A stretch of DNA of 64,000 nt, from IMG/VR virus record IMGVR_UViG_3300027756_000004. The stretch is one strand, 5' to 3'. A program made the position numbers and the translations under genes. The DNA is from a virus. The notes below the pieces were generated by a model. That model was not told the DNA's origin. It made no database searches and saw only the letters and a list, made by a program, of their open reading frames with translations. How positions within the stretch are numbered: position 1 is the stretch's first letter; every line of letters starts with the position of its first letter. This document shows positions 1 through 64,000 of the stretch, piece by piece.

Positions 1-317
1 TGCACTCTAGGGTCATAGTTCACTATGGTGGTCACATTATCAATAATTTGTTGTTTAATCATTTCTGTCAAGGGTTCAAACAAACTGTCCCAAATGATGG
101 TGCCAAACTCAGGATTTTCCAGTTTTTCTCCTTGACGTATGTGAAAATGATTCAATATGTCCTGCCTAATCAATGCAACATCATACAGGTTGAAACTGGT
201 AGCATTGGGATCCACTGTGCTGATGCCTCTGTAGGCTCTGGGTCCAGATGCCTGAGTGTAGGCTTTTTTTGACTTTAATGTGATGTCTTTGTATAATTTT
301 TTTTCTTGTGTGCTCAT
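1..317 (-). CDS. gp25: Baseplate wedge subunit gp25-like (3' end truncated by window)
   Basis: Manual translation from ATG at 317: MSTQEKKLYKDITLKSKKAYTQASGPRAYRGISTVDPNATSFNLYDVALIRQDILNHFHIRQGEKLENPEFGTIIWDSLFEPL...VNYDPRV. The 'LNHF.IR.GEK..NP.FG..I...LFEP' and 'DPRV' motifs are typical of the GPW/gp25 family. Not in the ORF track because it runs off the window. Confidence 0.9.
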   Translation of the reverse strand, partial: MSTQEKKLYKDITLKSKKAYTQASGPRAYRGISTVDPNATSFNLYDVALIRQDILNHFHIRQGEKLENPEFGTIIWDSLFEPLTEMIKQQIIDNVTTIVNYDPRV

Positions 318-328
318 ATATATATTTA

Positions 329-652
329 TTATCCCTGTGGGAACGTCTTATTAGAAGCTGTGATTATTTTTGCTGAGTAAGGTGCACCATCATCTATCAG
401 ATCACCCAGTCTAGCCACCATCTGTGCCTTGTGTCCTATGAACACTTTGCTGGTAGCAGTGATAATGTAGGCTGTATGTCCACAATCAGTTTTGATTTCA
501 TCACCCAGTGTGGCTGCTAATCTGTTGCCATCACACACCACTTTGCTGGATCCAGTGATGATGGTGCCACCGGTGTTCAGTGGAGCCAAATGACTGGGGT
601 GAGAGCAGGTACCTTGTGTTCTGTCTCCAATGCGTGCAATGCCTCTGGACAT
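329..652 (-). CDS. PAAR-repeat spike tip protein (gp5.4-like)
   Basis: Three PAAR-like units (IARIGD, AATLGD, VARLGD) with Cys/His metal ligands (CSH, CGH); lies two genes downstream of the gp5-like spike gene. Confidence 0.9.
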   Translation of the reverse strand: MSRGIARIGDRTQGTCSHPSHLAPLNTGGTIITGSSKVVCDGNRLAATLGDEIKTDCGHTAYIITATSKVFIGHKAQMVARLGDLIDDGAPYSAKIITASNKTFPQG

Positions 653-656
653 TTGT

Positions 657-1499
657 TTATATTCCTATTCCTGCAAGTTGTGATGTCAAATTGTTTTTCA
701 TAGCATCTGCTGCTGATTCGATAGCTGATTGATTGGCTGTGAATTGAGTGGCTGCAGATTCAGCCATATTTTTAGCAGCATCCAACAGTCCCATCACTTG
801 TGGTTCTAAACTGGGAATCGACTGAGTCAGCACTTGAGTTTTGATAGCATCAAAAGCAGGCACAAGGTCACTGCCCAACGAATTCAATTGATTCATAATT
901 CCACTGCATCCTCCAGCAGAGGATGTTTGCACTGCCAAACTTAACTGAGGTATTAGAGCCTCCACAGATGCTGCCACATCTCCCACCTTGGCTGTGATGG
1001 CAGAAGTAATGCCTGCTGCTGTGGCTCCAAAACTTGTCATGGCACCTGTGATGCTGGATTGAAGACTGGCCAAAGCAGGAGGTAGGCTGGGCAAGGATGG
1101 AATACTGCCGTCCACACCAGGCAGACCTGGCACTGAAGGAAATCCTCCAGGAAGATTTTCTAAACTAGGCAATGAAGGTAAACTAGGCAATGAAGGCACG
1201 CCTTGAAATCCGCCTCCTGCAAAATATCCATCGAATGCTTTTTCAGCCTGATCTAGCAGAGGACTCAAATCATTCAATGCTCCTTTTAGAGCTCCCACAT
1301 TGCCTGCTATTTTAGGAATAGTTTCTTGAATTTTCTTTTCCGCTTCTTTGGCCAATGCAATGGCGTCTCCACCCACTGTGGCTCCCAATGTACCGCATAG
1401 GTCGCAGGCTTGACCACCCACGTTGACCAAATCTGTGGCTGCTGTGGTGGCTGCTTCTATGCTGCTGGTGATTGATGCTGGAATAGTAAAATATGGCAT
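657..1499 (-). CDS. Hypothetical Ala/Ser/Pro-rich baseplate-operon protein
   Basis: 280-aa ORF tightly packed between gp5 and PAAR; CDLC motif, (PSL)n linker, Ala-rich helical segments. Confidence 0.65.
   Translation of the reverse strand: MPYFTIPASITSSIEAATTAATDLVNVGGQACDLCGTLGATVGGDAIALAKEAEKKIQETIPKIAGNVGALKGALNDLSPLLDQAEKAFDGYFAGGGFQGVPSLPSLPSLPSLENLPGGFPSVPGLPGVDGSIPSLPSLPPALASLQSSITGAMTSFGATAAGITSAITAKVGDVAASVEALIPQLSLAVQTSSAGGCSGIMNQLNSLGSDLVPAFDAIKTQVLTQSIPSLEPQVMGLLDAAKNMAESAATQFTANQSAIESAADAMKNNLTSQLAGIGI
1161..1196. repeat. 18-bp perfect tandem repeat x2 (TAAACTAGGCAATGAAGG) encoding PSLPSL
   Basis: Seen directly at 1161-1178 and 1179-1196. Confidence 0.9.
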
Positions 1500-1507
1500 A
1501 AAATTAT

Positions 1508-2971
1508 TTATTTTTTAAATGCGTCAGGTATGCCCGACAAGGTTGTGTTGGGTATCTGCTCAATGGTGGTCCGATCAGTGCGTGATGTTTTCACATTGTC
1601 AGGGTTCAAATTTTCATGATGTGGCCATGGTTCATGCTGAGGCACACGTTTCATGATGTTGCCACTGCTTTCACCTGGATTGGTGTGTGTGCTCAATGGA
1701 GTTGGCTCTGTCTTCACTGCTTTGTTGTTGTTGAGGTTAATTACTCCACCTGTGTCCAGATTAATATTGCCATCTGCATAATGATTGGTGCTGCCCACAG
1801 ATATGGTTTGATTGGCTGCCACTGTGATGGTTTGATTGCTGCCTACTGTGATTCTATGACTGCCCAATGTTTCTTCAGTAATACTGCTCATGGCCTTGAT
1901 GTTGACACTGCGTCCTGCTTCGATGTTGACATCTCTGTCTGCTTTGAAATTAAAGTCTGTCTGCGTGTGTATGCTCACACTGTCCTGCGCAAATATGTCC
2001 AACTTGCCGTTGGCAGTCATTTCGATCCAGGTGGTACCAGCTGCATTGCCAATGTAGATCAAATCTTCTGAATTGTGCATCAATATTTGATGTCCTGTGC
2101 GTGTTCTAATACGCACCAACTCATTGTGAGGTATGGTTTCATCTGCTGGAGTAACTATGTCTATGTTTTTATTCACATATTCTGAGGGTCCTTTTGCAGC
2201 GGAAGTCTTACGTAAAAATTTATCGTCACCATCATCCATCACAATGCTGCTGCCACCCAATCTTGAATGATATCTGCCACCTTTGCCTCGAGCATTGCCG
2301 CGTTTGTCCAATGGGCCTGGAGTGCTGACTCCAAACACACTGCTGGGTGTTTCACGTCTGGCACTGGTGGTGGTTAATCCTCTGATTTCATCTGTTAATA
2401 ATCCTTGATTTTTTAAAATATTTTTAAAATCTGTATTAATAGGCTTTAAATTTTTTGTAGCATCTATTAAATTTAAACTGTTAATCAACAATTCTTTGTT
2501 GTATTCACCCACTGGTAGTTTCTTCCCAATGTCTGTTAAATTGGTTGTGGTGTCAGTGAAAGTGGTTGCAGGTCGACCATCAGGAATCATAAAATTTTGA
2601 TTTTCTGCCTGTACACAACCAATCCAATAGCCTTTATTGATATTGCCTTCCACAAATATCACCAGCACTATGTTGCCGATGTCTGGCGGAATAAACCACA
2701 TGCCGTAGCTCTGCTGGCTACTGGCATAATCTGTATTTTTAGTCACTCCTGCATAGTTGGTCACACCGTAAAAAGGATTAAGATATTCTACCTGTACACG
2801 CTGATTAGCTTCCAATGAGTCCATGCCAGGATCCACAGATCTCAGCAACTCCACCTCCAGTGTGCCCATGTATTTGCCATCCAGGTGACTGGTGATTCTG
2901 GCTTCGTAAGGACCTGAATCCTTTATTGAGCTTTGTTTGTTGGGGCTGCTTCTGCGATCAATTGAAAACAT
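1508..2971 (-). CDS. gp5: Baseplate central spike, gp5/VgrG-like (no lysozyme domain)
   Basis: N-terminal OB-fold motifs (G.L.VEL, YGMWF.PPD.G..VLV.F.EG...GYWIGC) and C-terminal beta-helix repeats (RTRTGHQILM, WIEMTANGKLDI, ITVGSNQTITVAANQ). Confidence 0.85.
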   Translation of the reverse strand: MFSIDRRSSPNKQSSIKDSGPYEARITSHLDGKYMGTLEVELLRSVDPGMDSLEANQRVQVEYLNPFYGVTNYAGVTKNTDYASSQQSYGMWFIPPDIGNIVLVIFVEGNINKGYWIGCVQAENQNFMIPDGRPATTFTDTTTNLTDIGKKLPVGEYNKELLINSLNLIDATKNLKPINTDFKNILKNQGLLTDEIRGLTTTSARRETPSSVFGVSTPGPLDKRGNARGKGGRYHSRLGGSSIVMDDGDDKFLRKTSAAKGPSEYVNKNIDIVTPADETIPHNELVRIRTRTGHQILMHNSEDLIYIGNAAGTTWIEMTANGKLDIFAQDSVSIHTQTDFNFKADRDVNIEAGRSVNIKAMSSITEETLGSHRITVGSNQTITVAANQTISVGSTNHYADGNINLDTGGVINLNNNKAVKTEPTPLSTHTNPGESSGNIMKRVPQHEPWPHHENLNPDNVKTSRTDRTTIEQIPNTTLSGIPDAFKK

Positions 2972-5241
2972 TATGCTCCTGTCCCGTCAATATTTGGGGC
3001 ACCACCTTCTGTATCACCATAGATTGGCTGGCCCAAAGAAGTTGTGCTGGTGCTTTTGCCTGTGATTTCTTGATTTAGTACTCTTATTAATTTCAAATTT
3101 TGTGTAAAGGTTCCGTTTGTAAAAATATTGTCCACGAAATTTACTTTATACACTCCACTGAATTCATCTAACTGCACAAAATTTTTATTAAGATCGTTGG
3201 CTGTGCCTTTAAACACCATGTTTCCGTTGGACGTATAGTCTATGGGTGTTCTAAAATTCACCACACAATATATGCCGCTAAAAGTAGGTTCGGCACTGCC
3301 ATCTTTGTTTATAAATTTCTTTTGTCCTGTGCGTGGATCCTTGTCCACAGTTGAATAATAGTTACCCAGTCCGCTGTCAGCTAAAAAATATGGATCACCT
3401 AGCAATTCAATTGTGGTATCTACTAAACTAATGTTGCCAGTCATTATCATATCGTGGAATTCTAAATTCAGTCTTTGTTCTGTAGTAAGTTCACCCAGTG
3501 CTTCATAATTTTTTCTGCGAGGACTTGCATAGAAATTTGCAGTCAGTTTACCTGTGCCTACACCTTGTGCTGCAGCATCACCAGCCTTATCGTCTGCTGA
3601 AGTTTCTTTTTTTTCTCCTTCATTTTTTGTTTTTTTATTAGGATCTTCTTTAGAGTTGGCTTGATCGCTGGGCAACTGTTGTTGGAAACTGGCTTTGATT
3701 TGAATATCGAATTTTAATACATCTAGATTTTTACCAGTAAAAAGATAATCATATTCTTTCACTACAAACTTGTTAAAATTTTCTGTTTGAGTTTTTTTAT
3801 TAATTTTTGCAAACAATGATTCATGTACTTTGTGTTCTATCACGTCAATTACTATTAACAATGGATAGGTGCCATTTTTTTCCACAATCACTGTGTCATT
3901 TATGTAAAAAGCTCTAGGCACTATCTTGAACCATGTTTTAAAACCGTTGGCATCACTGGGTTGAATCAACCGTTGACCGTACTCACTCAGCAATATCACG
4001 TTTGTTATAATATCAGATAGAGTTGTGCCCTGTTTAAAACTTAAATTTGGAATTTGGCCTCTTACACGAAATTTTGATAGTTTTGTAAATTTATCATAGA
4101 ATGTATTATCGTCCTCGCTGCCTACATTCTTATTTTGTTGTTTGGTAAGATTTATTTTGGAGTTTCCAATATTATTCAAGCTGTCTTTGGATTGCACGTA
4201 ACTGGTGGCATTGGGGCTACTAACCACTTGTGCACCAGTGCCAATAATATTACTTCTTTGTAAGTCTGCAGTGGATGTTGCTGCTAACTCTGCATCTTGA
4301 TACGAAGTTCTTTGACTAAGTTTTTCTTGTGCTTCTTGAGTTGGAAAGTTTATTATGACGTCATTTATTTCTTCCAGCGTAGTCTTATTTTTATTTTTTG
4401 CTTTTCTATTTTTATTTAATTCGTTCTGTAATGCTATCTGCAGCATTTCTTGCACTGTCGTGCCTTCAATTTTTACATCTTTAGGTATTGTTTGTGTACT
4501 GTTCTGCAATGCAATATCACTTGTTGGGACTGCTTGAATTGTGTATCGCGCACCAGCCTGATCCGCAGTAAAATCAATATTACCAATTTTTATAGGAAAT
4601 ATGCGTTTAGTGCTGTTGCCCAAGGCATCTTTGACTGATTCAACTTTGTTGTCCAATGTGTGACCTATAAATTCAATAATCAAACACCAAGGGGCTTCTA
4701 TATAGTTTTTAAATCCTGCTTTCAATCCAGACAGTCGCAGTGTTTCGACAAATGTGCCCATACTGTATGGTTCATACACAGTAAATTCTAATTTTGTCAC
4801 ATTACTTTGTCCTTTGTCTTGAGGACCTATCATGGTGTTGATGTTGACGTCACCAATAAAATATTCACGTGCAGTTCTTGTGTTAGAAGTGCCACCATTG
4901 AAATCTAAATCATAGGGCGTGAGAAATTTTGATTGCCCAGAGCCACCACTTCTCACTATAATTATTTGAGGTGATTTTTGACGTAATCTAGCAGGAAAAT
5001 TAATCTCTTCCAAAGTAAGACATGCCAAAGTAAAAATACAGTTGAATGAATTGTACTGATGCAAAGGGTTTGGCACTTTGTTGGGAAACAATTCTCCCAC
5101 GTCCACTGTGGCTGTGTCTGACTCAAAAGTGTCTCTTTGATAAAAATTTTGACCCAATGTTTGACCCAATGCCGCAGCATCTCTTTGAGATTCTGTGGTT
5201 GGTATCACTCTAATGTTTGTTGATGCATCAGGAATTGACAT
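2971..5241 (-). CDS. Baseplate hub protein (gp27-like/large hub subunit)
   Basis: 756-aa ORF directly upstream of gp5 with NPLH.Y...N..FTL, F.V.EPY.MG, IELLGDPYF and FSGVYKV..V...F..G.FTQ.L motifs of myophage/CIS hub proteins. Confidence 0.6.
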   Translation of the reverse strand: MSIPDASTNIRVIPTTESQRDAAALGQTLGQNFYQRDTFESDTATVDVGELFPNKVPNPLHQYNSFNCIFTLACLTLEEINFPARLRQKSPQIIIVRSGGSGQSKFLTPYDLDFNGGTSNTRTAREYFIGDVNINTMIGPQDKGQSNVTKLEFTVYEPYSMGTFVETLRLSGLKAGFKNYIEAPWCLIIEFIGHTLDNKVESVKDALGNSTKRIFPIKIGNIDFTADQAGARYTIQAVPTSDIALQNSTQTIPKDVKIEGTTVQEMLQIALQNELNKNRKAKNKNKTTLEEINDVIINFPTQEAQEKLSQRTSYQDAELAATSTADLQRSNIIGTGAQVVSSPNATSYVQSKDSLNNIGNSKINLTKQQNKNVGSEDDNTFYDKFTKLSKFRVRGQIPNLSFKQGTTLSDIITNVILLSEYGQRLIQPSDANGFKTWFKIVPRAFYINDTVIVEKNGTYPLLIVIDVIEHKVHESLFAKINKKTQTENFNKFVVKEYDYLFTGKNLDVLKFDIQIKASFQQQLPSDQANSKEDPNKKTKNEGEKKETSADDKAGDAAAQGVGTGKLTANFYASPRRKNYEALGELTTEQRLNLEFHDMIMTGNISLVDTTIELLGDPYFLADSGLGNYYSTVDKDPRTGQKKFINKDGSAEPTFSGIYCVVNFRTPIDYTSNGNMVFKGTANDLNKNFVQLDEFSGVYKVNFVDNIFTNGTFTQNLKLIRVLNQEITGKSTSTTSLGQPIYGDTEGGAPNIDGTGA

Positions 5242-5242
5242 T

Positions 5243-5545
5243 TTAGATTCCTAAGGCTTGTCTCAATTTGGGTCCTTGCGGCAAATAAATTTTTATACCA
5301 GCCACTAGATCATAAATTGGATCTTTGATCACATCCATGTTTCTCTGTGCAAACACCCACCACAGTTTGGTATTTTTATACAAATCATAAGCTAATAAAT
5401 CTGGTCTGTGTGTGTATTGTGGCTCCACAGTGTACAACACATCATCTGCAGTGGCAGGAATGGGTCTGATATTGAGCAAATCTAAATATTGGTCATTTAC
5501 GGTTTGTGTGTTGGCAAAAGGACTGTGGGGTTGATACTGAGCCAT
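5243..5545 (-). CDS. Baseplate wedge protein, gp53/LysM-like
   Basis: Y.HRPDLLAYDLY....LWWVFA.RN...I.DPI.D...G.KIYLP is the LysM-like gp53 signature. Confidence 0.8.
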   Translation of the reverse strand: MAQYQPHSPFANTQTVNDQYLDLLNIRPIPATADDVLYTVEPQYTHRPDLLAYDLYKNTKLWWVFAQRNMDVIKDPIYDLVAGIKIYLPQGPKLRQALGI

Positions 5546-6348
5546 TAGATGAATCCTCCTTCACCCTGCACATATTTGCCATTGACAAAATTATTCATAT
5601 TGAATTGAGATATAGTAGATCTGCTGTATTGAGGTTGCAATATTATTGATATCAAACTTTCTGATGGCGCCCAAGCCAAACTTTTATATTGTCCTTCGTC
5701 TGTGTCTCCCAATGCTTCTGGAAATAATCCTGTTTGAATGTAATCGCAGTCTTTGCCCAACTCTATGTTGAAACTAGTGATAATCACAGGCACATTTTTA
5801 AAAACAAAATCACCATAGCCATTCAACAGCACCACAGGCGGTGGAGACCCTGCGTCTGAGCTGCCTTCACCATAACGCATTTTTGTTGCGCTTCTCAAAT
5901 AATGCACACATGATACCCAATATGCTGCTTCCACACTATTTTGCACATAAAAATCACCGTTGATTTGAATTTGATCCACTGTGCTGTAGTTGAATGAATT
6001 AAAAGTGTAATTGGTGTGAGCAGGATTGTTAGCAGTGTATTGAGCACTGTGAGCCATCAATATGCTGGGTGTGTAGGGAAAACACAATCCTCCGGTTTTC
6101 ATCACAGGCAGCATCAATCTGCTGTCTTTGAATGAAGTAGGAATGCTTAATTTGACTCTCCAATCTTTTTCGCCTGGTTTGGCAAGTGCTGTGGCTGTTG
6201 TTAAAGTTTTGGCATCAGGCATACCATCTTTGGGCAATGATTTGCCTCGCACATCGCTCATGTTGAACATGCTGCCGGCGGCTTTGGCTATGCCTGCGCC
6301 TGCTATGGCTCCTATTGCTGTGCCTGCTACTTTTTTTAAAAATGACAT
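5545..6348 (-). CDS. Tail tube initiator/baseplate-tube junction protein (gp48/gp54-like)
   Basis: FPYTP.I, G.PPPVV.LNGYG.F.F.NVPV.I..F...L..D.DYI tube-fold motifs; directly upstream of the gp53-like gene. Confidence 0.6.
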   Translation of the reverse strand: MSFLKKVAGTAIGAIAGAGIAKAAGSMFNMSDVRGKSLPKDGMPDAKTLTTATALAKPGEKDWRVKLSIPTSFKDSRLMLPVMKTGGLCFPYTPSILMAHSAQYTANNPAHTNYTFNSFNYSTVDQIQINGDFYVQNSVEAAYWVSCVHYLRSATKMRYGEGSSDAGSPPPVVLLNGYGDFVFKNVPVIITSFNIELGKDCDYIQTGLFPEALGDTDEGQYKSLAWAPSESLISIILQPQYSRSTISQFNMNNFVNGKYVQGEGGFI

Positions 6349-6365
6349 ATTTGTAATATATTAAG

Positions 6366-6373
6366 TATTTATT
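6366..6373 (-). promoter_or_regulatory. T4-type late promoter (AATAAATA) for the baseplate operon
   Basis: TATTTATT on + strand, 17 nt upstream of the start at 6348. Confidence 0.65.
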
Positions 6374-6400
6374 GACATAATTAAGTATGTAGTTTATAAT
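6372..6400 (+). promoter_or_regulatory. Consensus sigma70 promoter for gp55
   Basis: TTGACA (6372-6377), 17-nt spacer, TATAAT (6395-6400); AAAGGA RBS before ATG 6425. Confidence 0.9.
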
Positions 6401-6424
6401 GAAGGCTAATTAGAAAGGAATTCA

Positions 6425-7249
6425 ATGAAAAAAATAAACTATCTCAACAACAAAGATCTGTTGGAAGAAATACACAAATCCAAGAATAGCTATTGTTCTT
6501 ACACTAAAGATGAACACAGCCGCTATGATGCAATCATAGCTTCTTTGGAAAAAATCAATGTGCGCAGCATAGCAGAAGCCAAACGGGTTAGAGCCAAGCG
6601 GTTGGCTCAGGAAGAGTTTGAACGTCGCAAACTTACTGATCCCAAGGTCAAACTGTCCGAGTGCGAAGTGGACTATAGGAAGATACAAAAGCATGAGCTG
6701 GTATTCAGAGTCATGACCTATGAACACATACCCAACGAACCAGGACGCAAAAAAAATCCCAAAAGTTCAGCTGATAGTAAATGCAAAGTGAACTTTCCTG
6801 CATTTCAACATTGGAAGCATGATGAAAAAGGCAATCTTTCATGTGTGGGCAAAAGTCACTGGGAAGGCGGCATGCACAATGGCAAGTTCAACAAGGAAGG
6901 CGGCAAACCCACTGCCAAACTGGCCATGATGTGGATGAAACTGTGTGAACGTTATGCCACCAGAGGCAATGTGCGAGGCTACACCTACAATGACGAAATG
7001 CAAGGACAAGCTATATTGCAACTGACTCAGATTGGATTGCAATTTGATGAAAGTAAATCTAACAATCCATTTGCATACTACACAGCAGCAGTGACCAATT
7101 CTTTTGTGAGGATCATCAATATCGAAAAAAGAAATCAAAATATTAGAGATGACATTATGGAAATGAATAACATGATGCCCAGTTCCACGCGACAGAATTC
7201 AGAATCATATCAAAAATCGATGGATCGTGAATTCAAAAAGAAAATTTAA
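6425..7249 (+). CDS. gp55: Late-transcription sigma factor gp55
   Basis: NYLNNKDLL.EI, LCERYATR.N.RGYTY.DEM, QFDESKS.NPFAYYT......F.RII..EK motifs; upstream of gp47/gp46 as in T4-like phages. Confidence 0.9.
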   Translation: MKKINYLNNKDLLEEIHKSKNSYCSYTKDEHSRYDAIIASLEKINVRSIAEAKRVRAKRLAQEEFERRKLTDPKVKLSECEVDYRKIQKHELVFRVMTYEHIPNEPGRKKNPKSSADSKCKVNFPAFQHWKHDEKGNLSCVGKSHWEGGMHNGKFNKEGGKPTAKLAMMWMKLCERYATRGNVRGYTYNDEMQGQAILQLTQIGLQFDESKSNNPFAYYTAAVTNSFVRIINIEKRNQNIRDDIMEMNNMMPSSTRQNSESYQKSMDREFKKKI

Positions 7250-7253
7250 ATCC

Positions 7254-7282
7254 TTGACTTTAATCAATTATTTGTTTACAAT
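7254..7282 (+). promoter_or_regulatory. sigma70-type promoter for gp47-gp46
   Basis: TTGACT (7254-7259), 17-nt spacer, TACAAT (7277-7282). Confidence 0.75.
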
Positions 7283-7305
7283 TAAGTCTTGGGAAATATT
7301 ATCTA

Positions 7306-8313
7306 ATGTTTAAAAAAGCAGCCGTCTTTACTGACATACATTTTGGTCTGAAGAGCAACAGCATGATTCACAATCAAGACTGTGAAGAGTTTGTGGATTG
7401 GTTCATTGACCAGGCCAAACAAAACAATTGTGAAACTGGTATATTCTGTGGTGACTGGCATCACAATAGAAATTCGTTGAACTTGATGACCATGGATGTC
7501 TCCATCAAATGTTTGGAAAAACTGGGTAAGGCTTTTGAAAAATTTTATTTCTTTCCTGGCAATCACGATCTGTACTACAAAGACAAGCGTGATATTCACT
7601 CAGTGGAGTTTGCAAGATTTATTCCTGGCATCACAGTGATCACACAGACCACTACCATAGATGACACAACCTTAGTGCCTTGGTTGGTGGGAGATGAATA
7701 CAAACAGATCAAAAAAATCAAAAGCAGATACATGTTTGGTCATTTTGAATTGCCGCACTTCTTAATGAATGCCATGATAGAGATGCCAGACACTGGGTTG
7801 ATACAAGCAGTGGATTTTGTGCATCCAGAATATGTGTTCACAGGACACTTCCACAAGAGACAAACAGCAAGAAACATACATTACATTGGTAATCCCATGC
7901 CGCACAACTATGCAGATGTGAATGATGATCAGCGTGGTATGATGATCATGGAACATGGTGGCACTCCCAGATACATCAATTGGTACAATTGTCCAAGATA
8001 TTTGAAAGTAAATTTAAGTCAACTACTGAATGATGCAAAGAACATTATACTGCCCAAGATGCACTTGCAAGTGACGTTGGACATAGACATCAGCTATGAA
8101 GAAGCCAGTTTTATCAAAGAAACCTTTATAAAAGATTACAACTGCAGAGAAATAGTGCTGATTCCAGGCAAGAAAGATGATGAACTCACCAGTACATTGG
8201 ATATCACACGTTTTGAATCTGTGGACGAAATAGTCAGCAAAGAGATCAATGCTATTGAATCTGACAGTTATAATAAAAATACTCTATTAGAGATTTACAG
8301 AGACCTACAATGA
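7306..8313 (+). CDS. gp47: Recombination endonuclease subunit gp47 (Mre11/SbcD-like metallophosphoesterase)
   Basis: DIHFG, GDW, GNHD, GHF, GHFH phosphoesterase motifs. Confidence 0.95.
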   Translation: MFKKAAVFTDIHFGLKSNSMIHNQDCEEFVDWFIDQAKQNNCETGIFCGDWHHNRNSLNLMTMDVSIKCLEKLGKAFEKFYFFPGNHDLYYKDKRDIHSVEFARFIPGITVITQTTTIDDTTLVPWLVGDEYKQIKKIKSRYMFGHFELPHFLMNAMIEMPDTGLIQAVDFVHPEYVFTGHFHKRQTARNIHYIGNPMPHNYADVNDDQRGMMIMEHGGTPRYINWYNCPRYLKVNLSQLLNDAKNIILPKMHLQVTLDIDISYEEASFIKETFIKDYNCREIVLIPGKKDDELTSTLDITRFESVDEIVSKEINAIESDSYNKNTLLEIYRDLQ

Positions 8314-10088
8314 TCAAGATCAAAAGCCTCACAGTTAAAAATTTTATGAGTGTGGGCAATCAAACACAAGGCGTGAATCTAGACAAACAAAGACTCACAT
8401 TGGTGTTGGGAGAAAATTTGGATCAGGGCGGAGATGATTCTGGCAGCAGGAACGGCACAGGTAAAACCACACTGATCAATGCACTGAGTTATGGTTTATT
8501 TGGTGAAGCACTGACAAAAATACGCAGAGAGAATTTGGTCAACAAGACCAACAACAAAAACATGTTGGTCACACTAACTTTTGAAAAAGACGGTGTGAAA
8601 TATCGCATTGAAAGAGGCAGACGCCCCAACACATTGAGATACTTTATCAATGACTCGGAACAAGAGATCACTGACGAGAGTCAAGGCGACAGCAGAATGA
8701 CTCAGGCTGCTATCAATCACATGTTGGGATTATCGCATGCCATGTTCAAACACATATTGGCATTGAATACCTACACAGAGCCGTTCTTGAGCATGAGTGC
8801 CAATGATCAAAAAGACATCATAGAACAGTTGTTGGGCATCACACTGCTGAGTGAAAAAGCAGAACTGTTGAAAGATCGCATTAGAGTCAGCAAAGAAGAC
8901 ATAGCCATGGAAAATGCACGTTTGGAAGGCATTAAGATGAGCAATGAAAAGATCAAAGAAACCATTAACTCGTTGAGCAACAAGGAAAAAATTTGGAACA
9001 CACAGAAGAATTTGGATATTGAAAAATTAAATAAATCCATTAAAGAGTTAGAGTCTGTGGACATTGACAAGGAGTTGGTGGCACATCAGCTGCTGGAAGA
9101 TTGGCTCAAGATCAATAATGAATTGAAACAATTGCAAAAAGATCGCAGCAGTTTGGAAATGACACTGTTGCAGGCAGACAAAACAGTGAATAAAGTGGGC
9201 AATGATCTGGATAAACTGCATGACAAAGCCACTTGTTATGCCTGTGGTCAAGAACTGCATGATGATAAATTTTGTGAAATACAACGCAAGTTGGAAGAAG
9301 AATATGGTGAAGCAGTCAACTACAATCAAAGCATACAGGCTGAAATAGCCATAATAGATGAAGCTATCAAACTCATGGGCACACAAGACACACGTCCAGA
9401 CACATATTATGACAGCATCAAAGAAGCATATGAACACAGACAACATCTGGAAACTTACAAATCCACACTGAAAAACAAAGAAGCTGAACAGAATCCTTAT
9501 GTGGATCAGATCACAGAACTCAGCACAGAAGCACTGCAAGAACTGGACTGGAGTGAAGTAAATCGCTTGCAAACTTTAAAAGACCATCAAGAATTTTTAT
9601 TAAAATTGTTGACCAACAAGGACAGTTTTATCAGGAAGAAAATAATAGATCAAAATTTAGCATTCTTAAACAACAGGCTCACCCACTATCTCACAGCATT
9701 GGGACTGCCGCACAGTGTAATATTTAAAAATGATCTCAGTGTGCAAATCACCATGCTGGGACAGGATCTTGACTTTGACAATCTCAGCAGAGGAGAGCGT
9801 AATAGATTGATATTGGGCTTGAGCTTTGCGTTTAGAGATGTGTGGGAAAGTTTATATCAAGAGATCAATTTGCTGTTCATAGATGAATTGATTGATTCTG
9901 GATTGGACACAGCAGGTGTGGAATCATCCATTGCCATACTGAAACGCATGAGCAGGGAGCGTGGCAAGAGCATCTATCTAATCAGTCACAGAGATGAACT
10001 CATGGGTAGAGTCAACAACACACTCAAAGTGATCAAAGAAAATGGATTCACTTCCTACAGCAATTCAACTGAATTTCACGAGATATAG
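8310..10088 (+). CDS. gp46: Recombination exonuclease ATPase subunit gp46 (Rad50/SbcC-like)
   Basis: Walker A NGTGKTT, coiled coil with zinc hook CYAC, signature LSRGE, Walker B LLFIDE, ISH. Confidence 0.95.
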   Translation: MIKIKSLTVKNFMSVGNQTQGVNLDKQRLTLVLGENLDQGGDDSGSRNGTGKTTLINALSYGLFGEALTKIRRENLVNKTNNKNMLVTLTFEKDGVKYRIERGRRPNTLRYFINDSEQEITDESQGDSRMTQAAINHMLGLSHAMFKHILALNTYTEPFLSMSANDQKDIIEQLLGITLLSEKAELLKDRIRVSKEDIAMENARLEGIKMSNEKIKETINSLSNKEKIWNTQKNLDIEKLNKSIKELESVDIDKELVAHQLLEDWLKINNELKQLQKDRSSLEMTLLQADKTVNKVGNDLDKLHDKATCYACGQELHDDKFCEIQRKLEEEYGEAVNYNQSIQAEIAIIDEAIKLMGTQDTRPDTYYDSIKEAYEHRQHLETYKSTLKNKEAEQNPYVDQITELSTEALQELDWSEVNRLQTLKDHQEFLLKLLTNKDSFIRKKIIDQNLAFLNNRLTHYLTALGLPHSVIFKNDLSVQITMLGQDLDFDNLSRGERNRLILGLSFAFRDVWESLYQEINLLFIDELIDSGLDTAGVESSIAILKRMSRERGKSIYLISHRDELMGRVNNTLKVIKENGFTSYSNSTEFHEI

Positions 10089-10096
10089 GAGCACAC

Positions 10097-10297
10097 ATGG
10101 ACGACACACATGATTTATTGACCAAGGCCTACATGAACTACTTCAAATACAATGAGAAGTTTGCCAAAAGACCCAGCCGACAGAGCAAAATACAGGCTAG
10201 AAAATGGTTGAGTGAAATACGCAAACTGGGTCGCACACGCCGAGCAGAAATTGTGCGTGAATACAAACAGCACAAAGAGAAGGCCCGCACACAGTGA
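10097..10297 (+). CDS. Small basic hypothetical protein
   Basis: 66 aa with AGGAG RBS directly after gp46; ARKWLSEIRKL..TRR.EI helix. Confidence 0.7.
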   Translation: MDDTHDLLTKAYMNYFKYNEKFAKRPSRQSKIQARKWLSEIRKLGRTRRAEIVREYKQHKEKARTQ

Positions 10298-10301
10298 GCA
10301 C

Positions 10302-10386
10302 GGCGCAGCCGCTGCGGTAGACGCTATAGTTTGTACGAAGTACAAAACTACGGCGCAAAAATTTTCTGTGCCTTTTGGTACCAAAA
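10302..10386. repeat. Cluster of short inverted repeats/palindromes
   Basis: GGC-GCA-GCC (10302-10310), TTTGTAC-GAA-GTACAAA (10330-10346, extendable to ~10322-10355), perfect palindrome TTTTGGTACCAAAA (10373-10386). Confidence 0.8.
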
Positions 10387-10461
10387 CTTTTCAATCACTG
10401 CCAAAATATCACAAAGATCCAAGACTGCTGTGAACGAATTCATCACACAGTAAGTACCTGC

Positions 10462-10896
10462 ATGACGTGGATGTATCAGGGCAAATCATTGGATGCACTG
10501 CCGGAAGGCACCGAAGGATTTGTGTATCTCATCACTAATTTGGTATCTGGTCGCATGTATGTGGGCAAAAAGTTGGCCCAGTTCAAAAAATCACGTCCAC
10601 CACTCAAAGGCAAAATCAACCGACGCAGAAGCCGGGTGGAATCAGATTGGCGAGACTATTGGGGCAGCAACGAACATCTGTTGCAGGATGTGCAACAGCA
10701 GGGTGCTGATCAATTCACCCGAGAGATACTGTACATCTGTCGCAGCAGAGGCGCCATGGCATATCTGGAAGCCCGCGAACAATTTGAACGCAAAGTGTTG
10801 GAGACTGATGCATACTACAACGGCATCATCAATGTGAGAATAGGCAGCAGCAATCTACTGAGGGAAGAAATTCAAAGGCTCAAGGCACTGACATAG
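10462..10896 (+). CDS. Free-standing GIY-YIG nuclease-family protein (single domain, 144 aa)
   Basis: GFVYLITNL...RMYVGKK (GIY-YIG), DWRDYWGS, FTREIL, LE and YYN motifs; start chosen at ATG 10462, 5 nt after a TAAGTA late-promoter variant. Confidence 0.85.
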   Translation: MTWMYQGKSLDALPEGTEGFVYLITNLVSGRMYVGKKLAQFKKSRPPLKGKINRRRSRVESDWRDYWGSNEHLLQDVQQQGADQFTREILYICRSRGAMAYLEAREQFERKVLETDAYYNGIINVRIGSSNLLREEIQRLKALT

Positions 10897-11258
10897 CAAC
10901 CACACTGATCTGAAGATCCAGGAAATACGTCTCTCAAAGATGGTGAATCCTGAGTTGCACAATGAGGCAAAAACGATGGTGCTCTGTGAAACAGACACAA
11001 CACCCATATTGAGGAATTGCTTGAACAGTTCCCACAATATTCCGTAGCAATGAAGTCAGCCAAGAGGGGTATAGGGCTACCGCCCCGCAGTAGCAATGGC
11101 TGTTCAAGATGGCGTGCTCATCTCGTATGACGTCACCACTTCTCCCCGTTCTGGGAGAAGTATGGATCCACTATCTGTATGAGCGAGCAGTTGCTTCGCA
11201 ACTTGATAGAGCTACACAGTGAGAGCGCAGCGATCACTTGGACGAACTGGTTCGTCCA
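10897..11258 (+). ncRNA. Candidate structured non-coding RNA or origin-associated structured element (~360 nt)
   Basis: No convincing ORF. Many nested helices: CAGGA/TCCTG, TCTGT-GAA-ACAGA, ATATTG..GGAATTG/CAGTTCC..CAATAT, CAGCCA/TGGCTG, ACTTCTCCC/GGGAGAAGT, AGTTGC/GCAACT, TGGACGAAC/GTTCGTCCA; possible pseudoknot CTTGAA/TTCAAG. Strand is assumed. Confidence 0.5.
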
Positions 11259-11387
11259 CTACTTGTGTTTGGGTTCACGCTGTTTGGATTGTCTTTTTAC
11301 TAGATCTCGTTCGTCACTGTCTATGATATACCAAGCCACTCCAATGATCAACAACAGTGTGGCAATATTCAATATGTATGCAATCAT
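11259..11387 (-). CDS. Small single-pass membrane protein (42 aa)
   Basis: MIAYILNIATLLLIIGVAWYII hydrophobic stretch plus basic tail; AAAGGA RBS upstream of ATG 11387. Confidence 0.55.
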   Translation of the reverse strand: MIAYILNIATLLLIIGVAWYIIDSDERDLVKRQSKQREPKHK

Positions 11388-11407
11388 GATATAATATCCT
11401 TTGGCAG

Positions 11408-11998
11408 TTAGTGTTGCAATTGTGCCAGTGCTAGGGCAGCGTCCTGCGCTAGGTTGGGATCGAATTCGGTCACTGTGTGCCACAGATTTTCTTGCGCGGG
11501 TGCTGATCGCACCCTGTACAGATCAGTGTGTGGCCAGGATCTCACTTGCAACGCCTGCAGCACAGCATGACTGTACACATGCACACTCCGAGGCTGCATG
11601 CTCAGCAATTGATCAATGTTGGTTTGATTCAACACACTGTGATAGGTTTGAATTTCAGTGACTCTAGAATCTTCAGCAAAGTTTCTGGCAAAGTGGTCGC
11701 CGCGCAGCCACGTGGTGTTGGTGTGTATCACCACATCTTCTGCTCTCAGTCTGCAACGTATGTGAACAAATCCCAGTCGTCTCAATCTTTCTGCAGTGTG
11801 TCTGCCCACGCATTGTATTTCATAGGGCAGCAGTGCTGTGAGCGGATGTTGATAGTGTTGGATGGCAGCAATGTGTGTGATCAATAAGCATTGAGTCCCA
11901 GCAGCCACATGCGAAACTGCTTGAGTGGTGACACAAGGCAGCCACATGCTGTCGTCAGGCATGGTGTGATTCACGTTGCTTTGTGTAAACACTCTCAT
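11408..11998 (-). CDS. hemD: Uroporphyrinogen-III synthase-like (HemD fold), divergent
   Basis: HemD-like motifs in the correct order: W.PC.TT (hPhh.h), LLITH..AI (hhFTS.NAV), CVGRHTAERLRRLGF (AVG..TA..L...GF), WLRGD (hhRG.), EIQTYHSV (EhhhY.T), VHVYSHAVL (hhF.SPS.V). Start set at ATG 11998. Confidence 0.6.
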   Translation of the reverse strand: MRVFTQSNVNHTMPDDSMWLPCVTTQAVSHVAAGTQCLLITHIAAIQHYQHPLTALLPYEIQCVGRHTAERLRRLGFVHIRCRLRAEDVVIHTNTTWLRGDHFARNFAEDSRVTEIQTYHSVLNQTNIDQLLSMQPRSVHVYSHAVLQALQVRSWPHTDLYRVRSAPAQENLWHTVTEFDPNLAQDAALALAQLQH

Positions 11999-12006
11999 CG
12001 TAAGAT

Positions 12007-12013
12007 TATTTAC
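12007..12013 (-). promoter_or_regulatory. Late-promoter-like GTAAATA upstream of hemD-like gene
   Basis: TATTTAC on + strand, 8 nt before ATG 11998. Confidence 0.5.
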
Positions 12014-12069
12014 TTGCAGACTGCACACATTAAAATATATTATTTGGTTCTTGGGTGTTTGCTGGGCTG

Positions 12070-12264
12070 TTAAAAGAATGGCAAGCCGCTTTTTTTGGTG
12101 GTTTCTAAATTTTCTTTGATGATCTTGCCTATGATTTCGCGATCTTCATAGCTGATCATGAAAAGGTCATCCACGCTGAGACTGCCACGCATGTACCAGG
12201 CCATTTTGAACAAATCCATTTTGAAATTTTTGGTTTCATTCTCCATGTCCTTGACTTCTTGCAA
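12070..12264 (-). CDS. Small baseplate/tail-assembly protein; likely the -1-frameshifted C-terminal extension of the upstream gp26-like protein
   Basis: WYMRG.LS.DD.F..S.EDREII..II.EN.ETTKKSGLPFF; weak TTG start; frame stays open back through a T TTT TTC slippery site at 12300-12306. Confidence 0.7.
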   Translation of the reverse strand: MQEVKDMENETKNFKMDLFKMAWYMRGSLSVDDLFMISYEDREIIGKIIKENLETTKKSGLPFF

Positions 12265-12293
12265 AATAGTCGCTAGAGAGCTGGGTAGAATTT

Positions 12294-13160
12294 TTATGCG
12301 AAAAAATTTGACTGATCGAATGTCACGGGTACCTCAAAACTTGCAGGGGCGCCCGCTTTTATATCTTCAGCTGTGCTGGCCACTTTGATGGGTTTGATGC
12401 TGAAAGATTCTCTTTGTTTTTGCACATGAGCCATAATGGCAGCATAAAAGTTTTTTTCTGATTTAGCAATGAATTCAGTGATGTGTGTGGGATCAGTGAC
12501 CACCTCTCCATCCACGGCAATGCTGACCACACTGTCGGCCACCATGGCTATGGTGATGTCTGTGAGTTTTCTAAAGCTCTGTTGAAACATTGACAACTTG
12601 GTTTGTTCATCTATTTTGTCGTCATTGACCACATTGATTATTCTTTGTTCTTCAAAAGACTTGACAGCACCTGCAGTGAATTCTTTGTAGTTGATGGGTT
12701 TCAAAGTCACGGTCAAGGCACCTATGTTCACAGTGTCCACAAACGTTCCCATCATGAGATCATCCAAGGCCAAACGCAGATCCATGCTGTAGTCTCGTTT
12801 GATAGTGGTGTTGGGCACATTGATGTTGACATCCATGCTTTCACCATAGGTGGCAATTCTGATGGCAATCAGCACAGCATCCAAATCAATGCTGGGCATC
12901 AGCCAAGCATTCTTAATGTTGGGCACACAGCTTTGTATCACATCCACAGTGGCCTGACCATTCATCAGTGCATCCGGAGTTTTGAACAACAATTCGTCCT
13001 TGGCAGTCATGGCATACACTGGCAGTTCACCATTGGCTGGCATTTCCAATGTGCCCGCTGGATAAAACTTGCCTCTGCTGGGCAATCGCATGTAGTTTTT
13101 GACCTGTCTAAAATACTTCTGTAAAGGATTGCTGCCCTGTTTGATTTGATTTTCTACCAT
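12294..13160 (-). CDS. gp26: Baseplate hub assembly/tail assembly chaperone, gp26-like
   Basis: NPL.KYFRQ...Y.RLPS.G.FYP, ELPVY.MTAKDE..FKTPDAL.NG, IDLDAVL.AIR.ATYG motifs of the T4 gp26-like family. Confidence 0.75.
   Translation of the reverse strand: MVENQIKQGSNPLQKYFRQVKNYMRLPSRGKFYPAGTLEMPANGELPVYAMTAKDELLFKTPDALMNGQATVDVIQSCVPNIKNAWLMPSIDLDAVLIAIRIATYGESMDVNINVPNTTIKRDYSMDLRLALDDLMMGTFVDTVNIGALTVTLKPINYKEFTAGAVKSFEEQRIINVVNDDKIDEQTKLSMFQQSFRKLTDITIAMVADSVVSIAVDGEVVTDPTHITEFIAKSEKNFYAAIMAHVQKQRESFSIKPIKVASTAEDIKAGAPASFEVPVTFDQSNFFA
12300..12306 (-). other. Putative -1 ribosomal frameshift heptamer T TTT TTC
   Basis: Minus-strand ...TCA AAT TTT TTC GCA TAA; the -1 frame reads RIKILPSSLATILQEVKDMENE..., in frame with ORF 12070-12264. 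Confidence 0.65.
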
Positions 13161-13171
13161 TATTACCTCCG

Positions 13172-13179
13172 TATAAATA
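13172..13179 (+). promoter_or_regulatory. Perfect T4 late promoter TATAAATA (tape measure gene)
   Basis: Exact TATAAATA match in the intergenic region. Confidence 0.75.
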
Positions 13180-13214
13180 AGTGTGCAATTAACATATTTG
13201 TTTTAATATGTGTA

Positions 13215-13222
13215 TATTTATA
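13215..13222 (-). promoter_or_regulatory. Perfect T4 late promoter TATAAATA (gp26-like gene)
   Basis: TATTTATA on + strand; GGAGG RBS before the start at 13160. Confidence 0.75.
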
Positions 13223-13248
13223 GTCTAAATTAACTGGGTATTTAATAA

Positions 13249-15462
13249 ATGGCAAAAGTAGAACTGAGAGATGGCATTATAGAAGGTGCTGCATCAGAAG
13301 CCACACTACAACAGATTCTAGCAAAAATTGGCGCAGATGGCAAAGGCGCCAAAGAGGCCACTGCCATGGCCAAGAGCATGAATGAGGTCACCAAAAGTGC
13401 CAAAAATGCCTCCACTTCATTTGATCAGCACATCACCTATCACAAAAAATTTTCCAGCGTGATACAAGATTTTGGTATCAACATAGTCAAAGGCACAGAC
13501 AAATTTGGAGATTTCACTTCCAGTCTCACTGGCTACATGTCACAGTTTGGTTTGGGTTTTGCACTGATGGCACAAGGCATTCAACGATTGGTGGATGAAC
13601 TGGATCAGCAGATTGGGGTATTTAGAGACCTCAGCACAGTGGGTGCAGATTTTGGTGACAGTATTTTTGGCTCCAGAATGGCTGCCATTGAAGCTGGCCT
13701 AGCCTTGGATGTTTTTACAAATGCAGTGAAAAAGAATGCAGACACATTGGCCCTATTGGGTGGAAATGTGAACATGGGTGCAAAAAGATTCACTGCAGTC
13801 AGCAGGGTAGTGCAGAGAGACTTGCAACCAACCTTTTCCAAATATGGTGTCACCATGGAAGAAACCACACAGTTGTTGACAGATTATCTTGAAATACAAA
13901 CAGGATTGGGTGACGCTCAAAAGATGAGCAATGACGATCTGGTAAGAGGCACTGAAAATTATGTGAAAGAATTGGATCTGTTGGCTAGGACCACAGGCTT
14001 GTCACGCAAAGAAGCATCAGAGGCTCTTAAGTTGCAACAGCAGGACAAAGTGTTGAAGAGTTTGATGATGAGCATGACCAAAGAGCAGCAATTACGTTTG
14101 GGAGGCATGCTGGCGGGAATTGAAAAAACCAGTCCTGAGATGGCAGCTGCCATAAAAGAATTAGTGGTCACTGGCGGTGCTCCTATTTCCGATAACGCCA
14201 AAAGTTTAGCATTGATTAATCCTCGATTGTTGACCTTGGCAGCAGGTTTAAAAGATGGTTCTGTGTCCAATGCTGAGTTTGGTGCAGAAATGCGTAGAAC
14301 TGCAGAGATAGCTCAGGAACAAGGCAAGACCATGGGTCAGACCAACGCTTTGGCTACGTTGCTGGGTTCAGGACTGTTTGGTGCTGGAGCAGAAATGTCC
14401 AAATTCACAAAATTCATGGAAGGATCCGCCGAGGCCATTGAAGATCAAAGAAAAGCAGAAGAGTCTGCAGGCAAAGTGGTGACAGATTTCAGCAACCAGA
14501 TGAGAAAACTAATGAACCAGATCATAGCTGCCATATCTCCATTCCTGTATGGTATAGAATTATTCATGGCAGGAATCACCAAGGTGGTGTCTTTGCTGAA
14601 CACAGGATTTATTAAAGGGCTGATAAGTTTTGCGGCCATCATAGGAGTGGTGTTGGTGGGACTCAAAGGCCTAGCTGTCGTAGTGGCCGCTACAAAAGCT
14701 GCTTATGCATTTAGCCGCAGCGGCAACGTAATGAGCACAGGCAAACAAGCAGCAATGGGACTATATGACAAAGCCAAAGGTTTTGTGATGGGTGGGGGAT
14801 CTAAAGCACCAGCAGGTGGCGGAGGTGGCGGTGGAGGATCAAGCAGTGCCAGCAAAGTTTTAGAAGGTGTTGGCAAGGGAGGCCCTACCATAGGAGCCAG
14901 TCTCAAAAGTTTAGCTGGTGGATTGGCTGCGTTTGGTGTCAAAGGTCCTGCAATTGTGGCTGGAGCTTTTTTTCTTGGAACATCCATTGCATTAATAGGA
15001 GCAGGCATTGCAGGAGCAGCATGGCTCATGGGCACAGCATTCAGCAAATTTGCCGATGACTTGAGCAAATTCAATTCGATCGACGGGCAGAATCTGAAGA
15101 GCGTTGCATCTGGAACAATGGCTCTGAGCGCTGCCATGGCCACTTTTGGTGTGAGCGGCATTGCTGCTGGTTTTGGCAAGTTGTTTGGTGGTGGGGGTGA
15201 ATCATTAGCCAAAAATATCAATGCCACTCTGGATTCACTTGACAAAGGCAAAATAGACAGCTATACTACAGCATTGAACGGATTGAGCGAATCTTTTGCA
15301 GGATTAAACAACAACATGTCAAAAACTGTTGCCACAACTGGTAAAAATTCCAGTGACAAACTGGAAGAGTTAAATAGTACTATGAAAGCCATGCTGTCAG
15401 AACTGCAGAATCAAAAAAGATTTGTTAAACAAACTGCAGAAAACACAGAATATAATACATAA
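13249..15462 (+). CDS. Tail tape measure protein (putative)
   Basis: 737-aa Ala/Gly-rich helical protein with hydrophobic segments, adjacent to a frameshifting chaperone-like pair; GAASEATL N-terminus. Confidence 0.7.
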   Translation: MAKVELRDGIIEGAASEATLQQILAKIGADGKGAKEATAMAKSMNEVTKSAKNASTSFDQHITYHKKFSSVIQDFGINIVKGTDKFGDFTSSLTGYMSQFGLGFALMAQGIQRLVDELDQQIGVFRDLSTVGADFGDSIFGSRMAAIEAGLALDVFTNAVKKNADTLALLGGNVNMGAKRFTAVSRVVQRDLQPTFSKYGVTMEETTQLLTDYLEIQTGLGDAQKMSNDDLVRGTENYVKELDLLARTTGLSRKEASEALKLQQQDKVLKSLMMSMTKEQQLRLGGMLAGIEKTSPEMAAAIKELVVTGGAPISDNAKSLALINPRLLTLAAGLKDGSVSNAEFGAEMRRTAEIAQEQGKTMGQTNALATLLGSGLFGAGAEMSKFTKFMEGSAEAIEDQRKAEESAGKVVTDFSNQMRKLMNQIIAAISPFLYGIELFMAGITKVVSLLNTGFIKGLISFAAIIGVVLVGLKGLAVVVAATKAAYAFSRSGNVMSTGKQAAMGLYDKAKGFVMGGGSKAPAGGGGGGGGSSSASKVLEGVGKGGPTIGASLKSLAGGLAAFGVKGPAIVAGAFFLGTSIALIGAGIAGAAWLMGTAFSKFADDLSKFNSIDGQNLKSVASGTMALSAAMATFGVSGIAAGFGKLFGGGGESLAKNINATLDSLDKGKIDSYTTALNGLSESFAGLNNNMSKTVATTGKNSSDKLEELNSTMKAMLSELQNQKRFVKQTAENTEYNT

Positions 15463-17135
15463 TGAGTTGGAAAAGATATTTTAATCAGGTCAGTGACAAT
15501 GAGATCTACAGTCGCACAGGCAGACTGGCAGGACCAGCCGCCACCAACTACAGTTCTTATCTACCAGATGTGTATTCAGGATCGCCCAATAGAGTGGAGC
15601 GATATGGGCAGTACAACACCATGGACATGGATTCCGAGGTCAACGCTGCATTGGATATTCTAGCAGAATTTTGCTCACAGATCAACAAACAGAATGACAC
15701 CAACTTCAAACTAGATTTCAAACAAGCAGCCACCAACTCAGAGATCACCATTCTGAAACAATATCTACAGCAATGGTGCAAACAGAACAATTTCAACAAA
15801 AGAATTTTTAGAATATTCCGCAATGTGTTCAAATATGGAGATGCTTTCTTTATCAAAGATCCTGAAACCAAACGATGGTTCCATGTGGATCCAGCCAAAG
15901 TCACTAAAATTATTGTGAATGAATCAGAAGGCAAAAAGCCCGAACAGTATGTGATTCGTGATGTGAATTTAAATTTTAAAGATTTGATTGCTACCACTCC
16001 ATTTCAGACCACTGGCAATGTCACAGCAGGTGGCGCTGGATATTTGACAGGTGGTGTGCGAGGCATGGTAGGTCAAGCGCCTGAACAGTCTGGCTCAAGA
16101 TTTGCCACCAGTCTCAAAGAAATCGCAGTGAATGCAGATCATGTGATTCATTTGAGTTTGAGTGAAGGACTGGACAACAATTTCCCGTTTGGTAATTCAT
16201 TGTTGGAATCCATATTCAAAGTGTACAAGCAAAAAGAATTATTGGAAGACGCCATTATTATTTACAGAGTGCAGAGAGCGCCAGAGAGACGTGTGTTCTA
16301 TGTGGACGTGGGCAACATGCCCAGCCATTTGGCCATGCAATTTGTGGAAAGAGTCAAAACAGAAATACATCAGCGACGTATTCCTTCCAGCACAGGTGGT
16401 GGAACCAATGTGATAGATTCAGCCTACAATCCGTTAAGCATCAATGAAGATTTCTTCTTTCCACAAACAGCAGAAGGTCGTGGATCTAAAGTGGAAACAC
16501 TGCCTGGCGGTACCAATTTGGGCGAGATTGATGATCTAAAATATTTTACCAACAAACTGTTGCGTGGATTGCGTATTCCCAGTTCTTATCTGCCCACAGG
16601 ACCAGATGACAGCAATGCACAATACACAGATGGTAGAGTGGGCACTGCCTACATACAGGAGTTGAGATTCAACAACTATTGTGAAAGACTGCAAAATTTA
16701 GTGGCAGATGAGTTCAACAATGATTTTAAAAAATATCTTTTAGAAAAAGGTGTCAACATTGATTTGGGCATGTTTGACATCAAGTTTCAAACTCCACAAA
16801 ACTTTGCTTCATACAGACAAGCAGAATTGGACAACAACAGAATACAAACATTCAGTCAGGTGGCAGCATTGCCCTACATCAGCAACAGATATGCACTGAT
16901 GAGATTCTTGGGCATGAGTGCAGATGAATTGGCCGAAAATGAAAGACTATGGCGTGAAGAAAATGATGAAAAATTCAAAGTAAAACCCACCACATCAGCA
17001 GCTGAAATGAGAAGTGCAGGCATCACATCTGCCAACATACAACAAGATCTTGCAGCTCAAGAACCAGAGACCACTGAACCAGTAGAACCTGCGGCTGCAG
17101 GCACTGCCACTCCAGGCGAAACTCCCACCACATAA
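15462..17135 (+). CDS. gp20: Portal vertex protein gp20
   Basis: LLEDAIIIYRVQRAPERRVFYVDVGNMP, EDFFFP...GRGSKVETLPGG.NLGEIDDL.YF..KL.R.L..P motifs. Confidence 0.97.
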   Translation: MSWKRYFNQVSDNEIYSRTGRLAGPAATNYSSYLPDVYSGSPNRVERYGQYNTMDMDSEVNAALDILAEFCSQINKQNDTNFKLDFKQAATNSEITILKQYLQQWCKQNNFNKRIFRIFRNVFKYGDAFFIKDPETKRWFHVDPAKVTKIIVNESEGKKPEQYVIRDVNLNFKDLIATTPFQTTGNVTAGGAGYLTGGVRGMVGQAPEQSGSRFATSLKEIAVNADHVIHLSLSEGLDNNFPFGNSLLESIFKVYKQKELLEDAIIIYRVQRAPERRVFYVDVGNMPSHLAMQFVERVKTEIHQRRIPSSTGGGTNVIDSAYNPLSINEDFFFPQTAEGRGSKVETLPGGTNLGEIDDLKYFTNKLLRGLRIPSSYLPTGPDDSNAQYTDGRVGTAYIQELRFNNYCERLQNLVADEFNNDFKKYLLEKGVNIDLGMFDIKFQTPQNFASYRQAELDNNRIQTFSQVAALPYISNRYALMRFLGMSADELAENERLWREENDEKFKVKPTTSAAEMRSAGITSANIQQDLAAQEPETTEPVEPAAAGTATPGETPTT

Positions 17136-17149
17136 GCATAAATAATTTC

Positions 17150-17392
17150 ATGCTATTGCGTGAAATCTTCTATTTTGATAAAAATGATGTGAACACTGCG
17201 GATCACAAAATGTATGATCCACAGCATGATCAATCCATCATTGGTGTCACTGACACACGCAAAACACGTTTAACTTTGCAACAGATCAATCGTGCTCGCA
17301 AAGCCAGTGAATTTCACAACAATGAACAGCAAAAAGATCTAGAGTTTGTGAGAAACATGTACAGCATTGCCAGCAGTCAACCCGCAGCCTAA
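17150..17392 (+). CDS. Small head-module hypothetical protein
   Basis: 80 aa directly after portal; DTRKTRLTL.QIN..RK motif; ATAAATA (17138-17144) 5 nt before ATG. Confidence 0.7.
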   Translation: MLLREIFYFDKNDVNTADHKMYDPQHDQSIIGVTDTRKTRLTLQQINRARKASEFHNNEQQKDLEFVRNMYSIASSQPAA

Positions 17393-17408
17393 ATAAAGCA
17401 GCCGCACA

Positions 17409-18260
17409 ATGGCCAAATTAGACAAATCCCTATACACCAAAGAAGAATGGCGTGCCATGCAAGCACAACGCAATTATGACAAATCTGTGCATAGAGCAAT
17501 GAAATCTGGGCTACCCATACCGCCAATGGAGGTACAAACCGTGTCCGATTTCAAAAAGAGTAAAAAAAGTAAAATTTTAATTACAACTGCAACTACCATT
17601 GTGCCTCAGGATGAGCCGCAGGTCACTCCCGAACCCATAAGATTGCCATTGGAAGGCAACATTGCGTTTGTGCTGGGCAATGGCAGCAGTCGCAAAAACA
17701 TACCCTTGACACATCTGCGTGAATGGGGACTAATTTACGGGTGCAATGCACTCTACAGAGAATATGCACCAGACTATTTGGTGGCTGTGGATGCCAAAAT
17801 GGTCACAGAAATATGCGAAAACAATTGGCAATTGAGGTATCCTGTGTGGACCAATCCCAACAAAAACATGGAAAAATACAAAGGTCTTAACTTTTTTAAA
17901 CCCAGTCAAGGGTGGAGCAGTGGTCCCACAGCACTATGGTTGGCCACAGAACATCAGCACACCACACTTTATATACTGGGATTTGACTACATAGGCAATG
18001 AAGAAGGCAAACTAAACAACATGTATGGCGGCACCCGAAACTATCGCAAATTGTCAGATCCTGCCACGTATCACGGCAATTGGCTGCGTCAAACTGGCAT
18101 TGTAATACAGAAAAACCACAAAAAACAATATATAAGAGTAGTGCAGGATGATCGCAAAGGATTTCAAGCGGAAGAATTCCAAAGACACCACAATTATTCC
18201 GAAATGACCGTGAGCGATTTCCGCAATGCATTTTGCAGGCCTAAACCTGTGCAAAATTAG
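17409..18260 (+). CDS. DUF115/Maf-like (sialyltransferase-like Rossmann) protein
   Basis: AFVLGNGSSR, IYGCNALYR, PDYLVAVD, SSGPTAL.LA, YILGFDY motifs typical of the Maf/MptE/GT29-GT42-like fold; low-complexity N-terminal ~80 aa. Confidence 0.6.
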   Translation: MAKLDKSLYTKEEWRAMQAQRNYDKSVHRAMKSGLPIPPMEVQTVSDFKKSKKSKILITTATTIVPQDEPQVTPEPIRLPLEGNIAFVLGNGSSRKNIPLTHLREWGLIYGCNALYREYAPDYLVAVDAKMVTEICENNWQLRYPVWTNPNKNMEKYKGLNFFKPSQGWSSGPTALWLATEHQHTTLYILGFDYIGNEEGKLNNMYGGTRNYRKLSDPATYHGNWLRQTGIVIQKNHKKQYIRVVQDDRKGFQAEEFQRHHNYSEMTVSDFRNAFCRPKPVQN

Positions 18261-18354
18261 TCAAAATCGACCTATATCTGCCCACTTTTGACTAAATTTG
18301 TTAAATAAAGGTGATAGCCTTATCAAAACAACTAACCGTCAAGGAGACATAAAC

Positions 18355-19287
18355 ATGTCAGACAACACATCTAAATTCGAGCAAATGCTTGAAAAACTTA
18401 CCGCAGATGACAGAACCGGAGCTGAAGCCCTATTTCACGAAATAGTGGTTGAGAAGTCACGTTCGATCTACGAAAATTTATTAGAGACCGACCTTGCTGA
18501 TATCGCAGTGGAAGAAACTTCAACTGAAGAAACCCCTGTGGAAGAAGCAAAAAAAGACAAAGAAATGAAAAAAGCAGACAAAGAAGATTCTAAAAAAGAC
18601 AAAGAAGAAATGAAAAAAGAATCTACTGAAGAAGTTGCCGCTGAGACAACACAAGAAGTTGCTCCAGTAGCAGTGGCTCCAGTGACTGCTGAAGTTGGCG
18701 GAGATGCCACAGACGACATGATCGCTGACATCGAAGACGACAAAGATGCTGAAGACAAAGGTGACGAAAAACCTATGGCTGCAGACATGGAAGACAAAAT
18801 TGTTGATTTAGAAGATGCAGTGGAAGAACTAAAAGCTGAGTTTGAAAAATTAATGTCAAACGATGGCGACAAAGATGCTGAAGACAAAGGCGACAAAGAT
18901 GAAGCCACAGCAACAGAAGTTCAAGTTCCAGCTGAAGAAGTTACACCTGAAGTAGTAGCAACTACAGCACCAATAGCAACAGCAATTAAATCTGAAGAAC
19001 TTAGCGACAGAGAAAGAATGAGAGAATACGTGGACAAAGTGGCAGTGAAACACACTGACGGTTCGGACAACGCAAAATCTCCAACTCCTAAGCAAGCGAA
19101 AGGAATGGCGCAAGCTGTTGATTTCGTTGGTTCAGAAGAAAAAGGTAGACCAGCTCCAAAAGCGGAAATGCATGATGGTGGCAATATTAATACACCAGGC
19201 GCATCTATCAAGTTGGTAAAAGCTAAAGGACCAGAAACTGCTGACAAGTCAGACAATACAAAAAGTATTTTGGCTAACAAGAAATAA
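18355..19287 (+). CDS. Acidic prohead core/internal scaffold protein (gp67/gp68 position)
   Basis: Very Glu/Asp-rich, between portal and protease; AAGGAG RBS before ATG 18355; TAAATA at 18302-18307; internal DKDAEDKGD duplication. Confidence 0.7.
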   Translation: MSDNTSKFEQMLEKLTADDRTGAEALFHEIVVEKSRSIYENLLETDLADIAVEETSTEETPVEEAKKDKEMKKADKEDSKKDKEEMKKESTEEVAAETTQEVAPVAVAPVTAEVGGDATDDMIADIEDDKDAEDKGDEKPMAADMEDKIVDLEDAVEELKAEFEKLMSNDGDKDAEDKGDKDEATATEVQVPAEEVTPEVVATTAPIATAIKSEELSDRERMREYVDKVAVKHTDGSDNAKSPTPKQAKGMAQAVDFVGSEEKGRPAPKAEMHDGGNINTPGASIKLVKAKGPETADKSDNTKSILANKK

Positions 19288-19311
19288 AGTTAAGGACTAA
19301 TATAGTATAAG

Positions 19312-19932
19312 ATGTTTACATTACGCGAAACATTGTCATTTGACCAAGCAAGTTTGGTCATTGAGTCTGCTGAAGACAAAAACGGGGGCAAGAGCCTTTA
19401 CATGAAAGGTATCTGCATTCAAGGCGGCGTCAAAAACGCCAACCAAAGAGTGTATCCTGTTAGTGAAATCAGTAGGGCTGTCAACACACTCAACGATCAG
19501 ATCAAAGGTGGTTATTCAGTGTTGGGCGAAGTGGATCATCCAGAAGGCCTTAATGTTAATTTGGACCGTGTGAGTCACATGCTGTCAAGCATGTGGATGG
19601 ATGGCCCAAATGGACATGGCAAACTAAAAATATTACCTACGCCGATGGGACTGCTAGTTAAGACCATGCTGGAAAGCGGAGTCAAACTAGGAGTTTCATC
19701 GCGTGGTTCAGGCAACGTCAAAGAAGACGGATCCGGACAAGTGAGTGATTTTGAAATCATCACTGTGGACATAGTGGCTCAACCGTCAGCTCCGGGAGCC
19801 TATCCAACACCAATTTATGAACATCTTTTGAACACAAAAGGTGGTTATAGAGCTTTAAACATCGCAAGGGACACACAGGCACAAGAATACTTAAAGGAAC
19901 AACTGGTGAATATCATCAGTAAACTCCGTTAA
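19312..19932 (+). CDS. gp21: Prohead protease gp21
   Basis: GICIQG..KNANQRVYP, LGEVDHP, VSH, LGVSSRG.G, TVDIVAQPSAP.AY motifs. Confidence 0.95.
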   Translation: MFTLRETLSFDQASLVIESAEDKNGGKSLYMKGICIQGGVKNANQRVYPVSEISRAVNTLNDQIKGGYSVLGEVDHPEGLNVNLDRVSHMLSSMWMDGPNGHGKLKILPTPMGLLVKTMLESGVKLGVSSRGSGNVKEDGSGQVSDFEIITVDIVAQPSAPGAYPTPIYEHLLNTKGGYRALNIARDTQAQEYLKEQLVNIISKLR

Positions 19933-19952
19933 ACTAATTAGGAGAAAATATA

Positions 19953-21041
19953 ATGTTAGATGCACTGAAATCACTTTTTGAAAACAATGTAGTTTCCAAA
20001 GAGATCAGAGCCGAAATAGAAACAGCTTGGGCAGCCAAAATTGAAGAAAACAAAGTGGCAGCCACAGCAGAACTACGCGAAGAGTTCGCTAAGAAGTATG
20101 CACAAGACAAACAGCAAATGATTGACGCTGTGGACAAACTTGTTACAGAAAAATTAGCAACTGAGATTGCTGAGTTTGCAGATGATCGCAAACAATTGGC
20201 AGATCAGACAGCACAATACGCAGTGAATATGAAACAACATTCAGAATCATTGAAAAATTTTGTGTTTGAAAGACTTGCAGCGGAAATTCAAGAACTACAC
20301 GCAGATCAAAAAGTTGTGTCTGAAAATTTCAGCAGACTTGAAGAGTTTGTGGTAGAGGCTCTATCGAAAGAAATAGCAGAGTTTCATCAAGATAAACAAG
20401 ACCTAGCAGAAACCAAAGTACGTCTGATCAGAGAAGCCAAAGAGCATTTTGCTAAAGTTCGTAAGAGCTTTATTGAAAAGAGTTCTAAAGTGGTATCTGA
20501 TACAGTTAGCAAAGTTCTTACCAAAGAAATTGGCCAACTTAAAGAAGACATTGATTCTGCTCGTAAAAATGACTTTGGACGCAGATTGTTTGAGACATTT
20601 TCAGAAGAGTATGCTTCGAGCTACTTGAATGAAAAATCTGAAACATCTAAACTTCTAAAAGTGGTCAAGATTAAAGACCAACAAATAGAAGATGCGAAAA
20701 AAGCTGCACAAGATAACGCAAAATTGATTGAAGCCAAAGATGCAGAAATCAAATCAGCGAAAGATGCAGCAGAGAGATCAGCAGTTATTGGTGAGCTTAC
20801 AGCTCCTCTTAACACTGAGCAAAAAGAAATAATGAAAAACTTACTGGAATCAGTTCAAACAACAAAATTAAGATCAGCGTTTGACAAGTACATGCCATCA
20901 GTAATCAACGGCGGTACTGCACCAGCGAAGAAACAGGCTTTAAAAGAAGGCACAGAAATAACAGGCGACAAAACACAAACTAACGTTAGACAGGTGTTTG
21001 ACAGCAATATATTTGCTATCAGAAGACTTGCCGGTTTATAA
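19953..21041 (+). CDS. gp22: Prohead core scaffold protein gp22
   Basis: Coiled-coil Glu/Lys-rich protein between gp21 and gp23; FGRRLFETF motif. Confidence 0.85.
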   Translation: MLDALKSLFENNVVSKEIRAEIETAWAAKIEENKVAATAELREEFAKKYAQDKQQMIDAVDKLVTEKLATEIAEFADDRKQLADQTAQYAVNMKQHSESLKNFVFERLAAEIQELHADQKVVSENFSRLEEFVVEALSKEIAEFHQDKQDLAETKVRLIREAKEHFAKVRKSFIEKSSKVVSDTVSKVLTKEIGQLKEDIDSARKNDFGRRLFETFSEEYASSYLNEKSETSKLLKVVKIKDQQIEDAKKAAQDNAKLIEAKDAEIKSAKDAAERSAVIGELTAPLNTEQKEIMKNLLESVQTTKLRSAFDKYMPSVINGGTAPAKKQALKEGTEITGDKTQTNVRQVFDSNIFAIRRLAGL

Positions 21042-21067
21042 ACAAAAACAAATAGGAGACAAATAAA

Positions 21068-22237
21068 ATGTCAGAACTAACAGAAGCACGCTGGTCAGAA
21101 ACAAAAGCAGCATTGTTAGAAGGGCTAAAAGGTAACAGAAAATCTGTTATGGATGTGACTCTTGAAAATACTAGAAAGTATATCAATGAATCAGCATCAA
21201 CTGGAGCTACTTCTGCAGGCAACGTTGCTACTCTAAACAGAGTAATTCTACCAGTAATAAGACGGGTTATGCCAACTGTTATCGCCAACGAATTAGTAGG
21301 CGTGCAGCCAATGACTGGCCCAGTGGGACAAATCCACACGTTAAGAGTAAGATACGCAGAAGCATCAAGCGGTACAACTACAACTACTGCTGGTGAAGAA
21401 GCTTTATCACCGTTCAAAATCGCAGAAGCATATTCTGGCGACAACTCATCTACTAAAGCAGGTGCTACATCAGCTTTAGAAGGTACGGCTGGTAAAAAAC
21501 TATCAATCCAAATCTTGAAGCAAACTGTAGAAGCCAAAAGCAGAAAATTGTCTGCAAACTGGACCTTCGAAGCAGCTCAAGACGCTCAAGCTCAACAAGG
21601 TATCGACATCGAAGCAGAAATCATGGCAGCATTAGCTCAAGAGATTACTGCAGAGATTGACCAGGAAATCATTGGTTCATTAAGCACGTTAGCTGGAACA
21701 GCTTTCTCAACTTATGACCAACAAGGTGTTTCTGGAACTGCAACTTTCGTCGGTGACGAACACGCAGCTCTTGCTATCTTGATCAACAGAGCAGCAAACG
21801 CGATTGCACAAAGAACAAGAAGAGGCGCTGGAAACTACGCTGTAGTATCTCCAACTGCTTTAACTATCCTTCAATCAGCTACAACTTCAGCGTTCGCAAG
21901 ATCAACTGAAGGCACATTCGAAGCACCAACTAACAACAAATTAGTAGGAACTTTGAACAGCTCAATGAAAGTATACGTTAATACCTATGCAGCTAACGAC
22001 GATGTTATAGTAGGATACAAAGGTTCATCAGAAGCTGATGCTCCTGCATTCTATTGCCCATACATTCCGTTGATGTCATCTGGTGTTGTTCTTAACCCAA
22101 CTACATTCGAACCAACTGTTTCTTTCTTAACAAGATACGGTTACGTAGAATTGTCAAACACTGCGTCATCTCTTGGTAACGCAGCTGACTACTTGGCTAA
22201 AGTGGCAATAACGACTAACAACTTGTCGTTCTCTTAA
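21068..22237 (+). CDS. gp23: Major capsid protein gp23
   Basis: LP.IRRVMP..IA.ELVGVQPMTGP.GQI, KSRKL.A.WT.EAAQD, EITAEID.EI, FYCPYIPL, TRYG motifs; strong highly-expressed codon bias. Confidence 0.97.
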   Translation: MSELTEARWSETKAALLEGLKGNRKSVMDVTLENTRKYINESASTGATSAGNVATLNRVILPVIRRVMPTVIANELVGVQPMTGPVGQIHTLRVRYAEASSGTTTTTAGEEALSPFKIAEAYSGDNSSTKAGATSALEGTAGKKLSIQILKQTVEAKSRKLSANWTFEAAQDAQAQQGIDIEAEIMAALAQEITAEIDQEIIGSLSTLAGTAFSTYDQQGVSGTATFVGDEHAALAILINRAANAIAQRTRRGAGNYAVVSPTALTILQSATTSAFARSTEGTFEAPTNNKLVGTLNSSMKVYVNTYAANDDVIVGYKGSSEADAPAFYCPYIPLMSSGVVLNPTTFEPTVSFLTRYGYVELSNTASSLGNAADYLAKVAITTNNLSFS

Positions 22238-22259
22238 TAGATCGATCAGTAACAATATT

Positions 22260-22294
22260 AAAAATGGGGGGTGTCAAAACCCCTCATTTTTTTT
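22260..22294 (+). terminator. Rho-independent terminator after major capsid gene
   Basis: AAAAATGGGGGGT-GTCAAA-ACCCCTCATTTTTTTT stem-loop with U-tract. Confidence 0.85.
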
Positions 22295-22307
22295 GACTGC
22301 AACATCA

Positions 22308-22336
22308 TTGACGCAGACCAAAATATCCTATACAAT
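22308..22336 (+). promoter_or_regulatory. sigma70-type promoter for hemB
   Basis: TTGACG (22308-22313), 17-nt spacer, TACAAT (22331-22336), immediately after the capsid terminator. Confidence 0.7.
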
Positions 22337-22353
22337 ACACTTACCAAAATATT

Positions 22354-23202
22354 ATGAGCAAAGGTAACATTGTGCAAAAGATCAGACTGATACAACCTAT
22401 ATTTGTGAATGACACAGCAGATTCTCAGACCACTGTGTTGGGCGCAGACAATGCCAATCACAGTGTGAGTGGCCTAATCACCAGAATTGAACAGGATCTA
22501 GACTTGGGTCAAAAAGATTTTTTATTGTTTGTGACCACCAAACAAAAACAAAACAACAGTGATTGGAGCATGCATGCCAAAATTATTGACACCATCAAAC
22601 AACGTTTTGCCGAACGCATTCATCTCACAGTGGATGTGTGCTTGTGTGGTGTGCGTGAAGATGGTCACTGCTGTGTGCCAGATGATGCCATATTGACACA
22701 ACAACAGTTGGGCACATTGGCACAAATTTGTGTGACAGCAGGAGCAGACAGTGTGGCACCCAGTGACATGCAACCTTTCACAGTGGCCACCATCAGAGCA
22801 CTGACCAACATACCCATCATGAGTTATTCCACCAAGTTTCGCAGTGTGCAGTATGCTGCCTTTAGAGAAGTGGTGGACAGTGTGCCCAATTCTGCTCGTT
22901 GGTATCAATTGGATGTGGGGGATAGAGCATCAGCTATTAAGAGTTCCATGCGTTATGCTGCACAAGGTGCAGACTTGCTCATGGTAAAACCTGGCATGAG
23001 CAGCATAGATTTGATTCAACCCATCAAAGAAGCCACCAACAAACCTGTGGGTGTGTATCAGACCAGCAGTGAATGGCTGGCCATACAAGGACATGCTCAA
23101 ATGGATGCAATGCTGAAAGAAACTTGTGTGGTGTTTCAGCGTGCAGGCGCTGCATTCATGATATCATATGGTGCTAGATTGCTGCAAAAATTACTTAAAT
23201 AA
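22354..23202 (+). CDS. hemB: Delta-aminolevulinate dehydratase (porphobilinogen synthase), Zn-type
   Basis: DVCLCGVREDGHCC (C-x-C-x7-C zinc site), GADSVAPSDM, IMSYSTKF (first Schiff-base Lys), YAAFRE, YQLD, GADLLMVKPG (second Lys), VYQTSSEW, RAGA.F.ISY. Confidence 0.93.
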   Translation: MSKGNIVQKIRLIQPIFVNDTADSQTTVLGADNANHSVSGLITRIEQDLDLGQKDFLLFVTTKQKQNNSDWSMHAKIIDTIKQRFAERIHLTVDVCLCGVREDGHCCVPDDAILTQQQLGTLAQICVTAGADSVAPSDMQPFTVATIRALTNIPIMSYSTKFRSVQYAAFREVVDSVPNSARWYQLDVGDRASAIKSSMRYAAQGADLLMVKPGMSSIDLIQPIKEATNKPVGVYQTSSEWLAIQGHAQMDAMLKETCVVFQRAGAAFMISYGARLLQKLLK

Positions 23203-23206
23203 TTGT

Positions 23207-23488
23207 ATGGAACAGCCAACTGAAAAAGAATTAATGGAATCATATCTAGCTCAGCGCAAACAGTTGGATCAATGGATTCGACATCATCCCATGTTTGCAC
23301 ATGAAATACGTCGCATAAAAAATCAAATAGATCAAATGATGAACAAGCGTGCTGATCTGTTAATCATGTATCGTCAAACACGTCGTGAACACTATTTAGA
23401 ACAGGCTAGAATCACCCTGTTGCAAGCGCAAAATCACCTTAAAACCTTCTCAAAACTAGAGCTATTAGCCACACTGTCAAAAAGATAA
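23207..23488 (+). CDS. Hypothetical helical protein (93 aa)
   Basis: ORF from ATG 23207 (MEQPTEKEL...), TAAATA at 23196-23201. Confidence 0.6.
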   Translation: MEQPTEKELMESYLAQRKQLDQWIRHHPMFAHEIRRIKNQIDQMMNKRADLLIMYRQTRREHYLEQARITLLQAQNHLKTFSKLELLATLSKR

Positions 23489-23570
23489 ATAACTGTGCTT
23501 CAAAAATAGTTTTGAAGTTTATGCGGTTTAACCCACCGCGTATAACATAGAACGTTACAGGAGAAAACAA
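23485..23570 (+). promoter_or_regulatory. Late promoter plus structured 5' leader
   Basis: ATAAATA (23485-23491); hairpins CTTCAAAA/TTTTGAAG (23498-23517) and TATGCGGT/ACCGCGTA (23520-23542); AGGAG RBS (23559-23563). Confidence 0.55.
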
Positions 23571-23957
23571 ATGGGAAGACCAATAAACAAAACAAAACTA
23601 GGCACATACACAGGTGCCATAGGTATAAGATGTGAAGCCTACATAGGTGGATCAAATCAAAGTGATGTGTTCATTGTGAAACAAGTTGGATCTAAAAGAT
23701 TCAAAGTTCAAGATACATCAGCCTCTACAACAGCAAGAGCCAAATTAGTTGCAACCACACCAGCAGCTCTAGGAGAAATGAGAGTGACTGGTTATGTTGC
23801 AGGATCTGCATCAGGCAACTTGTCCACTATGGGCGGTACTGCCAAATATGCGGCTAAAATAACTCAACGCAGATTTATTGCCAGCACTGGTGATAGATAC
23901 AAATGGACACTTGTGAACGATTCCACAAGAGATTACATTGAATTGACTGCTATATAA
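23571..23957 (+). CDS. Small virion structural protein (possible head decoration)
   Basis: 128 aa, MGRPINK N-terminus, FIVKQ.GSKRF.V motif; own late promoter, strong RBS and 3' hairpin. Confidence 0.6.
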   Translation: MGRPINKTKLGTYTGAIGIRCEAYIGGSNQSDVFIVKQVGSKRFKVQDTSASTTARAKLVATTPAALGEMRVTGYVAGSASGNLSTMGGTAKYAAKITQRRFIASTGDRYKWTLVNDSTRDYIELTAI

Positions 23958-23965
23958 TAACACCA

Positions 23966-23985
23966 TGGGGGGAGCAATCCCCCCA
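23966..23985 (+). terminator. GC hairpin with GCAA tetraloop (terminator or mRNA-stabilising stem)
   Basis: TGGGGGGA-GCAA-TCCCCCCA, without a clear U-tract. Confidence 0.55.
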
Positions 23986-23999
23986 ACTAAAGAGAAAAG

Positions 24000-25190
24000 A
24001 TGACAAAATTTTTAAAAGTACCAAATGGAAATTACAACATAAAAGTCCAGTCTGGTGGAGAAATCAAATTGGACACAGGTGCACAATTGGGCACAGTGCG
24101 TGTCACAGGCAATCTGGTCGTGGAAGGTGACAGCACCACTGTAGAATCAGAAAATTTAGTTGTAAGAGATAATATTATAGTAATCAACAATGGCGAAGCT
24201 GGATCAGGAGTGACTCTAGGCACTGCAGGCATACGTGTGGACAGAGGCAATTTACAAAACGCCACTCTTTTATGGACAGAAGTGGCCAATGGCAATCTTC
24301 CTGCTCCATTCAATACCAACGGAGCATTTAAATTTTCTTTGGTCAATGGTGATCCATTAGGTTTAAGAACCAACAGCATCACATCAGACAACGATATTTT
24401 TTTAGATCCGGGTGGCAGTGGTGCCATAGCAACACCCAAAGTAAACTATGAAACCTATGTGACCAGTGCCAACGATATACCCAACAAAAAATATGTGGAT
24501 GATTTTGTCGTAGCATCCATCACAGGTCTAACATATCCAAAAATTCAGCGAGGCAACACCATAGTGAGAGTGTATGACACTGCTCCAGGTGTCACTGCCA
24601 ACACCATAGGTGCTGCAGGCACAGGCACTGTGGCCACACTAACATTTGCTGCACAGGCAGTGATACCTTTCAACATAGGTGAAATCATTGTGGTTTCAGG
24701 TGTGACTCCTGCGGGTTACAATGGCACCTACACTGTGACCAATTCCAGTGTGAGTTCAGTCAGTTATGCCAACGCCACCACAGGTGCTCAGACAGTGTCA
24801 GGCACAGTGAACTTACAGGGAGATGCAGCCAATCAAGCCACCATTGAAATCGACGGCGTTTTGAAGAATACTTTTTTATCCAACCAAGTGGATTTTTTAC
24901 AACAACAGATTAACCTATCAGAAGTTAGAATACAAGAAAGCACCATTTCAGCACCAGGAACCACACAGGACTTAGTGTTGCAAGCACAAGGAGTTAGATC
25001 TGTAAGGATAGATGACACACTCATGATCAAAGCCACAGGAGCCAACCCAGCACATGACGGAATCGGTTTGAAATTGTATGCAAACGCTCAAGGCACAGGT
25101 AAAACTGGATTATTTTATGTAAATACAAGCAACGTCAGAGACGAAATTATAAGCAAAAATAGGTCTTTGTTGTTCAGTATGATATTTTAG
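24000..25190 (+). CDS. Virion structural/fibre-associated protein
   Basis: VTGNLVVEG.STTV.S.NL.V.DNII..N.G motif, DIPNKKYVD, beta-rich Thr/Gly domain. Confidence 0.7.
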   Translation: MTKFLKVPNGNYNIKVQSGGEIKLDTGAQLGTVRVTGNLVVEGDSTTVESENLVVRDNIIVINNGEAGSGVTLGTAGIRVDRGNLQNATLLWTEVANGNLPAPFNTNGAFKFSLVNGDPLGLRTNSITSDNDIFLDPGGSGAIATPKVNYETYVTSANDIPNKKYVDDFVVASITGLTYPKIQRGNTIVRVYDTAPGVTANTIGAAGTGTVATLTFAAQAVIPFNIGEIIVVSGVTPAGYNGTYTVTNSSVSSVSYANATTGAQTVSGTVNLQGDAANQATIEIDGVLKNTFLSNQVDFLQQQINLSEVRIQESTISAPGTTQDLVLQAQGVRSVRIDDTLMIKATGANPAHDGIGLKLYANAQGTGKTGLFYVNTSNVRDEIISKNRSLLFSMIF

Positions 25191-25196
25191 GAACGT

Positions 25197-25520
25197 ATGG
25201 CTATTAATAACGCACAAATGAGCACAGGAGCACCGGTGGAATTCACAGTATCCGCAGGGCAAAGCTGGGCATTTACCACCATAATGATTTGCAACAAAGG
25301 CAGTGGTGCTGCAACTTTTTCCGTGTATGCAGTGTTATCAGGTGAAGCAGTGTCAGATACTAAAAATAAAATTGTTAACACAGCCAGTGTTGATGCTAAC
25401 GATACCTTTGTGATGGACAGCGAAAAATTAATATTGGAGGCGGGTGACAAATTGTCATTTCAACAGATCGGTGGCACCAATGGTGACTTGCTGGTGACAG
25501 TGAGTTACATTGTAGTGTAA
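25197..25520 (+). CDS. Small virion protein (paralog family with 33881 and 47891)
   Basis: 107 aa; TTIMICN...A.F....EKLIL.AGD.L........VTVSY pattern shared with the other two. Confidence 0.7.
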   Translation: MAINNAQMSTGAPVEFTVSAGQSWAFTTIMICNKGSGAATFSVYAVLSGEAVSDTKNKIVNTASVDANDTFVMDSEKLILEAGDKLSFQQIGGTNGDLLVTVSYIVV

Positions 25521-27085
25521 TGAGATATATCAAAAGACAGACCACTAATTCACAAACATTTGGCGGACGAGGCATCAATTATGATGCTCAAGAACTCACA
25601 GTGATAGACAGTGCTAGTGCATTGTTGTTGCCCAAAGGCACCACTGGAGCAAGGCCCACTGCACAAGAAGGCATGATCCGTTACAATACCACCACACAAA
25701 ATTTTGAAGCCTATGAAGCAAGTGCTGCATTTGGAACTCCTGGTTGGAAAAAATTTAGAACAGATGAACCCAAACTTATTCATGCACAAAATTTAGGCAA
25801 TGGTGACAACGTGGAAAAATTATTTGGACCATTGGATGCCAATGATGCTGCAACTCCAGTGCCCAGCGCACCAGCACAAGTGTTGTGTATGGTGGAAAAC
25901 GTGTTGCAGATTCCCACTACCAACTATACATTCTTACAAAATCCTTGCTATGTCAGCAGCAATGTTATATCATTTTGGGCCAACATTGCCACGTCAGGCA
26001 AAACTGGTGCAGGTGCATTTGCTCCTGGCGTTTCAGCCATGTTCAGCAACAATTCAGCAATAGTAAATTTTTCCACTGCAGGATTTTACGTGGGGCAAAC
26101 TATTTTTGTATCAGGCAGCACCAACAACAGAGGATTTTTCACAGTGGCATCTGTTTCTGCTACTTTTTTATCAATCAACCAAGCATTTATAAATGAAAAC
26201 GATCCTGGCTATGGCACAGTATCAACTGTAGAAGGATTAGTGAATCAATCAGTGCAGACTGGCACTTATACACAAACATTGGACTCCACAGCAGACACAA
26301 TACAGATCAGCAGCACCGCAGGATTAGAAGTGGACAACATGATTATATTTGATACCACTTCAGGCAACATTGTGGCAGACACCATATATTTTGTAAAAAC
26401 TATCAATGCAGGAGCCAATCAGATCACCATCAGCGCCACAGCAGGAGGCAGCACATTTGACTTGTTAGATGCCAATACTCCCGGCAACTGGTGTGCTGGA
26501 GTGGGCTATGGCAGACAACCATCCGGTAGTTCTGTTGCCACTGCCACTTTTGCTCCGCAAACATTGACCACCACAGCAGCTTCAGGCAATGGTGCCACAG
26601 CTACTTTGTCATTTGCTACACAAGCATTGCCTCCGTTCTACGTGGGACAAACTATTTCAATTTCTGGAGTGACACCCAGCGGCTATGTGCCTGTAGGAAA
26701 CACAGCCGTGGTCACAGCATGCACAGTGAGTTCTGTGAGCTACAGCAATATCACCACAGGTGCACAAACAGTAGCGGGCACTGTGACTGCAGCAGGCAAT
26801 GCAATCACATTGAACAGTACTGCAGGTATGTCAGTAGGTCAAGAAATTAGTTTTGTAGGCACAAACTTTGGAAATTTAGTTGATCAAACCACTTATTTTA
26901 TAAAACAAATACTGGATGGCACACATTTGACCATCAGTGCTACCTACGGTGGTTCTGTGTTTGTTTTAACTCTTGCAGCAGGCTACATGCAAGTGTCCAC
27001 ATTGGGTAATAACCTGTATGTTAATTTCGGCTCCCCAGTGCCTTCAGGCAAGCCTGTGACTGTGCTGCACAATTTTGACAAATAG
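25520..27085 (+). CDS. Tail fibre/virion structural protein
   Basis: LPKGTTGARP...EGMIRYNTT..NFE.Y shaft motif; repeated 'STAG..VG..I.F.......TYF.K.I......ISAT.GG' beta-barrel modules. Confidence 0.7.
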   Translation: MRYIKRQTTNSQTFGGRGINYDAQELTVIDSASALLLPKGTTGARPTAQEGMIRYNTTTQNFEAYEASAAFGTPGWKKFRTDEPKLIHAQNLGNGDNVEKLFGPLDANDAATPVPSAPAQVLCMVENVLQIPTTNYTFLQNPCYVSSNVISFWANIATSGKTGAGAFAPGVSAMFSNNSAIVNFSTAGFYVGQTIFVSGSTNNRGFFTVASVSATFLSINQAFINENDPGYGTVSTVEGLVNQSVQTGTYTQTLDSTADTIQISSTAGLEVDNMIIFDTTSGNIVADTIYFVKTINAGANQITISATAGGSTFDLLDANTPGNWCAGVGYGRQPSGSSVATATFAPQTLTTTAASGNGATATLSFATQALPPFYVGQTISISGVTPSGYVPVGNTAVVTACTVSSVSYSNITTGAQTVAGTVTAAGNAITLNSTAGMSVGQEISFVGTNFGNLVDQTTYFIKQILDGTHLTISATYGGSVFVLTLAAGYMQVSTLGNNLYVNFGSPVPSGKPVTVLHNFDK

Positions 27086-27131
27086 CATTTGCACATCCTA
27101 AAATAAATACAATACAAAACAAGGAAATTAA

Positions 27132-29990
27132 ATGTCAGTAGGACGTATCTCAGGGCCACTATTACGCAGCAATCTACAACGCTCAGATGATCTTGCATTT
27201 GAAACTGACCTGTTGTACATCAATCACAGTGGCAACAGGATAGGTATTAGGAACGACGCACCAACTAGAACGTTGTTAGTGAATGGCATGACTCGTAACA
27301 ATGCTGGTCTCACAGCCATCAACACTGCCACATTTGGCAACATGCTGTTTCAAAATAGTAGTATATCTGCACAGACTGGTCCTATATCTATTACTTCTGG
27401 TGGCACTATTGCCACTCCAGAATTACGTGTAGGTGATTTGTATTTCAGCAACAATAAATTAGGAACCTATACCACCAACACAAATTTACAATTGCAAGCC
27501 AATCAATCCGGCTATGTTGATATACCCTCAAACGTAGAAGTGTATGGCAGCATCAATGCCACTGGTAACATTGTGGCAGATGGCAACACCGTGATAGGTA
27601 ATGACAGCACAGATTCTTTAATCATAGGAGCAGATATTAATTCCAACATGATACCAGATGTAACCACTACCTACAACATAGGATCATCTGCCAGCAGACA
27701 ATGGGGTGACACATTTGCTCAAACAGGCAGTGTGGCTGGTGATATTGCTGTGAGCAATTTGTTCAGTATTGGAGGCATCACTGTAAATTTACCCATCAAC
27801 AATACCTATTATGTCAGCAGTGGAGGTCTAGACACCAATCCAGGACAGACTGTATCATTTGCCTTTGCCTCAGTGGAGCAAGCTCTATTGGCAGCTACCA
27901 CAGCAGGTGGCAACAATCTAATTATGATCCTGCCTGGTGTGTACACGGAAACTTTTCCTTTGAATATGCCTGCTAATACCACCATCAAAGGCAGCAGTAT
28001 GAGATCAGTAAAAATAATACCCACAACCAGCTCACAAAGTCAGGATGCATTTTTAATGAATGATGGTTGTATGATCAGCGATATCACTGTGTCAAATTTT
28101 TATTACAGCAGTGCTACCAACACAGGACATGCTTTTAGATTCAAGAACAACATCAACATTACATCAAAATCTCCCTATGTACAAAATGTCAGTGTGATCA
28201 CACAAGGATCAGCAACTTCTGCTGGCGATCCCAGAGGTTTCAATGCAGGAGATGCAGGCAAAGGCGCATTGGTGGATGGCAGTGTGGCAAATTCGGCCAG
28301 TAACAAAGCCAGCATGTTGTTCAACGCAGTGACTTTTATTACGCCAGGAGTGGATGCAATCACTATGAAAAACGGCGTGCGAGTGGAATGGATAGATTGT
28401 TTCACATATTTTGCCAATCGCAGTTTGTATGCCATCAACGGGGCCACTGGTTTTGCCAATCTTGGAGTTTTGTTTGGTGCTGAAGTAAGAGTGATTGCCA
28501 GTGCATCTGTGTATGGCAACAAAGGTGCAGAAGCAGACGGCGCTGCAACTTTGATGTATCTGATCAATCACAACATGGCCTATGTGGGATCTGGCAAAGA
28601 TGTGACCAACGATAGAAGTTTAGCCATTCAATCACAGGAAACTGTGGAACTTAACGCGGGAAAAATATATTATCAAAGTCAAGATCATAATGGAAATTTT
28701 AGAGTGGGTGATACATTTTCTGTGGATTTCAACACAGGATTTATAAATCTTGACAATCTTTCAACAGTCACATTCACAGGATCCAGTCTCACAATAGGAC
28801 TGCCTGGTGCACAAACCTTTGTGGATGGGAACAAAATTTTATTGCCTAATTTCACAGTGTCTGGTAACAGCATTAGAAGTGGTATCAATCAAGTGGATAT
28901 TGCATCTGCCAACGGCACTATTAATTTTTTAACCAACACCAACATCATTCAAAATCTTGATGTGTCTGGTAATTTTACCGTGGGTGGCAGTTTAACTAAT
29001 CTAGGTAATCAAGTGTCAGATACCATTGACTTTGAAATGGAATTTGTCAGTGATATTCTACCAGCCACGAATAATCTTTACAATTTAGGATCCAACAGTA
29101 AAAATTGGGACAATGTGTATGCTAGACAATTCAATGTGGGCAATATCACAATGACAGATAATTATATTGCTGCCAATCAAGGCAATCAAAATCTTGTGAT
29201 TCAAGCCAATGGCACAGGCAAAGTGACTGTGGACAATTTGCGATTTGACAGTGTGGTGGACAGTTCAACCGGCAATATCAACATCAATAACAGCACTAGG
29301 AACACTAATTTCTCTGGTAAAGCCATAAAATTACCCGCGGGTAATGCAGCTCAAAGACCTGCTGTGGCTGCTGATTTGCGGTATAATTCAGTGTCAGGAC
29401 AGTTTGAAGGTTACAACACAAATGTGGTGTTGTTGGGCGGTGTGAAAGATTTGGATGGTGACACCAGAATTGAACTCAACAGCGATCAATTTTATTTCTA
29501 TGCCAATGGAGTTAACACTGGAAGAATAGACACTGCAGGCAATTTGATAGTGAATCGTTTTCACAGTCAATCACAATTTGCATTGGACAACAACACAGTC
29601 ACAGTAGGTTCGGCCACTGCAGGCACTGTGGCTGCTTTGACTGCCAACGGCACAGGAGTGGTGCGTTTTGACACCAGCAATTATGTGTTCAACAGTGGCA
29701 GCATACGCAACACAGGCACCAACAGTGACATGCTGTTTCAAATGACAGGTGTACAAAAAGAACAATATGTGCATATGAGTGCCAATGAAAAAGGAATACG
29801 TTTGCCTTATGGAACCACAGCTCAAAGAAATCCTGGAGTGATAGGTGAACTGTACTGGAACACAACCACCAATAATTTGCAGGTGTATGGTGGAGCTGCA
29901 TGGGGCAGCGCATCAGGGGCCAGCGGCACCATAGTGCCTCTGTATCAAGTGGAAGAAATCAACTTGATTTACAATTTAATTCTAGCTTAA
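27132..29990 (+). CDS. Large tail fibre-like protein with beta-helix (pectin-lyase-like) domain
   Basis: MSVGRISGPLL N-terminus, YYVS..G.D.N.G.T...AF.SV..AL, PGVYTE.FPL, I.PDVT.TYNIGS repeats; paralog of 30149. Confidence 0.75.
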   Translation: MSVGRISGPLLRSNLQRSDDLAFETDLLYINHSGNRIGIRNDAPTRTLLVNGMTRNNAGLTAINTATFGNMLFQNSSISAQTGPISITSGGTIATPELRVGDLYFSNNKLGTYTTNTNLQLQANQSGYVDIPSNVEVYGSINATGNIVADGNTVIGNDSTDSLIIGADINSNMIPDVTTTYNIGSSASRQWGDTFAQTGSVAGDIAVSNLFSIGGITVNLPINNTYYVSSGGLDTNPGQTVSFAFASVEQALLAATTAGGNNLIMILPGVYTETFPLNMPANTTIKGSSMRSVKIIPTTSSQSQDAFLMNDGCMISDITVSNFYYSSATNTGHAFRFKNNINITSKSPYVQNVSVITQGSATSAGDPRGFNAGDAGKGALVDGSVANSASNKASMLFNAVTFITPGVDAITMKNGVRVEWIDCFTYFANRSLYAINGATGFANLGVLFGAEVRVIASASVYGNKGAEADGAATLMYLINHNMAYVGSGKDVTNDRSLAIQSQETVELNAGKIYYQSQDHNGNFRVGDTFSVDFNTGFINLDNLSTVTFTGSSLTIGLPGAQTFVDGNKILLPNFTVSGNSIRSGINQVDIASANGTINFLTNTNIIQNLDVSGNFTVGGSLTNLGNQVSDTIDFEMEFVSDILPATNNLYNLGSNSKNWDNVYARQFNVGNITMTDNYIAANQGNQNLVIQANGTGKVTVDNLRFDSVVDSSTGNININNSTRNTNFSGKAIKLPAGNAAQRPAVAADLRYNSVSGQFEGYNTNVVLLGGVKDLDGDTRIELNSDQFYFYANGVNTGRIDTAGNLIVNRFHSQSQFALDNNTVTVGSATAGTVAALTANGTGVVRFDTSNYVFNSGSIRNTGTNSDMLFQMTGVQKEQYVHMSANEKGIRLPYGTTAQRNPGVIGELYWNTTTNNLQVYGGAAWGSASGASGTIVPLYQVEEINLIYNLILA

Positions 29991-30013
29991 CAGAACTAAA
30001 ACCACCAAAATCA

Positions 30014-30148
30014 ATAAATACAACTAATGCCACAATCCGACCAAGATTGAGCAGGACAAACCGTGGTCAACCAGCGAAGAACCTTTGCATTAAAAAAGGG
30101 TGAAAACTAGGTTGGTGGCACAAGGATGCCCGTTAAAAGGAGAATAGC
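30014..30148 (+). promoter_or_regulatory. Late promoter plus candidate cis-regulatory multi-stem RNA leader
   Basis: ATAAATA (30014-30020); TGCCAC(30028-33)/GTGGCA(30115-20), CAATC/GATTG, CAACC(30068-72)/GGTTG(30110-14), ACCTTT/AAGGGT; AAGGAG RBS. Confidence 0.55.
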
Positions 30149-33100
30149 ATGGCCGTTGGTCGAATTTCCGGTCAGCTCTTGAAGGATAACTTGATCCGTT
30201 CCACGCTACCAGTGGCGGAACAAAACATTGCCTTTGAGACTGATCTGTTATATATTGATATAATAAATTCCAGGATCGGTATAAAAACTGCCAGTCCTCA
30301 GTATCCTTTAGACGTTGTAGGAACCATCAGAACCACCAATTTAGAAGTGCCCGGTGTCAGCACCGTAAACAATCTCACTTTGTCTGGATCCAGCATCACC
30401 ACTTCAGCGCCTATTTTATCCCTAGCATCGCCTGACAAAATATTGTACAACAATGCTATCCTAGTGGATGATTTACAAATATCCAACAACACTATTGAAG
30501 TGACCACCAGCAATATGAACCTTGAACTGCGCCCCAATGGCACAGGCATCACTGAAATTTACAGCAATGTGGAAGTGACTGGCAATATACATGCCACTGG
30601 CAGCATCACTGCAGATGGTAACATCACCATAGGAAATCAAAACACTGATAATTTGGTCATCAATGCAGACATAGCCAGCAATATGATTCCCAATGTGACC
30701 GACACATACAATTTGGGCAGTGCAGGAAAAAGATGGAATGAATTTTTCACACAAGATTTAACAGTGGACAACATCACTGTGGGCGGCAACGTCACAGTGG
30801 GTGGATTAGATCTTACATCAGTGCCAGGTAATATTATATACGTGGCCACCAATGGTGATAACGCCAACGCAGGACTGCATCAAAACGATCCAGTGTTAAC
30901 CATACAACAAGCAATCACATTGGCTTCATCAGGAGATCTGATACACATATATCCCGGCACATACACAGAAACGTTTCCCATCACTGTGCCTGTGGGAGTC
31001 ACCATCAAAGGAGAATCTTTGAGATCAGTGTTGATTCAACCCACTGGTGGCACGATTGATCAAAACGCTTTTATATTGAATGGTGAAACCACTATAGAAG
31101 ACCTCACAGTAGCAAATTTCCGTTTCAACTCTGGAGCCAACAGAGGTTATGCTTTTAGATATGCTAGCTCATTCACAGTGACCTCACGTTCACCATACAT
31201 TAGAAATGTTAGTGTGATCACACAAGGATCTGTGACCAGTGGCTCTGATCCTAGAGGTTTCAATGCAGGAGATGCAGGCAAAGGCGCCTATCTAGATGGT
31301 AGTTTGGCCACAGCAGGCAGCAACGAAGCCAGCTGTTTGTTTCAAAATTGCACATTTATAACTCCAGGAGTGGATGCTATAACCATGACCAATGGAGTGA
31401 GAGTGGAGTGGCTAAATTCATTTACATATTTTGCCAATCGTAGTTTGTATGCCATAGATGGAGCCACTGGACTCAAGGGCACAGGTCGCACATTGCTAAA
31501 AGTGGCGGGACTAGCAGGAGCCGCTGTGACAACAGGACAAACTATCACGTACTATGACACGGATAATTCTACAGTGTTGGGCACAGGAACCATTGCCACC
31601 GTGGACAGCAATATATTTTATCTCACAGGCAAAATCACAGGATTTCAAAATGCTGTCAACAGACTGCCTAAAATAATCACAGTCAATGGCAATGCTCAAT
31701 TGAGCACTGCTCAACTGAAATATGGCACAGCCAGTTTATTGTTGGATGGCACAGGTGATTATCTCACTGTATCCACCAATCCAGACTTTGGTTATGCATC
31801 TGGTAATTTTACCATTGAATTCTGGTTAAGACGCACTGCTGTGGGCAATCAAGTGATCATGGATCAAAGGTCAGCAGCAGCACTCAATAATCCTATGATT
31901 CACATTGATGGAGGAGTGCTAAAATATTATGCTGCTGCTGCCAATAGAATCACTGGCGCCACCACTATCAATATCAACACTTGGTATCATGTGGCAGTGT
32001 GTAAAAACAGTGGCACAACAAGATTATTTTTGAATGGCACACAGGAAGGCAGTTCCTACACAGATTCCAACAACTATGGTGCTACATCTATTTTGACCAT
32101 AGGTGCAGACTACTTGTATGCAAATGCATTGCCAGGTTATTTGGATGATATTAGAATCACCAAGGCAGCATTGTACACAAGTACTTTTGCAACACCTGCG
32201 GCTGAGTTAAGCAACACGCCCCACACAAAACTATTGTTGAATTTTAATGGCGCAAATGCTTCAACCTCTATCTCAGACACTGTGACAGGAGCACAATACA
32301 TCAGTTTTTCGGGAGGAGCCACTGCAGAAAGATTTGTTAATGTAGATTATACCGATTTTGGTGCTGAAATTAGAAGCATAGCATCAGCTTCAGTGTATGG
32401 CAATTATGGAGCATATGGTTCGGGAGTAGGCGTTCTAATGTATCTAGTAGGACACAATTTTGCCTACATAGGCAATGGCAAAGAAGTCAGCAATGATCCT
32501 GCCACAGTGATTCAAGCCAATGAAGTAGTGGAGATATCTAATGCAAGAATATTTTATAGTTCTGTGGATCAACGAGGCAATTTTAGAGTGGGTGATCTGT
32601 TCACTGTGGATCAAGACACTGGTTCAGTTTCATTCACGGCAGCATCCACGGTGTTGTCTCAAGGCACAGCATTAACATTTATTTCGGGTGGTCACACCAC
32701 AGTGATCAATGGCACATTGATTCAACAAGACAATGTGAGATTGAGTGGCAACACTATTGAAAGCACATCAGGAGCATTGAATTTGGATGCTGACAATGGA
32801 CAAATAAATCTATTGGATAACGTTAATATCTCAGGAAATTTGGATGTAACAGGTAATGTGACCATAGGAGGCAACATCACTATTGGAGATCAAACCACTG
32901 ATACTTTAAGTATTGTGGCAGCCGTGGCCAGCGATATAATTCCACAAACCACAAACACTTATAATTTAGGTAGTGCAGCAAAAAATTGGAACACTGTGTT
33001 CAGTTCAACTATCAATGTGGATGGCAATATAAGAATTGAAAACAATTTAATCACTACACAGACCACCAATTCAAATCTACAGCTGAGTGGTGCAGGTACT

Positions 33101-33874
33101 GGCAGTGTGGAAATAGAAAACTTTAGAATCAACGACAACACCATCAGTAATCTCACTGGAGATATCACTTTCACTCCTGCCACAGGAGTAACTGTGTTCA
33201 CAGGCACAGGCAGTATGAGATTGCCTGCAGGCAGCACCGCCAATAGACCAGCGTCACCACAAACAGGCATGATTAGATACAACACTGACAATAACTTGTT
33301 TGAAGGTTATGACGGCAGCTGGACTGTGTTGCAAGGTGTGTATGATTTAGATCGTAACACCTACATAACTCCGGAGCTCACTCCAGGAGCCAACGACAAC
33401 ACCATTAGATTCTACAGCAACAGTGCATTGGTGGCAGATGTCAACAGCACCAGATTTGATGTGAACACATTGCAAGTGGACAGTATTAACATATCAGGCA
33501 ACACTCTGACCACCACTGGAGCGAATCAAGATCTGATCCTAAATGCTAATGGCACTGGTTTCATAAGAATAGAAAATTTAAACTTTCAAAACAACACCAT
33601 TACCAACTATGTGAGCAATGCTCCCATTGTGTTGGAAACCACTGGAGATGGCTATGTGGATGTGAGTCAGGCTGGTGGCTTAAGAATACCCTATGGTATA
33701 GGAGCTACCAGGCCCTCAGCGCCTGTGATTGGTATCACTAGATACAACACACAGGATCTGCAAGTGGAGATCTACGACGGTAATAGCTGGGTTTCTGTGG
33801 CTGGCGCAGGGGGTGGAGTCAGTGTATTGGGCGCAGAGGAATTATCGATTAAATACGCATTAACATTAGGATAA
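30149..33874 (+). CDS. Large tail fibre-like protein with beta-helix and LamG/concanavalin-like domain
   Basis: Paralog of 27132 with an inserted LamG-like domain (FTIEFW, WYHVAV.KN.GTTRLFLNG, GYLDDIRITK). Confidence 0.8.
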   Translation: MAVGRISGQLLKDNLIRSTLPVAEQNIAFETDLLYIDIINSRIGIKTASPQYPLDVVGTIRTTNLEVPGVSTVNNLTLSGSSITTSAPILSLASPDKILYNNAILVDDLQISNNTIEVTTSNMNLELRPNGTGITEIYSNVEVTGNIHATGSITADGNITIGNQNTDNLVINADIASNMIPNVTDTYNLGSAGKRWNEFFTQDLTVDNITVGGNVTVGGLDLTSVPGNIIYVATNGDNANAGLHQNDPVLTIQQAITLASSGDLIHIYPGTYTETFPITVPVGVTIKGESLRSVLIQPTGGTIDQNAFILNGETTIEDLTVANFRFNSGANRGYAFRYASSFTVTSRSPYIRNVSVITQGSVTSGSDPRGFNAGDAGKGAYLDGSLATAGSNEASCLFQNCTFITPGVDAITMTNGVRVEWLNSFTYFANRSLYAIDGATGLKGTGRTLLKVAGLAGAAVTTGQTITYYDTDNSTVLGTGTIATVDSNIFYLTGKITGFQNAVNRLPKIITVNGNAQLSTAQLKYGTASLLLDGTGDYLTVSTNPDFGYASGNFTIEFWLRRTAVGNQVIMDQRSAAALNNPMIHIDGGVLKYYAAAANRITGATTININTWYHVAVCKNSGTTRLFLNGTQEGSSYTDSNNYGATSILTIGADYLYANALPGYLDDIRITKAALYTSTFATPAAELSNTPHTKLLLNFNGANASTSISDTVTGAQYISFSGGATAERFVNVDYTDFGAEIRSIASASVYGNYGAYGSGVGVLMYLVGHNFAYIGNGKEVSNDPATVIQANEVVEISNARIFYSSVDQRGNFRVGDLFTVDQDTGSVSFTAASTVLSQGTALTFISGGHTTVINGTLIQQDNVRLSGNTIESTSGALNLDADNGQINLLDNVNISGNLDVTGNVTIGGNITIGDQTTDTLSIVAAVASDIIPQTTNTYNLGSAAKNWNTVFSSTINVDGNIRIENNLITTQTTNSNLQLSGAGTGSVEIENFRINDNTISNLTGDITFTPATGVTVFTGTGSMRLPAGSTANRPASPQTGMIRYNTDNNLFEGYDGSWTVLQGVYDLDRNTYITPELTPGANDNTIRFYSNSALVADVNSTRFDVNTLQVDSINISGNTLTTTGANQDLILNANGTGFIRIENLNFQNNTITNYVSNAPIVLETTGDGYVDVSQAGGLRIPYGIGATRPSAPVIGITRYNTQDLQVEIYDGNSWVSVAGAGGGVSVLGAEELSIKYALTLG

Positions 33875-33880
33875 ACAATT

Positions 33881-34210
33881 ATGGCAACAGCGTTTAAAAA
33901 TAAAATATCAACTCAAATAGGCACCAGTCCTGTGAAGATTTACGAAGCACCTGTGGGTGTTAGCACCACTATACTTGGCATGAGTTTGAGCAATATCACA
34001 GGAGGTATTATCACTGCCAGCGTGTTTGTACAAGATGACACCAGTGCTCAAGCATTTTTTATAAAAAATGTGCAGATAGCCACAGGCAGCAGTTTGCGTG
34101 TGGTAACCAGTGGTGAAAAATTAATTATTCCTGCCAACTATGATCTGTTTGTTGAAAGCAACACAGCAGCATCATTGGATGTGGTGTTGAGCTATGTGGA
34201 GATAAACTAA
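33881..34210 (+). CDS. Small virion protein (paralog family)
   Basis: MATAFKNK..., TTILG.SL.N, GEKLII, SLDVVLSYVEI. Confidence 0.7.
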   Translation: MATAFKNKISTQIGTSPVKIYEAPVGVSTTILGMSLSNITGGIITASVFVQDDTSAQAFFIKNVQIATGSSLRVVTSGEKLIIPANYDLFVESNTAASLDVVLSYVEIN

Positions 34211-34211
34211 T

Positions 34212-34688
34212 ATGCAATACATCGGCCAACCCATTACAAATGCTATCAAAAGCCATAAAGATAGATTTTTTTACGGTTTACGCAGAACTGATGATGGTGA
34301 ATTATGGTTGGCCAAAGTAGATCAAATGGCGCCAGGTGACAGTGTGACCATTAATATTCCTGGCTCAGCCAATTACAATTATGATGATTGGAATGAAGGA
34401 CAAGATTTTTTTGATGGACGTGATGTGAATCATGATAAAATTTATCCTAATTTAAAATATGAACAATACAAATGGGATGATATCAATCTTTTTTATTACA
34501 TCAATAGTGAAGGTGAATTGGTTTTGAGAATCAATCACCCCATTGACATGGAAAATCCAGGAGCAGCTGCCAATGCATACACGTATCCTAATGTGAATGA
34601 AATCCCTGCGTTTACAGGAGCGTCTATCAAATTTGACCAAGATTATGTGACATTTGACAGCAACGAATCTACCTGGGACAGGACTTAG
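34212..34688 (+). CDS. Hypothetical virion protein (paralog of 36051)
   Basis: RFFYGLRRTD.GEL.L.KVD...DFF.GRD..H...Y.NL.YEQ..WD..N..YYI.SEG.L.LR.N shared with 36051. Confidence 0.75.
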   Translation: MQYIGQPITNAIKSHKDRFFYGLRRTDDGELWLAKVDQMAPGDSVTINIPGSANYNYDDWNEGQDFFDGRDVNHDKIYPNLKYEQYKWDDINLFYYINSEGELVLRINHPIDMENPGAAANAYTYPNVNEIPAFTGASIKFDQDYVTFDSNESTWDRT

Positions 34689-34739
34689 AAAATATATGTA
34701 TATTATGGTAAATATTAACAAAAACAAGCAAGGACACAC

Positions 34740-36047
34740 ATGGTAAAACAGATAATCAATGATGGCGTTACACCTAATGATGGACAGGGTGATAATCTAA
34801 GAGCTGGTGCATTAAAAATAAATTCAAATTTTGACGAGCTATACACAGCGTTGGGTGATGGCATATCTCTCACAGTGATCAACAACAATATTATCAGTGC
34901 CACTGGTGGCAACAGAATTGCTTTTTATTTTGCCAACCAAGCAGCATTTCCTAATGCTACCACATACCATGGTGCCATAGCACATTCACATGCAGATAAC
35001 GCCATGTATTATGCACATGGAGGAGTTTGGACAAGGATGTTAAGCACAATTTCCAGTATCAATGATTTAGCAGATGTAAACACCACTGCAGTTCCTGCAG
35101 ATGGTCAGGCTTTGCTTTGGAATGCTGCCACTTCCAACTGGATAGCTGGCACAGTGAGTGGTGGTGGTGGTGGTGGTGGAGCAGGTGTGACCACATTCGT
35201 TGCATTGACAGATACCCCAGCCAACTACTCAGGAGCAGCTAATAGATTTGTAAAAGTTAACGCAGCGACCACCGGTTTAGAATTTGTGGCAGGCATACAG
35301 AGTGCAGATCTCAGTGCCATTTCAATCAATGCATTTTTGGATGTGGACACTGTTACATCAGCACCTTCAGTGGGACAGGTTTTAAAATGGAACGGCACCA
35401 ACTGGATACCAGCAGCTGATTCTACTTCAGGTGGAGGTGGCAGCAATGCAGACACATTGGATGGATTTGACAGTTCATATTTTTTAAATTATGCCAACTT
35501 GACCAATACACCAGCAGCAATCTCCTCATTCCTTGCATTATCAGACACTCCAGATAGTTACACATCAGCAGGTAGTAGATTTGTCAAAGTAAACGCAGGA
35601 GCCACTGCATTAGAATTTGCTACAGTTGCAGTGCCATCCACATTGGATGACCTTAGTGATGTGGTGATATCTTCACCCGCACAAGGAGACGTGTTGTACT
35701 ACAACGGCACCAGTTGGGTGAAACAAAATGGTCCTGTAACCAGATGGAGTTTGTCAGCATCAGGAAACGCTGATTATATATTTACAGGTCCAGGATTTTA
35801 TGCAGCCACCAACGATCCCACTCTGTATCTGCACAGAGGTCACACATACATATTCATTAACACAGTGATCAGCGTTCATCCTATGGAAATAAGAGTGGCT
35901 AATGCAGGTGCTGCATACAGCAATGGAGTCACTGGAAATGCCACAGCCACTGTAATATTTCAAGTGCCCATGGACGCTCCCAGCACACTTTATTATCAAT
36001 GCACAGCACACAGCGGAATGGGCAACACCATCAACATAGTAACATAA
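34740..36047 (+). CDS. Fibre/baseplate-attached protein with gp9/gp10-like N-terminus and cupredoxin-like C-terminus
   Basis: NDGQGDNLRAG..KIN.NF.ELY N-terminus; L.DL.DV..T.P..GQ.L.WNG..W repeats; NDPTLYL.RG.TY.F...HP...VPMDAPSTLYYQCTAHSGMG C-terminus. Confidence 0.75.
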   Translation: MVKQIINDGVTPNDGQGDNLRAGALKINSNFDELYTALGDGISLTVINNNIISATGGNRIAFYFANQAAFPNATTYHGAIAHSHADNAMYYAHGGVWTRMLSTISSINDLADVNTTAVPADGQALLWNAATSNWIAGTVSGGGGGGGAGVTTFVALTDTPANYSGAANRFVKVNAATTGLEFVAGIQSADLSAISINAFLDVDTVTSAPSVGQVLKWNGTNWIPAADSTSGGGGSNADTLDGFDSSYFLNYANLTNTPAAISSFLALSDTPDSYTSAGSRFVKVNAGATALEFATVAVPSTLDDLSDVVISSPAQGDVLYYNGTSWVKQNGPVTRWSLSASGNADYIFTGPGFYAATNDPTLYLHRGHTYIFINTVISVHPMEIRVANAGAAYSNGVTGNATATVIFQVPMDAPSTLYYQCTAHSGMGNTINIVT

Positions 36048-36050
36048 TAT

Positions 36051-36413
36051 ATGTCAGACAGCAACGAATACATACAACAAATAGAAGATACACTGGGTGC
36101 CAGCAGATTTTTTTATGGCTTAAGAAGAACTGACCAAGGTGAATTATACTTGGGCAAAGTTGATTTAATGAATACTAACAGCTCAGATGCATTGCAAATT
36201 AATTTGCCAGGTAATCCCAATGAAAATTTGCCCAGTTTTACCAGAGGAGTAGATTTTTTAGAAGGTAGAGATGTGGAGCACACCAAAGTTTATGAAAATT
36301 TAAATTATGAACAATTTCGTTGGGACAGCAGAAATATTTTGTATTACATTGACTCAGAAGGACAATTAACATTGAGAGTGAACGAACCTTACACATATCC
36401 GGTAGGAATATAA
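36051..36413 (+). CDS. Hypothetical virion protein (paralog of 34212)
   Basis: Shared RFFYGLRRTD and NL.YEQ.RWD motifs. Confidence 0.75.
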   Translation: MSDSNEYIQQIEDTLGASRFFYGLRRTDQGELYLGKVDLMNTNSSDALQINLPGNPNENLPSFTRGVDFLEGRDVEHTKVYENLNYEQFRWDSRNILYYIDSEGQLTLRVNEPYTYPVGI

Positions 36414-36414
36414 T

Positions 36415-39400
36415 ATGCCAGAATTTAAAATTGAACGCATACGTTTTAGATGGAGAGGCGATTGGTCTGGCACCACTGTCTACATCAAAGATGATGTGGT
36501 TAGATTTGGTGCAAAAATTTATGTGTGTCAAATAGCTCACACTGCCAATGCACTATTTTATGTAGATTTCAATGATGTAAATCCAAAATGGGTTCAGATG
36601 TTGGATGGTCAAAGCTGGACTGGCGACTGGACTCCCAGCACAATTTACAAACTAAATGACATAGTAAAACTTGGATCCACACTGTGGATCTGTTTGGATG
36701 GGCACACTTCCAGTGCCGATCCTGCAAATGGAATTTCTGGAGTTGAAGCCAAATGGACTGTGTTTGCAGAAGGTGAGAACTGGAGAGGCAATTGGCAATC
36801 CACCACTGCATACAGCAAAGGGGACTTGGTGCGTTATGGTGCACAATCGTTCTATTGTGAAACCTATCATGTGAGTGCTTCTGTACTAGAAGGTTTAGAA
36901 TTAGATTATGTAAAATGGTCCTTGTACACCAGACATCTAGATTATAAAATTGATTGGACTCCAAATACCAGATACAAACCAGATGACATAGTCAAGTATG
37001 GTGGTACAGTGTATAGAGTCATCACAGGTCATCAGAGCGCTGTCAGCAACGCTTATGTGAATCCTAACTTCACCACCAACACTGTGGCAGGCACAGGAGC
37101 AGCTTTCACAGTGTACAGAGTTGGTGCTGTTTACTATGCACAAGTTACCAACAATGGCACAGGTTGGCTAGCATCACAACAGATCACAGTATTGGGCTCA
37201 CTATTGGGGGGCTTTGCACCAGCCAATAATCTTGTTATCACAATTTTATCTGTGGGGGCAGGTGGCACCATCAGCACTGTTTCTGTCACGGGCACTGCAC
37301 TTGCAACTGCTGACGGTTTGGAAGCAGATTTAGTAAAATATCAAACAGTCATAAGTGGCATTGAATACAAAGGCAATTATACTCAATACGTAAGATACAA
37401 AAAAAATGACATTGTGCAGTATGGTGGATCCAGTCTTTGGATATGTACAGATCCATCTGATCAAGGCGCATTTGCCAACTCCACAATATTGGATGAAAAC
37501 AAGTGGGACATTTGGTTGCCTGGTTTAGGATTTGAAGCGGCGTGGAGTGCGACCACTCGTTACCAACCTGGTGATGTGGTGATGTATGGTGGCTACAGTT
37601 ATGTGTGTAAACTGACGCATTTAAATATTTTACCCACTGTGGCACAAGACAGCAGCAGTGCTTGGAATTTATTAGTGCCTGGCTACAAACTACGAGGTGA
37701 CTGGATAGACAATGACAGCACTGCAGCCAGTTATTACAAAACTGGAGATGTGGTACGCAGTGGTGGTAATTTATACATTGCTGTGCAAGACAATGCTGGC
37801 GTGTTGCCTTTGGCTACCACTTCATATGATGTGGGCACATACTCACCAGGTCCTTGGCAATTGTTGGTCACCGGCAAACGTTGGAGAGGCCCTTGGAAAC
37901 AGATAGATAATGTGACCAATCTAGCTGGTTACTACTACCCTGGTGATGTGGTCACTGTGGCCGGCACCACTTATGCTTGTAAACTTTATCATATCAGCAC
38001 TCAATCACTTTCTAAACCTACATTGGATGTAACCTCTCCAACCACTTATTGGGACAAATTGGCTCAAGGAGCCACCACCAATGTGTTGGAACAGGTAGGA
38101 GACATCAAGACTCAAAATGCTGTGGGCACAAAAATAGCTATCAACATTGGAAGTTCTGGAGAATCATTACAGATCACAGACAGCTTGCCTGATTGGAAAA
38201 CACAAGATCAGATTGCCAAAGTTTTCTATGTGTCTGTGGAAGGTATTAATGGACTTACCCGAGGTACCACCATACAGACAGCATTTAGAACAGTAAAATA
38301 TGCCTGTGACTTTGTCAACGCTGACAAACCAGGCAGAACTCCAGCCACTATCTTTATTAAAACTGGTGTGTATGAAGAAATTTTGCCTATCAATGTGCCT
38401 TATGACACAGCATTGTGTGGAGATGAATTGAGAAGCACTATAATAATGCCAGCTGCTGGTTATGAAAGTTCTAACATGTTCCTAGTGAACAATGGATCTG
38501 GCATCAGAAACATGACCCTAAAAGGATTGTATGGCACACTGGGTGCAGCCAATCAATATTTTACTAGAAGGCCATCAGCTGGAGCATTTGTGTCATTGAA
38601 TCCAGGTAACTCTCCATCGGATAATACAGCATGGATTGTTAACAAGTCACCTTACATACAGAACGTCAGCACCTTTGGTGATGGTTGTGTAGGTATGAAA
38701 GTGGACGGAGATCTACACGCTGGAGGAAATAAATCCATAGTGGCCAACGACTTCACACAAATTATTTCCAACGGCATAGGATTTTGGGTCAAAGGTGAAG
38801 GTAAATCAGAGTTGGTTTCAGTATTCACTTACTATTGCCACATAGGTTATCTAGCTGAAAATGGTGGCAAGGTTCGCGCTACCAATGGCAACAATTCTTA
38901 TGGAACTTATGGTTCTGTGGCAGAAGGAGTGTCACAAGTGGAAGTGCCTATCACAGCAGCAGTAGATAATCAAACAGGTGAAGCATTGATAAATTCTGTG
39001 TACAATGATGAAAATCAAATATTTTGTTTTGGATATTCACACACAGGCCAAGACTATACTTCGGCCACAATATCCATCACTGGTTCAGGTGCAGGAGCAG
39101 CTGCCTACATAGGTTATGAAAATACTAGATATCAATCAATCAGTGAAGTGAGACTGACTGATCCTTTTGATAGCGGAATCACTGGTGGTATTGCTTATAC
39201 TTCATTCACAGGCAACACCAGAGGTGGCAATAGCACTTCATTTTTGTTGGCCAATCAATATGAACCAGACTATGAAAAAAATGTCACAGCTTCTCTGGGC
39301 AATCCAGTAAACACTCTCACAGTGCAGAATATAATTGGTATGAAAGTGGGAGATCAGATTATTTTTCCAGGTGTTATGTTTGGAGGCGTCACTGCTGATA

Positions 39401-41790
39401 CTGTGTACTATGTGCATTCTTTAGTGTCGGCCAACACCATTAAAATCAGCAACACGGCTGGTGGAGCTGTGAAAGTTTTGACCACTGCTACTGGTGCATC
39501 TTATCTTGTATCAGCAGAAATAGTGGGTCAACGTGTGCAAATTTTAGAAGGTGTAGGCAGAGGACAATTTGGAGTGGTTGCATATTATGATCACGCACTT
39601 AAACAAATAGATATAAAAAGACAATTTGATGGATTGCCTGGATTTGAACATTTATTAGGTGGATTGGCCATTGAGCCTCTGTTGGATGAATCAACCAAAT
39701 ACAGCATTGAACCATTGATCAATTTTTCAGATCCCACATATTCTGCCACTAACGTAGTATTGCCCATCAGTGCTGCTTGGTCAGTGGTAGGGTCAGCTAG
39801 ACTGCTGGGTCAGAATGTCACGGTAGTTTTAAGTGCATCAGGAGGATATTACACCATCAATGGCACCAGCTGGTCAGCATGCTCAGGATTGGCGCCTGTA
39901 AATTATCTTTACACTGCACGCAGCAGCACAACATTATTGGCTGTGTCCAACAACGCAATATCAGGCACCACTGATGGAATCAGTTGGACAGGATTGACTA
40001 ATCCAGGTGGTGTTGGTAGTTTTACCAGCATTGCTTGTGAACAGGACGTGTTTATAATCACCACTAATCAAGGATTTATTTGTAGATCTATTGACGCTGG
40101 TCAGTCTTGGACCACAGCACAGATAGCCAGTTATGATGGATCAACTCCAGCACTGACTCATTCAGCTGGAGGATCAGGCCTATTCATTGTGTGTGATGAC
40201 ATGGGACAAACCTATGAAAGTTCCAATCTAGGAGCCACTTGGAATCCAGGACCTGACATTGGCAGCGTAGGAATAAATGTGCAGGACATTGTGTATGGCA
40301 ATAATAGATTTGTGGCAGCCTGCAATGATAATCCTAATGACTCCAGCACGCTGAGCAATAGATTTTATTACACATTGGCCAATCAAGCCACTGTGATAGC
40401 ATCTACCCCCACTGTGTGGCAACCTAGTGAATTACCGCCAGAAGCAGATCAATACACAATCAGTTATAGTCAAGGATGTTTTGTGGCAGTGACCGAATCA
40501 GGAGATCTAGCAGAAAGTATAGATGGCAAACATTGGAAAACATTGGGCACTCAGTTGACTGGTATTGCAGGAGATTATGTAAAGATTGCTGGTGGGTCAG
40601 TAAATGGTCCTTGTTTTATTCCTTTGACAGATGTTGCAGGAAACACAATTAAATTGATTAGATACGGTGCAAGGGCATTGGGAAGAGCAAGAGTGAATGG
40701 CGGAAGATTGAGTATTATAGAATTAATTGAACCAGGCAGTGGGTATTCTCAAACTCCTGTAATGACAATAGTTGATAATAACAATACCATAGAAGCTTTG
40801 TTCACAGTGCGCACCAACAATGGCACATTAAGTCAACCTACTTTTACTAACAGAGGCACAGGATTCTTAAACGTAGCAGCCACGGTGTCAGGAAATGGAT
40901 TAGCAGATAAATTTCAAACAGGAAAATTTTTAAGAATTAAAAACTTAACTAGATTACCTAGTCCAGGTGATAACGTGTCATTTGCGAGTATTCCAGGAGT
41001 AATTTTTAAACTGGGTAACTTCGTAACGATAGGTGGAGTAGAGCCCAGCATTTATGGCACATTGAGAATAGGTCCAGGAGTGGATGCATTTTCGGCACCG
41101 CCGCACAATAATGTGATTACAATCAGACAGAACTACAGTCAAGTAAGATTAACAGGACATGACTTTTTAGACATTGGTACTGGTGGCAGAGTGACCACCA
41201 ACTATCCACAAATATATTCACAAGGTTTCACAGCAGGTTATGAACCACAACCATTCAATGAAGTGGTTGAAGCAGGTGGAGGACGTGTGTTCTATACCAG
41301 CACTGACCAAAATGGTAACTTTAGAGTGGGAGAACAGTTCAAAGTGGAACAGTCCAGTGGTATTGTGACTTTGGCTGCAGACTTTTTCCAATTGGAAGGA
41401 CTGACTGAACTAGCATTGGGTGGTGTGGTATTGGGTGGATCTGGAGCAGTGATCCGTGAATTCAGCACTGACCAAACCATGGCTGCCAACAGTGACAACA
41501 TAGTGCCCACACAAAGAGCATTTATAGCTTATCTACAAAGTAGAATTCAAGGTGGTGGATCTGTGTTGAACGTGTCCAGTTTAAGAGCAGGAGCTATTCA
41601 GATACAAAACACCAACATATTGAATGTGGGTGGAGAAACCATTAATATTGAAGTCACAGCAAATATTAAAGGTGGAGTAAAAGGATCGCCTTTAGCGCTG
41701 AGTTATTTCTTGGGTGGTGTAGCATCCACAGCTCTAGATGAAGGCGATGCTGTCAGCGTATTTGATGCAAGCAATGGATATGGTAGTTAG
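36415..41790 (+). CDS. Giant virion structural protein (1791 aa) with CBM5/12-like repeats, beta-helix and BNR-like repeats
   Basis: Repeated W.G.W...T.Y...D.V.YGG..Y.C...H.S units; IFIKTGVYEE.LP; S.D.G.SW repeats; paralog of 41827. Confidence 0.8.
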   Translation: MPEFKIERIRFRWRGDWSGTTVYIKDDVVRFGAKIYVCQIAHTANALFYVDFNDVNPKWVQMLDGQSWTGDWTPSTIYKLNDIVKLGSTLWICLDGHTSSADPANGISGVEAKWTVFAEGENWRGNWQSTTAYSKGDLVRYGAQSFYCETYHVSASVLEGLELDYVKWSLYTRHLDYKIDWTPNTRYKPDDIVKYGGTVYRVITGHQSAVSNAYVNPNFTTNTVAGTGAAFTVYRVGAVYYAQVTNNGTGWLASQQITVLGSLLGGFAPANNLVITILSVGAGGTISTVSVTGTALATADGLEADLVKYQTVISGIEYKGNYTQYVRYKKNDIVQYGGSSLWICTDPSDQGAFANSTILDENKWDIWLPGLGFEAAWSATTRYQPGDVVMYGGYSYVCKLTHLNILPTVAQDSSSAWNLLVPGYKLRGDWIDNDSTAASYYKTGDVVRSGGNLYIAVQDNAGVLPLATTSYDVGTYSPGPWQLLVTGKRWRGPWKQIDNVTNLAGYYYPGDVVTVAGTTYACKLYHISTQSLSKPTLDVTSPTTYWDKLAQGATTNVLEQVGDIKTQNAVGTKIAINIGSSGESLQITDSLPDWKTQDQIAKVFYVSVEGINGLTRGTTIQTAFRTVKYACDFVNADKPGRTPATIFIKTGVYEEILPINVPYDTALCGDELRSTIIMPAAGYESSNMFLVNNGSGIRNMTLKGLYGTLGAANQYFTRRPSAGAFVSLNPGNSPSDNTAWIVNKSPYIQNVSTFGDGCVGMKVDGDLHAGGNKSIVANDFTQIISNGIGFWVKGEGKSELVSVFTYYCHIGYLAENGGKVRATNGNNSYGTYGSVAEGVSQVEVPITAAVDNQTGEALINSVYNDENQIFCFGYSHTGQDYTSATISITGSGAGAAAYIGYENTRYQSISEVRLTDPFDSGITGGIAYTSFTGNTRGGNSTSFLLANQYEPDYEKNVTASLGNPVNTLTVQNIIGMKVGDQIIFPGVMFGGVTADTVYYVHSLVSANTIKISNTAGGAVKVLTTATGASYLVSAEIVGQRVQILEGVGRGQFGVVAYYDHALKQIDIKRQFDGLPGFEHLLGGLAIEPLLDESTKYSIEPLINFSDPTYSATNVVLPISAAWSVVGSARLLGQNVTVVLSASGGYYTINGTSWSACSGLAPVNYLYTARSSTTLLAVSNNAISGTTDGISWTGLTNPGGVGSFTSIACEQDVFIITTNQGFICRSIDAGQSWTTAQIASYDGSTPALTHSAGGSGLFIVCDDMGQTYESSNLGATWNPGPDIGSVGINVQDIVYGNNRFVAACNDNPNDSSTLSNRFYYTLANQATVIASTPTVWQPSELPPEADQYTISYSQGCFVAVTESGDLAESIDGKHWKTLGTQLTGIAGDYVKIAGGSVNGPCFIPLTDVAGNTIKLIRYGARALGRARVNGGRLSIIELIEPGSGYSQTPVMTIVDNNNTIEALFTVRTNNGTLSQPTFTNRGTGFLNVAATVSGNGLADKFQTGKFLRIKNLTRLPSPGDNVSFASIPGVIFKLGNFVTIGGVEPSIYGTLRIGPGVDAFSAPPHNNVITIRQNYSQVRLTGHDFLDIGTGGRVTTNYPQIYSQGFTAGYEPQPFNEVVEAGGGRVFYTSTDQNGNFRVGEQFKVEQSSGIVTLAADFFQLEGLTELALGGVVLGGSGAVIREFSTDQTMAANSDNIVPTQRAFIAYLQSRIQGGGSVLNVSSLRAGAIQIQNTNILNVGGETINIEVTANIKGGVKGSPLALSYFLGGVASTALDEGDAVSVFDASNGYGS

Positions 41791-41826
41791 TATGATAAAT
41801 AACAACATAACAGGGAATTCATAAAA

Positions 41827-44800
41827 ATGGCTGAGTTTAAATTAGGTAGGATTAGGTTTATTTGGAAGGGAGCCTGGATCACTTCAGTAACCTATTTCAT
41901 CGATGACGTAATTAGATACGGTGGTCGTACCTATATTTGTGTGGTGGGACACACCAGCGGAGTATTCCAAACAAATTTAACTGCTGGCTATTGGAACCTG
42001 ATGAGTGATGGTCAGGAATGGAAAAACGATTGGTCATTAAACACCACATACAAACCCAATGACATTGTAAAATATGGCGGATATTTGTACATTGCCAACC
42101 AAGGACACACATCAGCAGCCACCCTTGCACTAGGACTGGAAGCAGATCAAGCCAAATGGGATTTATTTTCAGAAGGATTTGATTACAAATCAGATTGGAC
42201 AGTTCTTACTAGATACAAAGTAAACGACTTAGTCAAGTATGGAGCCTACATCTACACCTGTATCACTGCACACACATCTGCTGCTAGTGCTGCATTAGGT
42301 TTAGAAAATAACATTGCCAACTGGGAAGTGTTCTCCAAAGGATTCAATTGGTTGAATGCTTGGACCGCTCTTACTAGATATAAATTAGGAGATGTGGTAA
42401 GATATGGTGGACAACTGTACACTTGTAATCTTGGTCACACTTCAAATGTATCTGCCACTACATTGGGTGGTGGACTGGAAGCAGATCAAGCCAAATGGGA
42501 TTATCTACACAAAGGTATAGAATACAAAACAGATTGGACTATCAACACCAGATACAAAATTAATGATGTGGTCAAGTGGGGACCAAGCCTTTGGATCTGT
42601 ACCACTTTCCACGTGTCTAGCGGCACCACACTCACAGCAGATCAGGCCAACTGGGCTGTGTTTGTACCAGGATTAGAATTTGAAGATTCATGGAGTTCAG
42701 CCACAAATTATCAAATAGGAGACTTTGTGACCTACGGAGGTTACGGATATGTGGCCAAGACCAACAGTATTAATAAAAATCCCAGCACTTTTGTAACTGT
42801 TGATTGGGATTTATTTGTCACAGGATTCCGTTTGATTGGAGATTACTCTGCTGGCACTGCATACAAAACTGGCGACGTAGCACGTTTGGGTGGCTTCACT
42901 TATATTTGTATTCTAGACAGCATTGGCAACAGACCACCCAATGTCACTTATTGGAGCAAACTCAATGAAGGAATCTATTGGAAAGGCAACTGGGCCAATA
43001 GCACATTGTATGACAAAGGTGATGTGGTGCGAGGTATCATCAACGCCAACAACACATACATTTGTATATTAGGACATACTTCCAACAACGTGGGACCTGC
43101 CATAATTACTCAACCTGATTATGCACCAGGAGCAGGAGTGGACACAGGCACCTACTGGCAATTATTATCAGGAGGTGCAGAAAGCTCAGCACTTACCACA
43201 CAGGGAGATTTATTATTGTATGGCCCGTCAGGTCCAACAAGATTGCCAATTGGACTTTCAGGTCAAACATTATTAGTGAATTCTGCAGGCACATTGCCTG
43301 AGTGGGGTTACTTTGGAAAAATTAACAACGTATGGTATGTGGCTCTTTCAGGTGTGGACGCACCAGCTCCAGACTATGGTGCCACATTGAATCAACCTTG
43401 GAAAACCATTCAGTATTGTCTTAAAGAGATAGACAAAGGACCGTTGTATCCTAACGCAAAAAATTTATTATTGAGAAACAAAGCATTTGTGCAAAGAGAA
43501 ACCGTGGCTTATATCAATGCCACATACACAACCACTTGTAGCAATACCACCACAAGCACTAATCTAATCACTTGTGCCAGCACTGCAAATTTAAGAGTGG
43601 GCATGAGAGTTGAATTTACTGGCACCACATTTGGTGGCATCAACATTTCAACAGAATATTATATCATAACAAAAACTTCTACTAATATCTCAGTGAGTTT
43701 GACTGCGTCAGGCTCTGCAGTCGCACTTTCAACTGCAGCAGGAACAATGACAGTGAAATTAAAATATGATCAAACCAAATGTTTGAGAGACATAGGTCAA
43801 ATTATTGACGCTGTGATTTTTGATCTAGGTCATGGTGGCAACGAAAAAAGCAGATTGGCTGCAATTTCCTACTACACTGGCAGTGGATCTTATGTGTATG
43901 GACAAGAAGTAGAAACCAGTGCTGCAATCACATTTGCCAAAACAGTGATTGATGCTGCCATATCTAATGACAACGCTTATGTAGAATTACAAGCGACTGT
44001 GCCTCAAGTGATTGACGCTACTAAAATAGAAGAACCAGAAGCATTTGGCATCATTACCACATTGATGAACATTGTGATTGATAGCATCACAGCTGGTGAC
44101 ATTGATGATGTGCCAGCAGAAAGAATTGCCAACAACACCGTATTTGTAAAAACTGGAACATTTTTTGAAGTGCTGCCCTTATATGTGCGTGAAAGCACAG
44201 CTATTGTGGGAGATGAATTAAGAAGCACCAATATCAGACCTGCACCCAGTTATGTGGACGTACAAGACGTGCCATATTCATTGACAGGCATTGATAGATT
44301 AAAAAATATAATTGATGACATCATTACCAACACAGCGATCACACCTACGCCTGCAGGTTATATTAGAGTTGTCTCAACTCCAGCATTAGATGCACTTAGA
44401 ACAGCAGGCACTTACACAGCAGTGGCTGTCACAGGTGGTGCAGGATCCAGCGCAACTTTTAACGCCACAGTAGCAGCTGGAGGAGCGATCACATCATTCA
44501 CTATTAATAATGCAGGATCAGGTTACGCCGCAGGCAACACCCTGACCATAGCCTCAGGTTTGTTGGGAGCTTCCAGTTTAGCTACCACATTCACAGTGAC
44601 CACCATAGGTGCAGGCACCGTGGCACAGGCAGGAGCACAAAATACCAACCTTCCAGCAGGATCCAACGCAGCAGCCACTTCAGCAGTGGCCATTGTGGAT
44701 GACATTTATGATTATATTGGTTACAACGTATTGGATGACAGCACCACTTATTCTAATCCTGTGATGTCAGGTTCTAATTTACCCAACACTGCAATAGGTT

Positions 44801-47800
44801 ACACAGATGCTGTGTTGAGACTGATTGAAAACAAAGAATACATAGCCACAGAAATAGTAGAATACAGTAAAAAAACCAATGCTTCCAGTGCATTCTACAC
44901 TTATTTCACAGCAGCCAATGAAGCGTCTTGCAAAAGAGATATAAGAGAATATGTGGATGCTGTATGTCATGATTTAATTTACACCGGCAATTGGAAATCA
45001 TTGATAGCTGCCAAATATTACGAAACTGCTGTGTCAGGCAGTGTCACTTCCAACATGTTCTTAATGAGAAACGGCACAGGATTAAGAAACTGCACCCTGC
45101 AAGGATTGGCAGGCACATTATCTGCGCCCAACGGCTATGGCACTCAAAGACCCACAGCAGGAGCTTATGTATCATTGGATGCAGGTTGGGGACCAGCACA
45201 TGAAGATATGTGGATCACTAACAAATCACCCTATGTGCAAAACGTATCCACATTCGGCTCAGGTTGCGTGGGATTAAAAGTGGATGGTGCATTACACAAC
45301 GGTGGAAACGATTCCGTAGTGGCCAACGACTTTACACAAATTTTATCAGACGGTATTGGATTCTGGGTGACCAACTTGGGCAGATCAGAATTAGTATCAG
45401 TGTTTTCATATTACAATCACATTGGCTATTTGGCTGAAAATGGCGGAAAAGTAAGAGCCACCAATGGTAACAATTCTTATGGTAAATTCGGATCAGTGTC
45501 TGAAGGTGGAGATGTCACTGAAACACCAATCACTTGTACTGTGGACAACAAGAGCACAGACGCTACCATAGGTAATACTTTCACAGATGGTAATAGAATA
45601 TTAGCAATGGAATACACCAATGCTGGTACCAACTACACCACAGCAGCAGTGCATACAATATCTGGAGATGGATTTGGCATCACAGGCACCACTGCTACCA
45701 TACGCAATGGTGGTGTGTATGAAATAAGATTGAATGAAACTGTCACATCACCTGAAAGCAACTATGGTGGTGACGGATACAGTTCTTCTGCCAACGTGGC
45801 ACAGAACGGCACAGACAAAACTGTAACAATTTCCAACACTGACACAGCATTGGCTGCTGAGTTAACAGGTTTAGCCATATGGTTGATTTCAGGATTAGGT
45901 GCAGGGCAATATGCATACATTGTGGGATTCAATGCAGGTTCAAAAGCTACCAAAGTGGCCAGACCTTCATTCCCCAGCATGACAGTCACAGCTGCCACTG
46001 CTTCCAATGATAGATTCACCACTGCCAGCACCAGCAACTTAGATTTGAACATGCCTTTGATGTTCAGTGGCACAGCATTTGGCGGAGTAACCACCACAGC
46101 CACCAACCCAACCATTTATTATGTGAAAACTATTTCTTCAGCCACACAATTCACCATCAGCACCACACCAGGTGGCACTGCGTTTGATATCACAGCAGAT
46201 GCCGCAGGCACCATGTATGTACACAAGGCAGGATGGGATCATTTGGTGAACACCACTTGTACCAACACCACAGTAACCACAGATGTAATCACTTGTGCAT
46301 CCACTTCAGCATTGTACGTGGGCGCAGCAGTGCAGTTTGATGGACCAACATTTGGTGGCATCAGCACATACACTCAATACTATGTGAAAGCTGTTTCCTC
46401 TGCCACACAATTCACCATCAGTACCACCTTAGGTGGTGCAGCAGTCACACTTTCAACTGCTTCAGGCACCATGAGTGTGAGAGTAGTGGAAGCTACATTG
46501 GATGGCACTACCCAATATGAATATGTGCCGCGCATCATAGTGAGCGCTCCTGCATCAGGAGTCACGACAATTGCGAGAGCAGTGGTCACCACTGAAAAAA
46601 TATCATCTATAAGAATTATTGAGCCAGGATCAGGACACGTAACCACTCCCACAGTGACCATTGTGGATCCCAGCAACACTGTGGAAGCACCAGTGCAAGT
46701 GTTCTATGGAGATGGCGCTTTGGGTCAACCAACATTTACCAACCGAGGAACAGCCTACCTCACAGCAATAACCACTGTGACAGAAACAGGAGTGGTACGC
46801 ACTGTGAACGGCATCACCAACGCTAATCCAGGTGTGGTGACCACCAGTGCTGCTCATGGTTACGCAGATGGAACCAAAGTTATTTTTGCCAATGTGGCAG
46901 GTATATTCCAAATCAATAGTGGCACATGGTTTTACACTAAATCACTCACTGGAACCACATTCCAATTGTATGTGGATGAGGCTTTAACTGTGGGATTGAA
47001 TACCACCAGCTTTGGCACGTACATAGCTTCAGCAGGCACAGTGACAGCATTTGGTGGATTTAGAAACAGTTTACAAAGCGGCAGTTTCATTCAAGTGCAA
47101 GGATTAACACAAATTCCTCAAGCAGGTTCCAATGTGGAGTTTGCATCCATCGCAGGCGAATGGTACAAATTGGTTACTGTGCAAAATCTTTTAGGCACAC
47201 AATATCCATTCACAGCATTGTTACAAGTGAGTCCACAAATAGGAGTAGGAGAAGCTCCACCACATGGAACTGTTATCACAATTAAAATTAGATATTCACA
47301 AATTAGATTGACTGGTCATGATTTCTTAGACATTGGCACTGGTGGTTTTGTTTCAACCAATTATCCTGGCATACCTTTACAAGCAGCTAATGGTGACAAC
47401 GAAACTGTGGAGAATGGTGGAGGCAGAGTATTTTTTACCAGCACAGATCAAGATGGTAATTTTAGAGTAGGTGATTTATTCTCCGTGGAACAAAGCACAG
47501 GTATTGCCACATTGAATGCAGATGCATTCAACATTTCAGGATTACAAGAACTTCAGTTGGGTGAATTAGTATTGGGAGGCACCAGTGCTTCCATCAACGA
47601 ATTCTCCACAGACGGTACAATGGCAGCTGACAGTGACCAAATCGTGCCCACTCAGAGAGCGATTAGAACATATATATCTAGTCAGATCGGTGGTGGAGCC
47701 AGCAGTTTGAATGTGAACCAGATTACTGCAGGTTTGATCACAATATTCAGCAATACCATTGAGACCACCACTGGAGTGACAATAAACTTTGATTCCCCTG

Positions 47801-47862
47801 TGAATTTCACAAAAGGGATAAAAGGAACACCCGTAGCATTGGGGTATTTCTTACAAGGATAA
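41827..47862 (+). CDS. Giant virion structural protein (2011 aa) with CBM5/12-like repeats and beta-helix
   Basis: MAEFKLGRIRF.WKG.W N-terminus and YSQIRLTGHDFLDIGTG..GGRVFFTSTDQDGNFRVG C-terminus shared with 36415; ATAAATA at 41795-41801. Confidence 0.8.
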   Translation: MAEFKLGRIRFIWKGAWITSVTYFIDDVIRYGGRTYICVVGHTSGVFQTNLTAGYWNLMSDGQEWKNDWSLNTTYKPNDIVKYGGYLYIANQGHTSAATLALGLEADQAKWDLFSEGFDYKSDWTVLTRYKVNDLVKYGAYIYTCITAHTSAASAALGLENNIANWEVFSKGFNWLNAWTALTRYKLGDVVRYGGQLYTCNLGHTSNVSATTLGGGLEADQAKWDYLHKGIEYKTDWTINTRYKINDVVKWGPSLWICTTFHVSSGTTLTADQANWAVFVPGLEFEDSWSSATNYQIGDFVTYGGYGYVAKTNSINKNPSTFVTVDWDLFVTGFRLIGDYSAGTAYKTGDVARLGGFTYICILDSIGNRPPNVTYWSKLNEGIYWKGNWANSTLYDKGDVVRGIINANNTYICILGHTSNNVGPAIITQPDYAPGAGVDTGTYWQLLSGGAESSALTTQGDLLLYGPSGPTRLPIGLSGQTLLVNSAGTLPEWGYFGKINNVWYVALSGVDAPAPDYGATLNQPWKTIQYCLKEIDKGPLYPNAKNLLLRNKAFVQRETVAYINATYTTTCSNTTTSTNLITCASTANLRVGMRVEFTGTTFGGINISTEYYIITKTSTNISVSLTASGSAVALSTAAGTMTVKLKYDQTKCLRDIGQIIDAVIFDLGHGGNEKSRLAAISYYTGSGSYVYGQEVETSAAITFAKTVIDAAISNDNAYVELQATVPQVIDATKIEEPEAFGIITTLMNIVIDSITAGDIDDVPAERIANNTVFVKTGTFFEVLPLYVRESTAIVGDELRSTNIRPAPSYVDVQDVPYSLTGIDRLKNIIDDIITNTAITPTPAGYIRVVSTPALDALRTAGTYTAVAVTGGAGSSATFNATVAAGGAITSFTINNAGSGYAAGNTLTIASGLLGASSLATTFTVTTIGAGTVAQAGAQNTNLPAGSNAAATSAVAIVDDIYDYIGYNVLDDSTTYSNPVMSGSNLPNTAIGYTDAVLRLIENKEYIATEIVEYSKKTNASSAFYTYFTAANEASCKRDIREYVDAVCHDLIYTGNWKSLIAAKYYETAVSGSVTSNMFLMRNGTGLRNCTLQGLAGTLSAPNGYGTQRPTAGAYVSLDAGWGPAHEDMWITNKSPYVQNVSTFGSGCVGLKVDGALHNGGNDSVVANDFTQILSDGIGFWVTNLGRSELVSVFSYYNHIGYLAENGGKVRATNGNNSYGKFGSVSEGGDVTETPITCTVDNKSTDATIGNTFTDGNRILAMEYTNAGTNYTTAAVHTISGDGFGITGTTATIRNGGVYEIRLNETVTSPESNYGGDGYSSSANVAQNGTDKTVTISNTDTALAAELTGLAIWLISGLGAGQYAYIVGFNAGSKATKVARPSFPSMTVTAATASNDRFTTASTSNLDLNMPLMFSGTAFGGVTTTATNPTIYYVKTISSATQFTISTTPGGTAFDITADAAGTMYVHKAGWDHLVNTTCTNTTVTTDVITCASTSALYVGAAVQFDGPTFGGISTYTQYYVKAVSSATQFTISTTLGGAAVTLSTASGTMSVRVVEATLDGTTQYEYVPRIIVSAPASGVTTIARAVVTTEKISSIRIIEPGSGHVTTPTVTIVDPSNTVEAPVQVFYGDGALGQPTFTNRGTAYLTAITTVTETGVVRTVNGITNANPGVVTTSAAHGYADGTKVIFANVAGIFQINSGTWFYTKSLTGTTFQLYVDEALTVGLNTTSFGTYIASAGTVTAFGGFRNSLQSGSFIQVQGLTQIPQAGSNVEFASIAGEWYKLVTVQNLLGTQYPFTALLQVSPQIGVGEAPPHGTVITIKIRYSQIRLTGHDFLDIGTGGFVSTNYPGIPLQAANGDNETVENGGGRVFFTSTDQDGNFRVGDLFSVEQSTGIATLNADAFNISGLQELQLGELVLGGTSASINEFSTDGTMAADSDQIVPTQRAIRTYISSQIGGGASSLNVNQITAGLITIFSNTIETTTGVTINFDSPVNFTKGIKGTPVALGYFLQG

Positions 47863-47890
47863 CTAGAGTACAACAAAAGGAGAACAGTAA

Positions 47891-48217
47891 ATGGCAACAG
47901 GAAGATTGGGAGCAGCGAACTTAGGAGCTGCTGCTTTGAACACAGTGTACCTTTGTCCAGCTGATACGTTTGCAGTGGTTGCTGTGAACTTCCTAAATCG
48001 AGGCAATCAGGCTCAGACCTTTAGATTGGCTGTGGCTACGACAGACACACCAAACGCAAACGGATCTGAATGGATTGAGTACGATGTGGAAGTGCTATCC
48101 AAAGGAGTGCTGGAAAGAACCGGCTTAGTTTTGGCAGCATCACAGAGATTAGTGGCATACGCATCAGGGGGCAACGCTAGTGTGGTGGTTTACGGCATTG
48201 AAACATCAACGCTGTAA
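47891..48217 (+). CDS. Small virion protein (paralog family)
   Basis: MATGRLG..., VY.CP, V.VN..NR, IEYD..., LERTGLVL, VVVYGIE; AGGAG RBS. Confidence 0.7.
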   Translation: MATGRLGAANLGAAALNTVYLCPADTFAVVAVNFLNRGNQAQTFRLAVATTDTPNANGSEWIEYDVEVLSKGVLERTGLVLAASQRLVAYASGGNASVVVYGIETSTL

Positions 48218-48263
48218 TATTACATACAATAGCATAAATACAAGCAAACAAAAGGACTAAAAC

Positions 48264-48596
48264 ATGGGAAGATACATATCAACAACCGGAACCGCTGGCA
48301 TAGTGATCAGAGAAGTTACGACCACTTATCAAGCAGTGGTAAATGATAGAATTTTAGCAAACAGCTCAGCTGGTGCTTTTACTATCACTTTGCCTCTGAA
48401 TGCAAGTTTGTTGAACAATGACACCATTCAAATCATAGATGTTGGCAGTGCTGCAGGCACCAACAACATCACCGTGGCTAGAAATGGTTCATTAATCAAC
48501 GGTGCAGCTGATAATTTAACAATTGACTTGAATCAAGCAATTGTGACTTTGATCTACACAGGGGTTACTAACGGTTGGATTGTGGGCGCAGTATAA
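48264..48596 (+). CDS. Short fibre-module protein (T4 proximal-fibre repeat-like)
   Basis: NSSAGAFTITLP......DTIQIID......NNITVARNG..ING...NL.ID......LIY.....GW repeat unit; ATAAATA at 48234-48240. Confidence 0.7.
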   Translation: MGRYISTTGTAGIVIREVTTTYQAVVNDRILANSSAGAFTITLPLNASLLNNDTIQIIDVGSAAGTNNITVARNGSLINGAADNLTIDLNQAIVTLIYTGVTNGWIVGAV

Positions 48597-48647
48597 TATA
48601 AAAATAAATTTTATACAGCATCACATACCAGAAAAGGATTTGAAAGA

Positions 48648-49631
48648 ATGGCAAGTTTAAAAACACTCACTGCAACTAAGAGATCTGACTTTCCACAGGT
48701 CACCGAAACCAATGTGGAAGCTGGACAAATCTTTCACTTTTCCATGGGAGCCAACTTTGAAGTTTTCAACAATGGTATCTGTTTCAAACCCTGTCAATCA
48801 GGCACAGCCATAATTGAATTGTGGGGAGCTGGAGGATCAGCTGCTCAAATGTGTTGTTGCGGATTTGGTCTGCCAGGCAATCCAGGTGCTTATGCACGCA
48901 AAACTGTAGTTTTATCATGCTGTGGATACATCTCTGGACAAGTAGGAAATTCATGTGGCAATTCAAGCGCACTGTGTTTTAGAGGATGTGGAGATGCCAC
49001 AGGCGTAACTTATTATCCCATTGGCACAGGTGCAGGACAAGGTTGTGTGTGTGCTCAGGGTGGTAGAGGTGGAATTTCTTATTGCAGCACAGGCACCAAT
49101 GCCTATTGCTGTTTTTTATCAGGCGCATTTTATAGCAGTATAGGTTTAGATGGCAACTGCGGCATTGTGTGCAACAAATGCTGTTCAGGTGGATGGTGTG
49201 CTCAGTCCTACGGTGGAGATTTAAATTGTCCAGGTGGATTCAGTTGTGTGAGTTTCCTTGGAGCATCAGGCAGTTCATGTCCTTGTCAATCAAATGTTCA
49301 CGTGCAAGGTCCTGCAGGATATTTTTCCAAATGCGGAGTAGTGGTATCTTACAATTCAGATGACGGCAATGGTTTTGCCAACTGGTCAGGTCAAGGCAGA
49401 GGTCAGTATGCTCAAGCATTGGCAGCTGCCAGCAGATGGCCACAAATGGGAGCTCAAATGGCCACTTGTTGGGGATTTTCAGGCAATTGTGGTTGTTATG
49501 AAAATGAAGGATGTCAACATCTATTACCGCCAGGATTTCCTGGGGGAATACCACACCCATGCCCAGGCGTGAGAGATCACGCACAGCGAGGTGGTATGGG
49601 AGCAATCAGAATTAAATGGATAGCAGGATAA
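48648..49631 (+). CDS. Cys/Gly-rich putative fibre-tip protein 1
   Basis: ~30 Cys in 327 aa (manual count); IELWGAGG...MCCCG.GLPGNPGAY and C-terminal GG.G.IRI.W glycine-rich-domain motifs. Confidence 0.75.
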   Translation: MASLKTLTATKRSDFPQVTETNVEAGQIFHFSMGANFEVFNNGICFKPCQSGTAIIELWGAGGSAAQMCCCGFGLPGNPGAYARKTVVLSCCGYISGQVGNSCGNSSALCFRGCGDATGVTYYPIGTGAGQGCVCAQGGRGGISYCSTGTNAYCCFLSGAFYSSIGLDGNCGIVCNKCCSGGWCAQSYGGDLNCPGGFSCVSFLGASGSSCPCQSNVHVQGPAGYFSKCGVVVSYNSDDGNGFANWSGQGRGQYAQALAAASRWPQMGAQMATCWGFSGNCGCYENEGCQHLLPPGFPGGIPHPCPGVRDHAQRGGMGAIRIKWIAG

Positions 49632-49635
49632 TCAT

Positions 49636-50634
49636 ATGCCAACACTGAGATCATTGATAGAAACTAAATTAGCATTCCAGTTGCAAGGATTGGAATCAAA
49701 CGTAGAAGAAGGCAGAATTTGGGCTTATTCTCCCGGCACAGCAGTGGGCACTAACTTTCATTGCGGTGTGTGTTGGATATCACCAGGCACAGGCACAGCT
49801 ACCATAGAGATATGGGGAGCAGGTGGATCTGGAGCAAAAATGTGTTGCTGCGGATTTGGTCTGCCAGGCAATCCAGGTGCTTACTCCAGTAGAACTGTCA
49901 GTGTGACAGTGGGCTGCTGCATCAGAGGTCAAACAGGAATAAGCTGTGGTAACTCAGACGATTTATGCTACAGAGGCAGATCTGAAAGCACGGGTATCTG
50001 CTGGCAAGGCAACGGCACCAACGGATGTATGTGTGCAGAAGGTGGTCAAGGTGGATACAGCTATTGTTCTACCACTCCATCAGCCTATTGCTGCTTTGGA
50101 GCCAACGGATTTTGCAACACAAAAACAGCAGGTGAAAACTGCGGAATTATTTGTAACTACAGAGGCGCGGGCTGTGCCATTCACCAAGCTCAATCATACG
50201 GCGGCACTTGCAACATGGCAGGTGGATTCAGCTGTGTGAGTTTCTTTGGATGTTTGCCCACATGTCCTTGTGCATTCTGGTATCACATGAGAACTCCACC
50301 CAAAATGTATGCAGACTGTGGAGCATGGGTCACATACACCAACGATGTGGACAATGGAGCCTATAACTGGAGCGGTGGATCATTGTATGGTTATATTCAC
50401 ACTTTAGGATTGGTTTCTAGAAATCCAACACATGGTGGAAACTATTCAGCCTGTTGGACTGGAAATAGATATTGCGGTTGCTACAACATGAACGGTTGCA
50501 TAGCGTTTGTGCCTCCTGGTCATGGTGGACCACCACCACATCCATGTCCAGATGTGAGAGATCATGCCTACCGAGGTGGTCATGGTATAATTAGAATTAA
50601 ATACGTGGGAACAGGATATTTGGGGTTAAACTAA
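49636..50634 (+). CDS. Cys/Gly-rich putative fibre-tip protein 2
   Basis: ~30 Cys in 332 aa; colinear paralog of 48648 and 50634. Confidence 0.75.
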   Translation: MPTLRSLIETKLAFQLQGLESNVEEGRIWAYSPGTAVGTNFHCGVCWISPGTGTATIEIWGAGGSGAKMCCCGFGLPGNPGAYSSRTVSVTVGCCIRGQTGISCGNSDDLCYRGRSESTGICWQGNGTNGCMCAEGGQGGYSYCSTTPSAYCCFGANGFCNTKTAGENCGIICNYRGAGCAIHQAQSYGGTCNMAGGFSCVSFFGCLPTCPCAFWYHMRTPPKMYADCGAWVTYTNDVDNGAYNWSGGSLYGYIHTLGLVSRNPTHGGNYSACWTGNRYCGCYNMNGCIAFVPPGHGGPPPHPCPDVRDHAYRGGHGIIRIKYVGTGYLGLN

Positions 50635-51596
50635 TGCCAGGATTAAAAAGTATATTAGCAAGTAGAGTCAGTTACGAAGTGGTTGAAACCAACCTAGAAC
50701 AAGGTGTGATTTATGCCTTTTCACCCGGCACATTCTACACACAATACTGCAACGGCTTCTGTTGGAAGCCACCAGCTGCAGGTTGTGCCATTGTGGAGCT
50801 TTGGGGCGCAGGTGGATCTGGATCTCGTATGTGTTGTTGTGGTGGAGGACTGCCCGGCAATGCAGGCGCTTACGCTAGAAAAAGTATTGAAGTGGACACT
50901 GCCAACTTTGTGTGTGGCTGTGTGGGTTTCCCTCGCTACGCACACGATTTATGTTTTTCAGGTTGTGGTGATCCCAGCACAATATGTTGGACTAGCACCA
51001 CTGCCAACGGTTGTTTGTGTAGTAGAGGTGGCCGAGGTGGCACCAGTTTTTGCAGCACCAGCACCAGCATGTGGTGTTGTTTTTATGCCAATGGATTTTG
51101 CGGATTTGGACCCATCAATGACCACTGCGGTATTTTGTGCAATCATTGTGCAGGAGGTTGGGAAGCACTGGCCTATGGCGGTGACATCAACTGTTGCGGC
51201 ACCATTGGATGTTCAACTTTCCTAGGTTGTTATCCCACTTGTCCTTGTCAAACCATTCACCATGCGCCTCTGCCAGCTTACATGTTTGCAGAAAAAGGTG
51301 CTAGAGTGAGTTTTCAAACCAATGATGGTGGTATACACAATAGTGGTATGTCAGGCAGTCAGTTGCCCAGTTATTTTGGAGCGTTGGCAGGAGTCAACAA
51401 ACAGCCCACCAGAGGATCTTTCAACAGCTATTGCTGGAGATCAGACAGATCCTGCGGCTGTTATGAAATGCAAGGCTGTTCAGCTTACTTGCCTATTGGA
51501 GCAGGTGGACTGCCTCCACAACCATGTCCAGATGTGAGAGATCACGGAATCAGAGGCGGCTGGGGCGGCATGCGTATCAGATTTATTGCTTCTTAA
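50634..51596 (+). CDS. Cys/Gly-rich putative fibre-tip protein 3
   Basis: ~31 Cys in 320 aa; same MCCCG, C.C..GG.GG.S.CS, CPC, CGCY...GC, PCP.VRDH motifs. Confidence 0.75.
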   Translation: MPGLKSILASRVSYEVVETNLEQGVIYAFSPGTFYTQYCNGFCWKPPAAGCAIVELWGAGGSGSRMCCCGGGLPGNAGAYARKSIEVDTANFVCGCVGFPRYAHDLCFSGCGDPSTICWTSTTANGCLCSRGGRGGTSFCSTSTSMWCCFYANGFCGFGPINDHCGILCNHCAGGWEALAYGGDINCCGTIGCSTFLGCYPTCPCQTIHHAPLPAYMFAEKGARVSFQTNDGGIHNSGMSGSQLPSYFGALAGVNKQPTRGSFNSYCWRSDRSCGCYEMQGCSAYLPIGAGGLPPQPCPDVRDHGIRGGWGGMRIRFIAS

Positions 51597-51641
51597 TGAT
51601 ATATGTTGATAAATACACTAAATAGTAACAAGGAATAAAAT

Positions 51642-52295
51642 ATGATAACAAAAAATTTTACAATACCTTTGGCAGATGAACCCTATGTGGACACCACTGC
51701 ACTCAATAACACATATGCAGCCACTTATAAAGGTCCAAAATATATAAAAGTTGCCATTGACAGCACAAGTAAAGTTGTTGAAAGAGTAGTATCATCAGCT
51801 GACACCATGGCTGAACTTGATCAAATGTTCACACCTACAGAAGCCAATCATACCTATCATGTGATGGATGCATCAACGCACACTTTTGAAGCAGCATATC
51901 TCACTGGCATGTATGACACAGGTCCTGTAGAAAATTACACAGAAACTTTACCTACCAGAAATGCCGCGGGTGAATTTGAAACTTTTACTTATGGTTGGGA
52001 TGACAACACAGGCATGATTCAACAACAATATTTTATTTTAGATATGAAATATGAAAACGGTAATTTTGTAAGACCTAGATTTAGAGTACATGCATTAACC
52101 AGAGCGAGTTTCTTAGCATCAATGCAAGTGCAAATTGCCTCTATCACCACAGCTTTAGAAAGCAATCAAGAATTGACAGATGAAGCAAGAGGCCAATTAG
52201 AGACCTATAAAACTTGGTTAGAAAATCTTCCAGTAAAGTATGCAAACGTAAAACATTGGAAAATTCCATTCGTTTTGCCAGTACCAACATACTAA
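51642..52295 (+). CDS. Tail fibre assembly chaperone-like protein
   Basis: Follows the fibre-tip genes; C-terminal L.TYK.WL.NLP..Y......KIPF..P.P resembles the Tfa-type 'W..YRQ.LRDLP' motif; ATAAATA at 51609-51615. Confidence 0.55.
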   Translation: MITKNFTIPLADEPYVDTTALNNTYAATYKGPKYIKVAIDSTSKVVERVVSSADTMAELDQMFTPTEANHTYHVMDASTHTFEAAYLTGMYDTGPVENYTETLPTRNAAGEFETFTYGWDDNTGMIQQQYFILDMKYENGNFVRPRFRVHALTRASFLASMQVQIASITTALESNQELTDEARGQLETYKTWLENLPVKYANVKHWKIPFVLPVPTY

Positions 52296-52364
52296 ATCAA
52301 GAATAATTCATCCATACATATACGTTGATATATAATAACGTGTGTAAGCTCACACCATTTATAT

Positions 52365-53309
52365 ATGAATAGATCCAAAGCATTTTTCCTCAATGGTGGC
52401 ATAGGTAGAATCCTATGTGCTATTCCTGCATTAGAAAAATATGCAGAAGAATCATCAGATAAAGATTTTTTGGTAATCTGTGAAGGTGCAGTGGACATAC
52501 TAAAAGGCCATCCTTTGCTGGATAAAAAAACTTACGATATATTTCATAAAAATTTATTTCATTCCAAACTGCAGAGTAAAGATGTGGTGAGTTTAGAACC
52601 ATACAGAGTATGGGAATACTATAATCAAAAATGTAATCTATCACAAGCCTTTGACATCTTGATCAACAACAAAGGAGTGCGATCTTTGCCCAAACCCACA
52701 GTGGTGCTCAGCAAAGAAGAAATTGCACAAGGACAAAAAGTAATAGATGAGATCAAAACTAAAATTAAAAAAGAAAAAACAATTGTTTTTCAACCATTTG
52801 GTAGAGGCGTAGAACACATTGATAAAACTATTATAGATAAAACAGGACGCAGTCTTGAATACAAAGATGTAAAAAAACTTATCGGGAAGTTGCAAAAAGA
52901 AGGTTTTGCAGTAATACTGATGTCTGAGTTTGGATTGGAACTTAAGAATCAAAACTACACAGATGAAGTTGCTATGCCTGAAGGGTTAAATCTTAGACAG
53001 TGGACTTCAGTAATCAAACATGCAGATCATTTCTTTGGATGTGACAGTGTAGGACAACATTTAGCATATATTGTTGGCACTCCTAGCACAGTGGTGTTGG
53101 GTCCTACATATCCCATCAACACCAGTTATCCCGAATGTGAATATTTTAATATCATGGACATGGGAGAGGTAGACCGAGAATATGATCCTATTAGAATTAC
53201 TATGGATGAAAGAATCTCTCGTAAAAACGAGATCCTCATGTCCATGAATGAAGAAATAGAAGATTATGCAATCAATACTATCATGGGAAGAAACAAAGAT
53301 GACAAGTAA
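52365..53309 (+). CDS. GT-B glycosyltransferase, GT9 (heptosyltransferase)-like #1
   Basis: NGGIGR.LCAIPAL, IVFQPFG, LRQW..VIK.AD.F.GCDSVGQHLA..VG.PS.VV.GPT match GT9 'GGIGD', 'QP.' and 'DSG..HLA.A.G.P.V..FGPT' motifs. Confidence 0.75.
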   Translation: MNRSKAFFLNGGIGRILCAIPALEKYAEESSDKDFLVICEGAVDILKGHPLLDKKTYDIFHKNLFHSKLQSKDVVSLEPYRVWEYYNQKCNLSQAFDILINNKGVRSLPKPTVVLSKEEIAQGQKVIDEIKTKIKKEKTIVFQPFGRGVEHIDKTIIDKTGRSLEYKDVKKLIGKLQKEGFAVILMSEFGLELKNQNYTDEVAMPEGLNLRQWTSVIKHADHFFGCDSVGQHLAYIVGTPSTVVLGPTYPINTSYPECEYFNIMDMGEVDREYDPIRITMDERISRKNEILMSMNEEIEDYAINTIMGRNKDDK

Positions 53310-55110
53310 AACATCAGGATACATTGCTGCCATAGCACGTGGTCACAATAGCGGAGTGTGTCTATTAAAAGATGGCAAGGTAGTTTTTTCTATTGAGGAA
53401 GAAAGATTAAGCAGAGCAAAATACGATGGAGGTCCTTTTGCATCCATGGTTGAAATATTGAAATATACTGATAAGATAGATTATCTTGTGGTCGCACACA
53501 CTCAAAAAATTAAAGACACAGCAGGTCGTATTGATTTCACCGGAGATGACGTGTACACTGGATTAGCAAGAAAATTAGGGTTAATAAATCGTCAAGCAGA
53601 TGTGATGAATCATCCCCAAGTGGTTGATCTAAGTCATGTGCATCACAAACTACATGCTGCTTGTGCTTTTTATAGATCAGGTTGGGACAGTGCAGTCAGC
53701 GTAATAGTAGATGGAGCTGGCACTTTCCTTGGCATAAACAATAGTTTGCAAGGTCCGATTACTGTGTGGGAAGTTGAATCTATTATAGATTGTGCGTATC
53801 CAGCTAAATTTAAATCATTGTACAAACACTATGGTACTAGAGAACCAGTGCTAGGTTGCGTGCTGAAAAATTTTCCTTCAGAGATTACAGATGAATCTGG
53901 TCAAACTCATGAAGCAGTGTTCAGCGATCGAGCTGGCATTGTGAAAGTGTATGAAGCAGTTACACAATATTGTGGATTTATGCCTATTGAGGCTGGAAAA
54001 ACAATGGGATTGTTTCCTTATGGTAAACCCAATCATAAAATTCCTAAATTATTTGAAACTGATTCTTTAGTAGAACTATCAAATAGAAATTTGATATTAC
54101 CCACCTATCCTAACGCTGCTTTAGTGAACTCACAATTATTTGATTTTTTAGAGGATCCTACAGGAGTGCAGCAAGAAGATGTAACCAAGTTAGAAAACCG
54201 TAGAGACTTAGCCTATGCTTGTCAGTTAGAAACTCAAGCTCAAGTTTTAAAATTAATTCGCAAGGCAGTAGCAATGACTAATAATAAAAAAGTAGTGCTA
54301 TCAGGAGGCTATGGATTGAATTGTGTAGCAAATTACTATTATTTAGAACATCTAAGAAAAGACGGAGTTGAATTGTATGTTGAACCCATATCTAATGATG
54401 CTGGTACAGCAATGGGAGCAGCATTACTGTTTTATCATCAAATATTTGCAGACAAGACTCCTAAAGTTCATGATACATTGTATCTAGGTCCCGATAAAGA
54501 ATATAGTATTACAGATATTGAAAGCACAATCAAAACTAATCCTAAAATTTTTATGAGTGAAGCCACACACAAAGATATTGTAAAGCTCTTAAGAGCTAAA
54601 AATATTGTAGCAATATTTCAAGGCAAATCTGAAAACGGTCCAAGAGCATTGGGTAACAGATCCATTTTGTTTGATCCAACATTCAAGGATGGCAAAGATT
54701 TTGTTAATATTATAAAAAAGAGAGAATACTTTAGACCATTTGCTGGCACAGTGTTACAAGATGATGTGCATGATTGGTTTGATTTGCGTGGTATGAAAGA
54801 TTCTCCATTTATGATGTATGCTGTAAATTGCCAACCAGGAGTGGCTGAAAAAATTCCTTCAATTATCCATGTGGATGGTACTTGTAGAATACAAACCGTC
54901 ACAGAAAAACAGAATAAACATTACTATGATCTTATAAAACAATTTAAAGAAGAAACAGGTATACCTATATTGTTCAATACTTCATTTAATTTAGGAGGAG
55001 AGCCTTTGGTAGAAAGTTTTGATGATGCGATTAGAACATTAGAAAATTCTAAAATTGAATATCTATATCTTCCTGAACACGGCAAGCTAATTCACATAGC
55101 AAACAACTAA
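53299..55110 (+). CDS. Carbamoyltransferase, NodU/CmcH/TobZ family
   Basis: GHNSGVCLL.DG.....EEERLSR.KYDG, HHKLHA..AFY.S, VDGAG, EAGKTMGL.PYG, LSGGYGLNCVAN, DAGTAMGAA, E.GPRALGNRSIL, KKREYFRPFA, HVDGTCRIQTV, NTSFNLGGEPLV; start set at ATG 53299. Confidence 0.95.
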   Translation: MTSKTSGYIAAIARGHNSGVCLLKDGKVVFSIEEERLSRAKYDGGPFASMVEILKYTDKIDYLVVAHTQKIKDTAGRIDFTGDDVYTGLARKLGLINRQADVMNHPQVVDLSHVHHKLHAACAFYRSGWDSAVSVIVDGAGTFLGINNSLQGPITVWEVESIIDCAYPAKFKSLYKHYGTREPVLGCVLKNFPSEITDESGQTHEAVFSDRAGIVKVYEAVTQYCGFMPIEAGKTMGLFPYGKPNHKIPKLFETDSLVELSNRNLILPTYPNAALVNSQLFDFLEDPTGVQQEDVTKLENRRDLAYACQLETQAQVLKLIRKAVAMTNNKKVVLSGGYGLNCVANYYYLEHLRKDGVELYVEPISNDAGTAMGAALLFYHQIFADKTPKVHDTLYLGPDKEYSITDIESTIKTNPKIFMSEATHKDIVKLLRAKNIVAIFQGKSENGPRALGNRSILFDPTFKDGKDFVNIIKKREYFRPFAGTVLQDDVHDWFDLRGMKDSPFMMYAVNCQPGVAEKIPSIIHVDGTCRIQTVTEKQNKHYYDLIKQFKEETGIPILFNTSFNLGGEPLVESFDDAIRTLENSKIEYLYLPEHGKLIHIANN

Positions 55111-55111
55111 T

Positions 55112-56062
55112 ATGAACAAAGCATTTTTTATAAATGGTGGAGCTGGAAGAACTCTATGTTCAGTGTCAGCATTAGAGAATTATGCCATAGATAACCCCAA
55201 TGACGATTTTATTATTGTGTGTGAAGGCGGCACAGATTTTTACAAAGGGCATCCTAAACTGCATTTCAGATCCTATGATGTATGGCATAAAAATTTATTC
55301 AATGAATATCTAAAAGATAGACAATTAATTACACCTGAACCTTACAGAATTTGGGAATATTACAATCAAAAATGTAGTATAGCTCAAGCATATGATATAG
55401 AAATTAATAACAAAGGCATAAGAAAGTTAGAAATTCCTAAAATATTTTTGTCTAAAGAAGAATTAATCATGGCTAGACAGATGATTAATGAAGTGAAAGA
55501 AAAAACTAAAAAAGAAAAAGTAATTGTGTTCCAACCTTTTGGACGTGTATCTAAAAAAGATAACGAGGACTTTGTAGATGTTAGTGGTAGAAGTTTTGAG
55601 ATAGAAAATACCATGAGTTTAATAAGACAATTGGGCAAACAGTATGGCATTATATTGATGTCTGAATACGCAATTGATTTTGCCAAATATCAAATTAATT
55701 TTCCTATCGCCGCTCCTCAACAAGTGCATGTAAGGGTATGGAGTGCAGTGATCAAAATGTGTGATCATTTTTTAGGTTGTGACAGCTTGGGTCAACATAT
55801 AGCAAATGCATTTGACAAGACTGCCACAGTAGTATTTGGATCAACTTTTCCAGAAAACGTATCATACCCTGCCAACAACAAATTTGATATCATCGACATG
55901 AATAAAGACAATAGAATTTATAGTCCTATACGTATTACCATGGATGAATACGCAGATCGAGCCAATGAAGATGCTATGAAGATGGATAAAGAAGTAGAAA
56001 ACAGAATAGTACAATCTGTTCAAAGCATGATCAAACATGGTCAAAAGAAGATTAAAAAATAA
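55112..56062 (+). CDS. GT-B glycosyltransferase, GT9-like #2 (paralog of 52365)
   Basis: Colinear with 52365: AFFINGGAGR, EPYRIWEYYNQKC, FQPFGR, GCDSLGQHIA, Y.PIRITMDE. Confidence 0.75.
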   Translation: MNKAFFINGGAGRTLCSVSALENYAIDNPNDDFIIVCEGGTDFYKGHPKLHFRSYDVWHKNLFNEYLKDRQLITPEPYRIWEYYNQKCSIAQAYDIEINNKGIRKLEIPKIFLSKEELIMARQMINEVKEKTKKEKVIVFQPFGRVSKKDNEDFVDVSGRSFEIENTMSLIRQLGKQYGIILMSEYAIDFAKYQINFPIAAPQQVHVRVWSAVIKMCDHFLGCDSLGQHIANAFDKTATVVFGSTFPENVSYPANNKFDIIDMNKDNRIYSPIRITMDEYADRANEDAMKMDKEVENRIVQSVQSMIKHGQKKIKK

Positions 56063-56086
56063 TACAATTTACAGGTAAATACACAC

Positions 56087-56503
56087 ATGTTCAATGTAAA
56101 CAACTTGTTTGGCAAGGGCGTAAAAAACACTTTACTGTTAAAAAACGGTTTGAATTTTTCAGTGGGAGGACCATTCATAAGCATCCAAACAGACACTTTA
56201 ATAGATAGATGGCAATTCACATCTGTGTCAGCTGCTGAATATACTCTAATGGTAGACTATGATACCAACAACAAAGAAATTATAAGATGTTTACTGGTAG
56301 GTGGGCCAAATGCTGCCACTGTGACCATATACGGTCGTGGCAATCTTGGTAATGAACTAATCAATCTCACAGCCACAGTGAATGACTCATATGTGGAACT
56401 GAAAGCCACCCCAGCACAAGGCGCCGACAGCACTGTATACAGTGGTTCCAAATGCATATTTCAAGCCACGTATTTTGAAACTTTGAATCCTATCACACGC
56501 TAA
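56087..56503 (+). CDS. Hypothetical virion protein
   Basis: 138 aa; ID.W......AEY...V......E....L........T.YG beta-sandwich pattern; GTAAATA 5 nt before ATG. Confidence 0.65.
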   Translation: MFNVNNLFGKGVKNTLLLKNGLNFSVGGPFISIQTDTLIDRWQFTSVSAAEYTLMVDYDTNNKEIIRCLLVGGPNAATVTIYGRGNLGNELINLTATVNDSYVELKATPAQGADSTVYSGSKCIFQATYFETLNPITR

Positions 56504-56547
56504 AATACCAGCTGGCCTTAGATAAATACACTAAAAATTAGACATTT

Positions 56548-57255
56548 ATGCCAGTAGTCAATAATCCATTAAAGTCGTTGTATGGCTTTCAAAGCCCTTC
56601 ATTCAGTGTGAATGCTGCTGGTAATCTTGTGGCTGTTGATGTCACTGTGAACAACATCACAGCCAACGATATTACGGCCGATGATATCACAATCGATCAA
56701 GCAAGCACCACAACATTGTTAGTGGGCGCTGCTACCAATTTACTGGGTACTCTTGCAGTGGCAGGAGTATCGACTTTTACAAACACCACTGCTGCGCAAA
56801 GTTTAAACATTGCTGCTGTAAAGATAGCAGGAGGAGTAGCCATTCAAAATAATTTGTTGGTCAACGCTAATAGCACATTCAACAATGACTTGACCATAGG
56901 TGAAGATTTAACAGTGCAAAACAATATTCAGGTCAATGATTCATTGATCACTGATCGCATCACTACCATTAACGATGGCAGCACATTGACAGATTTATTG
57001 ATCCAACCTGTGAGAAACGTTATTTTTAAAACTGCTGGTAATAACACAGAATTAGGCAGAATAGATGCCACAGGATCTACTGTGCCGGTGAAAAATACCA
57101 GTATCAACAACACCAGTATAGGACTCACAGTGGCCAGCACTGCTGCATTCGTAAGCGGCACCGTGGTCAACACTCCTACAGCAGCCAATAATATCACTAG
57201 AAAAGACTATGTGGATCGTACAGCCGTGGCTTTCTCCGTGGCTTTAGGGGGATAG
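56548..57255 (+). CDS. Fibre-like virion protein
   Basis: Beta-stranded Thr/Asn-rich repeats; PT....ITRKDYVD...A.SVALG C-terminus; ATAAATA at 56522-56528. Confidence 0.65.
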   Translation: MPVVNNPLKSLYGFQSPSFSVNAAGNLVAVDVTVNNITANDITADDITIDQASTTTLLVGAATNLLGTLAVAGVSTFTNTTAAQSLNIAAVKIAGGVAIQNNLLVNANSTFNNDLTIGEDLTVQNNIQVNDSLITDRITTINDGSTLTDLLIQPVRNVIFKTAGNNTELGRIDATGSTVPVKNTSINNTSIGLTVASTAAFVSGTVVNTPTAANNITRKDYVDRTAVAFSVALGG

Positions 57256-57289
57256 GTAAATACAATGCGCAAACTCAACTTAGTGGAAA

Positions 57290-60200
57290 ATGGCTAAAAA
57301 ACAGTTAAAAAATTTTATATTTGAACCAGGTATCGGCAAAGATGATGGGTTATATCCCAATGCCGCTGCATTAATTTTAGCCAACAAATCATTTTTACAA
57401 CAACAGGTTGTAGCGTTTATCAATTATAATATTGCCAACAACATAGCACCCTATGTGGGTTATACCTATGCTTCACAAAAATGTATCAGAGACGTGGGAT
57501 ATTTTATTGACGCAGTGGTGCATGATATAAGATATGGTGGCAATGTAAAATCACGTCAGGTAGCAGATTATTTTTGGATAGACGGAGAACCTCAGATCCG
57601 AGGTGATGTGTCTCCTGAGACCACTGGGCAGGCCTATCTACGCAATATCATCAATCAATATATTCTCACTAAGATAGCTGTGTCTCCTAGTTATGGCAAC
57701 ACAACACCACAAATATTCCCAGCAGGCATTAGCACAGAAAGTGATGGACCAACTGCCAACACTGCATTGTGGAACATTTTCAGCACAGTGATCACCAATG
57801 GTCCCAGTGCAATACCAGCCAAAGTTCCTGGAGTATCTTCCATTAGACTGGCAGGACAAATTGATGTATCATCCATACTGTTGATTACTGATGTGGATAC
57901 AGGTAATATTCTTTACAGCTTTGCTGATCCTCTCAACACTGTGAGAGTCACTTACAAACAAGGACGCAGCAGCGGTGACGGCAATTTGTTAAGTGATTTG
58001 GATTTTCCTACTTGGTGGCAGGTCAGTGATTCTATCACCACCATAGATTTGAGTGCAGACACCAGCACACTCACAGCTTCAGCTAATATACAATTTTTTG
58101 TGGAAGAAGCCAGCCAACAAATCAGACCTTGGGAATTTGGCACAGATGCTATAGAACGTATGCGTGTGGCATCACCACAGGCCATGTTAGATGCTGACTT
58201 TGAATATGGACTGCAGCCAACCAAATGGCAAGCACTGGGACTTTTGAGAATGTATCCTTCCACCTATGAGATACCTGGCAGTGATTTAACTGTACTCAGT
58301 TGTGTTACTGATGCATCTGTAAACACTGGATTTTTTGGAAGTTCGCTGATCACAGTGACAACCTCAGGTGTACATGGATTTCCTGTAGGGCAACCTATTT
58401 CAGTAAAAGGATTGAACAACACCGTGAACGGATTTGCCAGAGCAGAAGGATCTTTTTTAGTTTACAGTACACCCAGTTCTGTGAGTTTCTCATATTACGC
58501 CAGTGCCAAAGTTGGAACCACTAATGAAGAAAGTTTATTAACTTCTTTCATACAAATACGTCAAGCACAATTTTTCACAGGTGCTTCCATAGGTCAGCCC
58601 AGCTTTTCAGTGTTCACCAACGGCACAGCACTGGCCATAGTCACAGCGCTGGCAGCCACAGCAGGCGCCACTTCATTTGTTTACACAGGCTCAGCTCCTA
58701 CAGTGGGTTCTCCAGTCACAGGACCATCCACAATACCTGTGGGTACCAGCGTGTCAGGCACAGTGGGCGCGGCTTCGGTCACAACCAATGTTTTATTGAA
58801 CACTTTAACCACTGACACTCAAATAAGTTTGACTAACTTGTCAGGCATACAAACAGGCATGGCATTGGATGTGGGTGGTACTGCTTCCACTATCAACACC
58901 ATAGCGGGCAGTCAATTATCTTTGAGCAATCAATTGAACGTGGCCTACAAAGGCAGAAATCACACCAACACTGCTGTGTCAGGTACACTGGTGGCTCCAG
59001 CGGGAGAATATGCAAGGTTTGATGTGTCTCGATCCGCTGGCACATACACATTGACATTGTCTGCTGCTGCATCACCCAACGCAATCAATTATCAAAAAGG
59101 TGATAGATTAAAAATATTAGGCACCAACTTAGGCGGTGCATCTCCTGCCAATGACGTCAACATTTTAGTCACTGCCACAGGCACAGGCAATGACATCGAT
59201 ACATTCACATATTCAGGCACTTCAGTGCTGGGTGGTGCTACTTACAACAATGTAAATCAAACTTCTACTACTGGAACACCCGGAGGAACAGGATTCCAAT
59301 TGAACGTGACCAGAACAGGCGGCACGGGCACATATTCAATCAGCAGCAGCGTGGCTGGACTAAACTACAGCGCAAGCGAACAATTAACATTTTCAGGTGC
59401 CAATTTTGGTGGTGCATCTCCTGCCAATAACATTGTTATCATAGTCAACAGCACCACATCTGACGGTGGAGTATTGACATACACTGTCAGCGGCTCACCT
59501 GTGGGCGCATCAGGCAACGCAACTTACAGTTCAGTTTCTGCAGACAATGTTGCACACCTAGGCAGTGGAGCTGAGTTCAATATTACTAGAAGCAGTGGTG
59601 TGTACACTGCTGCAATCAATAATGGTGGCACAGGATATGAAGAAGGCAATCAGATCACAGTATTAGGCACCAATCTCAATGGTGCAATTGCTAACAACGC
59701 CACAGTGATAATCACTGGCGTCGCAGCTGGAGTCATAAATGCGGTCACTGTGTCAGGAACAGGCTACGGAGGTGATTCAATCACTGTTTATCCTACGATG
59801 TCTATCAGTGAACCCATCACAGGAAACATTCCTTTAGGTACTGCACTGAACGTGGGAGCTATTGCCACTTTCCAAGTAGATTTTCAAGCACCACATGGAT
59901 TAGTGCCAGGAACCACTATATTGAGTCAGGTCACCTCACAACCAGCGCCAGAATTAGCATCAACAGCAAGAACTTTAACAGGTTCAGGAACTTGGGCAGT
60001 GGTTGGCTTTGGTGGTATATTTTCAGCAGTACGCAGTGGAGCCACTGCAACTCAACGTTCAACCAATGGACAACTTTGGGCGGCGGGTGGAGTAATGCCG
60101 TCAGCAGCCAATTGGAGTTCAGTAGCAGCAGGTAAGATTGGGGCCACAACATATTTTGTGGCAGTGTCCAATGGAAGCACCGCTGCTGCTTGGTCAGTCA

Positions 60201-63200
60201 ACAGTGGCACAAGCTGGTCATCAGCCACTCTGCCTAGTGGAGCCAACTGGAGTGCAGTAACTTATGGCGACGGAAAATTTGTGGCAGTGTCCACTGGCAG
60301 CACAGCAGCAGCATACAGTATCGATGGTGGAGCCAACTGGGTGTCTGCTACACTGCCCGCCAGCGCCAACTGGACTGGTGTGTCTGCAGGATTAGTAGGA
60401 ACCTCCATATATTTTATAGCAGTGGCTTCAGGTGGAACCAATGCTGCTTATTCACCAGACGGTGGGGCCACTTGGTTGGCCACAGGAGCACTGCCAGCCA
60501 GTGCAAACTGGAGTGGAATTGCATACGGTAACAACAGGTTTGTAGCCATCAGTACAGGCAGCGCCAACGCAGCATTTTCTATCAACGGCACCACTTGGAC
60601 TCTTAGCACATTACCTTCAAGCAGCACTTGGAACAACATTATTTACGGTGATGATGTATTTTTAATTGCAGCCAAAAGCACAACAGATGCATTAACATCA
60701 TTCACAGGAGAAACAGGATCCTTCACTCCTAGAATTTTAAGCACATCATCCACTTGGGAATCACTGGCTTTCAGTTACTACACAGGTCAAGGATTTGGAA
60801 GATTCGTTCTAACCAATGAAGCCACTACTGCTTTGGAGATTAATCTAACTTCAGCCAATCACCAACTGGGCACAGGGCCACATGTGATATCTGCAGTGCC
60901 TAGTGCTGCTTCCATAAGATTCGTGGCTAGAACCACAGGTATTGTGAACACCACTGACAGTTCTGTTACTGGAATAGTTTATGCCAGACCAGATTCATTT
61001 TTTGTACACAGACCTTTTGATGGTGGAGTGCAGTTAGGCACAGGTAATCCTAGTCATGGAGCACAAGCTATTAGACAGAGCAAAAAATATATCAGATATC
61101 AATCAGGCAAAGGCATCATGTACACCACTGGAGGATTATTTGCTCCCAGTTACAACTTGTCGGGAGCCACATCTAATGGCACAGCAATAAACAGTTTAAT
61201 CACCTTTGTGACAGATGACACAGACCACGGAGTGCAAGCAGGTGCTGTGGTAGAAACCAACGGCTTTGTAAGTTTTGAATACAATGGTGAATTCACTGTG
61301 GAGAGTGTGATAGACGCTCGTAGATTCACTGCTAGATCAGCAGTTGTGCTTAGTGTAACCACAGCACAATTGGGCACTGATTGCAAAATGATTCTCAAAC
61401 GTTGGCATGGTAGTTGTGTGCGCATCGGAGCTTTTGATGAGCAAAATGGAATATTCTATCAATATGATGGATATGAAATGGCAGTGGTACGCAGAAGCAG
61501 CACCAATCAATTGACTGGAGTTGTGGCTTGCAATGTGGACAGCAATTCAGTAGCTGGCACAGGCACAAGATTCCAAGATCAATTAAAAGTTGGAGATAAA
61601 ATTGTTATCAGAGGTATGAGTCATTTAGTCACACAGATTAATAGCCAGACACAGATGTTTGTGACTCCAGACTGGCGAGGTGCCAACAATATCACAGGAG
61701 CCAGAGTATGTATTACCGAAGAATTATATATTCCTTCAAGTCAATGGAATTTAGACAAATTAGATGGCACAGGACCCAGCGGATATGACATATTGCCATG
61801 GCGCATGCAGATGTTGGGTATGCAGTATTCATGGTATGCAGCAGGATTTATTGAATGGATGTTGCGAGGCGCTGATGGTAAATTTGTATTCTTACACAAG
61901 ATAAGAAATTCCAATACCAACACTGAAGCTTACATGCGTACTGCAAACCTTCCTGTGAGATATGAAGTAGAAAATCGCACAGCAATATCTAAATTATACA
62001 CAGCAATCAATGAATCAGTCACCACTGTAGAACTATTTGATGCCACTAGATTTCCAACCAATGGAGTGATTTATGTGGACAATGAATTGATATCTTACAA
62101 TGGAAAATCAGGTCGAACTTTGACAGGTTGTACCAGAGCAGCCACGTTCAGCTCATTCACAGCAGGTATTAACAGGGTTTACTCAGCTGGATTTGCTACA
62201 TCTCATTTAGTTAATGCTGGGGTCACGTTGATCAGTTGCACAGCCACTCCTACCATCAGTCACTGGGGATCAGCGCTGTTGACAGACGGTATGTTTGATG
62301 AAGACCGAGGATACATTTTTAACTATGCTGCCACAGGTTTGAGTGTGAGCACTGCCAAACAAACAGCGTTCATGATCAGATTGGCTCCTTCAGTTTCCAA
62401 CGCACTGGTGGGAGATTTGGGTGAGCGAGATTTATTGAACAGAGCACAATTGCTGTTGAATGAAGTGGCAATTACCACAGACACAGGTTCAGGCACGGTG
62501 GTAATCGAAGGAGTATTGAATCCAAGAAATTATCCTGCCAATCCTTCCAACATCACATGGACTGGCTTGGCCAGTTCTGCAGCAGGAGGGCAGCCCAGTT
62601 TTGCACAGATAGCATTGGGAGGTTCTATTAACTGGGGAGGCATACCAGGCACCACAACCACTGCCACCATACAAGGAGCATTAACTACCACCATCAATGC
62701 TGTAGGATTCACCACAGTCACACAAAACTTAACAGCCATTGCCAACTCTGGATTTAGAACGCGAGCGTTTCAAACCACCAATAATGATTTTTTCATCACC
62801 AATGCGGCATATGATGCTATCACTGCTACTCCATTAAGAGTAGGGGATAGAATAGTGGTGGGCACTTTTGTCACTGCTGGACAAAGCATATCCACCATCA
62901 CTCGTGCTTATTTGGGATCTGGCTACACCAGAATTGTGATGAGCTCAAACGCCAATGCAACCAGTGCAGTTTCCACCAACGTCACTACACCAGTGCAAAA
63001 CAGTATTTCAATAAATTATGCATCCTCAGTAGTGAACGGTAGACAAGATTTCTTAATTACTGACGCTGAAAACACTGCGCAAAATCTTGCACTAGGAGAT
63101 ACATTATCCGCAGCGTCATATATTGTGGTCAGTCAGACCATTGCCAATTTAACTCCTTCTTATGCCAGAGTAAATGGAGTGAATTACACCAGAATAGTGA

Positions 63201-63730
63201 TGAATACATCTGCTAATGCCACAATAGCAGTGAACACTAATCTTGCTGTGACTGTGACTGCATCAGGCACTGGAGCCAATTACACAGGTAACTTTTTATT
63301 CTTTACTCAAGCCAGTTGGAACAACTCAGGAGCTGCCAATGGCACCAGGGTGGCCACTTCATACACTCAATTTCCAGCCAACACTTCTGTGAGTGCTGTG
63401 ACCACTAGAAGATTAGGCACAGTGACAACCATTAGAGCCACGTTCACACAAACTTTGACCACATCGGTGTCAGCATCCACTAGTATAACTTTACAATTTG
63501 GTGATCCGCAGTTTGCACTGCCAGGTGAACAGGTGTTTGCGTTCTTGTGTCAACCAGGATCATTGAACACATTAAGTTTAGCTGAATTAAAAGAATTAAC
63601 CACCACTGCCATAGGTGGCAGAGGCACATTCCCCAATGGTCCAGACGTGTTGGCTATCAATGTCTACAAGATATCAGGCGGAGCAGTGAATGGATCTATT
63701 GTGCTACGTTGGGGTGAGGCTCAGGCGTAA
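57290..63730 (+). CDS. Giant virion structural protein (2146 aa) with beta-propeller-like repeats
   Basis: Repeated LP.SANW..V.YG...FVAV..GST.AAYS.DGG.W blades (~59990-60800); G.NLGGASPAN repeats; RPFDGGV.L...RQSKKYIRYQSGKG and MRTANLPVRYEV motifs; GTAAATA at 57256-57262. Confidence 0.8.
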   Translation: MAKKQLKNFIFEPGIGKDDGLYPNAAALILANKSFLQQQVVAFINYNIANNIAPYVGYTYASQKCIRDVGYFIDAVVHDIRYGGNVKSRQVADYFWIDGEPQIRGDVSPETTGQAYLRNIINQYILTKIAVSPSYGNTTPQIFPAGISTESDGPTANTALWNIFSTVITNGPSAIPAKVPGVSSIRLAGQIDVSSILLITDVDTGNILYSFADPLNTVRVTYKQGRSSGDGNLLSDLDFPTWWQVSDSITTIDLSADTSTLTASANIQFFVEEASQQIRPWEFGTDAIERMRVASPQAMLDADFEYGLQPTKWQALGLLRMYPSTYEIPGSDLTVLSCVTDASVNTGFFGSSLITVTTSGVHGFPVGQPISVKGLNNTVNGFARAEGSFLVYSTPSSVSFSYYASAKVGTTNEESLLTSFIQIRQAQFFTGASIGQPSFSVFTNGTALAIVTALAATAGATSFVYTGSAPTVGSPVTGPSTIPVGTSVSGTVGAASVTTNVLLNTLTTDTQISLTNLSGIQTGMALDVGGTASTINTIAGSQLSLSNQLNVAYKGRNHTNTAVSGTLVAPAGEYARFDVSRSAGTYTLTLSAAASPNAINYQKGDRLKILGTNLGGASPANDVNILVTATGTGNDIDTFTYSGTSVLGGATYNNVNQTSTTGTPGGTGFQLNVTRTGGTGTYSISSSVAGLNYSASEQLTFSGANFGGASPANNIVIIVNSTTSDGGVLTYTVSGSPVGASGNATYSSVSADNVAHLGSGAEFNITRSSGVYTAAINNGGTGYEEGNQITVLGTNLNGAIANNATVIITGVAAGVINAVTVSGTGYGGDSITVYPTMSISEPITGNIPLGTALNVGAIATFQVDFQAPHGLVPGTTILSQVTSQPAPELASTARTLTGSGTWAVVGFGGIFSAVRSGATATQRSTNGQLWAAGGVMPSAANWSSVAAGKIGATTYFVAVSNGSTAAAWSVNSGTSWSSATLPSGANWSAVTYGDGKFVAVSTGSTAAAYSIDGGANWVSATLPASANWTGVSAGLVGTSIYFIAVASGGTNAAYSPDGGATWLATGALPASANWSGIAYGNNRFVAISTGSANAAFSINGTTWTLSTLPSSSTWNNIIYGDDVFLIAAKSTTDALTSFTGETGSFTPRILSTSSTWESLAFSYYTGQGFGRFVLTNEATTALEINLTSANHQLGTGPHVISAVPSAASIRFVARTTGIVNTTDSSVTGIVYARPDSFFVHRPFDGGVQLGTGNPSHGAQAIRQSKKYIRYQSGKGIMYTTGGLFAPSYNLSGATSNGTAINSLITFVTDDTDHGVQAGAVVETNGFVSFEYNGEFTVESVIDARRFTARSAVVLSVTTAQLGTDCKMILKRWHGSCVRIGAFDEQNGIFYQYDGYEMAVVRRSSTNQLTGVVACNVDSNSVAGTGTRFQDQLKVGDKIVIRGMSHLVTQINSQTQMFVTPDWRGANNITGARVCITEELYIPSSQWNLDKLDGTGPSGYDILPWRMQMLGMQYSWYAAGFIEWMLRGADGKFVFLHKIRNSNTNTEAYMRTANLPVRYEVENRTAISKLYTAINESVTTVELFDATRFPTNGVIYVDNELISYNGKSGRTLTGCTRAATFSSFTAGINRVYSAGFATSHLVNAGVTLISCTATPTISHWGSALLTDGMFDEDRGYIFNYAATGLSVSTAKQTAFMIRLAPSVSNALVGDLGERDLLNRAQLLLNEVAITTDTGSGTVVIEGVLNPRNYPANPSNITWTGLASSAAGGQPSFAQIALGGSINWGGIPGTTTTATIQGALTTTINAVGFTTVTQNLTAIANSGFRTRAFQTTNNDFFITNAAYDAITATPLRVGDRIVVGTFVTAGQSISTITRAYLGSGYTRIVMSSNANATSAVSTNVTTPVQNSISINYASSVVNGRQDFLITDAENTAQNLALGDTLSAASYIVVSQTIANLTPSYARVNGVNYTRIVMNTSANATIAVNTNLAVTVTASGTGANYTGNFLFFTQASWNNSGAANGTRVATSYTQFPANTSVSAVTTRRLGTVTTIRATFTQTLTTSVSASTSITLQFGDPQFALPGEQVFAFLCQPGSLNTLSLAELKELTTTAIGGRGTFPNGPDVLAINVYKISGGAVNGSIVLRWGEAQA

Positions 63731-64000
63731 TAACTTTTTGGCTGTCTCCAGGTACTATCCTATAATTGTCTTCCACACTGTCAGCGGTGCTAACTTCAGT
63801 GATAGAACTGTTGTCTACTAGTGCTTCCAGTTGATGAGGCTGCAATGGTGGATTTCTCCAAACCTGTCCTTCTGACAATTCTTTTTGATAAATCTTAGCA
63901 TCTTTGCAGTCTATCCAACGCACTAGAAATTTTCCATTGTTTACAAACCACGACTCATCCTTGATCTTGTGAAAATGCAAAGAACACTTATTACCTGCTT
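63696..64000 (-). CDS. Cupin-fold protein (mannose-6-phosphate isomerase/ManC-like), 5' truncated
   Basis: Frame reads AGNKCSLHFHKIKDESWFV...NPPLQPHQL......ITEVST.D..EDNYRI.PGDSQ (H.H...E and P...H cupin motifs); 3' end overlaps the convergent giant gene by 35 bp. Confidence 0.8.
   Translation of the reverse strand, partial: AGNKCSLHFHKIKDESWFVNNGKFLVRWIDCKDAKIYQKELSEGQVWRNPPLQPHQLEALVDNSSITEVSTADSVEDNYRIVPGDSQKVITPEPHPNVAQ

Follow-up and report, generated by a model that had tools for sequence, protein, structure and literature searches.

A conserved, pseudoknot-rich non-coding RNA family adjoining small nuclease genes in uncultured T4-like phages

The DNA of an uncultured freshwater T4-like myovirus contains a long gap between two oppositely oriented sets of genes, immediately behind a gene for a small nuclease. 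Does this gap encode a functional RNA and, if it does, is the RNA a partner of the nuclease or only its neighbor? The window, as the whole stretch of DNA that was analysed is called here, is 64,000 nucleotides long (IMG/VR record IMGVR_UViG_3300027756_000004). An earlier note, made from the letters of the window alone, had read the gap as a conserved phage RNA outside the known families that might form an RNP with the nuclease or serve as its specificity subunit, or that might prime replication.

The gp47-like and gp46-like genes (7306-10088) are followed by a 66-aa ORF and then by the gene of a 144-aa single-domain GIY-YIG nuclease (10462..10896, plus strand). The TAG stop codon of this gene (10894-96) and the first helix of the RNA overlap. 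A genuine gap follows. Beyond the end of the nuclease ORF at 10896, the next 350-450 nt contain no ORF common to the relatives, and the stop-free frames in 33 RNAs are 39-122 codons long, with no frame in common. The whole structured RNA occupies 10896..11258 on the plus strand and is present in a single copy in the window (nhmmer envelope 10892-11273, E 2e-84). Its last hairpin is abutted by the stop codon of a convergent small membrane-protein ORF (11259..11387, minus strand; 42 aa from the ATG at 11387), which has no Pfam or PHROG family match; a comparable minus-strand ORF is seen in close relatives. A 206-aa ORF (11408-12028, minus strand), conserved in many relatives, comes next and is followed by the baseplate-hub gene on the same strand, so that by the ORF list the RNA locus is a boundary of convergent transcription. 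The 206-aa ORF matches no Pfam or PHROG family and gives a faint NCBIfam hint of uroporphyrinogen-III synthase (E 0.068). Phages in GenBank have weak similarity to the window, in gp46/47 only. There is a second gap, 164 nt long, between the 66-aa ORF and the nuclease start (10298-10461). It may be a processing site or a promoter region, and it has no contig cover in the four metatranscriptomes described below.

The thermodynamic stability of the RNA is by itself weak evidence and not decisive, the MFE z-score being -2.16 for the plus strand and -2.00 for the minus strand. The proof is given by comparison. At least 579 relatives of the nuclease are present in IMG/VR. Eighty nuclease loci were used together with 20 loci reached via the baseplate gene, and nearly all loci have 350-450 nt free of ORFs behind the nuclease stop codon. 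An nhmmer profile built from 28 of the gap sequences matches 79 of the 100 loci. Thirty-three representatives with less than 88% identity were aligned using plain MAFFT (alignment A1), and a structure of 95 pairs in 19 runs, including three pseudoknots, was evaluated on this alignment. In A1 (n=33), 80.9% of the cells are paired, compared to 38-46% when the partners are slid by 1-3 columns, although manual definition of the structure on a single reference sequence gives it some advantage over the slid controls. Both sides change in 73 of the 95 pairs. The covariation score is 0.384, compared to 0.07-0.14 for the slid partners, and none of 500 shuffles matches any of these measures. An independent mutual-information scan of 78 unique sequences ranks the same Watson-Crick pairs at the top. 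There are 237 G-U or U-G cells compared to 124 A-C or C-A cells, and several pairs are mostly G-U, showing that the RNA is read from the plus strand. These results confirm that 10896-11258 on the plus strand of the window is one copy of a conserved folded RNA family with members of 360-490 nt. The proposal of a conserved phage RNA outside the known families is therefore borne out by the covariation and by the lack of an Rfam match; covariation analysis, a cmscan search against Rfam and a search for a transcript were among the checks suggested in the earlier note.

The family structure consists of 17 helices, two of which, H5 and H12, are absent from the window copy. The 5' domain (10896..10958) is closed by H1, GCAAC/GTTGC (10896-900/10954-58). 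The G of the stop codon is part of this helix, which was missed by the earlier note. H1 is 94.2% paired, and all five of its pairs change on both sides. It encloses the hairpin H2 (GATC/GATC, 10907-10/10915-18; 100% paired in the 24 sequences aligned there) and H3 (CAGGA/TCCTG, 10919-23/10948-52; 80.9% paired, with changes on both sides in 4/4 pairs). Compensatory changes (TCT/AGA, CCC/GGG, GTT/AAC) are visible in the inner hairpin of H3, CGTCT/AGATG (10928-32/10938-42), which was left uncounted because the alignment is ragged there. The next element (10978..11004) has invariant columns. It is composed of H6, GGTG/CACC (10978-81/11001-04; 91.6% paired, up to four pair types), closing the near-invariant motif GCTCTGTGAAAMAGAYACAAC, and of H7, TCTGT/ACAGA, the TCT/AGA core of which never varies and is thus uninformative for covariation. 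The long stem H8 (11006-11/11035-40 and 11013-19/11026-32) has both-side changes in all eight pairs. Its loop CTTGAA (11020-25) forms the pseudoknot PK1 with TTCAAG (11103-08), in which 79.6% of the cells are paired and all six pairs change on both sides; the top pairs of the mutual-information scan, 11023-24/11103-04, belong here and occur as four Watson-Crick types.

The center of the molecule is a nested pseudoknot core (11043..11102), formed by H9 and H11 together with H10. H9, CGTAGC/GCTAC(C)G (11043-48/11076-82), is 100% paired, and its mutual-information pairs 11045-48/11076-79 are all Watson-Crick. It is interleaved with H11, GGGG/CCCC (11066-69/11083-86; 93.9% paired), creating a second pseudoknot at 11043-86 that the earlier note had overlooked. 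H10, CAGCCA/TGGCTG (11057-62/11097-102), is 82.3% paired, with both-side changes in the four pairs counted. In many lineages the 3' strand of H10 is also complementary to a GAAG-like word within the twin module 1 loop (positions 11098/11115: CG 29, UA 22, GU 9 by mutual information; A1 columns 401-404 versus 285-288; 11098 with 11059). This second complementarity could reflect either an alternative pairing or an echo of the phylogeny.

The core is followed by two similar modules. Twin module 1 (11109..11133) contains an invariant TGG (11110-12) and the octamer GTATGACG (11125-32), and twin module 2 (11162..11185) contains an invariant TGG (11163-65) and the octamer GTATGAGC (11177-84). Between them is the hairpin H14, ACTTCTCCC/GGGAGAAGT (11138..11161), which is 82.8% paired; three of its pairs change on both sides and four on one side. 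A tentative pseudoknot of the majority type, PK-A, would pair CTCAA in the module-2 loop with TTGAG in the internal loop of H3; it is 60.6% paired overall, and 19-24 of the 33 representatives have a standard pair at each of its five positions. Three 3' hairpins (11189..11257) complete the RNA: H15, AGTTGC/GCAACT (11189-94/11198-203); H16, AGTGA/TCACT (11218-22/11234-38), with the conserved loop GAGCG..AGCGA; and H17, GGACGAA/TTCGTCC (11240-46/11251-57). In the 3' hairpin region, run 15 is 81.5% paired with both-side changes in 5/5 pairs, runs 17 and 18 are 65-70% paired, and run 19 is 52% paired owing to the poor alignment there. There is no T-run after the RNA, so that no intrinsic terminator was called on the plus strand after the last hairpin, and the promoter and terminator scan found nothing on the plus strand near the RNA.

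Most of what had been discerned from the letters alone agrees well with this structure. Of the eight helices in the earlier note seven hold, including the loop-loop pseudoknot, but GCTCAT/ATGAGC is not general: it is 61.7% paired compared to 26-44% for slid partners, and four of its six pairs are unpaired in 14-19 of the 33 sequences. It does pair within the window's own lineage. The extent given there, 10897..11190, lies within the RNA but falls short at the 3' end, where three more hairpins reach 11257.

The twin modules have the strongest non-Watson-Crick covariations in the molecule, involving up to four positions. The modules are 47-67 nt apart and flank H14, and each consists of an invariant UGG and, about 10 nt further on, the consensus (A/U)CU(C)-RNAURAN. 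The variable positions of the octamer are alike in both copies of one RNA but different between lineages, the variants being GUAUGA, GCAUGAU, ACAUGAU, AGAUGAU, AGAUAAU, GGAUAAU, GGAUGAA and GGAUGAG. This identity covariation is seen at positions 11125/11177 (GG 46, AA 31), 11126/11178 (CC 47, GG 19, TT 11) and 11129/11181 (GG 70, AA 7). The covarying positions have no complementary partner anywhere within the RNA. Pairing of the octamers with each other was rejected as they are self-complementary in only part of the lineages, and a hairpin AUGGY/RYAU in module 1 was rejected as it is without covariation. The octamer is not enriched as a dispersed site elsewhere in the window. The spacing of the modules varies continuously over the 47-67 nt range, so there is no helical phasing, and the variants of the motif do not sort by nuclease type. 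We infer from these sequence patterns that the twin modules are probably two binding sites, or two processing or cutting sites, for one partner, and their concerted change provides a concrete handle for identifying it.

The RNA is transcribed. In six metatranscriptome runs from lakes, 64-77% of the words sampled from 10300-11500 are present, and contigs were mapped for four runs from four studies. Each of the four has a contig that starts within the nuclease ORF (at 10479, 10480, 10512 or 10585), bridges the nuclease stop codon and extends into the RNA as far as 11113-11336, at a depth of 26-51, although contigs carry neither strand, true ends nor level. The depth over 9800-10470 is 0-3.6, and the uncovered parts of 9800-12300 are uninformative. 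The transcript sought by the earlier note is thus found in four lake runs, and the RNA is co-transcribed as a 3' continuation of the upstream ORF. No joints are seen in the RNA contigs. Two of the contigs start at 10479-80, 17 nt inside the nuclease ORF, and one of these carries adapter sequence at the junction. Three contigs end at 11113-11134, level with or just past the first twin motif and short of the hairpin at 11138-61, and the fourth reaches 11336. The contigs downstream of these ends are 3-10 times shallower. The ends at 11132 and 11134, seen in two runs, give a weak hint that the 3' end of an RNA is near 11132.

The RNA is present in 72 of the 75 nuclease loci that have at least 450 nt of downstream DNA, including loci whose nucleases are only 46% identical. 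A 20-nt motif from the GCTCTGTGAAAMAGAYACAAC region was found in at least 117 viral contigs, every one of which has the RNA. The carriers are uncultured T4-like myoviruses from lakes and oceans. The RNA is abundant in two major aquatic biomes, and it is expressed in lake metatranscriptomes. A cmscan of the window against Rfam 15 (4227 families) gave no match here at the gathering score, and there was none over 10000-12300 at E values up to 10. For nine relatives searched at E up to 1 the single match was RF01718, and RF01718, in a sister lineage only, was also the sole match over the loci of 29 relatives besides the window. ARAGORN was negative for tRNA and tmRNA in the window and in 33 loci, and no Rfam tmRNA match was found.

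RF01718 (Polynucleobacter-1) matches six sister loci (L049, L050, L051, L055, L056 and L075) with 60-87 bits. The match, 141 nt long, begins no more than 80 nt from the point where the same GIY-YIG gene stops, and next comes the 3' core known from the window, with the pseudoknot, the twin modules and the 3' hairpins (profile positions 179-362). The RNA of the window scores below the RF01718 gathering score of 37 bits and has no match to this model even at E 10. Because RF01718 precedes a shared 3' core, the family has alternative 5' domains, RF01718 being a fragment of one variant and limited to a 5' third of the sister RNA. Position, 3' core and freshwater and estuary habitat are common to both, but the 5' domain of the window RNA differs in architecture. 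According to the available part of its description, Polynucleobacter-1 occurs in Burkholderiales and in fresh water and estuary samples and is a possible cis-regulatory element (Weinberg et al. 2010, PMC2864571). This orphan motif is now placed inside a larger phage RNA.

The RNA family is thus new, undescribed, large, pseudoknot-rich and non-coding. Large RNAs with so much conserved tertiary structure are, to our knowledge, rare, and among those whose role is understood we know only ribozymes, riboswitches and RNP cores. A description of this RNA was not found in the literature. GOLLD, ROOL, OLE and raiA, in the accessible parts of their accounts, are alike in length (hundreds of nucleotides), in having many covarying helices and pseudoknots, in phage carriage, in the lack of a known function and in having been discovered by comparison. 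However, the present RNA is shorter (360-490 nt), directly adjoins an ORF in most of the loci and is usually linked to a nuclease gene, and the RNA region has no match to the Rfam models of GOLLD, ROOL, OLE, raiA or HEARO. Pieces of it may be contained in a catalogue of 10,000 viral candidate RNAs, judging from the available part of that report (PMC10690425).

The nuclease belongs to a homing-endonuclease family (PF19835, SegE_GIY-YIG, E 7.2e-33; phrog_447, E 1.3e-36). The PF19835 match spans residues 3-123 of 144, and the mean column identity among 12 homologues is 78%. What the earlier note took for a basic insert is a stretch that is invariant in the 12 homologues and lies inside the PF19835 match. 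The other remark made there on the protein, that it has no C-terminal DNA-recognition modules, holds, as neither the Pfam search nor the AF2 model contains an extra domain. The best PDB fold for the AF2 model (pLDDT 81) is the I-TevI catalytic domain, with a weak E value of 0.2, and a sequence search of solved structures gave no match. The group I intron endonuclease family TIGR01453 scores 24.5 bits, which is under its cut-off. Its homologues in S-SM2 and Melnitz lie next to nrd genes, and the nuclease may be a positional counterpart of T4 endonuclease II.

The association of the two genes turned out to be one-sided. Nine of the 117 motif loci listed have too little upstream DNA, leaving 108 that could be assessed, with a flank of 900 nt viewed. 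Among these listed matches, the gene upstream of the RNA encodes a GIY-YIG nuclease in 70/108, a PD-(D/E)XK endonuclease in 20/108 and other products in 18/108, so that a small nuclease is upstream in 90/108. The PD-(D/E)XK endonuclease has 168-180 aa (PF24608, E down to 4.5e-28), and its gene ends no more than about 130 nt from where the RNA match starts. The upstream type requires at least 15 changes on a tree of 96 RNAs, compared to 30.6 after shuffling, and the starred branches force 6-7 changes per upstream type, the tree being a quick FastTree with several long branches. In three sister pairs the DNA similarity begins at the 5' end of the RNA. Thus L161, with a GIY-YIG gene, and L180, with an unrelated 261-aa ORF, have 92.6% identity over the 401-nt RNA only and different genes on both flanks. 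The RNA is a discrete module, and its 5' end is a recombination boundary. The repeated upstream swaps, together with homology that begins at the 5' end, make the RNA the constant, exchangeable unit, which moves from one phage genome to another and is associated with small nucleases of two folds. The nuclease clade is tied to the RNA (72/75), but the reverse does not hold. A one-sided association of this kind is what free-standing homing endonuclease genes show with the genes they target. A cofactor shared by alternative nucleases would fit as well, and the strength of the association leaves room for a functional link between RNA and nuclease.

An RNP, in which the RNA binds a nuclease that lacks a DNA-binding domain and targets, activates or restrains it, with the PD-(D/E)XK enzyme as an alternative effector, would explain why the RNA lies directly 3' of the nuclease ORF in one transcript and why it occurs in nearly every locus of this nuclease clade. 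It would also suit the presence of small single-domain nucleases of two unrelated folds upstream of most of the RNAs, and the invariant basic loop of the nuclease could bind nucleic acid. However, an unrelated nuclease is upstream in 20/108 loci and none is found directly upstream in 18/108, the upstream gene differs between sister RNAs, and the twin-motif variants are not sorted by nuclease type. Nor was a guide-like segment found: the only unpaired variable stretch of the window RNA, the linker at 11203-18, has no second match in the window. The proposal of the earlier note that the RNA is an RNP component or specificity subunit of the nuclease thus loses ground, and we consider it improbable. 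The omega RNA or reRNA of TnpB and IscB, in the portions of their descriptions available, is likewise a structured RNA, encoded where a small nuclease gene ends or directly behind it. There the folds are RuvC/HNH, whereas here they are GIY-YIG and PD-(D/E)XK; neither transposon ends nor a guide segment turned up here, the RNA also occurs without a nuclease, and the obligate pairing with one nuclease family that marks OMEGA-like systems is not observed. A broader version, a shared cofactor that docks two nuclease families without DNA-binding domains via the twin motifs, provides them with target choice or activation and would be an RNA-directed, cassette-exchanged system outside RuvC/HNH, is very improbable.

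As a cis-acting 3' UTR, a folded cap would guard the upstream early mRNA from 3'-5' decay or would set its 3' end or processing. The RNA directly follows a same-strand ORF in most of the loci examined, and its first helix includes the stop codon; the nearest upstream ORF (at least 45 aa) is on the opposite strand in 4 of 33 nuclease-less loci (L128, L132, L138 and L144). In 4/4 runs the high-depth contig is made up of the ORF and the first two thirds of the RNA, and contig 5' ends inside the ORF at 10479-80 would fit a decay intermediate held by a 3' structure. Nevertheless, seventeen helices, three pseudoknots and long invariant single strands far exceed the needs of 3' protection, and the same RNA follows unrelated upstream genes and moves as a module, which makes this function unlikely. 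The RNA could instead be a replication-origin transcript that hybridises where it is encoded and, once cut, primes DNA synthesis, like RNA II of ColE1, a folded transcript that acts at its own locus and is cut by a nuclease. The twin repeats would then be iteron-like or cleavage sites and the adjacent nuclease the processing enzyme. Direct repeats that evolve in concert typically mark sites recognised by a single protein, the 3' end of an RNA may lie just past the first octamer (11132 and 11134, in two studies), a nuclease gene adjoins the RNA, and the site is at a convergent-transcription boundary. Against this, there are only two repeats, their 47-67 nt spacing is unphased, the fold is far more complex than that of RNA II, and the compositional shift at the site is accounted for by the switch of gene orientation. 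We consider an origin transcript unlikely. GIY-YIG and PD-(D/E)XK folds both occur as intron homing endonucleases, and the RNA has a P3/P7-like interleaved pseudoknot, module-like mobility and sharp boundaries, which could point to a ribozyme or to the relic of an intron-like mobile element. But no intron or ribozyme of Rfam is matched in the window at E up to 10 or in nine relatives at E up to 1, there is no equivalent of P4-P6 or P8 between the pseudoknot strands, and the RNA contigs are without joints. Flanking exons are lacking because the downstream genes are convergent. The Intron_gpI match, the exons and the P4-P6/P8 core of group I introns are thus all missing, and a ribozyme or an intron-like relic is very improbable.

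The explanation that we prefer, and to which we give an about even chance of being right, is an autonomous, exchangeable gene for a structured non-coding RNA, co-transcribed with the upstream gene, beside which small Seg-like nucleases settle. The RNA would act by itself as a stable scaffold. Its invariant unpaired nucleotides and the twin modules (TGG ... RNAURAN) would be twin docking or processing sites, with one protein or nucleic acid, present in two copies, as their partner. The GIY-YIG and PD-(D/E)XK genes would be Seg-like free-standing endonuclease genes that settle beside a conserved RNA gene, and their products would not be obligate subunits of the RNA. SegB of T4 settles beside tRNA genes likewise, also as a small SegE-family GIY-YIG gene next to structured-RNA genes. 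Presence/absence polymorphism of the nuclease beside the RNA and exchange of the flanks, as expected of Seg-like genes, are both observed here: the nuclease adjoins the RNA in 72/75 loci, the RNA also occurs without it, and the swap boundary is sharp. Unlike the T4 Seg proteins, the protein of the window has 144 aa, lacks a C-terminal DNA-binding region and is highly conserved over deep divergence. Several findings speak against the autonomous RNA gene. The clade is almost always with the RNA (72/75) and a nuclease is upstream in 90/108, which fits a partnership too; 78% column identity and the absence of a separate DNA-binding domain are unusual for a homing enzyme; and the RNA abuts the stop codon without room for a promoter of its own, which fits a cis-acting 3' UTR.

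Cultured phages and cellular genomes yielded at most traces of the family. A blastn search of three divergent RNAs against cultured phages in GenBank found nothing. The nearest cultured homologue of the nuclease, 59.6% identical, is in Methylophilales phage Melnitz-3, in which the nhmmer profile has no match and the gap after the nuclease is 148 nt long, with short remnants. This gap (L101, 3439-3586) has look-alikes of the RNA ends, CATAGCAAC..GTTG, an ATCTGCC.GA stretch and TTTGAGCG, and the body is absent; it could be a reduced or decayed copy of the RNA. The tmRNA of Melnitz, in the available part of its description, is a different gene, gene 86 (PMC9004378). Cyanophage homologues of the nuclease (<41% identity) are followed by genes or a tRNA array. 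In Synechococcus phage S-SM2 (L103, 2682-4875) the homologue lies after nrdA/nrdB and before an array of eight tRNAs, another case in which this nuclease family adjoins structured-RNA genes. Cellular genomes gave six pattern matches, with partial RNA on two small MAG contigs only. The H6/H7 motif alone is present in a 7-kb scaffold of the cultured alphaproteobacterium Terasakiella pusilla DSM 6293 (L227, 2485-2528), where the nhmmer match is limited to profile positions 85-129. Elsewhere in the window, at 23499-23573 on the plus strand, the Rfam freshwater-2 motif (RF02980), the sole match of the window in the cmscan at the gathering score, scores 57.5 bits, compared to a gathering score of 49.9, and ends where the ORF at 23571-23957 starts.

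What the first reader, a model, noticed from the sequence alone, without database searches (positions are those of the whole stretch)
11408..23202. Dispersed phage tetrapyrrole pathway: hemB and a hemD-like gene inserted separately in the morphogenesis region
Seen: a clear porphobilinogen synthase (22354-23202) sits right after the capsid terminator. A HemD-fold ORF (11408-11998) sits downstream of the tail-chaperone genes, ~10 kb away on the other strand. Established: HemB and HemD catalyse steps 2 and 4 of the ALA to uroporphyrinogen III trunk shared by heme, siroheme, B12 and chlorophyll. The familiar phage tetrapyrrole genes act on heme catabolism/bilins (ho1, pcyA, pebS) or cobaltochelation, not on this trunk. 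Inference: the phage boosts host tetrapyrrole flux, and hemA/hemL, hemC and perhaps hemE/hemH should lie elsewhere in the genome. The two genes also appear differently timed (sigma70 promoter for hemB, late-type motif for hemD).
Basis: partly seen in the sequence, partly recalled or inferred. Interest (0 to 1): 0.8.

Follow-up and report, generated by a model that had tools for sequence, protein, structure and literature searches.

The report
Phage hemB plus short HemD-like gene
An uncultured giant freshwater phage carries two conserved genes for early steps of heme/tetrapyrrole synthesis: a stripped-down porphobilinogen synthase and a shortened uroporphyrinogen-III-synthase-like protein. This extends the known set of phage tetrapyrrole genes but does not found a new kind of system.

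Summary
Both observations hold. ORF 22354-23202 (+) is a porphobilinogen synthase (Pfam ALAD, E 8e-56). It keeps both Schiff-base lysines, the Zn cysteine triad and the substrate-binding residues, but lacks the N-terminal arm. ORF 11408-11998 (-) fails Pfam HEM4, yet it is a remote HemD homologue (hhalign 98.4%) and folds as a two-domain uroporphyrinogen-III synthase (pLDDT 90; Z 14.0 to P. aeruginosa HemD; top ten PDB matches all HemD).

The host genome is an uncultured jumbo phage of the T4 superfamily, estimated at about 360 kb. Both genes sit at the same two positions in every related contig, including one with only 82% MCP identity, and both are under purifying selection (omega 0.14-0.29).

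No hemC, hemE, hemF, alaS, hemO or hemH was found in about 170 kb of this lineage. Other viral lineages do carry alaS-hemB-hemC-hemE-hemF sets. The claim that phages do not touch the trunk is outdated: viral alaS was shown active in 2024, and hemC was noted in pelagimyophages in 2020.

What is new is the arm-less viral PBGS clade (at least 102 IMG/VR contigs) and the short HemD-like family. Activity is untested.

The parts
22354..23202 (+). hemB: arm-less, Zn-type porphobilinogen synthase (282 aa)
   Evidence: Pfam ALAD E 8e-56. PDB PBGS matches, best E 3e-31. Catalytic and binding residues are invariant in alignment A4. omega 0.14-0.22.
22266..22294 (+). Intrinsic-terminator-like hairpin (GGGGGGTGTCAAAACCCCTC) plus T8 after the major capsid gene
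   Evidence: Sequence read. Conserved with stem-preserving changes in 7 relatives. An equivalent hairpin is present in G015.
22308..22336 (+). Sigma70-like promoter match TTGACG-17-TACAAT, 17 nt before the hemB ATG
   Evidence: Scan (10 of 12 matches; the total number of such sites in the region is not above chance). TTGAC and the -10 are conserved in relatives. G015 has TTGACT-17-TATAAT at the same place.
11408..11998 (-). Short HemD-like protein (196 aa), a remote uroporphyrinogen-III synthase homologue
   Evidence: hhalign 98.4%. pLDDT 90.4. Foldseek and VIA-align top hits are all HemD, Z 14.0. omega 0.21-0.29.
12007..12012 (-). TAAATA late-type motif 14 nt before the HemD-like ATG
   Evidence: Invariant in 8 relatives including G015. 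The motif lies within 60 nt upstream of 17 of 49 genes, though it occurs only 37 times in the window on both strands.
21068..22237 (+). Context: T4 gp23-type major capsid protein directly upstream of hemB
   Evidence: Pfam Gp23 E 1.6e-99. 65-68% identical to the MCPs of jumbo phages Phosso, Vibrio 2.275.O, PA5oct and XaC1.
12294..13160 (-). Context: gp26-like baseplate hub gene upstream of the HemD-like gene on the same strand
   Evidence: Pfam T4_baseplate E 4e-10, PHROG baseplate hub.
10375..10896 (+). Context: SegE-type GIY-YIG homing endonuclease convergent with the HemD-like gene
   Evidence: Pfam SegE_GIY-YIG E 1.4e-32. Syntenic in all relatives.

Best explanation
Both genes are long-resident auxiliary metabolic genes of a lineage of uncultured jumbo T4-superfamily phages.

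HemB is most likely an active Zn-dependent porphobilinogen synthase. It has lost the N-terminal arm and several loops that cellular enzymes use for octamer assembly and allosteric control. It appears to be transcribed by host sigma70 RNA polymerase from its own promoter, right after the capsid-gene terminator, which would make it early.

The 196-aa protein is a minimised uroporphyrinogen-III synthase, expressed with the late genes. It would close hydroxymethylbilane into the physiological III isomer when flux rises.

Together with host HemC and host or viral ALA supply, the two would keep or raise ALA-to-uroporphyrinogen-III flux in the infected cell.

Shown: gene identity, fold, conservation, purifying selection and motif conservation. 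Inferred: enzyme activities, timing, and the benefit to the phage.
For: hemB identity and residues. Aligned to the solved mouse PBGS chain (2z0i), K161, K212, C96/C98/C106, R171, R182, Q185, S238 and Y272 match the catalytic, metal-binding and substrate-binding positions. All are invariant in alignment A4.

HemD homology and fold.

Viral context: T4-type portal, protease, MCP, gp5, gp53, gp26 and gp46/47 around both genes.

Conservation: identical placement in 12 IMG/VR relatives and in G005, G007 and G015. In G015 the MCP is 82% identical, but hemB is 46% and HemD-like 34%, so the acquisition is old.

Co-occurrence: both genes lie on the same contig in G005, G007, G015 and G026.

Selection: omega 0.14-0.29.

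Regulatory motifs: promoter and terminator conserved; TAAATA motif conserved and enriched upstream of genes.

Precedent: other viral lineages carry alaS (TIGR01821, 566-580 bits), hemC, hemE and hemF next to the same short hemB type. A viral AlaS has been shown active (PMC11480375).
Against: - No hemC was found in this lineage, so steps 2 and 4 stand without step 3.
- The HemD-like protein fails the Pfam and NCBIfam thresholds.
- The one widely conserved HemD tyrosine (aligned to Y119) is replaced by H or F in some family members.
- hemB scores below the NCBIfam equivalog cut-off (178 against 297 bits).
- hemB lacks the arm that cellular PBGS needs for the active octamer (from my own knowledge of PBGS; not tested here).
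- The count of sigma70-like matches in the region is not above chance (23 against 26.4 expected).
- No expression or activity data could be obtained.
Confidence: 0.6

Rival explanations
1. HemB is an active enzyme, but the HemD-like protein has kept the fold and lost U3S catalysis. It would then act as a tetrapyrrole, hydroxymethylbilane or other ligand binder, or as a regulator, for example sequestering an intermediate or sensing host tetrapyrrole status.
For: Only subthreshold HEM4 scores. About 50 residues shorter than cellular HemD. The candidate catalytic Tyr is not invariant. No hemC partner in the lineage. The lineages with full hemC/E/F clusters do without any HemD.
Against: HemD is notoriously sequence-divergent, and substrate binding is largely through backbone contacts (my own knowledge). 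The whole two-domain architecture is retained over 190 of 196 residues. The gene co-occurs with hemB across deep divergence, and with alaS and hemF in G026.
Confidence: 0.22
2. The two genes feed a phage-specific product rather than general host metabolism, for example a bilin chromophore for phycobiliprotein-like domains in the giant fibre proteins of the virion.
For: The N-terminus of the 2146-aa protein reads KCIRDVGYF...YGG and gives weak hits to C-phycocyanin alpha around Cys84 (E 0.6-0.8). An earlier follow-up of this scan (e1-5903416) reports remote homology.
Against: Pfam finds no phycobilisome domain in either giant protein. No heme oxygenase or bilin reductase was found in the window or in the lineage's contigs. 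The PDB hits are not significant.
Confidence: 0.06
3. The genes are passengers: host DNA, a misassembly, or decaying morons without function.
For: hemB and HemD-like diverge faster than the neighbouring head genes. HemD-like has the highest GC of any gene in the window, 50% against about 42%.
Against: The same positions recur in more than 15 independent contigs from different metagenomes. Frames are intact, with omega 0.14-0.29. dS of hemB equals that of hub26 and gp46-like; it is the head genes that are unusually conserved. The short PBGS forms form their own clade apart from cellular forms.
Confidence: 0.03

Closest known systems
Viral 5-aminolevulinate synthase (vAlaS) and the hemO/pcyX cassette of aquatic phages (Wegner et al. 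2024, PMC11480375)
   Same: A phage auxiliary gene in tetrapyrrole biosynthesis, found in freshwater and marine uncultured large phages. The proposed role is to keep tetrapyrrole supply going in the virocell, with apparent loss of host-type regulation. Several IMG/VR contigs here carry alaS together with the short hemB.
   Different: That paper covers step 1 and heme catabolism. hemB, hemC and hemD are not mentioned in it. No alaS, hemO or FDBR was found in this window or lineage. The activity of the genes here is untested.
Pelagimyophage heme genes (porphobilinogen deaminase, coproporphyrinogen oxidase; Zaragoza-Solas et al. 2020, PMC7029224)
   Same: Trunk and heme-branch biosynthetic genes in myophages. 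The complete 177-kb genome G025 has an overlapping hemF-hemB-hemC operon, and its hemC is 75-78% identical to Ca. Pelagibacter HemC.
   Different: A different phage lineage and host. The genes there are clustered in one operon rather than dispersed. No HemD-like gene is present. hemB was not reported in that paper.
Cellular porphobilinogen synthase (HemB/ALAD, PF00490; e.g. mouse 2Z0I, E. coli 1B4E)
   Same: TIM-barrel family match, both Schiff-base lysines, the Cys3 Zn site, and the substrate-binding Arg, Gln, Ser and Tyr.
   Different: About 40-50 residues shorter. There is no N-terminal arm, and four loop deletions are present. The SDMMDGR motif is replaced by SDMQPFT. It falls in a separate clade of short forms (SH-like support 100). 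It scores below the NCBIfam equivalog cut-off.
Cellular uroporphyrinogen-III synthase (HemD, PF02602; e.g. P. aeruginosa 4ES6)
   Same: Two-domain flavodoxin-like fold aligned over 190 residues, Z 14.0. Profile-profile homology at 98.4%.
   Different: 196 aa against 213-260. 10-17% identity. Below the Pfam gathering score. The family was seen only on metagenomic contigs, those examined being phage-like: 37 representatives among 1.84 billion proteins. None was found in 50,697 GenBank phage records.

Membership tests
Porphobilinogen synthase (ALAD, PF00490) | Family HMM above the curated cut-off | tested here: met
   Pfam 189.9 bits against 24.6. However, NCBIfam equivalog PRK09283 gives 178.2 bits against a cut-off of 297, so it is not a typical bacterial equivalog.
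Porphobilinogen synthase (ALAD, PF00490) | Two active-site lysines that form Schiff bases with the two ALA molecules | tested here: met
   K161 (SYSTKF) and K212 (MVKPG) align with the SYSAKF and MVKPG lysines of mouse PBGS. Both are invariant in A4. Their role is from my own knowledge of PBGS.
Porphobilinogen synthase (ALAD, PF00490) | Active-site metal site (Cys triad for Zn, or Asp-rich for Mg) | tested here: met
   DVCLCGVREDGHCC aligns with DVCLCPYTSHGHC. C96, C98 and C106 are invariant.
Porphobilinogen synthase (ALAD, PF00490) | N-terminal arm used for octamer assembly and allostery | tested here: not met
   The protein starts about 10 residues before the LIQPIFV strand; cellular relatives have about 30 more residues. 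No upstream extension is possible, because a terminator and promoter lie directly upstream.
Porphobilinogen synthase (ALAD, PF00490) | Catalytic activity (2 ALA to PBG) | not testable with these tools
   Needs complementation or an enzyme assay.
Uroporphyrinogen-III synthase (HEM4, PF02602) | Family HMM above the gathering score | tested here: not met
   11.8 bits against 27.5 for the window protein. 23 of 24 relatives give subthreshold hits, best E 2.9e-5. NCBIfam U3S models are also subthreshold.
Uroporphyrinogen-III synthase (HEM4, PF02602) | Homology detectable by profile-profile comparison | tested here: met
   hhalign of A2 against two Pfam-confirmed HemD sequences: 98.4% probability, E 6e-15, 128 columns. 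The only PDB hit of the profile is H. pylori HemD, E 0.16.
Uroporphyrinogen-III synthase (HEM4, PF02602) | Two alpha/beta domains joined by a two-stranded linker | tested here: met
   Model pLDDT 90.4. Z 14.0, rmsd 3.4 A, 190 residues aligned to 4ES6. The top ten matches are all HemD; the next family scores Z 6.6.
Uroporphyrinogen-III synthase (HEM4, PF02602) | Conserved active-site tyrosine (role recalled from the literature) | tested here: inconclusive
   Y119 (IQTY) aligns with the Tyr shared by both true HemD sequences and is at least 90% conserved in A1. It is H or F in some members. Residue-level mapping to solved structures was not possible.
Uroporphyrinogen-III synthase (HEM4, PF02602) | Catalytic activity (HMB to uroporphyrinogen III) | not testable with these tools
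   Needs hemD complementation or a coupled assay with isomer analysis.
Phage auxiliary metabolic gene | Encoded inside a bona fide phage genome at a conserved position, intact and under purifying selection | tested here: met
   T4-type structural genes flank both genes. Synteny holds in more than 15 contigs. omega 0.14-0.29.

The most novel reading that the evidence does not exclude
The phage makes its own tetrapyrrole supply (arm-less, unregulated HemB plus a mini-HemD) to provide a bilin chromophore for phycobiliprotein-like Cys-x-Arg-Asp domains in its giant fibre proteins. The virion would then be pigmented and possibly light-responsive.
Probability: 0.05. Interest if true: 0.9.

Novelty: new member of a known kind. 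Interest (0 to 1): 0.55.

Why it matters
Phage tetrapyrrole genes were known for heme breakdown and bilins, cobalt chelation and, since 2024, ALA synthesis. This locus and the relatives found with it show that uncultured aquatic phages also carry the middle of the pathway.

- A distinct clade of the shortest known porphobilinogen synthases occurs in at least 102 IMG/VR contigs, often next to hemC, hemE, hemF and alaS.
- A previously unannotated, apparently phage-restricted short HemD-like family is the only viral candidate for step 4.
- A natural PBGS without the N-terminal arm is a ready test of the model that the arm governs PBGS assembly and allostery.
- If both proteins are active, phages between them encode nearly every step from glycine plus succinyl-CoA to protoporphyrinogen. 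That strengthens the case that tetrapyrrole supply limits phage production in aquatic hosts.

Tried and rejected
- Megablast of 14 kb against 50,697 phage records found nothing.
- tblastn of the HemD-like protein against the same records found nothing. hemB hits there were 28-34% identical matches, mostly on short unannotated records that look like host DNA.
- The first structure prediction, from a shallow alignment, failed (pLDDT 42.6). It was repeated with a more diverse alignment.
- phmmer of a true HemD against PDB gave nothing, so catalytic residues could not be mapped onto solved structures.
- No whole genome is held for the window.
- Metagenome loci are not accepted as handles, so the 271-kb contig of the lineage could not be scanned.
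- The last large protein search, with a viral hemC, returned only Pelagibacter-type relatives. It said nothing about this lineage.
- An HMM of the HemD-like family found no divergent copies near the hemC/E/F clusters.
- Ferrochelatase is absent from all 41 viral records.
- No riboswitch was found near either gene.
- Pfam found no phycobilisome domain in the giant proteins.
- The host-contamination or misassembly reading was rejected on synteny and selection.
Full report
**What is there**

The window is a structural region of a T4-superfamily phage.
- Pfam finds a gp23-type major capsid protein (21068-22237), a gp20 portal and a gp21 protease. It also finds gp5, gp53, PAAR, a gp26-like hub, gp9/10, and gp46/47-like recombination nucleases.
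- The MCP is 65-68% identical to those of jumbo phages Phosso, Vibrio 2.275.O, PA5oct and XaC1.
- No DNA-level relative exists among 50,697 GenBank phage records.
- CheckV estimates on three related IMG/VR fragments imply a genome of about 360 kb.
- From the window offsets in earlier notes and the longest contig that holds the identical HemB, the window is probably bases 64001-128000 of a 150,790-bp contig. This is an inference.

**hemB**

ORF 22354-23202 encodes 282 aa. It matches Pfam ALAD at E 8e-56 and 24 solved PBGS sequences.
- Aligned to mouse PBGS, it keeps the Zn triad (DVCLCGVREDGHC) and both Schiff-base lysines (K161, K212).
- It also keeps the residues that in cellular enzymes bind the substrate carboxylates (R171, R182, Q185, S238, Y272). 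All are invariant in a 21-sequence alignment. The residue roles are from my own knowledge of PBGS.
- It lacks the roughly 30-residue N-terminal arm and has four further short deletions. SDMMDGR is replaced by SDMQPFT.
- It scores below NCBI's equivalog cut-off.
- In a FastTree of 119 relatives, 36 of 37 proteins shorter than 290 aa form one clade (SH-like support 100), separated from the 316-333-aa cellular forms by a long branch. The sample was chosen by similarity to the query and the tree is unrooted.

**The HemD-like gene**

ORF 11408-11998 (-) encodes 196 aa. The start is fixed by 23 homologues.
- No family passes thresholds, but HEM4 is the recurrent subthreshold hit (23 of 24 members).
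- An exhaustive profile search of 1.84 billion representatives finds only 37 relatives. They are short metagenomic proteins; two true HemD sequences appear at E about 7e-4.
- hhalign of the family against those two HemD sequences gives 98.4% probability, E 6e-15.
- With a diverse alignment, AlphaFold2 gives pLDDT 90.4.
- The 11 best Foldseek PDB matches are all uroporphyrinogen-III synthases.
- VIA-align gives Z 14.0 (rmsd 3.4 A, 190 residues) to P. aeruginosa HemD. The first non-HemD fold scores Z 6.6.
- The fold claim is therefore confirmed. Catalysis is not. The tyrosine aligned with the conserved HemD Tyr (Y119) is H or F in some members.

**Are these real phage genes?**

- In 12 IMG/VR relatives, and in G005 and G007, hemB always follows the MCP gene. 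The HemD-like gene always follows the hub gene plus a 64-aa ORF, facing a SegE-type nuclease.
- The same holds in G015, whose MCP is 82% and portal 73% identical while hemB is 46% and HemD-like 34% identical. Both genes were therefore present in an old common ancestor.
- Both genes lie on one contig in G005, G007, G015 and G026.
- Pairwise omega is 0.14-0.22 for hemB and 0.21-0.29 for HemD-like. Their dS (about 0.5) equals that of the hub and gp46-like genes. It is the head genes that are unusually conserved, at dS 0.07-0.09.
- The cultured relative Vibrio phage 2.275.O has the same portal-to-MCP block but no hemB after it.
- Neither gene has a credible match in cultured phages.

**Expression signals**

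- After the MCP stop come a hairpin plus T8 (22266-22294) and a TTGACG-17-TACAAT match (22308-22336). Both are conserved in relatives.
- G015 has TTGACT-17-TATAAT directly before its hemB.
- Upstream of the HemD-like gene, TAAATA (12012-12007) is invariant in eight relatives.
- That hexamer occurs only 37 times in the window, yet it lies within 60 nt upstream of 17 of 49 genes, mostly structural ones.
- Early hemB and late HemD-like expression is thus plausible at motif level, but untested.

**The rest of the pathway**

- No hemC, hemE, hemF, Shemin-type alaS, hemO or hemH was found in the window. None was found in G001-G009 or G015. C5-pathway hemA/hemL models were run only on the window's ORFs, through the full Pfam scan.
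- Together these cover roughly 170 kb of distinct genome, out of an estimated 360 kb. The larger contigs of the lineage could not be scanned.
- At least 102 IMG/VR contigs encode the short hemB type.
- Among 41 of the larger contigs, 14 carry hemC, 11 hemE, 16 hemF, 5 a bona fide 5-ALA synthase (TIGR01821, 566-580 bits against a cut-off of 338) and 3 hemO. These genes are often in tight clusters, such as hemF-hemC-hemE-hemB in G016.
- G025 is a complete 177-kb genome with terminal repeats. It has an overlapping hemF-hemB-hemC operon. Its hemC is 75-78% identical to Ca. Pelagibacter HemC, so it is a pelagimyophage.
- Those clustered lineages show no HemD of either type.
- G026 combines alaS, HemD-like, hemF and hemB.

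**Literature**

- Wegner et al. 2024 (PMC11480375) describe viral alaS with hemO and pcyX and show its activity. They do not mention hemB, hemC or hemD.
- Zaragoza-Solas et al. 2020 (PMC7029224) mention porphobilinogen deaminase and coproporphyrinogen oxidase in a deep pelagimyophage ecotype.
- Nine full-text searches found no description of phage hemB or hemD.

**Verdict**

- The best reading (confidence 0.6) is that these are two auxiliary metabolic genes sustaining ALA-to-uroporphyrinogen-III flux alongside host HemC. HemB would be a deregulated minimal enzyme expressed early. The HemD-like protein would be a minimal U3S expressed late.
- The main rival (0.22) is that the HemD-like protein binds a ligand rather than catalysing.
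- This is a new member of a known kind. It is of moderate interest, mainly for the arm-less PBGS clade and the unannotated viral HemD-like family.

Noticed in passing
window 23499-23573 (+): Rfam freshwater-2 RNA motif (RF02980), 57.5 bits against a gathering score of 49.9. It lies in the gap between the 106-aa and 128-aa ORFs just downstream of hemB.
   Followed up: no
L121:16324-16529 (G015, divergent relative): A manA-RNA-like element (RF01745; 47.3 bits, below the gathering score of 55.2; E 9e-11) sits between the MCP terminator and hemB. hemB there has a perfect TTGACT-17-TATAAT directly before its ATG.
   Followed up: partly
window 57290-57739 (+), N-terminus of the 2146-aa protein: The sequence SQKCIRDVGYFIDAVVHDIRYGG resembles the Cys84 bilin-attachment region of C-phycocyanin alpha. 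Three phycocyanin chains are among the four PDB hits, but at E 0.6-0.8. Pfam sees no phycobilisome domain.
   Followed up: partly
window 19953-22237 compared with 8310-13160 and 22354-23202: Against the same relatives, the scaffold and MCP genes have dS 0.07-0.09. hemB, the hub gene and the gp46-like gene have dS about 0.5. This points to a recent sweep or recombination of the head module, or to strong codon constraint.
   Followed up: no
window 52000-56100: A low-GC island (33-36% against about 42%) carries a family-9 glycosyltransferase-like gene, a carbamoyltransferase (PF16861, E 4e-58) and a paralogous 316-aa ORF. It is conserved in G008 and G015.
   Followed up: no
window 48648-51596: Three tandem paralogous genes (327, 332 and 320 aa, 42-49% identical to one another), without a Pfam match. 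They are conserved as a triplet in G008 and G015.
   Followed up: no
whole window: TAAATA occurs only 37 times on both strands. Yet it lies within 60 nt upstream of 17 of 49 genes, mostly structural ones, like a T4-type late promoter core.
   Followed up: partly
L092 (G025:55760-59368) and G025 generally: A complete 177,460-bp phage genome with terminal repeats carries an overlapping hemF-hemB-hemC operon, a 5-ALA synthase and a heme oxygenase. Its hemC is 75-78% identical to Ca. Pelagibacter HemC, while its hemB is of the short viral type.
   Followed up: partly
window 11408-11998: The HemD-like gene has the highest GC of any gene in the window (50.1%). The neighbouring genes from 10.1 to 13.2 kb have GC3 above 0.5, against about 0.3-0.4 in most structural genes.
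   Followed up: no

Follow-up and report, generated by a model that had tools for sequence, protein, structure and literature searches.

The closest described counterpart to the fibre tips of this locus is the fibre of the freshwater cyanophage Pam3 (PDB 7ypx, 7yfw), in which gp24 requires the downstream chaperone gp25, which has a beta domain at its N-terminus and a helical one at its C-terminus (PMC9608196), and in which functional disulfides are present in both the fibre and the baseplate (PMC9942802). According to its predicted model, the first of three tandem Cys-rich proteins described here (C1) shares the TNF-like plus glycine-rich fold of gp24, and a gene for a protein (p217) with an N-terminal beta and a C-terminal helical domain again lies downstream. 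However, a single disulfide-forming Cys (Cys28) has been described in gp24 and that fibre has not been termed Cys-rich, whereas the chains described here carry about 30 Cys each; Pam3 builds one homotrimer, as opposed to three distinct paralogues; and gp24 has a long helical docking domain, in contrast to an N-terminus of only ~25 residues in the tips, which therefore probably cap a separate shaft. In addition, gp25 has no detectable similarity to p217, and adjacent sugar enzymes have not been reported for Pam3. A small, separate glycine-rich adhesin that caps the long fibre of a T4-like myovirus is known in gp38 of Salmonella phage S16 and other T-even phages (PMC9608196, PMC9942802); it differs in its middle domain, is not Cys-rich and is the product of a single gene, and S16 gp38 was absent from the fold-search matches of C1.

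The sugar enzymes encoded next to the tips, two glycosyltransferases (GTa and GTb) and a carbamoyltransferase (CT), recall the CAZy GT9 enzymes WaaC, WaaF and WaaQ of the LPS inner core, to whose C-terminal donor domain that of GTa is homologous, and the likeness extends to heptose-nucleotide genes nearby in cultured relatives; the N-terminal acceptor domain and the location in a virion module set GTa apart. Virus-encoded glycosylation of virions, with glycosyltransferase genes beside structural genes, occurs in chloroviruses. By analogy, TibC and AAH are WaaC-like GT-B enzymes that use ADP-heptose to glycosylate an adhesin in the cytoplasm (PMC4358343). The glycosyltransferases studied here have neither their N-terminal beta-barrel nor their four-Cys iron finger (two invariant Cys only) and, as they also lack a sequence match, were rejected as members of that family. 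Mycobacteriophages, too, carry glycosyltransferase genes beside structural genes and decorate virion proteins in the cytoplasm (Freeman et al. 2023, cited in PMC10568470). As far as the citing account goes, they differ in glycosyltransferase families, sugars and targets (capsid and tail tube) and have no carbamoyltransferase, and glycosylation has been demonstrated there, whereas we infer it for the present phage. Finally, the same glycosyltransferase (T4-GC 302) and carbamoyltransferase (T4-GC 303) families, followed by heptose genes, occur in P-SSM2 and S-SSM7 among the 'LPS gene' clusters and Nol-like carbamoyltransferases of marine cyanomyoviruses, which were taken for host-like LPS genes without a known use or for stuffer DNA, their strict pairing with Cys-rich tips going unremarked (PMC3037559). 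It is this strict link between Cys-rich tips and sugar-tailoring enzymes that is new.

The block lies in a 64,000-nucleotide stretch of viral DNA, the window (IMG/VR record IMGVR_UViG_3300027756_000004), and is very probably the distal-tip module of a long tail fibre in an uncultured T4-like myovirus (Kyanoviridae-type) from fresh water (Table 1). In line with the original prediction, it is embedded among structural genes, flanked by two fibre proteins, one of 2011 aa and one of 2146 aa, with baseplate wedge genes upstream. Each related locus has a large homologue of the 2011-aa protein ahead of the module, p108 is 51% identical to PSSM2_302 of P-SSM2, and p138 had no match in Pfam or PHROG family searches.

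Table 1. Features of the distal-tip module and its borders (letters in parentheses denote genes in the conserved order given in the text).
Feature	Coordinates	Strand	Description
2011-aa protein (X)	41827..47862	+	Giant fibre or virion protein heading the fibre module; ATAAATA 32 nt upstream
p108 (a)	47891..48217	+	Small conserved protein, always ahead of the tips; in 75 related ORF sets
p110 (b)	48264..48596	+	Small protein, conserved immediately ahead of the Cys-rich genes; ATAAATA 30 nt upstream
C1	48648..49631	+	Cys-rich fibre-tip protein with predicted TNF-like plus glycine-rich fold; 327 aa, 30 Cys, 18% Gly
C2	49636..50634	+	C1 paralogue; 332 aa, 30 Cys; 48% identity to C1
C3	50634..51596	+	C1 paralogue; 320 aa, 31 Cys; 45% identity to C1
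ATAAATA	51609..51615	+	Late-promoter motif of T4 type, 33 nt upstream of p217
p217	51642..52295	+	Probable fibre-tip assembly factor; N-terminal beta/alpha domain and C-terminal helical hairpin (predicted); 217 aa, no Cys
Hairpin GTGTGTAAGCTCACAC	52340..52355	+	From terminator scan; in the 69-nt p217-GTa gap; possible attenuator
GTa	52365..53309	+	GT9-derived glycosyltransferase; phrog_8954
CT	53266..55110	+	NodU/CmcH/TobZ-type O-carbamoyltransferase; 614 aa; alternative start 53299
GTb	55112..56062	+	Second GT9-derived paralogue; lineage-specific duplicate
p138 (s)	56087..56503	+	Conserved small protein closing the module; after the cassette in 58 related ORF sets
p235 (f)	56548..57255	+	Fibre-like protein resuming the structural genes; conserved after p138; ATAAATA 26 nt upstream

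The three tandem Cys-rich ORFs lie exactly where the original prediction had placed them, and Cys makes up 9–10% of each, compared with 0.65% in the other plus-strand ORFs of at least 200 aa in the window. Because 20 Cys columns are invariant or nearly so in the family alignment (45 homologues), the enrichment is real and under selection. C1, which matches phrog_4205, gave an AF2 model (pLDDT 76, pTM 0.77) that superimposes on the Pam3 fibre (7ypx_A) with a Z score of 15.1 over 192 residues at 2.9 Å, on the Bxb1 tail tip (9d93_Qa) with Z 12.0 and on the ALK glycine-rich domain with Z 8–9, against Z ≤4.3 for unrelated chains; the E-values of its Foldseek matches range from 1.6e-5 to 1e-4. Since the model matches gp24 and the Bxb1 tip, C1–C3 are very probably fibre-tip proteins of TNF-like plus glycine-rich fold, and the sharing of this fold with known receptor-binding tips supports the receptor-binding role proposed for them earlier. 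The tree places C1, C2 and C3 each in an orthologue clade of its own within the clade of the window, with further, separate triplets in the S-SSM7/Sf-FS3 and S-CAM1/S-CAM3 lineages. Such a conserved trio of orthologous paralogues is compatible with the suggested heterotrimer in the broader sense of a hetero-oligomeric tip.

The original prediction had also proposed metal or Fe-S loading from the abundance of Cys, a premise that overlooks that virions live in oxic water and for which we found no support. Disulfide stapling is the simpler account: most cysteines would pair to staple the glycine lattice together when the virion is exposed to oxic water. The CCC, CxC and CPC motifs are invariant in the C1-family alignment, the proteins are synthesised in a reducing cytoplasm, and the Cys count is odd in 46% of homologues, so that not all cysteines can pair within one chain, all of which would suit bound metal or Fe-S clusters. 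Nevertheless, this is a very improbable alternative, as C1 has an extracellular type of glycine-lattice fold, Pam3 relies on disulfides in its fibre and baseplate (PMC9942802), family profile searches of C1–C3 matched no metal-binding family, and the variable Cys columns come and go in pairs (columns 162 and 206 are both occupied in 223 sequences, one only in 12 and neither in 35).

The gene for p217 adjoins the Cys-rich genes in all related loci, and in P-SSM2 it lies between them. Its AF2 model (pLDDT 95) retrieved from BFVD the S-CAM1 and P-SSM2 counterparts (1e-11 to 1e-8) and, after these, weak matches to tail fibre assembly proteins and chaperones, while structure searches gave no clear PDB match and none of significance to any solved Tfa or to gp25. 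The label of Tfa-like chaperone given to it before thus holds for its chaperone-like position and architecture, but not for a clear relationship to Tfa. Because both position and architecture are those of gp25, they count in favour of p217 being a probable fibre-tip assembly factor. Upstream of the tips, p110 matches the C-terminal end of SSSM7_113, the tail fibre protein of S-SSM7, with 34% identity over 90 aa and likely forms the distal end of the fibre shaft, where the tips attach.

The enzyme cassette is tightly packed, with an overlap of 44 nt between GTa and CT (11 nt if CT begins at Met12) and a gap of 1 nt between CT and GTb. The predicted arrangement of a NodU/CmcH carbamoyltransferase between two paralogous glycosyltransferases is correct: CT contains both Pfam domains (Carbam_trans_N 2.7e-25, Carbam_trans_C 3.9e-58), matches phrog_1601 at 6.7e-169 and aligns with the solved carbamoyltransferases 7xb6, 9s2t (novobiocin pathway), TobZ and GdmN at 1e-41 to 9e-56, and GTa and GTb are 47% identical. 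The paralogy and GT9-like character of the latter stand, and the GT-B fold claimed for them is putative. Pfam GT9 scores are 22 bits for GTa and 18 bits for GTb (cut-off 22), and 9 of the 18 members of the family match GT9. By hhalign, the C-terminal donor-binding domain of GTa aligns with E. coli WaaF, WaaC, WaaQ and WaaU (probability 92%, E 6e-7), including the D-S/T...H motif (invariant D227 and H232), whereas the N-terminal, acceptor-binding half shows no detectable similarity to these LPS heptosyltransferases. Homology confined to the donor domain fits a different acceptor and, since an invariant Arg15 replaces Asp13, the catalytic base in WaaC, the chemistry may depart from that of GT9. 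GTb occurs in near relatives (order TGNG) and is absent from more distant ones and from the cultured phages (TGN). In Vibrio and Aeromonas phages of 79 kb, distant glycosyltransferase homologues likewise lie between giant virion proteins.

The enzymes were found beside Cys-rich genes in every related phage examined, so the loss of synteny that would have spoken against a link was not seen. Among the related IMG/VR loci, all that span enough sequence to reveal the order have a-b-C-C-C-T-(T)-G-N-(G)-s-f, with two or three Cys-rich genes followed by p217-like, glycosyltransferase and carbamoyltransferase genes. In the apparent exceptions one Cys-rich gene has moved to the baseplate module, and both such contigs that reach the fibre module keep two Cys-rich genes and a glycosyltransferase. 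All five complete cultured genomes with the glycosyltransferase (S-SSM7, P-SSM2, S-CAM3, S-CAM1 and Sf-FS3) have two or three Cys-rich genes directly upstream, against a clear Cys-rich gene in none of ten cyanophages without it (S-SSM5, ACG-2014d, P-SSM7, HTVC008M, S-SCSM1, Bellamy, P-RSM4, S-WAM1, S-CAM9 and S-SM2). Part of the synteny in this conserved structural module is inherited linkage, and the five carriers may not be phylogenetically independent. An eleventh, S-RIM44, has one weak, partial Cys-rich match. The joint inheritance of tips, p217 and enzymes suggests that the enzymes decorate the virion.

In the mechanism we favour, C1, C2 and C3, with p217 as dedicated folding or assembly factor, would form a hetero-oligomeric cap seated on the shaft end built by p110 and the 2011-aa protein. 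The cassette would transfer a sugar and then O-carbamoylate it, and a carbamoylated sugar is its probable product. This sugar may well be a heptose, given the heptose-nucleotide genes that lie downstream of CT in the five cultured carriers; its identity is uncertain, since a complete related genome (G006) has the cassette and no heptose kinase homologue and S-SM2 has heptose genes without the cassette (cf. PMC3037559). The phage itself would specify the acceptor, the best candidate being the tip itself or an adjacent fibre protein; this is the weakest step. The modification would then be cytoplasmic virion glycosylation late in infection, with precedents in protein heptosylation by the WaaC-like TibC (PMC4358343) and in the phage-encoded virion glycosylation that PMC10568470 attributes to mycobacteriophages (Freeman et al. 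2023). Taken as a whole, from tip to glycosylated acceptor, the chain is tentative, with a somewhat less than even chance of holding throughout.

The cassette could instead mask the host receptor, by placing carbamoylated heptose on a glycan of the host envelope (LPS core, O-antigen or some other glycan of the outer membrane) recognised by the tips; masking would block superinfection or stop progeny from being lost on cell debris, and enzyme and tip genes would co-evolve around one receptor, so that linkage to receptor-binding genes is equally expected. The inner-core cluster of P. aeruginosa, which supports this reading, comprises two heptosyltransferases and a carbamoyltransferase that modifies heptose II. 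GT9 enzymes, like their nearest relatives in sequence, also work on LPS, the gene types of the cassette have been read as 'LPS genes' in cyanophages (PMC3037559), and the adjoining heptose-nucleotide genes fit as well. Both readings fit, and we regard masking as somewhat less likely than virion glycosylation, given that the acceptor half is unlike that of LPS heptosyltransferases and lacks their Asp, that genes in a late structural array come late for remodelling an existing envelope, and that the distant Vibrio and Aeromonas homologues are likewise part of virion modules, without further LPS genes close by. Moreover, the LPS of marine Synechococcus is not known to contain heptose or Kdo, so that the classical acceptor may be missing.

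It is less likely still that tips and cassette share no function, the cassette being an auxiliary or moron island (for example for exopolysaccharide or small-molecule tailoring) that happens to fall in a variable slot among the fibre genes and is passed on together with the tips by descent. The G+C content of the cassette (0.33–0.36, against 0.43–0.49 in its neighbours) would fit such an island, but much of this gap arises because the neighbouring genes are rich in Gly, Cys, Thr and Ala, and GC3 differs only slightly. Glycosyltransferase copy number varies between lineages, other carbamoyltransferases are scattered across many positions in cyanophage genomes, and RNA contigs suggest a separate, weaker transcription unit; yet the block has persisted while the Cys-rich proteins diverged to 21–29% identity, past BLAST recognition, over at least five genera, and co-occurrence is complete with the glycosyltransferase (5/5) and nil without it (0/10). 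The least probable alternative, to which we give very little credence, is that the enzymes hypermodify DNA, with GT-B-like enzymes and CT acting on hydroxymethylated pyrimidines. The glucosyltransferases of T4, a model for such a role, have a GT-B fold. Carbamoylation of 5hmC in DNA by a phage enzyme of the NodU family is known, but the DNA-modifying clade co-occurs with thymidylate-synthase homologues and glycosyltransferases flank carbamoyltransferases on unmodified contigs (PMC8670742). While some cyanophage carbamoyltransferases do adjoin thymidylate synthase genes (S-RIM44, S-SCSM1), these are only 36–37% identical to CT and occur without the glycosyltransferase; CT itself is flanked by GT9-like genes in a fibre module, with heptose-nucleotide genes in cultured relatives.

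As for expression, all nine plus-strand ATAAATA copies in the window are intergenic although only 9% of the sequence is non-coding, and such late-promoter motifs flank the block, the cassette having none of its own. RNA contigs begin at 51641–51643 in two runs, near the start of p217, and end at 52289–52314 in four metatranscriptomes, in two of which they resume at 52349. Contig depth is lower past this p217-GTa break, over the enzymes, a weak hint that the hairpin acts as an attenuator. The whole region is contained in lake RNA libraries.

The stretch is the part of a T4-like myovirus genome devoted to morphogenesis. The phage has no close cultured relative: a 24-kb megablast query retrieved nothing from phage records, and blastn alignments, at only 64-75% identity, were confined to cyanomyoviruses and, within these, to the enzyme genes. 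According to public sequencing runs, it was present in lakes and other fresh waters from 2017 to 2025. Every ORF named in the original prediction was found where it had been placed, and the cysteine enrichment was confirmed: the three tandem proteins C1, C2 and C3 contain 30, 30 and 31 Cys, respectively, and 16-18% Gly, compared with 0.65% Cys in the other long ORFs of the + strand. An alignment of 45 homologues has 15 invariant and five nearly invariant Cys columns. The longest ORF of the carbamoyltransferase gene CT overlaps the end of GTa, the upstream GT9-like gene, by 44 nt; a start at Met12, which agrees with the start position in homologues, shortens this overlap to 11 nt.

Coordinates of the features discussed (L numbers are locus handles for relatives of the phage)
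Feature	Record or locus	Coordinates	Strand
C1, C2 and C3, Cys-rich tip paralogues	window	48648-51596	+
p217, 217-aa protein	window	51642-52295	+
GTa, GT9-like	window	52365-53309	
CT, carbamoyltransferase (longest ORF)	window	53266-55110	
Overlap of longest CT ORF with GTa	window	53266-53309	
CT Met12	window	53299	
GTb, GT9-like	window	55112-56062	
521-aa protein	window	25520-27085	
ATAAATA	window	13173, 17138, 23485, 27103, 30014, 41795, 48234, 51609, 56522	+
Full T4 box	window	13172	+
RNA contig ends	window	52289-52314	
TATAAT hexamer	window	52331-52336	
Hairpin	window	52340-52355	
Start of new RNA contig	window	52349	
Possible attenuator or cassette promoter	window	52289-52364	
Distant GT homologue, Aeromonas phage HJ05	L099	7004-7927	
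Distant GT homologue, Vibrio phage K479	L100	6887-7738	
Partial Cys-rich-profile match, S-RIM44	KX349294.1	103570-103851	
118-aa cupin	L083	16225-16581	
Oxygenase, S-SSM7 (SSSM7_119)	L001	11311-11970	
Oxygenase, Sf-FS3	L092	8305-8937	

C1-C3 have no match in Pfam, even at an E value of 10, and in PHROGs they correspond only to phrog_4205, a family of unknown function. An AlphaFold2 model of C1 built from the 45-sequence alignment (pLDDT 76, pTM 0.77) displays a TNF-like β sandwich together with a lattice of extended glycine-rich strands. The closest structures are the fibre of cyanophage Pam3 (7ypx_A; Z 15.1 over 192 residues at 2.9 Å) and the tail tip of mycobacteriophage Bxb1 (9d93_Qa; Z 12.0), followed by the glycine-rich domains of ALK/LTK (Z 7.8-8.8), with the next, unrelated chain at Z 4.3; Foldseek concurs (probability 1.00). 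The fibre-tip identity proposed for the Cys-rich proteins thus held up on the Pam3 and Bxb1 matches. The glycine motifs WGAGGSG, GxGxPGNxGAY, GGxGG and GGxGxxRI are invariant or nearly so among the 45 homologues, and are common to the proteins of S-SSM7, P-SSM2 and S-CAM3. A tblastn search of phage records with C1 gave no match, probably owing to low-complexity masking and divergence.

The Pam3 fibre protein gp24 docks to the baseplate through a long N-terminal α-helical domain, whereas C1-C3 lack such an element: the β domain of C1 is preceded by only ~25 residues with one short helix (residues 4-8), and the pLDDT is below 50 at residues 1-24. Without gp24-type docking helices, these proteins more probably cap a separate shaft. 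Since p110, encoded by a small gene 5' of the tips, resembles the very C-terminal end of the tail fibre protein of S-SSM7 (34% identity), it is the likely end of that shaft.

The abundance of cysteine had been taken as a sign of metal binding or modification, on the premise that proteins made in the cytoplasm seldom carry so many, an argument that ignores the fact that virions live in oxic water. In Pam3, the integrity of the virion depends on disulfides in its fibre and baseplate (PMC9942802). The variable Cys columns of the tip family tend to come and go jointly (at columns 162/206, 223 sequences have both Cys, 12 have just one and 35 have none, although column-pair counts of this kind are inflated by shared ancestry). 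Nearly half of the homologues contain an odd number of cysteines, so that some of these residues are free, link chains or bind something. We predict that the cysteines most likely staple the glycine lattice through disulfides, and such a Cys-packed lattice is an unusual protein architecture; metal loading, the part of the earlier interpretation that found no support here, appears quite improbable.

In a maximum-likelihood tree, the genes that nine related loci carry in first, second and third position form separate clades with C1, C2 and C3 of the window (supports of 99/97, 97/92 and 91/95, respectively), with one second-position gene falling just outside the C2 clade. S-SSM7 and Sf-FS3 share a triplet of their own, as do S-CAM1 and S-CAM3, and P-SSM2 has a pair. 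Within one subgroup of relatives a Cys-rich gene has been relocated to the baseplate module, where it follows the gene of a 166-aa protein homologous to the 521-aa protein of the window, and both contigs of this subgroup that reach the fibre module keep the other two Cys-rich genes beside GT, the family that comprises GTa and GTb. That distinct TNF-like subunits recur in threes is consistent with a heterotrimeric tip, for which, at the level of sequence, it is only suggestive. As for the 521-aa protein itself, just its N-terminal ~166 aa are common with the short protein of the loci L056-L059, L063 and L065, in which a separate Cys-rich tip gene comes after the short protein, a pattern suggestive of a common adaptor on which distal binding modules are exchanged.

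Folding of Pam3 gp24 requires the downstream chaperone gp25 (PMC9608196), and the product of p217, the gene between the tips and the enzymes, shares the general plan of gp25, an N-terminal β and a C-terminal helical domain. Its AlphaFold2 model (pLDDT 95) consists of a β/α domain, with strands to about residue 143, and a helical hairpin (helices 154-174 and 180-199), and the C-terminus carries a conserved HWKIPF motif. Homologues of p217 lie 3' of Cys-rich genes in all loci, that of P-SSM2 being located between its two Cys-rich genes. Many relatives possess two tandem p217-like genes, 29-34% identical to p217, between the tips and GT (L013-L015, L019-L024, L031, L036, L038, L042-L047, L051 and L053). 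The placement in P-SSM2 and the two copies found in some loci tie p217 to the tips and not to the enzymes. The fold search against BFVD retrieved the S-CAM1 and P-SSM2 counterparts (E 1e-11 to 1e-8) and then weak matches named tail fibre assembly or chaperone (E 5e-3 to 0.2, TM ≤0.25). The PDB yielded nothing useful by single sequence or profile and no match by Foldseek, Pfam gave no match at E 10, and a wide VIA fold search was dominated by generic helical hairpins (Z ≤7) and barely probed the N-terminal domain. The assignment of p217 as a Tfa-like chaperone is therefore borne out in position and architecture, from which a chaperone can reasonably be inferred, but not in family membership, for which there is no clear match.

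With a Cys-rich profile we retrieved 80 IMG/VR loci, and every one that reaches far enough downstream follows the order p108, p110, three Cys-rich genes, one or two p217 genes, GT, CT, in some cases a second GT, p138 and p235 (p108, like p110, is a small gene 5' of the tips; p138 is a small gene closing the module, and p235, for a fibre-like protein, is where the structural genes resume). Among these loci the identity of the Cys-rich proteins drops to 45-50%, with CT still at 66-70%. The same order is present in the cultured phages S-SSM7, P-SSM2, S-CAM3, S-CAM1 and Sf-FS3, whose Cys-rich proteins are 21-29% identical to those of the window. Whole-genome profile searches found two to three Cys-rich genes in each of these five GT carriers and none in ten genomes devoid of GT (S-SSM5, ACG-2014d, P-SSM7, HTVC008M, S-SCSM1, Bellamy, P-RSM4, S-WAM1, S-CAM9 and S-SM2). 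The original prediction had staked its case on the enzymes accompanying the Cys-rich genes in related phages, and this synteny holds in all sufficiently long loci and in 5/5 carriers, bearing in mind that the carriers may share descent and that structural modules are syntenic anyway. Together with the fold matches, it upholds both the fibre-tip and the enzyme-linkage parts of the earlier interpretation. The linkage between tips and enzymes is real. S-SM2 carries heptose genes (PMC3037559) and has neither GT nor tips, which argues that the specific partner of the tips is the GT-CT pair and not the heptose pathway. The pairing is open to experiment in five cultured cyanophage-host systems. S-RIM44, which is also devoid of GT, gave a single weak partial match (E 7e-4) covering profile positions 39-139; the 260-aa ORF in question may be a glycine-rich tip of a Cys-poor kind.

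Judged by its sequence, CT is unambiguously an O-carbamoyltransferase of the NodU/CmcH/TobZ type. It matches Carbam_trans_N (90 bits, cut-off 24) and Carbam_trans_C (196 bits, cut-off 27) in Pfam, is similar over its full length to 7xb6 (E 9e-56) and TobZ (E 1e-43), and retains the Kae1-type HxxxH and DG motifs, with HHKLHAACAF...DGAG aligned to HHRAHLACGR...NDGQA of 7xb6.

The GT proteins lie at the Pfam threshold for GT9, with PF01075 matched by nine of 18 family members (best E 6.5e-7). Profile alignment of the family with WaaF/WaaC/WaaQ/WaaU of E. coli using hhalign (probability 92%, E 6.3e-7, 124 columns) is restricted to the C-terminal donor-binding domain, and D227 and H232 of the D-S/T...H segment are invariant in a joint alignment with the E. 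coli enzymes. MAFFT places the G-D of all four E. coli enzymes opposite G14-R15, which is invariant in the phage family, a tentative column assignment given that the N-terminal half is outside the hhalign match. The Asp of this G-D motif, Asp13 in WaaC, is the catalytic base. Superposition on WaaC identifies Asp110 as its equivalent in TibC (PMC4358343). The phage family thus appears to have kept the donor side of GT9 and re-made the acceptor side, a combination that advises against filing it as an ordinary LPS heptosyltransferase. Searches of PDB sequences, with single sequences or as a profile, gave nothing useful, and GTa returned only its own viral clusters from the ESM Atlas. We also considered a heptosyltransferase of the TibC/AAH type and rejected it: those enzymes possess an N-terminal β-barrel, a β-hairpin thumb and a four-Cys iron finger, whereas the phage GT lacks these features, is only 314 aa long and has C90 and C226 as the sole invariant Cys of its family. 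The family is very common: public metagenomes contain 3,876 of its sequence clusters, many of which bear the automatic name ADP-heptose:LPS heptosyltransferase, and the contigs that encode them measure up to 365 kb. GTb is a lineage-specific duplicate, and the more distant relatives and all cultured phages have one GT only. Distant homologues (26-28% identity) occur in Aeromonas phage HJ05 and Vibrio phage K479, unrelated 79-kb phages in which they are wedged between giant virion/tail proteins; both are devoid of genes for Cys-rich tips, and the flanking stretches that we examined have no annotated carbamoyltransferase.

Our best guess for the sugar, from gene content, is heptose. In the five cultured carriers, the genes 3' of CT encode a heptose kinase/adenylyltransferase, a phosphoheptose isomerase, a cupin and a nucleotide-sugar epimerase. 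Among related contigs, two large ones encode a homologue of the heptose kinase 3-6 kb downstream, and a third encodes one at a different position. The related genome G006, rated 100% complete and containing the cassette, has no heptose kinase homologue, and the S-CAM3 phosphoheptose isomerase, a short query used with no positive control, found no match in five related contigs. The 118-aa cupin, annotated as a "cysteine dioxygenase", is always located between the phosphoheptose isomerase and the nucleotide-sugar epimerase (P-SSM2, S-CAM1 and S-SSM7), and more probably represents an enzyme of sugar-nucleotide metabolism. Between GT and the p217-like gene, S-SSM7 and Sf-FS3 encode a 2OG-Fe(II) oxygenase of the prolyl-4-hydroxylase type, further copies of which are interspersed with the heptose genes; it is potentially another protein-modifying enzyme beside the Gly-/Pro-rich tips.

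Several acceptors can be envisaged for these enzymes. Modification of virion proteins would agree with several observations: the enzymes are strictly paired with the tips and encoded in a late structural array, the acceptor half of GT is re-made, and its distant homologues in 79-kb Vibrio and Aeromonas phages are likewise found between giant virion proteins. Precedents are the heptosylation of protein by TibC (PMC4358343) and the glycosylation of mycobacteriophage virions (Freeman et al. 2023, as cited in PMC10568470). Tailoring of the fibre is a good hypothesis, to which the sequences lend somewhat less than an even chance. The classical reading of such genes as "LPS genes" (PMC3037559) would instead direct the enzymes to glycans of the host envelope and mask the receptor, and linkage to the receptor-binding protein is likewise what one would expect of an enzyme that masks the receptor; we regard this as possible, if doubtful, and the module would then combine a linked receptor binder and receptor modifier in lytic phages. 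DNA hypermodification comes to mind because one phage NodU-type enzyme carbamoylates 5hmC, but the DNA-modifying clade co-occurs with thymidylate-synthase homologues, and in unmodified contigs the carbamoyltransferases adjoin glycosyltransferases, as they do here (PMC8670742). CT has no thymidylate-synthase or dCMP-hydroxymethylase neighbour, being flanked by GT9-like and fibre genes, and the thymidylate-synthase-linked carbamoyltransferases of S-RIM44 and S-SCSM1 belong to a different group, 36-37% identical; DNA is a very unlikely acceptor. Unrelated co-inheritance of cassette and tips, which common descent of the carriers would permit, we consider unlikely.

What the present analysis adds is the strict tip-GT-CT pairing and the altered acceptor side of GT. 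Carried to its full extent, the idea of virion tailoring would re-interpret the "LPS genes" of aquatic T4-like phages, and we advance this more detailed scheme only tentatively: a GT9-derived enzyme with a re-made acceptor site would O-glycosylate a disulfide-stapled heterotrimeric receptor-binding tip, or its fibre, with heptose, which the NodU-type enzyme would then carbamoylate. The T4 superfamily would thereby gain its first receptor-binding protein decorated with a glycan, and a virus would for the first time be seen to heptosylate and carbamoylate a protein. If the fibre is decorated, host recognition in very abundant aquatic phages would hinge on a post-translational glycan and not on protein sequence alone, host-range prediction from fibre genes would change and the long-puzzling "LPS genes" of cyanophages would be re-assigned.

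All nine + strand copies of ATAAATA are intergenic (non-coding DNA makes up 9% of the sequence) and lie 26-271 nt 5' of structural genes; the motif is probably the late-promoter core of the phage. One copy is found 33 nt 5' of p217 and none before GTa. The full T4 box, TATAAATA, was discarded as the late promoter: it has a single + strand copy, and the shorter ATAAATA appears to be the motif in use. Sites found in a sigma-70 scan were no more frequent than in shuffled sequence. A dip in G+C was likewise dismissed as proof of recent transfer, since there is little difference in GC3 and much of the dip can be put down to amino-acid composition.

The region is present at ≥95% identity in assemblies of four lake metatranscriptomes, in which long contigs run through C2, C3 and p217. 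A contig ends shortly before GTa in all four runs, and a new one begins there in two, around a hairpin and a TATAAT hexamer. Over the enzyme genes the depth of the contigs drops several-fold, in libraries where carry-over of DNA is possible and with contigs that define neither transcript ends nor levels. At most, these data hint at weaker read-through into the enzyme genes or at transcription from a promoter of their own, and the interval around the break could be an attenuator or a separate cassette promoter.
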